64,000 bases of DNA from Corallococcus silvisoli (lineage in GTDB: Bacteria > Myxococcota > Myxococcia > Myxococcales > Myxococcaceae), in the NCBI RefSeq assembly GCF_009909145.1, contig NZ_JAAAPJ010000005.1, positions 528,470-592,469 on the forward strand, read 5' to 3'. The translations under genes were made by a program, and so were the position numbers. The notes beneath the pieces were generated by a model. The model was not told the DNA's origin. It was given only the letters and a program-made list of their open reading frames with translations, and did no database searches. Numbering within the stretch: position 1 is the first letter of the stretch; each line of letters begins with the position of its first letter. This document shows positions 1 to 64,000 of this stretch, in pieces.

Positions 1-645
1 GAGCTGGACGTCGCCGCCGTGGGGCGCCCGCCCCTGCGCCTGGTGGCCATCGTCACGCGCGCCGGGCCCATCCTCCCCGCCCCCGGAGAGCCGGAGGACT
101 CCGGCCCCCACGCCCCGGGGCCGTATCAGGACCTGAGCTATGAAATCTCCACCGAGCTGGCGTCGTTCGGGACGCTCAAGGCCGTCTGGAACTCGGGGAC
201 GCCGCAGCCGGACGACCGGGTGGGCCGGCCGTGCTTCGGCGCCTTCGCCCACCGCGACACGCCCTGTCTGGACTGCCCGCTGACGGCGGCGGCGACCACC
301 GCCTGGCCCCACACCATCGTGCGGCACGCGGACGCCGCCAGTGACGGCTACGAGGTCGTCACCGCCACCCCGACCGGGGCCGGCACCGCGCGGATCACCG
401 TGCACACGATTGGCGACGCCACGCTCACCGGCCTCTTCGAGGCGAAGGTGCGCAGGATGGCGCTCACCGCGCGGCTCTCCGAGCGGGAGGGTGATGTCTT
501 GCGTTACCTCGCGCTCGGCCGCTCCTCCACCGACATCGCCGCGGTGTTAGGCATTACCGAACGCACCGTAAAATTCCATCAAGCCAATCTCTTGCGAAAG
601 CTGGGAGCGGAGACGCGGTACGACCTGCTCCGCCTGTTCTTCTGA
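1..645 (+). CDS. LuxR-family transcriptional regulator (C-terminal HTH), 5' end probably truncated by window edge
   Basis: C-terminal 'EREGDVLRYLALGRSSTDIAAVLGITERTVKFHQANLLRKLG' matches the LuxR/GerE-type HTH. The ORF is open to the window start (first in-frame GTG at 19). Confidence 0.7.
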   Translation, partial: ELDVAAVGRPPLRLVAIVTRAGPILPAPGEPEDSGPHAPGPYQDLSYEISTELASFGTLKAVWNSGTPQPDDRVGRPCFGAFAHRDTPCLDCPLTAAATTAWPHTIVRHADAASDGYEVVTATPTGAGTARITVHTIGDATLTGLFEAKVRRMALTARLSEREGDVLRYLALGRSSTDIAAVLGITERTVKFHQANLLRKLGAETRYDLLRLFF

Positions 646-783
646 TCAGGCCCCCTTCCCTGGGGGACAGCATTCCCATTCCGAATCGCTTGCGCCATGC
701 TGGCGTCTCGACTCGGGCGTCCTGCGGGTCGGGGGGGCCGTTGCCCATGGGCAGCGCCGGCATACTCCATCTCAAAGACAGAC

Positions 784-2991
784 ATGGCGCGCGAGCGTTC
801 GCGCGGGGACGCGCCGCCCGTGGCTGAGACTCCGGGCTGGGATGAGGTGATGCGGGAGTTCCTGGTCGAGTCCCGCGAGCACGTGCAGGGCATCGAGGCG
901 ACGGTGCTGGAGCTGGAGGCGCAGCCGGGTTCGCAGGCGCTGCTGGCGCAGCTCTTCCGCAGCCTCCACACGGTCAAGGGCACCTGCGGCTTCCTGGGCT
1001 TCTCCCGCCTGGAGGCGCTGATGCACGCCGCGGAGGAGCTGCTCGGGCTGGCGCGCGACAGGCGCCTCACGCTGGACCGGGAGCGCGTCTCCACGCTGCT
1101 GGCCATCGCGGACGCGGCGCGAGGGGCGCTGGAGCACATCGAGGCGACGGGGCTGGAGCCCGCGGTGGACCACTCCGCGCTGTTCGCCCGGATGGCGGGC
1201 GCGACGGCGGCGTCCGCGCCCCTGGCGGCCTCCGAGCCCCTGACGCCACCGGGCACCCTGCCCTGGCGCGGCGCGGCCACCGGCATGGACTCCAAGCTGC
1301 GCGTGGACGTGGCGCTGCTGGACCGGCTGATGAACCTGATGGGCGAGCTGGTGCTGGCGCGCAACCGCATCCTCCAGTGCGCCACGTCCCCCGCGCCGGG
1401 CGCGGAGCTGGTCACCGCGTCGCAGCGGCTGGACGTCGTGACGACCCAGGTCCAGCAGGTGGTGATGAAGACGCGGCTGCAGCCCGTGGGGCAGGTGTGG
1501 AACCGCTTCCCCCGGCTCGTGCGCGAGCTGGCGAACGGGTGCGGCAAGCAGGTGCGGCTCCAGTTGCAGGGCGCGGACACGGAGCTGGACAAGACGCTGG
1601 TGGAGGCGCTGCATGATCCGCTCACCCACCTGCTGCGCAACGCCGTGGACCACGGCGTGGAGACGCCCGAGCAGCGCCGCGAGCGCGGCAAGCCGCCCGT
1701 GGGGTGCGTGACGCTGCGGGCGTCGCACGAGGGCGGGCTCGTGCACCTGGGGATGTCCGACGACGGCGCGGGCATCGACGTGCAGCGCGTGCGTCAGGTC
1801 GCGGTGCAGCGGGGCCTGTTGACGGCGGAGCAGGCCGCGCGGCTGCCGGACGCGGACGCGCTGATGCTCATCTTCATGCCCGGCTTCAGCACCGCCGAGC
1901 GCGTGACGTCGCTGTCCGGCCGGGGGGTGGGCATGGACGTGGTGCGCACGCAGGTGGAGCGCATTGGCGGCACCGTGGAGGTGCACAGCCGGCCCGGCCA
2001 GGGCACGACGTTCACCCTGAAGATCCCCCTCACGCTGGCCATCATCCCCGCGCTGCTCGTCACCTGCCGGGGGGACCGGTACGCGCTGCCACAGGCCAGC
2101 CTCCGCGAGGTGGTGTGGTTGGAGCCGGAGCAGGCCCGGCGCGACGTCACCCGCATCCAGGGCGCGTGCGTGCTCCGGCTCCGGGGGGAGCTGATGCCGT
2201 TGGTCGTCCTCGCCTCGGAGCTGGGCGTGGGGCCCGCCATGCCGGACCTGGAAGAAGGCGTCACCGTCGTCGTGTTGCAGGCCGGGGAGCACTCCTTCGG
2301 GCTGTGGGTGGACGCCATCCACGACACCGAGGAGATCGTCGTCAAGCCGCTGTGGAAGCACCTGAAGGGGCTGGCCTGCTACGCGGGCGCGACGGTGCTG
2401 GGCGACGGGCGCGTGGCGCTCATCCTGGACGCGATGGGGCTGGGACGCCGCGCGGGCACCCTCGACGAGACGCAGGCCCAGGTCGTCATCCCCGAGCCCG
2501 TCCCGGAGGTGGCGCCGCGGCCCGAGGCGCCGCGCGAGCGGGTGCTCCTGTGCCGCACCGGCGAGGAGGGCCGCGTGGCCATCCCGCTGTCGCGCGTGGC
2601 GCGGCTGGAGGAGCTGCCCGCCTCGGACGTGGAGCGCTTGAGCGGAGGCATGGAGATGGCGCGCTACCACGGCCAGCTCCTCCCGCTGGTGCGCGTGGCC
2701 TCCGTGCTGGCGTCTCGACAGGGCGCGACGGAGACGCTCACCCAGGCGCTCCAGGCCGCGGCGGGCGCGTCCCTGTCCGTCGTCGTCACCTCTCACGCGG
2801 AGACGCGCGTGGGGCTGGTGGTGGACGCCATCCTCGACATCGCGGAGGTGGACTTCGCGCTCCAGCGCGAGACGCGGCGCCCGGGAGTGCTGGGCTCCAT
2901 GGTGGTGCAGAGCCGGGCCACCGAATTCCTGGACGTGGAGGGCACCGTGCGCGCCGTGCACCCGGAGCTGCTGACGGGCGGTACGCCATGA
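784..2991 (+). CDS. cheA: Chemotaxis histidine kinase CheA (Hpt, dimerization, HATPase_c, plus more than one CheW-like segment)
   Basis: Hpt motif 'LFRSLHTVKGTCGFLGF'. Kinase block 'LTHLLRNAVDHGVE ... GMSDDGAGID ... GRGVGMDVV'. CheW-like C-terminal regions. Stop overlaps the cheW ATG (ATGA). Start at 784, 847 or GTG 697 not resolved. Confidence 0.9.
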   Translation: MARERSRGDAPPVAETPGWDEVMREFLVESREHVQGIEATVLELEAQPGSQALLAQLFRSLHTVKGTCGFLGFSRLEALMHAAEELLGLARDRRLTLDRERVSTLLAIADAARGALEHIEATGLEPAVDHSALFARMAGATAASAPLAASEPLTPPGTLPWRGAATGMDSKLRVDVALLDRLMNLMGELVLARNRILQCATSPAPGAELVTASQRLDVVTTQVQQVVMKTRLQPVGQVWNRFPRLVRELANGCGKQVRLQLQGADTELDKTLVEALHDPLTHLLRNAVDHGVETPEQRRERGKPPVGCVTLRASHEGGLVHLGMSDDGAGIDVQRVRQVAVQRGLLTAEQAARLPDADALMLIFMPGFSTAERVTSLSGRGVGMDVVRTQVERIGGTVEVHSRPGQGTTFTLKIPLTLAIIPALLVTCRGDRYALPQASLREVVWLEPEQARRDVTRIQGACVLRLRGELMPLVVLASELGVGPAMPDLEEGVTVVVLQAGEHSFGLWVDAIHDTEEIVVKPLWKHLKGLACYAGATVLGDGRVALILDAMGLGRRAGTLDETQAQVVIPEPVPEVAPRPEAPRERVLLCRTGEEGRVAIPLSRVARLEELPASDVERLSGGMEMARYHGQLLPLVRVASVLASRQGATETLTQALQAAAGASLSVVVTSHAETRVGLVVDAILDIAEVDFALQRETRRPGVLGSMVVQSRATEFLDVEGTVRAVHPELLTGGTP

Positions 2992-3476
2992 GCGACCCGC
3001 GCCAGCTCTGCTCGTTCCTGGTGGGCGAGCACCTGTTCGGCCTGGACATCGAGCGGGTGCAGGAGATCCTCCTGCCGCCCCCGCTCACGCGCGTCCCTGG
3101 CGCCCCGCCGGAGGTGGCGGGCCTGCTCAACCTGCGCGGGCAGATCGTCCCCGCCATCGACCTGCGCCGCCGCCTGGACCTGCCGGAGGCCACGGCCCCC
3201 GCGGACGCGCCCCACGTGGTGCTTCGCGGTGACGACGGCGCGGTGAGCCTGCGCGTGGATGCCATTGGCGACATCCTCCCCTTCGTCGACGCGAAGCTGG
3301 CCCCGGTGCCAGACAACCTGCGCGGGCCCCTGCGCTCGCTGCTGTTGGGCGTCCACGCGCTTCCAGACCGGCTGTTGTTGGTGTTGTCCGCGGACGCGGT
3401 GGTGGACGGGCTGTCGCCCGCGTCCAACCCCGCCGCATCCCCTTCCCTTTCCGCGCTTCCCCAGGAGCCCCACTGA
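2988..3476 (+). CDS. cheW: CheW coupling protein
   Basis: '[19 protein letters not shown]...[21 protein letters not shown]' is a typical CheW fold. Translationally coupled to cheA upstream and to the MCP downstream (TGATG overlap). Confidence 0.88.
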
Positions 3477-5578
3477 TGGCCCGCACCTCCGCGCCCACCG
3501 AGAAGACCAGCCTCTTCCACCGCCTGGGGGGCAAGGCCGCCCTGACGGCCGCCGTGCAGAAGCTCTACGCGCGCGTGATGACGGACACCCAGCTCACGCC
3601 CTACTTCCACCGCACGGACCTGGTCCCGCTGCAGCGCCAGATGGTCACCTACCTCACGCAGCTGCTGGGCGGGCCCGCGCTCTATCACGGCCGGTCGATG
3701 CGTGACGTGCACGCGAGGATGGACCTTCAGCCCCAGCACTTCGAGCGCGTCGCCGAACACCTGGCCCACGTCCTGGACGACCTGGACGTGCCGGGCCCCC
3801 TCGCCCAGGAGGTCCTGGCGGCGGTGGGCGCGCTGCGGGACGACATCGTGAGCCCGTCCGCGCCCAAGTCCTCCTCCCCTCCCGCGACGCCTCAGGCTCC
3901 GGCGCGCTCGCCCCGGACCGCGGGACGGCGGATCGCCAAGGGCCCCTCCCGCGCGCCGCGCTCCTCCCGCCGCCGCGCGTCCATGTCCCTGGGGAGCGGC
4001 CTGGGCGAAGCGCTGCTGGACGCGGCGCGGGTCAACCTCTTCGTGCTGGACATGGACCTGGGCATCGTCTTCGCGAACGCGTCCGCCATGGAGGCCATCG
4101 AGCGCATCGAAGAGAGCGATGCGTTCCCAAGCCATGGCGCGGACGAAGCGGGCGGCGACTTCCTCTCCCGCTTCGAACACCAGCTGCGGCGCGAGGAGGG
4201 CCGGCTGAACACGCCGTCGGCGCTGCCTCACGAGGCCGCCTTCTCCGTGGGCGCGCTCCAGCTCAAGGCCCGCGTGGACGGCATCCTGGACAAGGCGGGC
4301 GCGCTCACCGGCTACGTGGTGAACTGGACGGACGTCACGGAGAAGCAGCGCACGGACACGGAGATGGCGCGCCTGCGGGCCATGCTGGAGAACGCGCCCA
4401 CGTGCGTGATGGTGGCGGACGTGGACCTGAGGATCGTCTACCTGAACCCGGCATCGCGCCGGTTGTTGCAGCGGGTGGAGAAGCACCTGCCGGTGACGGC
4501 GGACCGGGTGATCGGCTCGACCATCGACGTCTTCCACCGGGACGCGGCGTACCAGCGGAAGATCCTGGCCAACGACAAGAACCTGCCGGTGCGCGCGAAC
4601 ATCCCCATCGGGCCGGAGATCGCGGACCTGCTGGTGACGGCGGTGTACGACGGCCAGGGCCGCTACCTGGGGCCCATGGTGACCTGGGAGCTCATCACCG
4701 AGAAGCTCGCCGTGCAGCAGCGGGAGAAGGAGCTGGACACCACCCTGCGCGGCATCTTCCAGGAGGTGACGCAGCACTCGCAGACGCTCGCGGCGTCGTC
4801 CCAGGAGCTGTCCAGCGTCAGCCAGCAGATGGTGAGCAACGCGCAGGAGACCGCGGCGCAGGCCACCCAGGTGTCCGCGGGCGCCGAGCAGGTCAGCCGC
4901 AACGTGCAGCGCGTCGCGTCCGGCATGGAGGAGGTCAACGCGAACATCCGGGAGGTGGCGCGCAACGCGAGCACCGCGGCCCGGGTGGCGTCCTCCGCCG
5001 TCAAGCTGGCGGACGGCACGTCCGTCGTCGTGGGCAAGCTGGGGACGAGCAGCCAGGAGATCGGCAAGGTCATCAAGGTCATCACCTCCATCGCGCAGCA
5101 GACCAACCTGCTGGCGCTCAACGCGACCATCGAGGCGGCGCGCGCGGGCGAGGCGGGTCGGGGCTTCGCGGTGGTGGCCAACGAGGTGAAGGAGCTGGCG
5201 CGCGAGACGGCCCGGGCCACGGAGGACATCGGGCTGAAGATTGGCAGCATCCAGGGGGACACCGAGGAGGTGGTCAACGCCATCCTGGAGATTGGCGCCA
5301 CCATCGGCCGGATCAACGAGTTGCAGACCTCCATCGCGTCGTCCGTGGAGGAGCAGACGGCCACCGCGGGGGAGATCCTCCGCAACGTGGGAGAGGCGGC
5401 CAAGGGCAGCCAGCAGATCTCCGAGAACATGGCCGCCGTGGCGGAGGCCGCGCGCAGCACCACCGAGGGCGCGGGCAGCACGCAGCGCTCGGCGGTGGAG
5501 CTGGCCCACATGGCGCAGTCACTGCAACGGCTGGTCATCCAGGTGGACACCACGGACAAGCAGAACCGGTCGAAGTAG
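3476..5578 (+). CDS. Soluble methyl-accepting chemotaxis protein with N-terminal truncated hemoglobin (2/2 Hb) domain, two PAS-like domains and MCP signalling domain
   Basis: N-terminal ~120 aa '[38 protein letters not shown]...[20 protein letters not shown]' matches the group-I truncated globin signature (GG motifs, proximal His). PAS-like segments follow. MCP highly conserved domain '[37 protein letters not shown]'. No TM segments. Confidence 0.85.
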
Positions 5579-5608
5579 CGCGCGGTCAGGACTCGGGAGC
5601 CACGGCGC

Positions 5609-7132
5609 GTGAGAACCGGACTGATGCGATGGTGGGAGCTGGGCCGCGTCGCCCAGGCCTCCAAACGCCTGCGGCGCGCGTCCCGCCCCCAGGACGTGGA
5701 GCCCGCGCGGCACGAGCTCGCCGAGCGATTGCTCGGGCTGCGCGGGCTGCCCCAGAAGGTGGGGCAGGTGCTCACGCTCTCCGAGCTGGGCACGGACACC
5801 CCGGGGTTCGGTTCGCTCGCGGAGGCGCCCTCCCCGCTCGCGCCCGAGGCCGCGCTGGAGGAGATCTCCCGCCGGCTGGGCAGGCCGTGGCGGGAGGTGT
5901 TCGCGACACTGGAGGGCGTGGGCATCACCGCGTCGCTGGGGCAGGTGCACCGGGGCGTGCTGCGGGGCGGGCGTGCCGTGGCGGTGAAGCTGCGGCACCC
6001 GGGCATCGTGGACGCCGTGCGGGATGATCTGCGCGCGCTGGGGTGGCTGGCGGCGCCGCTGGGCGGCTGGCGCGGGAAGCTGGACCTGTCCGCCTACCGT
6101 CGCGAGCTGGCGGAGATGCTCCAGCGCGAGCTGGACTACCACCTTGAGGCCCAGGCCCTGCGGGACGCGAACGCGCGCCTGTCGGAGGTGCCGGGCGTCA
6201 CCTCCCCGGTGCCGGTGGACGCGCTCGTGCGCGAAGACCTGCTAGTGATGAGCTGGGTGGAAGGCCAGCCGCTGGCGGAGGCCCGGCGCTGGAGCGACGC
6301 GGACCGCCGCGCGCTGGCCACGACGCTGGTGCGGCTGTTCCTCCACGGCTGCTTCACGTGGGGCGTGCTGCACGCGGATCCACACCCGGGCAACTACCGC
6401 GTGTCACGAGGCCCGGACGGACGGCCCGTGCTGGGGGTGCTCGACTTCGGCTGCGTGAAGCCGATTCAACCCGAGCTGCCCCTGGGGCTGGGCCGGTTGA
6501 TCGCGCTCCTCCGGGGACCCGCGCCGGAGGCCGACCATTTGCTATCCGCGTGGGTCACGCTGGGCTTCGCGCCAGAGCTGCTGGAGCCCATGGCGGAGGC
6601 GCTGCCCGCCATCAGCCAGGTGCTCCTGGAGCCCTTCCTCCAGGACCGCCCCTTCGAGGTCAGGAGCTGGCGGTTGGGGGCGCGGATCTCCGAAGCCCTG
6701 GGGCCCCACCGGTGGAACTTCCGAGCGGCAGGTTCCGCCTCGCACCTCTACGTCCTGCGCGCGTTCCATGGGCTGGTGCGCCACCTGGAGGTGCTGGACG
6801 CGCCGCTCGCCTGGGGCCCCCTGCTGGACGAGGCGCGCGCCCCCTCGCTGCCGCCTCCGCTTCCACCGCCCGCTTCGCACCTCGAGGGGGCGGCCAGGTA
6901 CCTGCGGGTGCGGGTGACGCAAGGGTGCCTCACGCGCGTGGCGCTGACCTTCCGCGCGGATGTGACGGCGCACCTGGAAGAGCTGTTGCCGGACGACCTG
7001 GCGCGAAGGCTCGCGGCGCGGGGCCTGGATCCAGCGGCCATCGGCGCGGCGGCGGTGGCCTCGGGGCTGCGGCCTTCGGAGCTGTTCCACCTGGACGAGG
7101 GCGACCGGCAAGTCCGGGTCTGGCTCGAGTGA
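5609..7132 (+). CDS. ABC1/UbiB-family atypical protein kinase
   Basis: 'ASLGQVHRGVLRGGRAVAVKLRHPGI', 'ELDYHLEAQAL', 'LVMSWVEGQPL' and 'GVLHADPHPGNYRV' align with the ABC1/ADCK kinase signature. Lies inside the che operon. True start may be ATG 5624. Confidence 0.8.
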   Translation: MRTGLMRWWELGRVAQASKRLRRASRPQDVEPARHELAERLLGLRGLPQKVGQVLTLSELGTDTPGFGSLAEAPSPLAPEAALEEISRRLGRPWREVFATLEGVGITASLGQVHRGVLRGGRAVAVKLRHPGIVDAVRDDLRALGWLAAPLGGWRGKLDLSAYRRELAEMLQRELDYHLEAQALRDANARLSEVPGVTSPVPVDALVREDLLVMSWVEGQPLAEARRWSDADRRALATTLVRLFLHGCFTWGVLHADPHPGNYRVSRGPDGRPVLGVLDFGCVKPIQPELPLGLGRLIALLRGPAPEADHLLSAWVTLGFAPELLEPMAEALPAISQVLLEPFLQDRPFEVRSWRLGARISEALGPHRWNFRAAGSASHLYVLRAFHGLVRHLEVLDAPLAWGPLLDEARAPSLPPPLPPPASHLEGAARYLRVRVTQGCLTRVALTFRADVTAHLEELLPDDLARRLAARGLDPAAIGAAAVASGLRPSELFHLDEGDRQVRVWLE

Positions 7133-7154
7133 ACGACGGACAAGGAGGTGGCGG

Positions 7155-7493
7155 ATGGTCACCATCGGCATGAACTACGAAGTGCGAGAGGGCAAGGCGG
7201 AGGCCTTCGAGCGGAAGTTCGCGCTCGTGTTGGAGGCCATGCGAGCGCTGCCCGAGCACGCCAGGACGGAGCTGTTCCGGAGCGTGGAGGCTCCGGGCCG
7301 CTATCTCATCGTCTCCGAGTGGCACACCCGCGAGGGCTTCGACGCCTTCGTCACCTCGGAGGCCTTCCACCGGGTGACGGACTGGGGCGCCAGCGCCATC
7401 CTCGCGAGCCGGCCCCGGCACGAGGTGTACGGCAACGCGGCCTCCAGTTCCCCCGCCGGGGGCCGCTGCCCGGTCGCGCACGCGGCCCGGTGA
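7155..7493 (+). CDS. ABM (antibiotic biosynthesis monooxygenase)-domain protein
   Basis: ~110 aa; 'MVTIGMNYEVREGKAEAFE...YLIVSEWHTREGFDAFVTSEAFH' is a typical ABM/Dabb ferredoxin-like fold signature. Confidence 0.65.
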   Translation: MVTIGMNYEVREGKAEAFERKFALVLEAMRALPEHARTELFRSVEAPGRYLIVSEWHTREGFDAFVTSEAFHRVTDWGASAILASRPRHEVYGNAASSSPAGGRCPVAHAAR

Positions 7494-7504
7494 AGAGGGG
7501 GCCC

Positions 7505-8569
7505 ATGAACGCCATCCGGGTCCTGGTGGTGGACGACGCGGCCGTGGTGCGGCGGCAGGTGTCCCTGCTGCTGGACGCGGATCCGGGCCTGGAGGTCGTC
7601 GCCACCGCGCCCAACGGCCGCATCGCGCTGACGAAGGTGGAGCAGTTCCAGCCGGACGTGGTGCTGCTGGACCTGGAGATGCCGGACCTGGACGGGCTGG
7701 AGACGCTCAAGCTGCTGCGACAGCGCGCGCCAGAGCTGCCGGTGGTGATGTTCAGCGCGCTCACCGAACGCGCGGGCGTCCTCACCCTGGAGGCGCTCGC
7801 GCTGGGGGCGCGTGACTACGTGACGAAGCCCACCTCCGCCGGGGGCCTGCACGTCACCGTGGAGGCGGTGCGGGAAGAGCTGGTGCGCAAGCTCAAGGCG
7901 CTCCATGTGCGCGCGTCCCCCGCGCCCCCCGCGCAGGCCTCCGTCCCACGCGCGCCCCGGGCCCGCGCACACGCGCCCTCGCGCGTGGAGGCCATCGTCA
8001 TCGGCGCGTCCACCGGGGGCCCCGGCGCGCTGGTGCGCGTGGTGTCCGCGCTGCCCGCGGATCTGCCGGTGCCGGTGCTCATCGTGCAGCACATGCCGCC
8101 CCTCTTCACCCGGCTGCTCGCGGAGCGCCTGGAGGCCGCGAGCTCGCTGCGCGTGCGCGAGGCGGTGTCCGGAGCGTTCGTCCAGCCCGGCGCGGTGTGG
8201 GTCGCGCCGGGGGACTTCCACCTGGCCGTCCGCCGGGATGCGGCGGGAGTGCGGCTGCACACGCATCAGGGGCCCGCGGAGAACGCCTGCCGGCCGGCGG
8301 TGGACCTGCTCTTCCGCTCCGCGGCGGACGTGTACGGCCCGGGCGTGCTGGCGGTGGTGCTCACCGGCATGGGGCAGGACGGCCTGCGCGGATGCCGCCG
8401 GGTGAGCGAGTCGGGCGGTCAGGTGGTGGTGCAGGACCAGGCCAGCTGCGTCATCGGCAGCATGCCGGGCGTGGTGGAGCAGGCGGGGCTCGCGGACGCC
8501 GTGGTGCCGCTGGACACCCTGGCCACGGAGTTGGTGCGGCGCGTGGAAGCACGCGGAAAGAGGACGTAG
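7505..8569 (+). CDS. cheB: Chemotaxis response regulator protein-glutamate methylesterase CheB
   Basis: Receiver 'RVLVVDDAAVVR...VVLLDLEMPDLDG'. Methylesterase 'IVIGASTGGPGAL...LIVQHMPPLFT...GMGQDGLRG'. Confidence 0.9.
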   Translation: MNAIRVLVVDDAAVVRRQVSLLLDADPGLEVVATAPNGRIALTKVEQFQPDVVLLDLEMPDLDGLETLKLLRQRAPELPVVMFSALTERAGVLTLEALALGARDYVTKPTSAGGLHVTVEAVREELVRKLKALHVRASPAPPAQASVPRAPRARAHAPSRVEAIVIGASTGGPGALVRVVSALPADLPVPVLIVQHMPPLFTRLLAERLEAASSLRVREAVSGAFVQPGAVWVAPGDFHLAVRRDAAGVRLHTHQGPAENACRPAVDLLFRSAADVYGPGVLAVVLTGMGQDGLRGCRRVSESGGQVVVQDQASCVIGSMPGVVEQAGLADAVVPLDTLATELVRRVEARGKRT

Positions 8570-8571
8570 TC

Positions 8572-9456
8572 ATGCCCCTGCTTCCCGAGGACTTCTCCTA
8601 CCTGCGCCAGCGCGTGCTGCGAAGGTCCGGGTTGGTGCTGGAGTCCGACACGCACGCGCTGGTGGAGACGCGGCTCACGCCGCTCATGCGCGAGGAGCGA
8701 CTCCCCGACATCACCACCCTGGTGGCGCGGCTGCGCTCGCAGCCCGAGGGCAGCGCGCTCCACCAGCGGCTGGCCGAGGCCCTGGCCAACCACGAGACGG
8801 CCTTCTTCCGGGACGCGCCGGTGTTCGACGCCCTGCGCTCCACGGTGCTGCCCGCCCTGCTGGCCCGGCGCGGCCGGACGCGGACGCTGCGCATCTGGTG
8901 CGCGGCGTGCGCCTACGGGCAGGAGCCCTACAGCGTGGCGATGACGCTGGCGGAGGCGGGGCTGCTCATCACCGGCTGGACGGTGCGCATCCTCGCGACC
9001 GACTTCTCCCTCCGCGCCCTCAGCCGCGCCAGCGAGGCCCGCTATGAAGCCCAGGAGCTCCACCGCGGCGTGACGCCCGTCCTGCGCCAGCGCTACTTCC
9101 ACCAGGAGCGCGACGGGTGGCGGCTGAACGAACAGGTGCGCAAGCCGGTGGAGTTCCGCCCGCTCAACCTGATGGAGGACTTCCCACTGGAGGCGCCCGT
9201 GGACCTCGTGCTGCTTCGCAACGTGATGATCTACTGGGACGTACCCACGCGGCGCGCGGTGCTCGCCCGCGTGCGGCGGATGCTGCACGCCGACGGCTAC
9301 CTGGTGCTGGGCGCCGCGGAGGCCGCGCCCCTGGTGGAGGACGGCTTCACGCGGCACCTCATCGGGCAGACGAGCTGGTACCGCCCCGCGCCCCTCTCCA
9401 CCGGCGCGCCCGTGGAGCACGGCTCGCGCACGCCCCACTCCAACGCTACACCTTGA
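8572..9456 (+). CDS. cheR: Chemotaxis protein methyltransferase CheR
   Basis: 'ETAFFRDAPVFDAL...LRIWCAACAYGQEPYSVAMTL...ILATDFS...LLRNVMIYWD' (CheR SAM-MTase). Starts 3 nt after the cheB stop. Confidence 0.9.
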   Translation: MPLLPEDFSYLRQRVLRRSGLVLESDTHALVETRLTPLMREERLPDITTLVARLRSQPEGSALHQRLAEALANHETAFFRDAPVFDALRSTVLPALLARRGRTRTLRIWCAACAYGQEPYSVAMTLAEAGLLITGWTVRILATDFSLRALSRASEARYEAQELHRGVTPVLRQRYFHQERDGWRLNEQVRKPVEFRPLNLMEDFPLEAPVDLVLLRNVMIYWDVPTRRAVLARVRRMLHADGYLVLGAAEAAPLVEDGFTRHLIGQTSWYRPAPLSTGAPVEHGSRTPHSNATP

Positions 9457-18026: not shown

Positions 18027-20701
18027 CGGAGGAAGTCCCGGATGCTCGACAGGTGGAGCTTCTGGGATTCGGCGCACAACTGGATGGACTCCAGGGCCCG
18101 GGCCAGGGCGCGTGGACCGCCTTCGATCTTCTCCACGCGGGGCTTGAGGAACGCCTCCACCTGGGCCCGCTGCGTCTCATCACAGAGATTTCCCAGACGG
18201 CCAATCAGCCCGCCCATCTCGTCCGAGCGCAGTCGCTGCGCCAGCTCATCGAAGTGCGCCTGATAGAAGCTCAAGGCCCGCGACTGCGACTCCGGGATGA
18301 CCAGCGCCATCTTGAGGATGATCTCGGAGTCCCTGACGTCGAAGTCCGACCCCATGACGAGCGCCAGCGCCCGCTCCACCAGCTCCGGGGCGCGGAAGAA
18401 GGCCAGGGCCGTCAACAGCCGCGTGCGCTCGTTGCGGTCCTGTTCCTTCTTCGCGGCCGCCAGCAGCGCGTCGAACAACGCCGCGTCCCCGTGCGCCGCC
18501 GCCCAGGGCAACGCATTCGACAGCGCCTCGGGATCCACTGACTTGCGGTCCGCCAGCCACGCACGGACCAGCGGCGCGGCCTCCTTCGCCAGCTTGGGAT
18601 CATCGCCGAGCCCCGCCGCCAGCGCGAGCAAAAGCGAGCGCGACTGCGTCATCGCGTCATCGTCTCCGGCCTTGGGCATCCAGCCGAGTGCGCGCGCGCG
18701 CGGCGCATAGAGCGACGCCACCCAGGCCCGGAAGCGCTGCCGCTCCTCCACCGTGAGCTGATCCTCACGCACCCGGTGAAGCAACGCGGCGCCCCCCTGC
18801 ACCACCAGGCGATCCGCCGACCGGGCGGTGGCGGGCACCGCGCTCAAGGCCTGCCCCAGCGGCAGGATCCCCCGAGTCACCGCCGCGTCCACGTCCGCCC
18901 AGAGCGCCACCTGCTCCCCCACCGTGAAGGCGGTGGCCGGCGTCGAGAGCAGCTTCGTCAATTGCTCCCGCGTGTAGCCGCCCCGGTAGTAGCCCGTGCC
19001 GCCCGCGTTGAGCAGCACCCACGCCGGGCACTGCTTCAAAGGCAGGGACACCTCCGCCGTCCGCCCCTCCATCATCGAGCACACGCGGGACGACTGCGCG
19101 CCGGTTCCCGCGCGAAGGCACACAGGCACGAGCCATTCCTGCTGGGAGCTCGCCTGCGACCCCACCGGCAGGTAGCGCTCCTGCGACAGCTTCACCGTCG
19201 GCGTGCCTCCCTTGGGGCATGACACCTGCGCGGACACGCTCGCCGCGCCGCCCTGCTCGATGAAACCGCCAAAGGACCGCGCCACCTCCGGTCCCGCCGC
19301 CTGGGACAGGTCCGCGAGGAAGTCCTCCATCGTCGCGACGCCCCAGGCGTGCTTGCGGACATACCCGCGCAGCGCCTCGCGGAAGCGCTCCGGACCCAGC
19401 CACGCCTCGAACATGGCGATGACGGACGAGCCCTTGTCATACGTCGTCCCGTTGTCGAAGGAGCCGACGATGTCGCTGTTGCTCGTCACCGGCTTGCGCA
19501 CCGGCAGCGCGGCCTCCAGCGCGTCCGACTCCAGCGCGTTGCGGGTCGCGGACATGGCGCGCTCCTGCTGGAAGTTCCAGGAAGGCTCCAGCCGGTCCAC
19601 CGTCTGCCGGTCCAGCCACGCGGTGAAGGACTCGTTCAGCCAGATGTCGTTCCACCACGCGCAGGTGACGACGTCGCCGAACCAATAGTGGCCCAGCTCA
19701 TGGTTGGCGATGACGGCGTAGGACTTGCGCCGGGCCAGCGTCTCCTCGCCAGGCGGGATGAGCGTGAGCGGCTGTCCGAGCGCGACGATGCCCGGGTGCT
19801 CCATGGTGCCCCAGTAGCGGGGCACCACCGCCACATCCAGCTTCTCGTACGGATAGGTCTGATCGAAGAAGTCCTCCAGGCCCTTCACGATGCGCGGCGT
19901 GATGCTCGCGGCGTACCGCGTCTCCGCGCCCCGGCCCTTCGGCACGACGAAGCGCAGCGGCACGCTCGCGCGCCCCACCGTGCCGGCCTCCACCACGTCG
20001 AACGGCCCCACCATGAAGGCCACGAGGTAGCTGGGCATGGGCTTGCTCTCCGCGAACGTGACCCGCTCCAGCCCGTCCGTCAGCGGCTCGCGAGACACGA
20101 CGGGATGGTTGGCCACCGCCACGTGCCCCGCCTTCACCGTGAAGCGCAGGCGCCACGGCACCTTGAAGGTCGGCTCGTCGAAGCACGGGAACGCGCGGCG
20201 CGCGTCGATGGGCTCGAAGAACGTGTAGAGGTAGGGCTCGCCCCCTTCCGCCTGGCCGTAGATGCCCTGGCTGCGCTCGCGGTCCACCTTGCCGGTGAAG
20301 TCGATCACGAGCCGCGCCCGGCCCGCCGGCAACGCCTCCGGCAACAGCAAGCCCAGGCGCCCCTCGTCCGCTGTCACCGGCTTCGCCTCCAAGGTGCGGT
20401 CGCCCACCACGACCCGGGCTCGCGTCACCTCCAGGTCCTGCGCGTGCAGCCACACCTGGCGCACCGGCTCACGGACCTCCACGTCGATGGTGACGCTGCC
20501 CGGATAGGTGTCCTCCGAAGGCACCAGCTTCAGATCCAACGCGTAGTGCACGGGCCGCACGGTGTCCGGCAGACGCAGCGCGGGGGGAAGGGCCTCCGGC
20601 CACGCGACGGCGGGAGGCGCGGAGGCGGACGGCGCGGCCTCCGGTGCGTGGGCACAGCGGACGGTCAAAGCCAACAGGACGAGCAGAGGGAGCAGACGCA
20701 T
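18017..20701 (-). CDS. Secreted M1-family aminopeptidase N
   Basis: Gluzincin motif 'VIANHELGHYWFGD ... WLNESFTAW' (HExxH+E). Signal peptide 'MRLLPLLVLLALTVRCAHA'. Confidence 0.9.
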   Translation of the reverse strand: MRLLPLLVLLALTVRCAHAPEAAPSASAPPAVAWPEALPPALRLPDTVRPVHYALDLKLVPSEDTYPGSVTIDVEVREPVRQVWLHAQDLEVTRARVVVGDRTLEAKPVTADEGRLGLLLPEALPAGRARLVIDFTGKVDRERSQGIYGQAEGGEPYLYTFFEPIDARRAFPCFDEPTFKVPWRLRFTVKAGHVAVANHPVVSREPLTDGLERVTFAESKPMPSYLVAFMVGPFDVVEAGTVGRASVPLRFVVPKGRGAETRYAASITPRIVKGLEDFFDQTYPYEKLDVAVVPRYWGTMEHPGIVALGQPLTLIPPGEETLARRKSYAVIANHELGHYWFGDVVTCAWWNDIWLNESFTAWLDRQTVDRLEPSWNFQQERAMSATRNALESDALEAALPVRKPVTSNSDIVGSFDNGTTYDKGSSVIAMFEAWLGPERFREALRGYVRKHAWGVATMEDFLADLSQAAGPEVARSFGGFIEQGGAASVSAQVSCPKGGTPTVKLSQERYLPVGSQASSQQEWLVPVCLRAGTGAQSSRVCSMMEGRTAEVSLPLKQCPAWVLLNAGGTGYYRGGYTREQLTKLLSTPATAFTVGEQVALWADVDAAVTRGILPLGQALSAVPATARSADRLVVQGGAALLHRVREDQLTVEERQRFRAWVASLYAPRARALGWMPKAGDDDAMTQSRSLLLALAAGLGDDPKLAKEAAPLVRAWLADRKSVDPEALSNALPWAAAHGDAALFDALLAAAKKEQDRNERTRLLTALAFFRAPELVERALALVMGSDFDVRDSEIILKMALVIPESQSRALSFYQAHFDELAQRLRSDEMGGLIGRLGNLCDETQRAQVEAFLKPRVEKIEGGPRALARALESIQLCAESQKLHLSSIRDFLRTH

Positions 20702-20804
20702 GGGGGCCCCAGCTTAGACCGGCGCGCGCTCGCCCACCGGGATGCTTTCACCGTCGGGAGCCGCTACCTTCCCGCTCTGCTTTTCCGCACAAGCCGAGGA
20801 AAAC

Positions 20805-21695
20805 ATGATGCATCACGGTCGCCGTCTTCCCTCCCTCGTCGTGTCCCTGCTCCTGATGACGGGCTTCGCGTTGCCTGCCAGCGCGGACACGTACCAGACC
20901 TACACAACGCCCACGGTCAATGGCTTTCAGATTGGCACGGTGCAACCCAACTCCCCGACAGGCAATTACAGCACCCCCACGGACACCGCCCGCCGCTTCT
21001 GCACGGACCAGGGCCACAGCGGGGCGCGGTCCTTCACCACCGCCATCCGGGGCTCCGCGTATACGTACATCATCGGCACGGGCGGCGTGGGCGTGTGGAA
21101 CACGACGGGCAACGCGAACGTGACGATGATTGAATCCGTCACCTGCTTCACGTCCATGACGGAGGTCACGTACACGGCGCCGACAGTGGATGGCTATCCG
21201 GTGGGCACTGTCCAGCCGCTCTATCCCACGGGCAACCTCAGCACGGCCGCGGACACCGCCCGCCGCTTCTGCACGGACCTGGGGCACGCCGGCGCGCTGC
21301 GCTTCACCAGCACGGTCCGTGAGTCCGCGTATTCGTACGTCGCCGGGACGGGCGGTGTGGGCCCCTGGAGCAAGTCTGGCAACTCAAACGCGACGATGCT
21401 GGAGTCCATCACCTGCTTCCATTCAGCGGAGGTCGCGTACGAGACGCCCAAGGTGAATGGCTTTCAGATCGGCACGGTCCAGCCGAACTTCCCCACGGCC
21501 AACCTCAGCACGCCCGCGGACACCGCCCGCCGCTTCTGCCAGGACCAGGGGCACGCCGGCGCGCTGAGCTTCACCACCGCCATCCGGGGCTCCGCGTATA
21601 CCTACATCATCGGCACGGGCGGCGTGGGCCCCTGGAACACGACGGGCAATGGGAACGTGACGATGATCGAATCCATCCTCTGCATCACGTACTAG
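20805..21695 (+). CDS. Secreted protein made of three tandem ~96-aa repeats (unknown domain)
   Basis: Signal peptide, then three highly similar units each with 'TP.VNGFQIGTVQPN.PTGN.STP.DTARRFC.DQGH.GA..FT..IRGSAYTYIIGTGGVG.WNTTGN.NVTMIES..C'. GAGGA lies 6 nt before the ATG. Confidence 0.65.
   Translation: MMHHGRRLPSLVVSLLLMTGFALPASADTYQTYTTPTVNGFQIGTVQPNSPTGNYSTPTDTARRFCTDQGHSGARSFTTAIRGSAYTYIIGTGGVGVWNTTGNANVTMIESVTCFTSMTEVTYTAPTVDGYPVGTVQPLYPTGNLSTAADTARRFCTDLGHAGALRFTSTVRESAYSYVAGTGGVGPWSKSGNSNATMLESITCFHSAEVAYETPKVNGFQIGTVQPNFPTANLSTPADTARRFCQDQGHAGALSFTTAIRGSAYTYIIGTGGVGPWNTTGNGNVTMIESILCITY
20880..21690 (+). repeat. Three tandem ~285-bp coding repeats
   Basis: DNA-level repetition visible (e.g. 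'gacaccgcccgccgcttctgcacggacc' recurs at ~20980, ~21250, ~21520). Encodes the three protein repeats. Confidence 0.7.
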
Positions 21696-21794
21696 CCGGA
21701 CGTCCGGGCCGGGAGGGAGCCACGGGCGCGCTCCCGGCCGACAGCCTCCGACTTCCAGATGCGCCGGGCGGTGGAGTGGGCCAGGATGCGCCCC

Positions 21795-22616
21795 ATGTCC
21801 AACCTCCAAGGCAAGACCCTCTTCATCACCGGCGCCAGCCGCGGCATCGGCAAGGCCATCGCGCTGCGCGCGGCCCGGGACGGCGCCAACATCGTCATCG
21901 CCGCCAAGACGACCGAACCGCACCCCAAGCTGCCCGGCACCATCCACACCGCGGCGAAGGAGATTGAAGAAGCCGGCGGCAAGGCGCTCGCGTGCGTGGT
22001 GGACATCCGCGACGAGGCGCAGATCCACGCGGCCGTCGCGAAGGCCGTGGAGACCTTCGGCGGCATCGACATCCTGGTGAACAACGCCAGCGCCATCAGC
22101 CTCACCGGCACGCTGGAGACGCCGCTCAAGCGCTTCGACCTGATGCACGGCATCAACACGCGCGGCACCTTCGCGTGCTCGCAGGCCTGCATCCCGTACC
22201 TGAAGAAGTCCAGCAACCCGCACATCCTCAACAACTCGCCGCCCCTCAACATGGAGCCGCGCTGGTTCGGGCCCCACGTGGCGTACACCATCGCCAAGTA
22301 CGGCATGAGCCTGTGCGCGCTGGGCATGGCGGAGGAGCTCAAGGACGACGGCATCGCCGTCAACACCCTCTGGCCCCGCACCGTCATCGCCACCGCCGCC
22401 GTGCAGAACCTGCTGGGCGGTGACGACACCATCCGCGGCAGCCGCACGCCGGAGATCATGGCCGACGCCGCCTACACCATCCTCACCAGGCCCAGCCGCT
22501 CCTTCACCGGGAACTTCTGCATCGACGACGAGGTCCTCCGCGCGGCCGGCGTCACCGACTTCGACAAGTACCAGTCCGTGCCCGGCGCGGAGCTGCTGCC
22601 CGACTTCTTCCTCTAA
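21795..22616 (+). CDS. Short-chain dehydrogenase/reductase (SDR) family oxidoreductase
   Basis: 'KTLFITGASRGIGKAIA' is the Rossmann TGxxxGxG motif; 'YTIAKYGMS' is the YxxxK motif. Confidence 0.85.
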   Translation: MSNLQGKTLFITGASRGIGKAIALRAARDGANIVIAAKTTEPHPKLPGTIHTAAKEIEEAGGKALACVVDIRDEAQIHAAVAKAVETFGGIDILVNNASAISLTGTLETPLKRFDLMHGINTRGTFACSQACIPYLKKSSNPHILNNSPPLNMEPRWFGPHVAYTIAKYGMSLCALGMAEELKDDGIAVNTLWPRTVIATAAVQNLLGGDDTIRGSRTPEIMADAAYTILTRPSRSFTGNFCIDDEVLRAAGVTDFDKYQSVPGAELLPDFFL

Positions 22617-22639
22617 GCGTCCGGCCCCGCCCAGGCTCC

Positions 22640-23560
22640 ATGCCCCCGCGCAAGCTCCAGCGGCACCTCGTCTGGCTCGAGTCCTTCACCGCCGCCGTGG
22701 AGGCCGGCAGCATCGAAGCCGCCGCGGAGCACCTGGGCGTCGCCCGCTCCGTCGTGAGTGAACACATCCGCGCGCTGGAAGAGGTGCTCGCGGATGGCGC
22801 CGCCCTGCTGGAGCGCGGCCCGGGCAGGCGCCTCCAGCTGTCCGCGCGCGGGGAGCGGCTCTACGCCGGCACGCAGACGCCGCTGCACCAGCTGGACATG
22901 AAGCGGTTGATGGACCTGGCCCGCGTGGAGCCCACCCTCCGCCTGGGCCTCAACCCCACCCTCTCCATGTCCCTGCTGGGCGGCATCGCGCAGGACGCCG
23001 CCGCCACCGACCTCAAGCTGGTGGTGGGCTTCGGCGGGTCGCATGAGCTCATGCGGCAGGTGCAGACGCGGCAGCAGGATCTGGTGCTCGACTTCACCCC
23101 GCTGCCCCCCCACGAGGGCGTGGACACCGAATCCCTGCTGCGCATGTCCTTCGTGGTGCTCGCGGGCCCCGACTCCACGCTCGCCCACGCGCACCCCTCC
23201 CGCCGCGCCCTGGATGTGAAGGATCTGGACGGTCAACGCTTCGTGGACTGGCTGCGAGACGACCCGTACGGCGGCGCCAACAGCGCCCGCTTCGCCGCCC
23301 AGGGCGTCACCGTGAACGAGGTGGGCCGCGTGGAGAGCTTCCTCCACCTCTACGAGCTGCTGCGCGCCTACCGGGCCTGCGCCATCGCCCCCGACGTGCG
23401 CCCCACCCAGCCGTTCCCCACCGACCTCCGCGTCTGGCCCCTGCGCGAACAAGACCCCCAGGCCGTGGAGGTCGTCGCCCTCTGGCCCTCCGGCGGCCTC
23501 AGCCCCGGCGCCCAGAGCATCCTGGACGGGCTGCGTCGCCGCCTGAACAAACGGCGATAA
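22640..23560 (+). CDS. LysR-family transcriptional regulator
   Basis: N-terminal HTH 'LESFTAAVEAGSIEAAAEHLGVARSVVSEHIRALEE' plus a LysR substrate-binding-like C-terminal region. Confidence 0.8.
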   Translation: MPPRKLQRHLVWLESFTAAVEAGSIEAAAEHLGVARSVVSEHIRALEEVLADGAALLERGPGRRLQLSARGERLYAGTQTPLHQLDMKRLMDLARVEPTLRLGLNPTLSMSLLGGIAQDAAATDLKLVVGFGGSHELMRQVQTRQQDLVLDFTPLPPHEGVDTESLLRMSFVVLAGPDSTLAHAHPSRRALDVKDLDGQRFVDWLRDDPYGGANSARFAAQGVTVNEVGRVESFLHLYELLRAYRACAIAPDVRPTQPFPTDLRVWPLREQDPQAVEVVALWPSGGLSPGAQSILDGLRRRLNKRR

Positions 23561-23653
23561 TCCGACGAAGACGTCGAATTCTGCCGGATTTCCGTCTTCC
23601 AGCCGGGTGCGTATTCTTCAAGGGTCCTGTTGCGCCTGAAGGAGCCGCCCGCG

Positions 23654-25249
23654 ATGACGCCCACGGAACGGACCATTGCCCGCCTGCCCGCCCACCTGCG
23701 CCGCTACGTCGTGGCGCAGGACTACGCGGCGTACACGCCCAGGGATCAGGCGGTGTGGCGGCACATCCTGGGGCAGCTGCGGGAGCACCTGGGCGACAAG
23801 GCGCACCCCGTCTACCTGGAGGGCCTGGAGGCGACGGGCATCGGGGCGGAGGCCATCCCCAGCCTGGATGAGATGAACGCGAAGCTGGCGAAGCTGGGCT
23901 GGGCCTGCGTGGCGGTGCGCGGCTTCATCCCGCCGGCGGTCTTCACGGAGCTGCAGGCGCTGGGCGTGCTGGCCATCGCGGCGGACATCCGCACCCACGA
24001 GCACATCCAGTACACGCCCGCGCCGGACATCGTCCATGAGAGCGCGGGCCACGCGCCCATCATCGCGAACGCGCGCTACGCGCAGTACCTGAAGGCCGTG
24101 GGGCTGGTGGGGTTCAAGGCCATCGCCAGCGTGGAGGACCAGGCCGTCTTCGAGGCCATCCGCAACCTCTCCGTGGTGAAGGAGGACCCGACGGCGAGCG
24201 AGGAGGAGATCGCCCACGCCCAGGCCCGTCTGGAGGCCGCCAACGCCAGCCACCGCTACATCAGCGAGAGCACCCGCGCGAGCCGCCTGTACTGGTGGAC
24301 GGCGGAGTACGGCCTCATCGGCGACCTGGAGCGCCCGCGCATCTATGGCGCGGGCCTGCTGTCCAGCATCGGCGAGGCGAAGCACTGCCTGACGTCCGCC
24401 GTGCGCAAGCTGCCCCTGGGCCAGGAGTGCGCGGACACGGACTACGACATCACCCGCATGCAGCCGCAGCTCTTCGTGGCGCGCGACTTCGAACACCTCT
24501 TCGAAGTGCTCGCCGACTTCGAGTCGACGCTCGCGTGGAAGCGCGGCGGGGACCTGGGCCTGAACGAAGCGCTGCGGGCGCGCACCGTCAACCACCTGGT
24601 GCTCGCGGACGGCCGGGAGGTCACGGGCAAGGTGGTGGAGCTGCTGCCCACCGCGAAGGAAGTGGCGCCGGGCCTGTCCACCGCGCTGGCGCGGCTGGAG
24701 GGCCCCATCCTCACGTCGGTGAAGGGTCAGGCCGTGGACAAGCCGTTCAGCGGCGCGGCGCTGGTGGCATTTGGCCAGGGCACGCTGCCGGAGCGCGGGA
24801 GCTTCCGGCTCACCCTGGACAGCGGGCTGGTGTTGGAGGGGTTCGCGGTGGGCGGCGGAGAGGTCATCGCGCTGAGCGGGACCCTGGGCGGACAGCCGCT
24901 GACGCTGCCGTCCATGGCGCGGCTGTACCTGACGGAGCGGCTGCCGTCCGTGGCGGGCGGCCCGGCGGATCCCGGCACCTGGGACCGGTGGTTCGGGGAG
25001 CTGGACGCCTTCACCGCGGGAGACGGCGAGGCGCTGGCCCGCGAGCGCAAGGCCCAGGCCCTGCCCCCGTCGCTGGCGGCGCTCTACACGGAGGTGCGCC
25101 GCATCCGCGAGACGGGGCAGCTCGCCCCCGAGCGGCTGGAGCAGATCGCCCGCGCGTCCACGGACTTCCCGTCGGACTGGCTCCTGCGCGCGGAGGTCGC
25201 GGAGCTGCGCGGCGAGGTGCCCGCGCGGCGGGACGCGGCGCACGCATAG
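23654..25249 (+). CDS. phhA: Biopterin-dependent aromatic amino acid hydroxylase (phenylalanine-4-hydroxylase-like) with ~250-aa C-terminal extension
   Basis: 'PDIVHESAGHAPII', 'YWWTAEYGLIG' and 'IYGAGLLSSIGE' are Biopterin_H catalytic-core signatures. Total 531 aa, versus ~270-300 aa for typical bacterial PAH. Confidence 0.8.
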   Translation: MTPTERTIARLPAHLRRYVVAQDYAAYTPRDQAVWRHILGQLREHLGDKAHPVYLEGLEATGIGAEAIPSLDEMNAKLAKLGWACVAVRGFIPPAVFTELQALGVLAIAADIRTHEHIQYTPAPDIVHESAGHAPIIANARYAQYLKAVGLVGFKAIASVEDQAVFEAIRNLSVVKEDPTASEEEIAHAQARLEAANASHRYISESTRASRLYWWTAEYGLIGDLERPRIYGAGLLSSIGEAKHCLTSAVRKLPLGQECADTDYDITRMQPQLFVARDFEHLFEVLADFESTLAWKRGGDLGLNEALRARTVNHLVLADGREVTGKVVELLPTAKEVAPGLSTALARLEGPILTSVKGQAVDKPFSGAALVAFGQGTLPERGSFRLTLDSGLVLEGFAVGGGEVIALSGTLGGQPLTLPSMARLYLTERLPSVAGGPADPGTWDRWFGELDAFTAGDGEALARERKAQALPPSLAALYTEVRRIRETGQLAPERLEQIARASTDFPSDWLLRAEVAELRGEVPARRDAAHA

Positions 25250-25303
25250 CCACGGGCGCGCCGCACCCTCGACTGACTTCCGGGTGGGCGCGCGACGCGC
25301 GGA

Positions 25304-26935
25304 CTACGCGTTGCGACGCACCATCGCGACCTCGTAGCGGCGGTCCGTCACGTAGCCGTTCGCGGCCTGGCCGGGGCGGTACATCTTCCCGCTCTGGTCA
25401 TCCACGTAGAAGCGGTTGTTGGGATTGGTGTCCTTGCCCTTGCTGGCGTTGGACGTGCCCGGGTCGTGGAACGTGTAGTAGGTGCGGCCCTTGTCGTCGA
25501 CGCCACGGCCCGTGATGGTCACGAAGTGGTCCGTGAGGCCATCCGCGTTGTAGTTCGCGTCCTTGTGGCTGACCCCCACCACCACCGGCTTGCCCGCGTC
25601 CAGCTGCCGGTCGATGTAGTCGCGGCCCTCCTTGGCCTTCTTCGAGTCCACCGTGAGCTGGCCGGTGCTGTTCTCGCTCTTGCCCACCTGGATGCGGTTC
25701 TCCGGTCCCGTCACCTTCGCGCCCGACGCGCCCGCCATCGCCGTCGCGGCCTTGAAGCACGCCGTGTCGCTCGCGGTGTAGCCGTGGCCGTTCTCGAACT
25801 GGCTGTAGTACGGCACCTTCACGTGGACCGAGGGGCCGGACTTCGACGGGGCCACCTGCTGCGTGTCCGTGCGGTCCGCCTCCGTGGTGGGCCGCGAGGT
25901 CATGGTGCCGCCCGTCTTGTTCGGAGGGACGATGCCCGTGTTGCCCGGCGTCGCCGCGCCGCCCGTCTTGTTCGGAGGGACGATGCCCGTGTTGCCCGGC
26001 GTCGCGGTGGCGCCCGCCTTCTCCTTCTTGAGCATCGCGAGCGCGTCCTTGGCCTCTGACTTGAAGCGGTTGGCCACGCCCTTCTGCACGTCCCGGGAGT
26101 TGCCGGAGAAGTGCACCAGGGTGCCGCTGGCGTTCGTGCGGCCGCGCTCGGCGTAGATGTCCTTGATGAGCTGCTCGTCGCTCACCTTGGCGGGGTCGCG
26201 CCCGGCCAGCGCCTTCTTGAAGATGTCATCCGCCGCGCCCGGGCCGTGCTGCACCGACGTGGACCAGGCCACGTCGCGCAGCGCCGCGGACCGCTTGTCC
26301 AGGTCGATGCCTGTCGCCTTCTTGATGTTCGCGGCGCCCACGTCGTAGTGCGTGGCCTTGATGTAGTCGTGCTGGGCCTTGTCGAAGCCCTTCGGGTCCT
26401 TCGCCGCCAGCTGCTTCCACGCCGTGGAGAACGCCGGCGTGCCCGGCTTGCTGCCTGACAGCGCCTTGTAGAAGTCCGGGTTCGACTTCTTCAGCGAGTT
26501 CACGAACGACTGCGCCGAGCCGTTCGCCGAGGCGAACTGGTAGGAGCCGTAGGACACGCCGCCCCGGTCCCCCTTGCCCGTGGAGACGGTGCCGGGACCG
26601 CGCGCCTCGTACTTGCGGCTCAGCCCGCCCAGCTCCCCATCCGCCGTACGGGTGGAGGGCGTCGCCGTGGAGGTGGCCGGCGCCTTCGTGCCCCCGGTGG
26701 ACTGCGCGAAGCTGTCGCCCTGCGCCTTGCCCCCCGCGTTCGAACCGCGCGGGCCCTTCGTGTCGAAGCCGTCCTTCAGCTGGAGCGTCTGCCCCGCGAG
26801 GATCCTGTTCGGATCCTTGATGTTGTTCGCCTTGGCCAGCGCGTCCACCGACGTGTTGTAGCGCCTGGCGATCTCGGAAAGGGTGTCACCGGAACGCACG
26901 CGGATGCTGGAGACGGTCATGGAAAGCCCTCTCAT
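25304..26935 (-). CDS. LysM-domain protein with central unknown domain and C-terminal papain-like (C39-like) cysteine peptidase domain
   Basis: LysM 'IRVRSGDTLSEIARRYNTSVDALAKANNI'. C-terminal 'VPYYSQFENGHGYTASDTACFKA ... DHFVTITG' resembles the Peptidase_C39-like Q/C/H arrangement. Internal exact 17-aa tandem duplication. Start at 26935 or 26920. Confidence 0.6.
   Translation of the reverse strand: MRGLSMTVSSIRVRSGDTLSEIARRYNTSVDALAKANNIKDPNRILAGQTLQLKDGFDTKGPRGSNAGGKAQGDSFAQSTGGTKAPATSTATPSTRTADGELGGLSRKYEARGPGTVSTGKGDRGGVSYGSYQFASANGSAQSFVNSLKKSNPDFYKALSGSKPGTPAFSTAWKQLAAKDPKGFDKAQHDYIKATHYDVGAANIKKATGIDLDKRSAALRDVAWSTSVQHGPGAADDIFKKALAGRDPAKVSDEQLIKDIYAERGRTNASGTLVHFSGNSRDVQKGVANRFKSEAKDALAMLKKEKAGATATPGNTGIVPPNKTGGAATPGNTGIVPPNKTGGTMTSRPTTEADRTDTQQVAPSKSGPSVHVKVPYYSQFENGHGYTASDTACFKAATAMAGASGAKVTGPENRIQVGKSENSTGQLTVDSKKAKEGRDYIDRQLDAGKPVVVGVSHKDANYNADGLTDHFVTITGRGVDDKGRTYYTFHDPGTSNASKGKDTNPNNRFYVDDQSGKMYRPGQAANGYVTDRRYEVAMVRRNA
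25908..26012 (-). repeat. Exact 51-bp tandem duplication inside the LysM-peptidase gene
   Basis: 'cccgtcttgttcggagggacgatgcccgtgttgcccggcgtcgc' occurs twice consecutively, encoding ATPGNTGIVPPNKTGGA x2. Confidence 0.7.
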
Positions 26936-27111
26936 GTCCGACCGCGAACAGACACATCGCGGACGCGATTGGATTTCCACGATTATCGAAAGGCAATGCG
27001 CGCGGTTTCGCATTGACAGTCACAATCACGTAAAGCATGTGATTCCGGCTACTTCAGTTTCCACGGATCAATACGACGTCATCAAAGGACATGCCCAGGA
27101 GGTCCAGCCAG

Positions 27112-34823: not shown

Positions 34824-36347
34824 ATGACACTCCCCAGCACGCGACATACGGTGGCCGCCGCCATGCGCCGCGCTCTCCTGTCCGCCAGCGTCTCCGTGCT
34901 GTTGACCGCCTGTGCCCACGCGCCCGCCGCGCCGGAAGGCGCCCGGGGCGACACCCTGCCCGGCGTGGCGAAGGCGCTGCTGGAGACCCTGGAGGCGGAC
35001 GGCGCGCTCGCGGGCGTGGCCGTGGTGGACGCGAGGACCGGCGAGCCGCTCTTCACCCACCGGCAGAACGTGCGGCTGTTGCCCGCGTCCACGATGAAGG
35101 TGGTGTCCACGTCCGCCGCGCTGTCCGCGCTGGGGGCGGACTTCCGCTTCGTGACGCCCGTGTTCCTGGAGGGCTCGCAGACCGGGGGCCTGTTCCTGGG
35201 CGACGTGGTGGCGCAGGCCTCCGGCGACCCGTCCCTGGGCTCGTGGCGCTTCCCGGAGACGGCGCTGGCCTGCGACCGCATCGCGGAGGCGTTCCAGGCG
35301 CGAGGCATCCACCAGTGGCGAGGCAGCGTGCGCATCGCCGGCACCGACGGGGTGGAGGGCGGGATGGGCCCCGGCTGGGCCTGGGACGACGCGGCGTATG
35401 CCTACAGCGCGGCGCCCACGCCCTTCGTCTTCCGCGAGAACGTGGTGGACCTGGCGCTGAGGCGCGCCCCCGGCGCCACGTGCGACGCCGCGCCCTCCCT
35501 CGAGTGGACCCCCACCTTCGCCCCCCTGGCCGCCGTGGTGCGCGTGGACGTCAACGCGGAGCGCGCGAACCTGGCCTGCGTGCGCGGCGGCGGCGGGGTG
35601 CGCTGCACGTGGCGCTCGCCCACGGGAGGCCCCTGCCCCCAGGCCGCCGCCGTGAAGCTGTCCGTGGACGCGCCCCAGGAGCTCTTCGCGGCGTGCGTGG
35701 ATGACGCGCTGGCCCGGCGCGGGGTGACGCGGCTGCCCCTCTCGCTGGAGGCCCCCACCGCGCCCATGCCCCCCATCCCCATGCCGCTGGTGGAGCTGAC
35801 CAGCCCGCCCCTGTCGGAGCTGGTGCGCGTGACGAACAAGGAGAGCCTCAACCTGTACGCGGAGCGGCTGGGCATGCGCTTCGCGCGCGAGCGCACGGGA
35901 CAGGAAGGCTACGCCGCGCTCCGCACCGCCCTGGGCGCGGAGCTACTGCGCCGGGGCGTGCCGGCCAAGGACCTGCGCCCGGTGGATGGCAGCGGCCTGT
36001 CCCGCTACAACCTGGCCACGCCCCAGGGCATGGCGCGGGTCATCTTCACGAGCCTCCAGGAGCCCTACGGCGCGGCGCTGGTGGACAGCCTGCCGCTGCT
36101 GGGCGTGGACGGGACCCTGGCGGGCCGGCCCACCACGCGGTCCACCGCGGGCCGCATCCGCGCGAAGACGGGGACGCTCACCGGCCAGAAGTGCTTCGTG
36201 GGCGTGGCCGAGCGGCCCCAGGACCCGGAGCACCCGCGCGTCGTCTTCGCCCTGATGCTGGGCAACATGGACGAGGGCACGAAGCCCTCCGCCAACGAGA
36301 CCTTCGACACCTTCTCCACCGCCCTGGTGGAGCTGCCCCTGCGCTGA
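34824..36347 (+). CDS. dacB: D-alanyl-D-alanine carboxypeptidase/endopeptidase (PBP4, peptidase S13)
   Basis: 'LLPASTMKVVSTSAAL' is the S*xK active site; 'SGDPSLG' and 'KTGTLTG' are the KTG box. Lipoprotein-like signal 'LLTACAHA'. Confidence 0.85.
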   Translation: MTLPSTRHTVAAAMRRALLSASVSVLLTACAHAPAAPEGARGDTLPGVAKALLETLEADGALAGVAVVDARTGEPLFTHRQNVRLLPASTMKVVSTSAALSALGADFRFVTPVFLEGSQTGGLFLGDVVAQASGDPSLGSWRFPETALACDRIAEAFQARGIHQWRGSVRIAGTDGVEGGMGPGWAWDDAAYAYSAAPTPFVFRENVVDLALRRAPGATCDAAPSLEWTPTFAPLAAVVRVDVNAERANLACVRGGGGVRCTWRSPTGGPCPQAAAVKLSVDAPQELFAACVDDALARRGVTRLPLSLEAPTAPMPPIPMPLVELTSPPLSELVRVTNKESLNLYAERLGMRFARERTGQEGYAALRTALGAELLRRGVPAKDLRPVDGSGLSRYNLATPQGMARVIFTSLQEPYGAALVDSLPLLGVDGTLAGRPTTRSTAGRIRAKTGTLTGQKCFVGVAERPQDPEHPRVVFALMLGNMDEGTKPSANETFDTFSTALVELPLR

Positions 36348-36383
36348 CCGTCAGCCAGGGCCCACCCGCATGCGAGGTGAACC

Positions 36384-38564
36384 ATGAAGCTCAGAACCGC
36401 CGTCACCACCGCCGTGCTGCTGTTGCCCCTGGTGTCCACGGCCGCGGGCAAGGCGCCCGCGAAGCCCGCCGCCGCGGAGAAGCAGCCCGTGGAGAACACC
36501 TACCACGGCACCGCCGTGACGGACCCCTACCAGTGGATGGAGTCCGCCACCGACCCCAAGGTGCGGCAGTGGACCGACACGCAGAACGCCTACACCCGCG
36601 CGACGCTGGACAAGCTCCCCGGCCGCGAGCCGCTGCGCCAGCGCATCACCGAGCTGCTGTCGTGGAAGTCCGCCGCGTACGGCGGCCTGGATGAGCAGGG
36701 CGGCACGCTGCTGGCGCTGAAGTTCCAGCCGCCCAAGCAGCAGCCGACGCTGGTCGCCGTGGGCCAGGTGGACGACCTGTCGAAGGAGCGCGTGCTGGTG
36801 GACCCCACGCAGGTGGATGCGTCCGGCAAGACGACCATCGACTGGTTCCAGCTGTCGCACGACGGCAAGAAGGTCGCGGTGTCGATGTCGAAGGGCGGCA
36901 CGGAGAGCGGCGACGTGTCCGTGTATGACGTGGCCACGGCGAAGGCGCTGCCCAACGAGCTGGTGCCGCGCGTCAACGGCGGCACGGCGGGCGGCAGCCT
37001 CGCGTGGAACGCGCAGGGCACGGGCTTCTTCTACACGCGCTATCCGCGCGGCGAGGAGCGCCCCCCCGTCGACCGCGAGGTGTACCAGCAGGTGTACTTC
37101 CACGCGCTGGGCACGCCCACGGAGAAGGACACGTACGAGCTGGGCAAGGACTTCCCGCGCATCGCGATGACCAACCTGGAGTCGAGCGACGACGGCCAGT
37201 ACACCTTCGCGCGCGTCGCCAACGGGGACGGCGGCGAGTTCGAGCTCTACCTGCACGGCCCCACGGGCACGTGGGCGCAGGTGGCGAAGTTCACCGACAA
37301 GGTGGTGTCGGCGCGCTTCGGCGGTGACGGCGCGGCGTACCTGCTCAGCCGCAAGGACGCGCCGCGCGGCAAGGTGCTGCGCCTGCCCCTGGCCACGCCG
37401 ACGCTGGACAAGGCGACGGTGCTGGTGCCGGAGAGCGAGGCGACGGTGCAGTCCATCCTGCCCACGCAGAGCCGCGTCTACCTGGTGGAGCAGCTGGGCG
37501 GTCCTTCCCAGCTGCGCATCGTGGACCTGACGGGCAAGGCGCAGGGGCTGGTGCCGACGCTGCCGGTGTCCTCGGTGGGCGGCGCGGTGCGACAGGGCGC
37601 GGACGACCTGCTGTTCGTCAATGGCAGCTTCACCCAGCCGACCGCGTGGTTCCGCTACACGGCGAAGGACGGCAAGGTGGCGAAGACGGCGCTGGCGCGC
37701 ACGTCGCCCATCGACATGAGCGACGTGGAGGTGGTGCGCACGGAGGCCACGTCGAAGGACGGCACGAAGGTGCCGCTCTCCATCCTGAAGAAGAAGGGCA
37801 CGAAGCTGAACGGCAACAACCCGGCGTGGCTGACGGGCTACGGCGGCTTCAACCTCGCCGTCACGCCGGGCTACAACGCGCTCGCGGGCATGTGGCTGGA
37901 GCAGGGCGGCGTGTTCGCGGTGGCGAACCTGCGCGGCGGCTCGGAGTTCGGTGAGGCCTGGCACCAGGGAGGTTCGCTGACGAACAAGCAGAACGTGTTC
38001 GACGACTTCTACGCGTGCGCGAAGCTGCTGACGGACCAGAAGTACACGCAGCCGAAGAAGCTGGTCATCCAGGGCGGCAGCAACGGCGGCCTGCTGATGG
38101 GCGCGGCCGTGACGCAGCACCCGGAGCAGTACGGCGCCGTGGTGGCGCGCGTGGGCATCTACGACATGCTGCGCACGGAGCTGACGCCCAACGGCCAGTT
38201 CAACGTCACCGAGTACGGCTCGGTGAAGGACCCGGCGCAGTTCAAGGCGCTGTATGGCTATTCGCCGGTGCACCACGTGAAGGACGGGACGAAGTACCCG
38301 TCGGTGCTCTTCACGTCCGGGGCGAACGACCCGCGCGTGGATCCCTTCCACTCGCGCAAGATGGTGGCCCGGATGCAGGCGGCGACGGCGTCCCCGAAGC
38401 CCATCCTGCTGCGCGCCAACGCGGAGACGGGGCACGGCATGGGCACGCCGCTGTCCGCGCGCATCGAGGAGGAGGTGGACGTCTACTCCTTCGTCTTCAA
38501 CGAGCTGGGCATGACGTACAAGCCCAACGCGACGAAGAAGGTCGCCGCCCCCGCGCCGCAGTAG
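36384..38564 (+). CDS. Secreted prolyl oligopeptidase (S9A) family serine peptidase
   Basis: N-terminal beta-propeller. Catalytic 'IQGGSNGGLLMG' (GGSxGG nucleophile elbow). 'GANDPRVDP' and 'ETGHGMG' carry the Asp/His. Signal peptide present. Confidence 0.88.
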   Translation: MKLRTAVTTAVLLLPLVSTAAGKAPAKPAAAEKQPVENTYHGTAVTDPYQWMESATDPKVRQWTDTQNAYTRATLDKLPGREPLRQRITELLSWKSAAYGGLDEQGGTLLALKFQPPKQQPTLVAVGQVDDLSKERVLVDPTQVDASGKTTIDWFQLSHDGKKVAVSMSKGGTESGDVSVYDVATAKALPNELVPRVNGGTAGGSLAWNAQGTGFFYTRYPRGEERPPVDREVYQQVYFHALGTPTEKDTYELGKDFPRIAMTNLESSDDGQYTFARVANGDGGEFELYLHGPTGTWAQVAKFTDKVVSARFGGDGAAYLLSRKDAPRGKVLRLPLATPTLDKATVLVPESEATVQSILPTQSRVYLVEQLGGPSQLRIVDLTGKAQGLVPTLPVSSVGGAVRQGADDLLFVNGSFTQPTAWFRYTAKDGKVAKTALARTSPIDMSDVEVVRTEATSKDGTKVPLSILKKKGTKLNGNNPAWLTGYGGFNLAVTPGYNALAGMWLEQGGVFAVANLRGGSEFGEAWHQGGSLTNKQNVFDDFYACAKLLTDQKYTQPKKLVIQGGSNGGLLMGAAVTQHPEQYGAVVARVGIYDMLRTELTPNGQFNVTEYGSVKDPAQFKALYGYSPVHHVKDGTKYPSVLFTSGANDPRVDPFHSRKMVARMQAATASPKPILLRANAETGHGMGTPLSARIEEEVDVYSFVFNELGMTYKPNATKKVAAPAPQ

Positions 38565-38648
38565 CCCGCCTCCCCCCGCCCGTCTCCGGCCCCTGGGCGC
38601 TGGAGACGGGCGTTTCTTCTCCCGCGTTTCGTGGCACCCTGGCGCCCC

Positions 38649-39083
38649 ATGAGCCCCCTCATCCCCTACTTCATCCTCTCGCCCGTGGTCGCCGGAGGCC
38701 TGGCCTGGTGGACGCTCACCCGCCTGGGCCGCAAGCGCAACGAGCGCGCGAAGGGCTCGCTGGACGCGGTGGTGACGCGGCTGCGCGGACAGAAGGCGGC
38801 CGGCACGGTGGACCTGTTCGTCCAGGACGTGTCGTGGTCCGGGGAGACGGAGCTGTCGCCGCAGAACTGCCGCGTCCGCGTCGTGATGGGCGGCCGGGAC
38901 GCGGCGGGCATCCCGGCGCGCTTCGAGGTGGAGAGCGCCCCGGGAGCCCCCCGCCCGCCCACGGACGTGCTCGCGGCGCTGCGCGTGCTGGATGCTCAGG
39001 CGATGGAGGCCCTGAAGTCCGGCGGCTGGAAGTGGCAGCGGCCCACGATTGGCTTCGAGCCAGCGGCGTCGCAAGTCCAGTGA
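38649..39083 (+). CDS. Hypothetical small membrane-anchored protein
   Basis: N-terminal TM 'LIPYFILSPVVAGGLAWWTL'. No recognised domain. Start at GTG 38631 or ATG 38649. Confidence 0.4.
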   Translation: MSPLIPYFILSPVVAGGLAWWTLTRLGRKRNERAKGSLDAVVTRLRGQKAAGTVDLFVQDVSWSGETELSPQNCRVRVVMGGRDAAGIPARFEVESAPGAPRPPTDVLAALRVLDAQAMEALKSGGWKWQRPTIGFEPAASQVQ

Positions 39084-39213
39084 CCGGGAAGCGGTCTCGG
39101 CGCACGGAGGGTCCGCGACGGGCTTGAGCCCCCGACGGTCACGGAGGCTGACCGGCGTCGTTCGCCACACTGGCGGGGGATTCCTGTGACGGGGTGACGC
39201 AACGGGTGCCAGC

Positions 39214-40308
39214 ATGCGCCGCATGTCCGTCCCCGCCCTGGATGCCCTCGATACGCCCGCCGCCCTCGTGGACCTGGACCGCGTGGAGCGGAACCTCCAG
39301 CGCGTCGCGGACTACTCCCGCGAGCATGGCCTGCGCTGGCGGCCCCACACCAAGACCCACAAGACGGCGGAGCTCTGCGCGCTCCAGGTCGCGGCGGGGG
39401 CCTCGGGCGTCACGGTGGCCACCGTGCTGGAGGCGGAGGTGATGGCCTCCGTCTGTGATGACGTGCTGCTCGCGTATCCGCCGGTGGGCGCGCGCCGCCT
39501 CGCACGGCTCCTGGCCCTGCCCGCGCGCGTGCGGCTCACCGTGGCGCTCGACTCGCGCGAGGCGCTGGAGGGGCTGGCGCGCGCGGCCACGGACGCGGGG
39601 CGCACCGTGGGCGTCCTCGTGGAGCTGGACCTGGGCATGCGCCGGGTCGGCCTGCGGACCCCCGACGAGGCCGTGGCCCTGGCGCGCATGGCGGCCTCCA
39701 TGTCCGGCGTGACGTTTCGTGGCGTGACGTTCTACGCGGGCCACATCCGCGTCCCCCAGGCGGAGCTGGACGCCGCGATGCACGCCCAGTCCGAAGCGCT
39801 GACAGCGTTCGTGGAAGCCCTGCGCGGCGCGGGCCTCCCGCCCGAGGTGGTGAGCGGCGGCTCCACCCCCACCCTCTGGCAATCCCATACCGTGCGGGGG
39901 CTGACGGAGATCCGCCCCGGCCTCAACGTCTTCAACGACCGCAACAGCGCCGTCATTGGCGCTTGTGATGGGACGGAGTGGGCATACTCGGTCCTGGCCA
40001 CCGTGGTGAGCACCGCCGTGCCCGGGCAGGTGGTCATCGACGCGGGGGCCAAGGCGCTCGCGAAGGAGGAAGGCCTGGCGCCGGGCTATGGCGTCCTGCT
40101 CGACCGGCCGGAGGTCGTGGTGAAGAGCCTGTCGGAGGAGCACGGGCTGCTGGACGTGTCCGCCACGACATGGCGCCCCCGCATCGGCGAGCGCGTGCGC
40201 GTGGTGCCCAACCATGTCTGTGTTTCGGTCCCCCTGCACTCGCGGCTGCATGTCATTCGCGGCGATGCGAGCCTGGCGACGTGGGAGGTCGCCGCGCGAG
40301 GTTGGTGA
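39214..40308 (+). CDS. PLP-dependent alanine-racemase-domain protein (D-serine deaminase / D-threonine aldolase-like, DSD1 family)
   Basis: 'PALVDLDRVERNLQRVADYSREHGLRWRPHTKTHK' carries the PLP-binding Lys of the Ala_racemase_N fold. Length ~364 aa. Confidence 0.75.
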   Translation: MRRMSVPALDALDTPAALVDLDRVERNLQRVADYSREHGLRWRPHTKTHKTAELCALQVAAGASGVTVATVLEAEVMASVCDDVLLAYPPVGARRLARLLALPARVRLTVALDSREALEGLARAATDAGRTVGVLVELDLGMRRVGLRTPDEAVALARMAASMSGVTFRGVTFYAGHIRVPQAELDAAMHAQSEALTAFVEALRGAGLPPEVVSGGSTPTLWQSHTVRGLTEIRPGLNVFNDRNSAVIGACDGTEWAYSVLATVVSTAVPGQVVIDAGAKALAKEEGLAPGYGVLLDRPEVVVKSLSEEHGLLDVSATTWRPRIGERVRVVPNHVCVSVPLHSRLHVIRGDASLATWEVAARGW

Positions 40309-40316
40309 GACACGGC

Positions 40317-41312
40317 TCAGAGGATGCGCTTCAGCTCCTCGGACAGCACCTCCTCCAGGTGCCGGATGCTGCGGTAGACCAGACACCGGTAGCTGGAAAC
40401 ATCGAAGCGCAGCTCGCGCACGTCTCGCACGAGCATCAGGGTGGGCTTCCCGCGTCCCCAGGCATAGCCCACCTCCAGGTACACATTGGGGTTCGCCAGC
40501 GACAGGTCCGCGATGACGACCTTCGCGGTGTCGATGCGGTCGCGGATGCGCTGGATGATGGGGCCGTCGAAGGTGGCCTGATCCACGCGCTCGCACAGCA
40601 GGCCCGCGGCCTTCACGGGGCCCAGGATGCCGTAGTGGTACGTGTCCTCCAGCTCCGGCGCGAAAGGCATGGCCACGAAGGCATGCGGCTTCTCATTCGA
40701 GTTCGCGCCGGCGCTGGCCATCGGCGGCGCCTGGACGAAGCGGGACGTCCGCCGGACGCGGAAGCCCGTGATGCCCGGGAGCGGCTCCACGCCCGCGGTG
40801 GCCCCCAGGCCCAGCGCGATGGCGTGGCGCAGGCGCTCCATCCGCTTGGGGTTCAACTCCACGACCGTGATGCGCTCCAGGTCGCGAGGACCGCTGCCGC
40901 GCTGGAACGCGTCCACGAAGCCGCCCACCAGGGCCAGCACGGCCTCGTCCTCGTCGAGCCCGTAGTTGGGGCCGTGCACGGTGCACGCGAGGTGCCGCAC
41001 GGAGTGCCGGGGCTCCAGCAGCTGGAGCGCGCGGACCGCGAACTGGCGGATCTCATGGTAGCCGAACTGCCGCAGGCGCACCGTGCCCAGGAAGAGCACC
41101 ACCGGAGCCCCCAGGCCGCCGCGCGTCTCGACGAAGCGGTGGTCCCCGGGAAGGAGGGAGAGGGACTCCGCGGCGATGCCCGCCGACTCCAGCCGGCGCG
41201 CCACCGCCCCGTCCGCCCCATGGAAGCCCTGCGCGTACTTCAGCAGCACGGCGTCCGCGGCGGTCTCCGCCACGTCTCCCAGGTCCACGACGACGTCCAG
41301 CGTGTCTCCCAT
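40317..41312 (-). CDS. Two-domain protein: N-terminal Macro-like domain + C-terminal TIR-like / nucleoside 2-deoxyribosyltransferase-like (SLOG-type) domain
   Basis: N-terminal 'VVVDLGDVAETAADAVLLKYAQGFHGADGAVARRL...TRGGLGAPVVLFLGTV...' follows the Macro pattern (GDIT..ADAIVNAAN..GGGV..AI..). C-terminal 'HAFVAMPF...VVIADLSLANPNVYLEVGYAWGRGKP' matches the ExGYA signature of NDT/TIR-like nucleotide-binding folds. Confidence 0.55.
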   Translation of the reverse strand: MGDTLDVVVDLGDVAETAADAVLLKYAQGFHGADGAVARRLESAGIAAESLSLLPGDHRFVETRGGLGAPVVLFLGTVRLRQFGYHEIRQFAVRALQLLEPRHSVRHLACTVHGPNYGLDEDEAVLALVGGFVDAFQRGSGPRDLERITVVELNPKRMERLRHAIALGLGATAGVEPLPGITGFRVRRTSRFVQAPPMASAGANSNEKPHAFVAMPFAPELEDTYHYGILGPVKAAGLLCERVDQATFDGPIIQRIRDRIDTAKVVIADLSLANPNVYLEVGYAWGRGKPTLMLVRDVRELRFDVSSYRCLVYRSIRHLEEVLSEELKRIL

Positions 41313-41409
41313 GAATCCGGGACTGTAGAGCGCCCCGAAGCGCCCGCGCCATCCCCGTGGTCCCGAAGGACCTCCCGGGGGTGCGGCCCCCCCTGAAACA
41401 CAAACACCC

Positions 41410-41444
41410 GCAATCCCTGCTCAGCCGGCCTTGACAGGGATTGC
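41410..41444. promoter_or_regulatory. 10-bp perfect inverted repeat GCAATCCCTG-N15-CAGGGATTGC containing a TTGACA hexamer in the loop
   Basis: Read directly in the divergent intergenic region between the Macro/TIR-like gene (-) and the cNMP gene (+). Confidence 0.4.
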
Positions 41445-41480
41445 GCGCACCCGGCTGTCTTTCAACCCGGCCCCCTGCCC

Positions 41481-41500
41481 ACTGTGAAGCGCTTCACAGT
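41481..41500. promoter_or_regulatory. Perfect 20-bp palindrome ACTGTGAAGCGCTTCACAGT (CRP/FNR-type TGTGA-N6-TCACA site)
   Basis: Read directly. Exact inverted repeat centred ~45 bp upstream of the ATG of the tandem cNMP-binding protein gene (41535). Confidence 0.6.
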
Positions 41501-41534
41501 TTCCACCCCGGCGCCCCGCTAGCATTCGGGCACC

Positions 41535-42425
41535 ATGTCCCTGTTCGCGCGCCTGCAGGCCCTGCTGTCCGCACACCCGTCCGCCCCGGCCACCGGCGCC
41601 GGGCAGGCGTCCGCGGCACCGTCCACGGCGGCGGAGGCATCCCAGGTGGACGCGGAGACGCCCCCGGCACCGCCTCCGGTCTGCACCCGCTACTTGTCCG
41701 CGGGGCAGGTGGTGGTGCGGGAGGGCGACCCGGGCCACTCGATGTTCGTCGTGCTGGAGGGCCGCGTCGCGGTGCTCCACGGCGGCGCCCCTGGCGCGAA
41801 CACGGAGGTTGGCCGCCTGGGGGCCGGCGAGTTCTTCGGAGAGCTGGCGCTGCTCACCGGCACGAAGCGCACCGCCACCGTGGTGACGGTGGAGGACGTG
41901 GTGCTGCTGGAGCTGACCCTGGCGGGGGTCCGGGAGCTGGGCCGCGACTACGGCGTGAAGGGCGACCAGATGCAGGTCGCCGCCCGGGAGCGGCTGCTGG
42001 CGGACGCGCTGCGCAGCAACCCGCTCATCGCCGCGCTGCCTCCGGACGTGCAGCACGACCTGGGGGGCGCCTTCGTCCCCTGCACCGTCCCCGCGGGCGA
42101 GACGCTGCTCACCCGGGGCCAGCCGGGCGACGCGCTCTACGTCCTGCTCCGCGGCCAGTGCGAGGTGTTCCACACGCACGGCGATGGCCGCCAATCGCCC
42201 TACCCCCCGCTGGAGGAAGGCGCCCTGTTCGGGGAGATCTCCCTGCTTCGCAGCCGGCTGGCCACCGCCACCGTGCGCGCGGTGACCCCGTGCACGCTGC
42301 TCAAGCTGGAGCGCGACGTGTTCAAGAAGGTGTTCCTGGCCCAGCCCGACCTGCGCGGCGCCCTGGTGCGCCTGGGCCTGGAGCGGCTCAAGCACACGAT
42401 GGAGGTCATGGGCGAGCCGAAGTAG
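41535..42425 (+). CDS. Tandem cyclic-nucleotide-binding (cNMP/CAP-effector) domain protein
   Basis: Two CNB signatures: 'GEFFGELALLTGTKRTATV' and 'GALFGEISLLRSRLATATV'. No output domain. Confidence 0.8.
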   Translation: MSLFARLQALLSAHPSAPATGAGQASAAPSTAAEASQVDAETPPAPPPVCTRYLSAGQVVVREGDPGHSMFVVLEGRVAVLHGGAPGANTEVGRLGAGEFFGELALLTGTKRTATVVTVEDVVLLELTLAGVRELGRDYGVKGDQMQVAARERLLADALRSNPLIAALPPDVQHDLGGAFVPCTVPAGETLLTRGQPGDALYVLLRGQCEVFHTHGDGRQSPYPPLEEGALFGEISLLRSRLATATVRAVTPCTLLKLERDVFKKVFLAQPDLRGALVRLGLERLKHTMEVMGEPK

Positions 42426-42438
42426 CCCGCCGCCCGGC

Positions 42439-43020
42439 TCAGCCGTGGAGCGTCTCCCCGGCCTCCAGCATGGCGACGAACTTCTCCAGCCGGCGCGTGC
42501 GCGTCTCCGGCTTCTTCGCATCATGGAGCTGGTAGAGGATGGCGTAGCGGTTGGCGCTCTTGAGCGTCGCGAAGAACGCCTTCGCCTGCGGGTTCGCCTC
42601 CAGCGCGCGCAGCAGGTCCTCCGGAACCTGGATGGTCTTCGCCCCCGAGTAGGCCGCCTCCCAGCGACCATCCGCCCGGGCCGCCTCCACCTCGCGCAGG
42701 CCCGCGGCCTTCATCCGCCCCGCCGCCACCAGGGCCTCCACCTTGCCGACGTTGATCTTCGACCACTTGCTGCGGGGCCCCCGGGGCGTGAAGCGCTGCA
42801 GCCAGTACTCGGCGTCGAACGCGCCCTTCTGGCCGTCAATCCACCCGTAGCAGAGCGCCACGTCCAGCGCCTGGGGATAGGTCACGGACGCGATGCCGGA
42901 CTCCCCCTTCGCGAGCTTCATCCACACGCCCGGCGAGTCGGCGTGGTGCGCTGCCAGCCACTTCTCCCACGCCTTCTCCGACGCGAACGGCACGACGGGC
43001 AGTTCTTGCTTCACCTTCAT
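42439..43020 (-). CDS. YdeI/OmpD-associated family protein (DUF1801-like)
   Basis: 'FASEKAWEKWLAAHHADSPGVWMKLAKG...ALCYGWIDGQ...NRYAILYQLHDAKKPETRTRRLEKFVAML' matches the YdeI family pattern. Confidence 0.6.
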   Translation of the reverse strand: MKVKQELPVVPFASEKAWEKWLAAHHADSPGVWMKLAKGESGIASVTYPQALDVALCYGWIDGQKGAFDAEYWLQRFTPRGPRSKWSKINVGKVEALVAAGRMKAAGLREVEAARADGRWEAAYSGAKTIQVPEDLLRALEANPQAKAFFATLKSANRYAILYQLHDAKKPETRTRRLEKFVAMLEAGETLHG

Positions 43021-43131
43021 TCCCAGGCACCTCACCCATCCGCCGCGTGCTTCGGCGGAGTTCACGACACTCCCACGGCCAGAATCCGTCCATCAGTCTA
43101 CCTGCGGAAGGCGGCCGGCGCGGAAGCGGTT

Positions 43132-43887
43132 ATGAAACACGCCATGGCCGATTCCACCTCCCGCCCACCGAACGCCGTGCCGCCCTCGCTCGCCCGCGTG
43201 GCCTTCCACGCCGTGGCGGCCGGGCTCACCCCGCTCATCCCCGTGCCCTTCCTGGACGACTACGCCCTGCGCCAGGTGCGCGAGCAGTCCGTGCGCGACC
43301 AGCTGAAGGAGCGGGGCCTCAAGGCCCCCGACAAGGCCGTGCAGTTGCTGGCCGGCTCGTACGAGGCGCGCGACCTGGGGGGGCGACTCGTGTCCTACCT
43401 GAAGGCCGTGGCCCTCTTCCCGGTGCGCAAGGTGTTCCGCAAGGTCTTCATCGTGCTCTGGGTGAAGGACTGCGTGGACCTGACGTCCACGTGCCTGCAC
43501 CACGGCTACCTGCTGCACCACGCGCTGGAGCGCGGCGACCTGGACGCCGCGTCCCTCCAGGGGGACGGCCCCCGGACGGTGCAGGCCGCCATCGTCGCCG
43601 CCTGCGCGCGGATGGATGCGCGCCCCATCAACCAGGCCCTGCGCCGCCTCTTCCGGAGCAGCCGGCTGCTGATGGCGGAGGCCACCCGCGCCTTCATGCA
43701 GCCCGAACCCACCCCGCGCGTGCCCGACCGAGAGGACGAGAGCGCGGAGGTGCGGTCCCTCACCGACCGCCTCCTGGAGGAGCTGTGGGAGGAGCGCGGC
43801 TACTTCACCGCGCTCCAGGAGCACTACGTCCGCCACCTTCAGGTCGCCACGGCGCCGGCCACGCCCCAGGCCGCCACGGGGACTTGA
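43132..43887 (+). CDS. Hypothetical protein
   Basis: ORF with codon usage like neighbours. No recognised motifs. Confidence 0.45.
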   Translation: MKHAMADSTSRPPNAVPPSLARVAFHAVAAGLTPLIPVPFLDDYALRQVREQSVRDQLKERGLKAPDKAVQLLAGSYEARDLGGRLVSYLKAVALFPVRKVFRKVFIVLWVKDCVDLTSTCLHHGYLLHHALERGDLDAASLQGDGPRTVQAAIVAACARMDARPINQALRRLFRSSRLLMAEATRAFMQPEPTPRVPDREDESAEVRSLTDRLLEELWEERGYFTALQEHYVRHLQVATAPATPQAATGT

Positions 43888-43896
43888 AGCCAGACA

Positions 43897-44907
43897 TCAC
43901 GGCGCGGGCGCGGTGGCGGTCGTCGCGGGCGCGCGGATGCGCTCGGAGAAGTCATCCCGCCCCTGCGCGGCCAGGGCGCGCGCGTTGATTTCATAGCGGC
44001 CGCGGACCTGCGACAGCGGCGCGTCCGTGTCGATGATGCCCAGCGAGTAGGCGAGCTCATCCGAGAACGCGGGCATCAACGTACGATGGTCGTACGGCAC
44101 GTTCCGCGTGGCCACCTTCTCGAAGTGGCGCACCAGGTTGGTGGTGCAGTTGCTGGTGAGCGTGTCGTAGAACTCCGGTGCCGCGTGCAGTCCGTTCATC
44201 CGCTGCACCATGTCCATGAAGAACGCGGCGATGCGTTCCCTGGATGCCTTCACGGGATACACATACACGGTGTCGTGTCGGAAGTTGGACCGCAGCTGCA
44301 CCAGGTCCCGCTCGTCTCCCACGACGTACGCCAGCTCGAAGCGGCGGAACAGCCCCCCCACCGCGGAGAACGTCTCCCCCTTCTCGCGCCGGACCTCCAC
44401 GGAGAACACCACGCGGCGGCCGTCCTGGAAGCCGAAGCTCACCATGGTGTGCGCCGCGCCGTAGAAGCCGGAGAACGGCTCCACGATGAAGGACGCCTCC
44501 GTGAGCGCCTCCGTGTCGTAGGTGGCCGTGTACCAGGCGGCATCCCAGTCCGTGGTGCTGCGGTAGCGGAAGTCGCGCACGTCGTGGATCGTCACCTGGG
44601 AGCCAGCCACCTCCGCCCACGGCGCCCGCGCCAGGTCCGGCGCCCAGTCCCGCGTGTTGGAGGGCCGCACGGTGCGCACCCAGCCGTAGACCATCAGACA
44701 CCCCAGCAGCGCCACCGCCACGCCCCAGCGCCGCGAGCGCCACCGCCACGCGGCCACCGCCGCGCCCAGGAGCAGCCCGGCCAGCAGGGCCCGCCCCACG
44801 TGCGGTCCCTCCGGGCCCGCCCCTGTCAGGGCCAGGGCGAGCGAGGCCCAGCCGCCCCCCACGAGGAGCACGAGGCCCGCGACGGCGTTCTTCACGATGC
44901 GCATGGG
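43897..44907 (-). CDS. DUF4105-like membrane protein (Lnb N-terminal periplasmic domain family)
   Basis: N-terminal TM helices. 'RDFRYRSTTDWDAAWYTATYDTEAL...FGFQDGRRVVFSVEVRREKGETFS' resembles DUF4105. Confidence 0.5.
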   Translation of the reverse strand, partial: PMRIVKNAVAGLVLLVGGGWASLALALTGAGPEGPHVGRALLAGLLLGAAVAAWRWRSRRWGVAVALLGCLMVYGWVRTVRPSNTRDWAPDLARAPWAEVAGSQVTIHDVRDFRYRSTTDWDAAWYTATYDTEALTEASFIVEPFSGFYGAAHTMVSFGFQDGRRVVFSVEVRREKGETFSAVGGLFRRFELAYVVGDERDLVQLRSNFRHDTVYVYPVKASRERIAAFFMDMVQRMNGLHAAPEFYDTLTSNCTTNLVRHFEKVATRNVPYDHRTLMPAFSDELAYSLGIIDTDAPLSQVRGRYEINARALAAQGRDDFSERIRAPATTATAPAP

Positions 44908-45090
44908 GCGGAGTATCCGTGCCGCCCCCCTGCCTGTCACGACCACGGATTCCGGGTGGAACCCCGCCGGGCGGGCAGGCGCGGATCCGCCCTCGTGGGC
45001 AGGACCGGTGAAGACCGCGTTCGCCTACCTTGACCGCTTTTCCCTGGGTGTGCGACGAAAGGGAGTCCCCAGCTTTCCAGGAGCCAGCCC

Positions 45091-45318
45091 ATGAGCGACG
45101 AGCGCGAAGACACGACCATCTACAAGGTCGTCGTGAACCACGAAGAGCAGTACTCCATCTGGCCCGCGGACCGCGAGAACGCGCTCGGCTGGAAGGACGC
45201 CGGCAAGCAGGGCCTCAAGGCCGAGTGCCTGGAGTACATCAAGGAGGTCTGGACGGACATGCGCCCCCTGAGCCTCCGCAAGAAGATGGAAGAGGACGCG
45301 GCCCGCAACAAGAACTGA
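45091..45318 (+). CDS. MbtH-like protein
   Basis: '[52 protein letters not shown]' is the canonical MbtH signature (N.EEQ.S.WP...P.GW......AECL.YI...WTDMRP.SL). AGGAG lies 8 nt upstream of the ATG. Confidence 0.9.
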
Positions 45319-45379
45319 AGGCCGCGCCGCCCTTCGCCGTGCCCTCCCCGTTTCACCGGGGAGGGTGGGCCGTCCCCGC

Positions 45380-46066
45380 CTAGAGGTCCGGCGGAGGCCT
45401 GACGCCCAGGTGGCAGGCGCGCAGCGCGAGCTGGGTGCGGTTCTCCGCGCCCAGCTTGCGGTAGAGCTGAGTGACGTGGGACTTCACGGTGCGCTCGGCG
45501 ATCTGCAGGTGCGCGGCGATCTTCAGGTTGTCCGCGCCTCCCGCCACGTACGCCAGCACCTCGCGCTCCCGCTGCGTGAGCAGCAGCAGCACGCTCGCCG
45601 TGGGTGACGTCACCGGCGGATGCTCGAAGTCATTGCGGAGCAGCTGCACCGGGAAGAGGCGTTCGCCCCGAACCAGCGACTGGACCGCGGAAGACACGGC
45701 GTTCACGCCCAGCCCCGCGCGGAAGAGGTAGCCCGAGGCGCCCTCGTCGAAGCACTGGGAGATGACCTCCGGCGTGCTCACCGCGGACAAGAGCAGCATG
45801 CGGACCTCCAGCCGGCGCTTGCGGGCCTCGCGCAGCAGGTTGAGCCCTTCCGTCACGGAGCAGCCAATGGCGGCTTCGCCATCGCTCTCCACGTCCAGAA
45901 TCGCCACCTGCGGCGGATCCGTTCCAAGCCCATCCAGGAAGCCGCGCACGTCGCGCGTCACCGAAGTGGAATGACCCTCACCCCGAAGCCCGTCCGAGAG
46001 GCCCTGCCAGGCCGCCCACGGTCCTTCGAGAATCGAAATACGAACTGCGGATTGATTCGCTGCCAT
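45380..46066 (-). CDS. LuxR/FixJ-type response regulator with atypical receiver domain
   Basis: C-terminal 'LTQREREVLAYVAGGADNLKIAAHLQIAERTVKSHVTQLYRKLG' (LuxR HTH). The receiver lacks the N-terminal acidic pair (LEGP instead of DD) and has Arg at the conserved Lys position, but keeps 'ILDVESDG'. Confidence 0.7.
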   Translation of the reverse strand: MAANQSAVRISILEGPWAAWQGLSDGLRGEGHSTSVTRDVRGFLDGLGTDPPQVAILDVESDGEAAIGCSVTEGLNLLREARKRRLEVRMLLLSAVSTPEVISQCFDEGASGYLFRAGLGVNAVSSAVQSLVRGERLFPVQLLRNDFEHPPVTSPTASVLLLLTQREREVLAYVAGGADNLKIAAHLQIAERTVKSHVTQLYRKLGAENRTQLALRACHLGVRPPPDL

Positions 46067-46549
46067 GCGATGGCCCCCCAGCCGTCGTGGCGAATTGCTT
46101 TCAATGCTACCTGTCGACTGCAACCTGCCCTGGAGTCGGTGGAACCGCGGCGGAACTTCCGCCAGTGCTGAGCGTGCGAGAACCGCGCTTCAACTCCATC
46201 CAGGGTTCTTGTCAGTGCTGCCCCGCGGACTGCGCTTGCGACTGCCGAACTGGCCCGTCCTGGCCGTTCCTCCTTTTACGTTTCAGGCAATTCCAGCCAA
46301 CCGAGACCCTAACACCATCCCAAGTCTCTTGCGAACCGACCCTGCCCGGACTGTCAATTGCGCACGAATCGCATCGAAATCCAGGGCCTCGTCCGTCAGG
46401 TCGTGATCGCTGTCGGCCGTGGGACACGCGTCCGGCGTCCACATTTCAATGTTTCGCGTGCTGTTTCGCCCCGCCGCCTTCATGCGGAGGGGATGCATGC
46501 GGATGGCGCGTCCTGGACGCCAAGGGCGTATGCTGTGCGTCCCACGCGC

Positions 46550-47329
46550 ATGACTCCCTCTGCCCCCGCACCCCATGTCGACGTCGCCACGCCCGAGCGG
46601 GTGGCTCTCTCCCTGCCCGTGGCCGGTATCGGCTACCGCTGTCTCGCGTGGCTGGTGGACGCAAGCCTGCTGTTCTTTTTCTGGGTGGCGCTCTACTTCG
46701 TCATCACGCTGCTGGTGTCCGACGTGCTGGGCGCGTTCCAGTCCCTGTCGGGGCTCACGCAGACGCTGTTCGCGGTGGGGCTCTTCGCCACGCAATGGCT
46801 GTACTGGACGCTGGCGGAGGTCTTCTTCCATGGACAGACACCGGGCAAACGCGCGCTGAGGATCCGCGTGGTGCGGGAGGATGGCTCGCCCGTGGGCTTC
46901 CTCGAAAGCGCCGTGCGCAACCTCTGCCGTGCAGTGGACTTCCTGCCGGTGCTCTACGCGACCGGCTGCATCACCATGCTGCTGGACGCAAGGCACCGCC
47001 GGTTGGGAGACCTGCTCGCGGGCACCGTGCTGGTGCGCGAGGAGGCCATCGACCTGGACAAGTACACGCGTCCCGCCGCGTCCGAAGCCGCGGCCCAGGC
47101 CATGACGGCCACCGCCGCGCAGCGGCCCCTGGGCGCGGAGGACGTGGAGCTGGTGCTGGCCTTCCTCGCGCGCGCCCCGGGCCTGGCGCCGGACGTGCGG
47201 CGCCGGCTGGGCGCACGGCTGGTGGACCGCGTGGGAGCCACGCTGACGGACGAGGAGCGCGCCCAGGTGCTCCAGACTCCGGAGGCCCTGGAGTCCTTCT
47301 TGCGCACGCGCGCGCAGGCGGCCCACTGA
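46550..47329 (+). CDS. RDD-family membrane protein
   Basis: 'YRCLAWLVDASLLFF...GQTPGKRALRIRVVREDGSPVGFLESAVRNLCRAVDFLP' is the RDD motif. Start choice (46550 vs 46493) uncertain. Confidence 0.65.
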   Translation: MTPSAPAPHVDVATPERVALSLPVAGIGYRCLAWLVDASLLFFFWVALYFVITLLVSDVLGAFQSLSGLTQTLFAVGLFATQWLYWTLAEVFFHGQTPGKRALRIRVVREDGSPVGFLESAVRNLCRAVDFLPVLYATGCITMLLDARHRRLGDLLAGTVLVREEAIDLDKYTRPAASEAAAQAMTATAAQRPLGAEDVELVLAFLARAPGLAPDVRRRLGARLVDRVGATLTDEERAQVLQTPEALESFLRTRAQAAH

Positions 47330-47330
47330 C

Positions 47331-48341
47331 ATGGCCACGCCCCTGCCCGCCTTCGTCGCCCGGCGCCGCCCGGACTGGGACGCGCTCCAGGCGCTGCTCG
47401 CGCGCCAGCGCGCGGGCCGCTTGCACCTGGAGGAGCTGCGAACGCTGGACACGCTCTACCGGCGCGCGTCCGCGGACCTGGCGCGGGCGCAGACGTTCTA
47501 CCCGGGCACGGACGCGCACCGCTTCCTCAACCAGCTCTGCGGCCAGGCCTACGGCGCCATCTACCAGCCCCCCCGCGAGCGCTGGGCCTCCACGCGAGAC
47601 TTCTTCCTTCGCGACTTCCCGGCCACCCTGCGCCGCGAGGCGCGCTTCGTGGGCGTGAGCGCGGGGATGCTGGTGCTGGGGCTGCTGCTGGGCGCGCTGG
47701 TGGTGACGCTGGAGCCGCGCGGCGCGGAGTTGCTCGTGCCGGAGGGTGTGCGGCGCTACGTGGCGCAGGGGCGCATGTGGACGGATGACATCCTGTCGGT
47801 GGCGCCGCCCAACGCGGTGGCCTCGGGCATCGCCACCAACAACCTCACCGTCACGCTGTTCGCGTTCGCGTCCGGCATCCTGTTGGGCGTGGGGCCCATC
47901 TTCACGCTCGTGAACAACGGGGTGCTCATTGGCGCGGTGGGCGCGCTGTGCTTCCGCGAGGGCATGACGGTGGGCTTCCTGGACTTCATCGCCGCGCACG
48001 GGCCGGTGGAGCTGTCCATCATCGTCATCGCGGGCGGCGCGGGCCTGATGGTGGGCCAGGCGCTCATCGACCCTGGTGAGCTGCCCCGCGCGCAGGCGCT
48101 CCAGGCGCGCGGACGCGAGGCGGTGAAGCTGGTGGTGGGCTGCGCGCCCTTCCTCGCCGGCATCGGCATGGTGGAGGGCTTCATCTCCCCGGGCCACCTC
48201 TTCCCCACCTGGGCGAAGGTGGGGCTGGGCCTGTCGCTGGGAGCGCTCTTCTGGTTCTACCTGCTGCGCGCGGGCAGGACGGACGCGGGCGCCACGCGCG
48301 ACGCGGTGCCGGAGGACAGGGCCTCCAGCCGCTTGCGCTGA
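47331..48341 (+). CDS. SpoIIM/DUF95-family integral membrane protein
   Basis: Multi-TM. 'NNLTVTLFAFASGILLGVGPIFTLVNNGVLIGAV' is typical of DUF95/stage II sporulation M-like proteins, which often pair with RDD genes. Starts 2 nt after the RDD stop. Confidence 0.6.
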   Translation: MATPLPAFVARRRPDWDALQALLARQRAGRLHLEELRTLDTLYRRASADLARAQTFYPGTDAHRFLNQLCGQAYGAIYQPPRERWASTRDFFLRDFPATLRREARFVGVSAGMLVLGLLLGALVVTLEPRGAELLVPEGVRRYVAQGRMWTDDILSVAPPNAVASGIATNNLTVTLFAFASGILLGVGPIFTLVNNGVLIGAVGALCFREGMTVGFLDFIAAHGPVELSIIVIAGGAGLMVGQALIDPGELPRAQALQARGREAVKLVVGCAPFLAGIGMVEGFISPGHLFPTWAKVGLGLSLGALFWFYLLRAGRTDAGATRDAVPEDRASSRLR

Positions 48342-48772
48342 CGGTGCTTGAGGATGCGCTCGTAGGCGGCGTTCAGCTCGCGCATCTGCTCCGCGGAGCC
48401 GCCCCGGTCCGGGTGCCGCTCCATGGCCAGCGCGTGAAACCGCGCGCGCACCACGTCCGGCGAATCCAGCGGCGAGACGCCCATCGTCTGGTACGGGCAC
48501 TGCTCCTGGACGGCGGTGAGCCACTTGTCCAGCCGGTCCTTCACCTCCACGAAGCGCGCATCCGCGTCCGCGGTGTCCTTCACCGGGTGCGTGCGCATCT
48601 TCGCGTCCGCGCGGAAGACCTCGCTGTAGGTGCTGGACACCCAGCGGTGGCATGAGCCGCACCGGTAGTACTTCACCCGGCTTCCCGCCTGGAGCGTCAT
48701 CATCACGCCGCAGTGGGTGCACTCCACCGTGACATTCTCCAGTGTCTGCCAGCTCGCGACCGCCGCACCCAT
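48257..48772 (-). CDS. J-domain (DnaJ-like) protein with N-terminal Cys4 zinc-ribbon
   Basis: Zn ribbon 'CTHCGVMMT...YYRCGSCHRW'. J domain 'SPDVVRARFHALAMERHPDRGGSAEQMRELNAAYERI' (HPD motif). Confidence 0.7.
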   Translation of the reverse strand: MGAAVASWQTLENVTVECTHCGVMMTLQAGSRVKYYRCGSCHRWVSSTYSEVFRADAKMRTHPVKDTADADARFVEVKDRLDKWLTAVQEQCPYQTMGVSPLDSPDVVRARFHALAMERHPDRGGSAEQMRELNAAYERILKHRQRKRLEALSSGTASRVAPASVLPARSR

Positions 48773-48918
48773 GGTCTCTTCGCCCTCCGTTCGCAACACG
48801 CCTGTAGCAGCGGCAACCTCCCACGTCCGGCGATCCCGTCAAGAAAATGTCGCCACCGACCCAGGGGATGGGGGTGCCGTGCTGCCGGGCCTCCAGGGTT
48901 TCGGGTAGAACGAGGCCC

Positions 48919-49479
48919 ATGCGACCGCTCCTCGCCGCCGCCCTGCTCCTGACCGCCGCCGCCCACGCCCAGGCCCCGTCGGCCCCGGCCAGGGCCGCCT
49001 CCCCGAAGGCCGCGCCAGAGAAGGCCGCGCCGGAGAAGGCCGCCCGGCCCCCCACGGAAGCGCCCTCCCCGGACGCCGCCCTCCTGAGGGGCCTGCTGTG
49101 GGCCGCGGAGCCGGCACCGGAGGAGATCCGCACGCTCGCCATCGAGGACCTGGCGCTCCTGGGGGACGCGCGCGCCCTGGACCCGCTGGCCGCGTACATC
49201 TGGGACCCGAACCCGCGCATCCAGCAGGCGGCGCTGCGCGCGGTGGCGCTCTTCCAGCACCGCCGCGCGGAGGAGATCCTGGGCAACGTCGTGCGCCACC
49301 CGCGCCTGCCGGACGCGCTGAAGATCCAGGCGCTGGGGGGCCTGCTCTACCAGCGCACCGCCACCGCGCGCCGGGTCGTGCAGGACGTGGCCGCGGACAG
49401 CCGCCTGGGCTACGCGGTGCAGAACGCCGCGCGCTCGGTGGCGTCTCAGTGGGAAGCCTCCACGGCCCCGGCCCCCTGA
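48919..49479 (+). CDS. Secreted HEAT/PBS-lyase-type repeat protein
   Basis: Signal peptide 'MRPLLAAALLLTAAAHAQA'. Repeated 'D.N.RI...ALRALA' HEAT-like units. Confidence 0.55.
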   Translation: MRPLLAAALLLTAAAHAQAPSAPARAASPKAAPEKAAPEKAARPPTEAPSPDAALLRGLLWAAEPAPEEIRTLAIEDLALLGDARALDPLAAYIWDPNPRIQQAALRAVALFQHRRAEEILGNVVRHPRLPDALKIQALGGLLYQRTATARRVVQDVAADSRLGYAVQNAARSVASQWEASTAPAP

Positions 49480-49593
49480 GGCCCGGCTGCCCGCCTGCCC
49501 GCCCGCCAGGCGCCATGACCCAGGCACCCCGCGCGTCTCCGCCCCCGGGGCCGATTCCTGGAGTGCGCCCGTGTATGGGTTAGACTGGCGCGC

Positions 49594-50121
49594 ATGAAGA
49601 TCACCCCGCTCGACATCCGGCAGAAGCGCTTCGAGACGGCGATGCGCGGCTTCGCGCGTCCCGAAGTGGGCGCGTACCTGGAGCTGATCGCCGGCGAGTT
49701 CGAGGAGGTGGTGAAGGAGAACATCGCGCTCAAGGAGGAGCTGAAGCGCACGCAGCACAAGCTCGAAACGCACCAGGAGCGCGAGCGCACCCTCCAGGAG
49801 ACGATGGTCACCGCCCAGCGCATCAGCGAGGACCTGAAGGACGCCGCGAAGAAGGAAGCGGAGATCATCATCGCGGACGCGGAGCACCAGGCGGAGAAGA
49901 TCGTCCACGGCGCGCACCAGCGGCTGGTGCAGGTCGTGGAGGACATCAACGAGCTCAAGCGTCAGCGCACCCAGTTCGAATCGCAGGTGCGCTCCGTGGT
50001 GGAGGCCCACCGCAAGCTGCTGGAGACCTTCGCCGCCCCCACCTTCGCGGACCGCGACTACGCGCGCGTGGAGGACAACGTCTCCTTCCTGTCGCAGAAG
50101 AAGGCCACCTCCAACGACTAG
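49594..50121 (+). CDS. DivIVA-domain protein
   Basis: 'MKITPLDIRQKRFETAMRGFARPEVGAYLE' is the DivIVA N-terminal signature, followed by coiled coil. Confidence 0.85.
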   Translation: MKITPLDIRQKRFETAMRGFARPEVGAYLELIAGEFEEVVKENIALKEELKRTQHKLETHQERERTLQETMVTAQRISEDLKDAAKKEAEIIIADAEHQAEKIVHGAHQRLVQVVEDINELKRQRTQFESQVRSVVEAHRKLLETFAAPTFADRDYARVEDNVSFLSQKKATSND

Positions 50122-50128
50122 CGCCCCG

Positions 50129-50428
50129 GTGCCCGCCCCCTGGCTCAAAGCGCTGCCGGAGGGAGTGGAGCTGACGGTGCTCGTCCAGCCGCGCGCGTCC
50201 CGCACGAAGGTGGTGGGCGAACATGACGGCCAGCTGAAGATTCAGCTCGCCGCGCCCCCGGTGGATGGCGAAGCGAATGCCGCCCTGGTGGAATTCATCG
50301 CCAAAAGGCTGGGTGTGCCCCGTCGGCAGGTGACACTCACCGCCGGTGACACGTCGCGCCGTAAGCGATTGAGGGTGGAGGGGGTTGATGCGGCGGCGGT
50401 CGAGGCTGTTATCTCTGGTGGACCGTGA
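50129..50428 (+). CDS. YggU-family protein (DUF167)
   Basis: 'VLVQPRASRTKVVGEHDGQLKIQLAAPPVDGEANAALVEFIAKRLGVPRRQVTLTAG' is the DUF167 signature. Confidence 0.8.
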   Translation: MPAPWLKALPEGVELTVLVQPRASRTKVVGEHDGQLKIQLAAPPVDGEANAALVEFIAKRLGVPRRQVTLTAGDTSRRKRLRVEGVDAAAVEAVISGGP

Positions 50429-50436
50429 GGCCACGC

Positions 50437-51714
50437 ATGCTCCGCCTGTTCGCATTCCTGATGATGCTGCTGGCCTCGCCCGGGGTGTTCGCGCAGGAAG
50501 AGGGTCCGCGCGGCATCCACGCCACGGAGGCCGTCGTCACCGACGCCGCGCTCGTGCCCCACGCCCGCCCCGCGCTGGTGGCGGGTGAGCTGCGCACGCA
50601 GCGCTTCGTCATCCTCCACACAGCGAAGGCGGCGGGCGCGGCCCGGGCGCTGGCCGGGCAGATTGAAGGCGTGCGGGATGCCTTCGGCGCGATGCTCGGG
50701 CGCGACTGGCCGGGCACCACGGAGATCCGCCTGGGCGTGGGCCGGGACGAGTTCGAGGCGCTGGCGCTGCCGGGCGGCAAGCCCCCGGGCTGGGCGGTGG
50801 CGCTCGCGTACCCCGGGCATCAAATCATCCTGCTGGACGCGCTGAGCCTGAGCGACGCGGAAGGCCCCACCACGCTCCGCCACGAGCTGGCGCACGTGGC
50901 GCTGGGGCAGTTGGCGAAGGACTGGCCGCGCTGGTTCCAGGAGGGCGTGGCGCAGAACCTCACCGACGAGCGCTACTCCGTCGCCCACTACACCGCCCTC
51001 TTCCGGGCGGTGACGCAGGAGCGCGTTTTCCACTTCGAGGACCTGTCCGACGACTGGCCGGACGTGCCCGCGGACGTGGAGATCGCCTATGCGCAGAGCG
51101 CCGCCTTCGTCGCGTACCTCACCGGGAAGCATGGCCCGCATGCCATGGGGCTGCTGGTGGACGGCGTGCGCGCGGGTGAGCCCTTCGAGCAGGCCTTCGG
51201 CAAGGCGTTCCACTCGTCGCTGCTGCTGGAGGAGCAGGACTGGAGGAACGGGCTCGCGGCGCGCTACGGCTGGCTGCCGCTCACCACCAGCTCCGCGCTC
51301 CTGTGGCTCACCGCCTCCGTCCTGTGCGTGGCCGCCTTCGTGCGCCGGATGCGGCAGAAGGCCGCGCGGATGACGGAGCTGGCCGCCGAGGACGCCGCCG
51401 AGGACGCCGCGCTGCGCCTGCTCGCCGCGGCCCGCGCCGCGGGGCCGGTGGACGGCGCCGAACCCCTCTCCCCCGCCCTGCCCTGGCCGGAGTGGCCTGG
51501 CGCCACCACGCCCGCGCCGCCCAACCCCTCCGCCGCCCCCGCCCAGCCGGAAGCCCTGGAGGGCGCTCCGGAGGCGCTGGAGTCTGGTTCCGCCCTGCCA
51601 GAAGCCCCGGAGGACCTGGGCGCGGGCGACGAGGAGCCGGAGTCCTCCAGCGGCGAGTACGAGCTGGAAGGCGAGTCCCCGGCGGGCCGTCCGCCCAAGC
51701 CGACGCTCCACTGA
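50437..51714 (+). CDS. Secreted/membrane-anchored HExxH-motif protein (peptidase-MA-like) with acidic Pro/Ala/Glu-rich C-terminal tail
   Basis: Signal peptide 'MLRLFAFLMMLLASPGVFAQ'. 'TLRHELAHVALG' HExxH. TM helix 'LLWLTASVLCVAAFV'. Acidic low-complexity tail. Confidence 0.55.
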   Translation: MLRLFAFLMMLLASPGVFAQEEGPRGIHATEAVVTDAALVPHARPALVAGELRTQRFVILHTAKAAGAARALAGQIEGVRDAFGAMLGRDWPGTTEIRLGVGRDEFEALALPGGKPPGWAVALAYPGHQIILLDALSLSDAEGPTTLRHELAHVALGQLAKDWPRWFQEGVAQNLTDERYSVAHYTALFRAVTQERVFHFEDLSDDWPDVPADVEIAYAQSAAFVAYLTGKHGPHAMGLLVDGVRAGEPFEQAFGKAFHSSLLLEEQDWRNGLAARYGWLPLTTSSALLWLTASVLCVAAFVRRMRQKAARMTELAAEDAAEDAALRLLAAARAAGPVDGAEPLSPALPWPEWPGATTPAPPNPSAAPAQPEALEGAPEALESGSALPEAPEDLGAGDEEPESSSGEYELEGESPAGRPPKPTLH

Positions 51715-51861
51715 AGGGCCCGCGCTGCCCAGGCAGGGAAGGTTCTTCCCCCCACCCCCTGGATTTCAACAACCGCCCCGTAGGATTTACGCACTCCGGC
51801 CTCCCTCCGGGGCCGCGCCTCTGCCCAAGGGTTTGGATTCACTGGGAACGGGGACACGTCT

Positions 51862-51878
51862 GGCGTTGGCAAAGCCCT
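51862..51878 (+). promoter_or_regulatory. Candidate sigma54 (-24/-12) promoter element TGGCAAAGCCCTTGCT
   Basis: GG-N10-GC spacing with TGGCA...TTGC identical in spacing to the sigma54 consensus. Immediately upstream of, and overlapping, the ORF at 51883. Confidence 0.35.
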
Positions 51879-51882
51879 TGCT

Positions 51883-52440
51883 ATGTCCCTGCTCGCGATG
51901 CGGACGACAGCGGACATGGCGGCGGAGCGGGGTCGGAAGAAGGCCGGGGCGGCCCGGGTCTTCAGCAAGCAGCCTGAGCGCATCGCGGCGCTGTGGCGGC
52001 GGATGCGTCTGGCGGCGCACGAGGGCCAGGGCGCTCCGGTCGCCAGCCTGCTGGACGGACTGGTGGAGCCCTTCGTCCGGGAGCTGGGACTGACGCTGGA
52101 AGGCGTGGAGTCCAGCCCGTGGAGCCGCACCCGCGCGGTGCTGCGCCTGGCGCCGGAGCGTGGCGCGCGCGCCCTGCACGACGAGTTCGCGCTGCTGCGC
52201 CGGTGCCTGGTGGACGCCCTGGAGGTCCTGGGCGGAGGGGACGCGGAGCGCCAGCGCATCAACCGCGCGCTGGACGAGGCCGTGGACAGCGCGGTGGCGC
52301 TCCTCCAACGGCTGGCGGACCCGAAGGCGGATGGGCCGCGGGTGCCCTTTGGCGGGTTGGTGGTGGAGTACTTCGAGCGACCGTCCCATGCGCGCAAGGC
52401 CCCGGTGGGCCGTCGCGACGAGCGGTCCGCGATGCACTGA
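51883..52440 (+). CDS. Hypothetical protein
   Basis: 185-aa ORF, no recognised domain. Possible sigma54-type promoter overlaps the annotated start, so the true start may be a downstream ATG. Confidence 0.4.
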   Translation: MSLLAMRTTADMAAERGRKKAGAARVFSKQPERIAALWRRMRLAAHEGQGAPVASLLDGLVEPFVRELGLTLEGVESSPWSRTRAVLRLAPERGARALHDEFALLRRCLVDALEVLGGGDAERQRINRALDEAVDSAVALLQRLADPKADGPRVPFGGLVVEYFERPSHARKAPVGRRDERSAMH

Positions 52441-52793
52441 GTGGGATTCCAGCGCGCGGGTGGCGCTGAGGTGATGTCGCAAGGGTTTGCCGATCCGTCC
52501 GGCTTGACGCTTCTCTCAACAGGAGGGTCCGGGGTCTGGCGGGAGGGTGCGCTGTCGCGGATGGGGGTCCGCGATGCGCCTTGAGGGAGCGTGCTCCTGC
52601 TCGGGGGAGCGGTGAGCGCGCACACAGGTTCGAACGCCGGAACGCGTGGATGGGGGTCCGCGCGCTCCGCCGGTCGGACGGATCGGCATGTTTTGTCAGG
52701 GGGAATTGGGACGGGGGTCGCGGGAGGGCGCCTACGGGGGTGGGCGCTCTCCCGCATGTCTTCGTCCGCGAGGCCGTGGGCCCGCGAGGCGCG

Positions 52794-55496
<2,703 letters not shown>

Positions 55497-55555
55497 CCCC
55501 CGTCCCTAGCGCGCCTCCCGGCGCCTGTCCATGAAGCCCGTACCGGCGCTTCAGC

Positions 55556-64000: not shown

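Follow-up and report, generated by a model that had tools for sequence, protein, structure and literature searches.

We identified a gene of Corallococcus silvisoli encoding a soluble chemoreceptor in which a group-I (N) truncated hemoglobin (trHb) precedes two PAS domains and an MCP signaling hairpin. On the evidence below, the protein is probably an Aer2-like, heme-based gas (O2) chemoreceptor that carries the tethered globin as an extra module. The gene lies at 3476..5578 on the forward strand of the 64,000-nucleotide stretch analyzed (the window; contig NZ_JAAAPJ010000005.1, positions 528,470 to 592,469), and the ORF, Pfam matches, and AF2 model divide its 700-aa product into trHbN, linker, PAS1, PAS2, and MCP hairpin.

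The receptor and its gene cluster are already known from in silico work of 2018 (Sharma, Parales & Singer; PMC6194562), in which Cc_4972 (WP_014397685.1) and the Cc-5 cluster of C. coralloides DSM 2259 were described as a Bac_globin+PAS+MCPsignal aerotaxis receptor; a 2026 review cites the Cc_4972 system again, as a prediction only. This earlier in silico prediction of the protein and cluster limits the value of the finding. The protein in the window has the same Bac_globin, PAS, and MCPsignal domains, likewise without a TM helix, and belongs to the same genus but to another species or strain (WP_143901171.1). The 2018 study neither classed the globin as a group-I trHb nor mentioned Aer2. Our analysis adds the link to Aer2, the absence of HAMP, the degeneration of PAS1, and the enrichment of ABC1 genes near globin-bearing receptors. 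PMC6194562 also states that ABC1 or ABM is found in no other cluster and that the system is found in no other myxobacterium; both statements are contradicted by loci found here.

Gene and protein

RefSeq contains the same 700-aa protein (100% identity) as WP_143901171.1, under the annotation MULTISPECIES MCP [Corallococcus]; its orthologs in other Corallococcus species are ~80–84% identical. The globin–MCP fusion is encoded by a single uninterrupted ORF, whose ATG overlaps the stop codon of cheW as TGATG and is preceded by a Shine–Dalgarno sequence (AGGAG at 3463–3467). All nine Corallococcus/Myxococcaceae genome loci examined (9/9) showed an identical arrangement, and fused globin–MCP forms are present across many phyla. 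Some RefSeq orthologs from C. exiguus are annotated with a length of 398–404 aa and begin at PAS2. The top Kyte–Doolittle 19-residue window of the MCP scored 1.38, and no TM helix was found. An earlier note on this DNA, made from the sequence alone, had described a soluble MCP without TM helices in which PAS-PAS-MCP follows an N-terminal globin; both parts of the description hold, the domain order through Pfam PAS and MCPsignal matches and the AF2 model.

The truncated hemoglobin domain

The globin domain spans aa 10–125 (3503..3850, forward strand), as supported by Pfam, phmmer searches against the PDB, residue conservation, and AF2 modeling with Foldseek. The group-I assignment had been proposed in the earlier note, together with a search for Bac_globin (PF01152) at the N terminus; the model matched aa 12–124 with E = 1.5e-20 and 74 bits (cutoff, 21). 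In the PDB, the top phmmer match was the Tetrahymena group-1 trHb 3AQ5 (E = 3e-19, without gaps over aa 12–124), and Mycobacterium tuberculosis HbN scored E = 2.5e-18; group-I structures ranged from E = 1e-16 to 1e-19, whereas group-II trHbs appeared only at E values of at least 6e-9. The AF2 model of aa 1–130 (pLDDT 89, pTM 0.81) superposed on HbN with a TM score of 0.86–0.88 and an rmsd of 0.9 Å, and the leading Foldseek matches were HbN and the Paramecium and Tetrahymena trHbs (TM 0.86–0.96, rmsd 0.9–1.2 Å).

The key residues of the globin are Tyr31 (B10), Phe44 (CD1), Leu52 (E7), Met56 (E11), His79 (F8), and Val92 (G8), Tyr31 being placed at B10 through the 3AQ7 Y25F chain and Val92 at G8 with an offset of 2 from the HbN numbering. 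His79 aligned with His73 of the Tetrahymena trHb and His81 of HbN, which identifies it as the proximal His that the earlier note had proposed to verify by alignment. Among 40 MCP-linked globins, Tyr31, Phe44, and His79 were invariant (40/40), and the glycines of the Gly-Gly motifs at 18–19 and 65–66 (AB and EF corners) were invariant or nearly so. The 2-on-2 α-helical fold, the proximal His at F8 with the Gly-Gly motifs, and Tyr B10 with a small G8 residue (Val92) rather than the Trp of groups II and III place the domain in group I (N). By analogy, the globin is predicted, with near certainty, to bind heme b via His79, with a Tyr-B10 distal site.

The domain resembles known group-I trHbs (HbN, the Tetrahymena and Paramecium trHbs, and Chlamydomonas THB1) in its 2-on-2 fold, with 33–35% identity, and in having Tyr B10, Phe CD1, Leu E7 (as HbN), His F8, Val G8, and both Gly-Gly motifs. 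It differs from them in being a domain of a 700-aa signaling protein, the others standing alone, and at E11, which is Met in Corallococcus but Gln in many relatives, including HbN. A 2020 review gives bacterial chimeric T globins for groups O and P only.

HemAT and other globin-coupled sensors are also soluble receptors with an N-terminal heme globin and a C-terminal MCP domain, but their globin is a 3/3 protoglobin-type sensor globin instead of the 2/2 Bac_globin found here. A Pfam search of the MCP gave no Protoglobin match, and membership in the HemAT/protoglobin type was rejected in favor of Bac_globin/trHbN by Pfam, PDB phmmer, and Foldseek, in agreement with the earlier note.

PAS domains and signaling hairpin

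Both PAS1 (aa 175–286; 3998..4333, forward strand) and PAS2 (aa 288–406; 4337..4693, forward strand) are real and mutually homologous; Pfam PAS models match around aa 298–355. PDB phmmer, alignment, and conservation identify PAS2 as an Aer2-type PAS-heme domain. Its matches in the PDB were the solved Aer2 PAS-heme structures of Pseudomonas aeruginosa and Vibrio cholerae (3VOL, E = 2e-15; 4HI4; 6CEQ, E = 1.6e-12), and the NCBIfam Vibrio Aer2 model was the top match over aa 180–419. The triad Eη-His354, Hβ-Leu385, and Iβ-Trp404 aligns with His234, Leu264, and Trp283 of PaAer2 and is invariant in alignment A1; the MCP-proximal PAS domains of the family have the His in 118/120 and the Trp in 120/120 cases. 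PMC10107281 describes what the three residues do and that additional N-terminal PAS domains act as modulators in Aer2. The retention of the heme-ligand His, the Leu, and the O2-binding Trp points to PAS2 as a second, better-connected gas sensor in the protein, and PAS2 is likely the transducing O2 sensor.

PAS1 has an Aer2-like fold according to alignment and AF2 but is degenerate: Glu234 replaces the Eη-His (F233-E234-H235) and Ala occupies the Hβ-Leu position, with Trp284 kept. The Eη-His/Hβ-Leu/Iβ-Trp combination characteristic of the Aer2 core is therefore found in PAS2 and not in PAS1. By analogy, PAS1, whose heme-ligand His is lost in Corallococcus, is probably a spacer or a modulator.

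In the AF2 model, the last strand of PAS2 leads directly into a continuous helix (aa 408–556) that forms the first arm of the kinase-control (MCP signaling) hairpin (4697..5572, forward strand; Pfam MCPsignal at aa 497–658, E = 7e-32). After a turn at aa 557, the second helix covers aa 558–699, giving arms of ~149 and 142 aa. Over aa 418–690, the alignment of the module with the Escherichia coli Tar/Tap models contains no large indels, and a motif scan found candidate methylation motifs (QE/EE) at aa 440–447, 454–461, and 622–630. Between PAS2 and the hairpin, Pfam matched no HAMP and the model has one continuous helix; the single ~56-aa HAMP of many relatives is deleted in the window MCP.

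The receptor shares several features with Aer2 (P. aeruginosa Aer2/McpB and the V. cholerae and V. vulnificus Aer2): both are soluble MCPs, contain a tandem of PAS domains from one subfamily that features the Eη-His, Hβ-Leu, and Iβ-Trp, have variable, modulatory N-terminal regions, and are encoded after cheA-cheW within a dedicated Che cluster, which in the window reads cheA-cheW-MCP-...-cheB-cheR. Unlike Aer2, it has no di-HAMP between the PAS and kinase-control domains and no C-terminal pentapeptide, its PAS1 is degenerate, and its cluster has no CheD; an N-terminal truncated hemoglobin is not among the Aer2 N-terminal arrangements discussed in PMC10107281. Because the receptor is without the di-HAMP of the "Aer2 core," the Aer2 mechanism can be transferred to it by analogy only.

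Coupling of the globin to the receptor

According to the earlier note, the trHb would be the primary O2/NO/CO sensor, analogous to HemAT and driving the MCP via the PAS domains as transmitters. This is an unlikely model, and the region following the globin weighs against it. Where HemAT couples its globin to the output, the globin here is set off from it by two PAS domains and a Pro/Ser/Arg-rich linker of 45 aa (aa 127–171; 3854..3988, forward strand; net charge ~+11), predicted to be disordered (AF2 pLDDT <50) and ranging among relatives from ~15 to 70 aa, with neither length nor sequence conserved. The AF2 model of the full monomer has a pTM of 0.33 and is unreliable on inter-domain contacts; docking of the globin onto other domains cannot be read from it.

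The association of the globin with the receptor varies across lineages. We gathered globin relatives by an exhaustive phmmer search, and 21/49 of the closest single-globin cluster representatives were fused to PAS/MCP, CheW, or CheA. Such a recurrent link of the globin clade to chemosensory proteins is evidence of selection for a signaling role, and the primary-sensor model gains from the repeated fusion to MCPs of varied architecture as well as from the strictly conserved heme pocket. It is at odds with the forms in which the globin is detached from the receptor. Loci L021 and L038 encode the trHb in a gene of its own, closed by a stop codon and followed by the Shine–Dalgarno sequence and ATG of a PAS-MCP gene, and L064 is split in the same way; the L021-type pair is acidobacterial. 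L052 carries the trHb as an insertion within CheA, and a globin-less PAS-MCP lies alongside. CheW-trHb fusions also exist; those at L006 and L008 are orphans and not, as expected, inside Che clusters, so that they are tied to the window system by domain logic only. Finally, orthologous clusters without the globin (e.g., Hyalangium, 62% identity) keep the CheA-CheW-MCP-CheB-CheR backbone. The split pairs resemble the bipartite CetA/CetB (Campylobacter; Magnetospirillum CetBA2, PMC12442639), where a separately encoded sensory module acts with an MCP, but the sensor in Cet is a PAS protein that binds FAD instead of a globin domain, and the module in the window is fused to its receptor.

A further argument against the globin as the primary sensor comes from the PAS domains: every trHb-MCP examined has at least one Aer2-like PAS, and none was found without an Aer2-type PAS keeping the His and Trp, the genome loci having been sampled with the PAS2 alignment and covering Aer2-like receptors with and without globin, not trHb-MCPs lacking a PAS2-type PAS. 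The loss of the heme ligand from Corallococcus PAS1 favors a sensory globin, which might have assumed the role of the second sensor.

Of the earlier reading, a group-I trHb on a soluble PAS-PAS-MCP stands, while HemAT-like direct coupling is contradicted by the disordered, nonconserved linker and by the occurrence of the globin as a separate gene, on CheA, and on CheW. With a loose linker, a relocatable globin, and the better-connected PAS2, the globin looks like an accessory heme module associated with the array, not like a coupled sensor of the HemAT type. It may also take part in sensing directly, by docking transiently onto the PAS domains or the hairpin.

Gene cluster

All genes of the cluster are on the forward strand and were assigned by domain searches. 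The first (19..645) encodes a LuxR/GerE-type HTH regulator that a comparison of loci found conserved upstream of cheA in Corallococcus; it is a possible output or regulator of the pathway. No REC was detected in it, and its interpretation as a receiver-containing response regulator was rejected. The gene for CheA (697..2991; Hpt, dimerization, HATPase_c, and CheW-like domains) probably has its true start at an internal ATG near 784. The cheW gene (2988..3476) is translationally coupled on both sides, through ATGA with cheA and TGATG with the MCP gene. Downstream of the receptor follow an ABC1/UbiB-family atypical kinase gene (5609..7132; Pfam ABC1, E = 8e-43), whose product scores below the UbiB equivalog cutoff, and a gene for a 112-aa protein with the antibiotic-biosynthesis-monooxygenase (ABM) fold (7155..7493; Pfam ABM, E = 2.4e-15), with weak, sub-threshold matches to heme-binding and heme-degrading ABM models. 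The cluster ends with cheB (7490..8569; REC and methylesterase; start at GTG 7490 or ATG 7505) and cheR (8572..9456), and contains neither CheD nor CheY. The earlier note had placed the only MCP of the operon between cheW and cheB: the cluster indeed has no other MCP, and the gene adjoins cheW, but the ABC1 and ABM genes come before cheB.

Over 493 aa, the ABC1 protein shares 44% identity with the ABC1 found after a 47%-identical trHb-MCP at locus L003, and ABC1 genes were enriched beside globin-bearing receptors (8/22 vs. 2/39; Fisher p = 0.003, uncorrected for phylogeny). We regard the conserved ABC1/UbiB-like kinase, co-inherited with globin-bearing receptors, as a genuine partner.

Among the functions of group-I trHbs such as HbN, NO dioxygenation has the best support. 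Tethered to the array, the globin could work as a trHbN-type NO dioxygenase or as an O2 buffer, with an enzymatic or protective task instead of a sensory one; it would keep NO off the PAS heme or shape local O2, and might act with the ABC1/UbiB-like kinase and ABM in quinone/heme redox chemistry. The nearest solved relatives are indeed group-I trHbs, with HbN as the top structural match, the tethered and in-trans topologies suit a role with a diffusible substrate, and the ABC1 enrichment and the weak heme-related matches of the ABM protein point the same way. Set against this are the E11 Met of Corallococcus in place of the Gln of HbN, the lack of an evident reductase partner in the cluster, and the missing phylogenetic correction of the enrichment statistic, and we consider an enzymatic or protective role in place of sensing distinctly improbable.

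Discussion

The Aer2-like chemoreceptor with an accessory globin remains our preferred explanation. By comparison with characterized Aer2, O2 binding to the PAS2 heme would displace Leu385 and rotate Trp404, and the motion would travel from PAS2 along the helix and so adjust the activity of CheA. The CheW and CheA co-transcribed with the receptor would be the partners of its hairpin, and adaptation would be provided by CheR and CheB acting on the QE/EE motifs of the hairpin. The globin would stay at the chemosensory array in an accessory capacity and would not itself transduce the signal: like the additional PAS domains in the Aer2 of V. cholerae and V. vulnificus, it could act as a further gas-binding modulator, or it could be a trHbN-type O2/NO-processing module conditioning what the PAS heme sees.

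More tentatively, and with a modest chance of being right, the group-I trHb clade could be a dedicated accessory subunit of Aer2-like arrays, interchangeably fused to the MCP, inserted in CheA, fused to CheW, or encoded as a separate gene. It would then act in trans with the PAS-heme receptor and the co-inherited ABC1/UbiB-like kinase as a multi-heme O2/NO sensing pathway of a hitherto uncharacterized type, possibly coupled to quinone or redox metabolism.

That the fusion is an annotation or assembly artifact, or the globin a decayed non-heme remnant, has next to no chance of being true: the short C. exiguus annotations would fit an artifact, but the unbroken ORF with its Shine–Dalgarno sequence and ATG, the arrangement shared by the nine loci, and the fused forms in many phyla led us to reject it, and the invariant heme pocket speaks against decay.

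The PAS2 and globin residues H354, L385, W404, and H79 are leads for mutational work, as are the naturally occurring globins that are split off or attached to CheA or CheW, and the conserved ABC1 partner. To our knowledge, Corallococcus has no flagella, and the pathway therefore probably controls something other than swimming. If characterized, a trHb-PAS-heme receptor would show how a single chemoreceptor combines two chemically different heme sensors and would provide a physiological role for a bacterial group-I truncated hemoglobin, a family of debated function.

Domain architecture of the receptor

The receptor gene (3476–5578, forward strand) encodes 700 aa, and its product is 100% identical to WP_143901171.1, [quoted passage not shown] Pfam placed Bac_globin (PF01152) at residues 12–124 (E = 1.5e-20; 74 bits vs. 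a gathering score of 21), PAS models at approximately 298–355, and MCPsignal at 497–658 (E = 7e-32). The highest 19-residue Kyte–Doolittle window reached 1.38, and the receptor therefore has no transmembrane helix. The AF2 model of the full-length protein (mean pLDDT 79) consists of a confident globin (residues 10–125), a disordered segment (127–171, pLDDT below 50), PAS1 (175–286), PAS2 (288–406), and an MCP hairpin in which one unbroken helix (408–556) turns at 557 and a second helix (558–699) runs back. The N-terminal globin signature, the two PAS domains with an MCP signaling domain, and the soluble topology proposed in the earlier note were all recovered. In RefSeq, some Corallococcus exiguus orthologs (the P0026 protein cluster, 398–404 aa) are annotated with a start at PAS2 and without globin and PAS1; across the common part, their identity to the receptor is 95%, and the same 90% cluster contains a 698-aa member.

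We searched residues 1–133 against all PDB sequences with phmmer and found group-I truncated hemoglobins (trHbs) to rank first. The best match was the Tetrahymena pyriformis trHb (3AQ5, E = 3e-19; ungapped, residues 12–124 on 6–118), followed by Chlamydomonas THB1 (E = 2e-18), Mycobacterium tuberculosis HbN (E = 2.5e-18), and the Paramecium and cyanobacterial GlbN proteins (E = 1e-15 to 1e-17), with group-II proteins at 6e-9 or worse. The AF2 model of residues 1–130 (pLDDT 89, pTM 0.81) superposed on HbN with a TM score of 0.86–0.88 and an rmsd of 0.9 Å, better than on every group-II structure. Given this ranking and superposition, the globin observation and its assignment to group I were correct. 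Mapping the topology through the Tetrahymena mutant chains Y25F, Q46E, and Q50E and a constant offset of 2 from the HbN numbering gave Tyr31 as B10, Phe44 as CD1, Leu52 as E7 (also Leu in HbN), Met56 as E11, His79 as F8, and Val92 as G8; Gly–Gly motifs occur at 18–19 and 65–66. Among 40 MCP-linked globin domains of relatives, Tyr31, Val34, Asp37, Phe44, Gly72, His95, Leu96, and the proximal His79 were invariant, while E11 was occupied by Met in 18 domains and by Gln in 16. As judged from these alignments, the predicted heme pocket is intact.

The PAS domains are, by their sequence, Aer2-type heme PAS domains, a feature that the earlier note did not notice. The best NCBIfam match of the whole receptor was the Vibrio Aer2 aerotaxis transducer model (residues 180–419), at a score far under the equivalog cutoff, and residues 170–452 gave convincing phmmer scores in the PDB only for Aer2 PAS–heme structures: Pseudomonas aeruginosa Aer2 (3VOL, E = 2e-15, and 4HI4) and Vibrio cholerae Aer2 PAS2 (6CEQ, E = 1.6e-12). 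A 12-residue segment of PAS2 aligns with Aer2 "IDVFHKNPAHQR" and "VTWEL" with Aer2 "VQWTD," which identifies His354, Leu385, and Trp404 as the Eη-His, Hβ-Leu, and Iβ-Trp that ligate heme and transduce O2 binding in characterized Aer2 receptors (PMC10107281). In the MCP-adjacent PAS domain of 120 homologs, the His was present in 118 and the Trp in all. PAS2 of the receptor has the full Aer2 heme and O2 triad. PAS1 is homologous to PAS2 and, in the Corallococcus clade, has Glu234 (F233-E234-H235) at the His position, which is His in 76 of 76 globin-less relatives, and Ala at the Leu position; the Corallococcus PAS1 is probably heme-free.

In the AF2 model, PAS2 passes into the kinase-control hairpin through a continuous helix, with no HAMP domain between the two. 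Many relatives carry a single HAMP (∼56 aa) at this junction, which is missing in Corallococcus, Hyalangium, and some metagenomic forms. A motif scan found candidate methylation motifs in the receptor, and the sequence has no C-terminal pentapeptide. The globin is held by a disordered and nonconserved tether: the linker to PAS1 is Pro/Ser/Arg-rich and ranges in length from about 15 to 70 residues across relatives, with no conserved sequence. In the receptor, this region (residues 125–172; window 3848–3991) contains nine Arg, two Lys, and no acidic residues, giving a net charge near +11; the N-terminal tail of the globin-less Hyalangium ortholog (P0050) is similarly basic, and the linkers of nonmyxobacterial relatives are neutral. 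The cytoplasmic receptor FrzCD of Myxococcus xanthus is described in PMC12077210 as binding DNA and forming nucleoid-associated arrays, and, by analogy, the basic tail might act similarly.

Relatives and positions of the globin

With the globin as the only query, an exhaustive phmmer run against 1.84 billion cluster representatives gave 3,886 matches, with multiunit trHbs dominating the top of the list. Among the best 150 of these were 49 single-globin representatives: 11 trHb-PAS(1–4)-MCP, 5 trHb-PAS, 3 CheW-trHb, 2 CheA with an inserted trHb, and 28 stand-alone or other; every trHb-MCP in this set had an Aer2-like PAS domain. A scan with a PAS2 profile, using one genome per species, found 240 relatives, and we annotated the best 80 loci. 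In these, the gene order of the window recurred in 9 of 9 Corallococcus/Myxococcaceae loci, and fused trHb-PAS(1–6)-MCP receptors were found in MAGs or genomes of Acidobacteriota, Planctomycetota, Bdellovibrionota, Nitrospirales, Verrucomicrobia, Elusimicrobia, Polyangiaceae, and Binatia. In one metagenomic protein (P0015, 1171 aa), two tandem truncated globins precede four PAS domains and an MCP domain.

The trHb can also be a separate gene directly upstream of an Aer2-like MCP gene, as in three MAG assemblies (L021, 9506–11572; L038, 9513–12154; L064, 221–2597). In the two acidobacterial genomes (L021 and L038), the trHb stop codon is followed by AAGGAGA and the ATG of the PAS-PAS-MCP gene, and in the Binatia locus L064, the separate genes encode trHb and GAF-PAS-HAMP-MCP. 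An indel artifact was ruled out as the source of the L021 split since the globin stop is in frame. A Nitrospinaceae locus (L052, 11645–14260) encodes a CheA with a trHb inserted after the Hpt domain, preceded by a globin-less PAS3-MCP; CheA proteins with a trHb of the same clade inserted include P0247 and P0208. The same globin clade is fused to the C terminus of CheW in P0224, P0248, and P0264 (loci L006 and L008), orphan genes adjoining RHH_4 and α/β-hydrolase genes. Hyalangium rubrum (62% identical) and Gemmataceae have globin-less orthologs within a common CheA-CheW-MCP-CheY-CheB-CheR backbone. Across these loci, the cluster keeps its architecture without the globin, and the globin can change position.

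The gene cluster

A LuxR/GerE regulator without a receiver domain (19–645, forward strand) is followed by cheA (697–2991), cheW (2988–3476), and the receptor gene. The cheW start overlaps the cheA stop (ATGA), and the receptor ATG overlaps the cheW stop (TGATG), preceded by AGGAG at 3463–3467; translation of the three genes thus appears to be coupled. The earlier note placed the receptor between cheW and cheB. While cheW does adjoin it, cheB does not: an ABC1/UbiB-family atypical kinase (5609–7132) and an ABM-fold protein (7155–7493), both on the forward strand, intervene before cheB (about 7490–8569) and cheR (8572–9456). No cheY is present in this cluster; in relatives, CheY occupies the position held by the ABM gene in Corallococcus. 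The ABM protein has weak, subthreshold matches to a heme-binding protein model (E = 9e-11) and the HmuQ heme-degrading model (E = 7e-4), and trHb-ABM fusions are known from Streptomyces, as a reference cited in PMC7475203 indicates.

The N-terminal ∼145 aa of the GerE protein are not a receiver domain and contain a Cys-x10-Cys-x2-Cys motif (CFGAFAHRDTPCLDCP). The gene lies directly upstream of cheA in eight of the nine Corallococcus/Myxococcaceae loci, the ninth (L011) ending at a contig end upstream of cheW. LuxR-type regulators flank several related clusters, those at L001/L002 and L077 being of the REC-GerE type, and the GerE protein may be a transcriptional output or regulator of the cluster.

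A 2018 description of the Corallococcus coralloides ortholog (PMC6194562) reported no other cluster with ABC1. In contrast, we found the ABC1 gene retained directly downstream of the receptor in distant globin-bearing clusters (L001, L003, L018, L023, L025, L035, L036, L040, and L046); at L003, ABC1 is 44% identical to that of the window over 493 aa and the trHb-MCP 47% identical to the receptor. With Corallococcus collapsed to one entry and genes annotated by our own ORF calls and phmmer, ABC1 immediately followed 8 of 22 globin-bearing and 2 of 39 globin-less receptors (Fisher p = 0.003, odds ratio ∼10, the loci being phylogenetically nonindependent). The metagenomic clusters L001 (9613–9975) and L003 (3048–3410) have, between cheW and the trHb-MCP gene, a 120-aa hydrophobic ORF whose weak resemblance to DUF420 is under the Pfam cutoff and which has no counterpart in the window.

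The window, Corallococcus chromosome by the identity of its receptor, has a G+C content of ∼70–75%. Outside the cluster it looks like ordinary chromosome, with genes for a Fic-domain protein (10484–11200, forward strand) and, on the reverse strand, a DAGK/YegS-like lipid kinase (9446–10366), a PhzF-like protein (13417–15336), an M1 aminopeptidase (18017–20701), a LysM and VgrG3-C-like protein (25304–27013), DNA polymerase I (52794–55496), and an FHA-domain protein (55556–57772). Several long ORFs had no Pfam match (e.g., 29858–34057 and 36351–39224) and may be spurious high-GC ORFs.

Discussion

The core of the finding is already known: Sharma, Parales, and Singer (2018, PMC6194562) described the C. 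coralloides ortholog Cc_4972 in silico as Bac_globin, PAS, and MCPsignal without a transmembrane helix, in the same genus and at the earlier note's level of detail. They counted seven such proteins among 8,075 complete genomes and proposed a role in aerotaxis and acquisition by horizontal transfer; neither Aer2 nor truncated globins are mentioned. In a July 2026 review of aerotaxis, this receptor is still cited as an in silico prediction. Our literature search turned up no experiments on chemoreceptors with a truncated globin, and the only bacterial chimeric T globins listed in a 2020 review of globins belong to groups O and P.

The observation in the earlier note was confirmed and its interpretation supported in part. 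We consider it reasonably probable that PAS2 would be the transducing O2 (gas) sensor, working as in Aer2, and the trHb an accessory heme module kept at the array. Such a module could act as a second, modulatory sensor of gas, in the manner of the extra PAS domains in VcAer2 and VvAer2, or as an O2/NO-processing unit of the trHbN type. That the globin is instead the primary sensor is unlikely: its conserved pocket speaks for this reading, but the domain hangs on a variable tether and is missing from orthologs that keep the backbone. A purely enzymatic or protective globin, for which the likeness to HbN and the split genes could speak, seems quite improbable. The residual interest lies partly in the trHb-MCP class, which lacks experimental characterization and is absent from globin reviews, and also in the comparative data, which suggest that the globin has a looser role in association with the array and that ABC1 is a conserved partner of the receptor.
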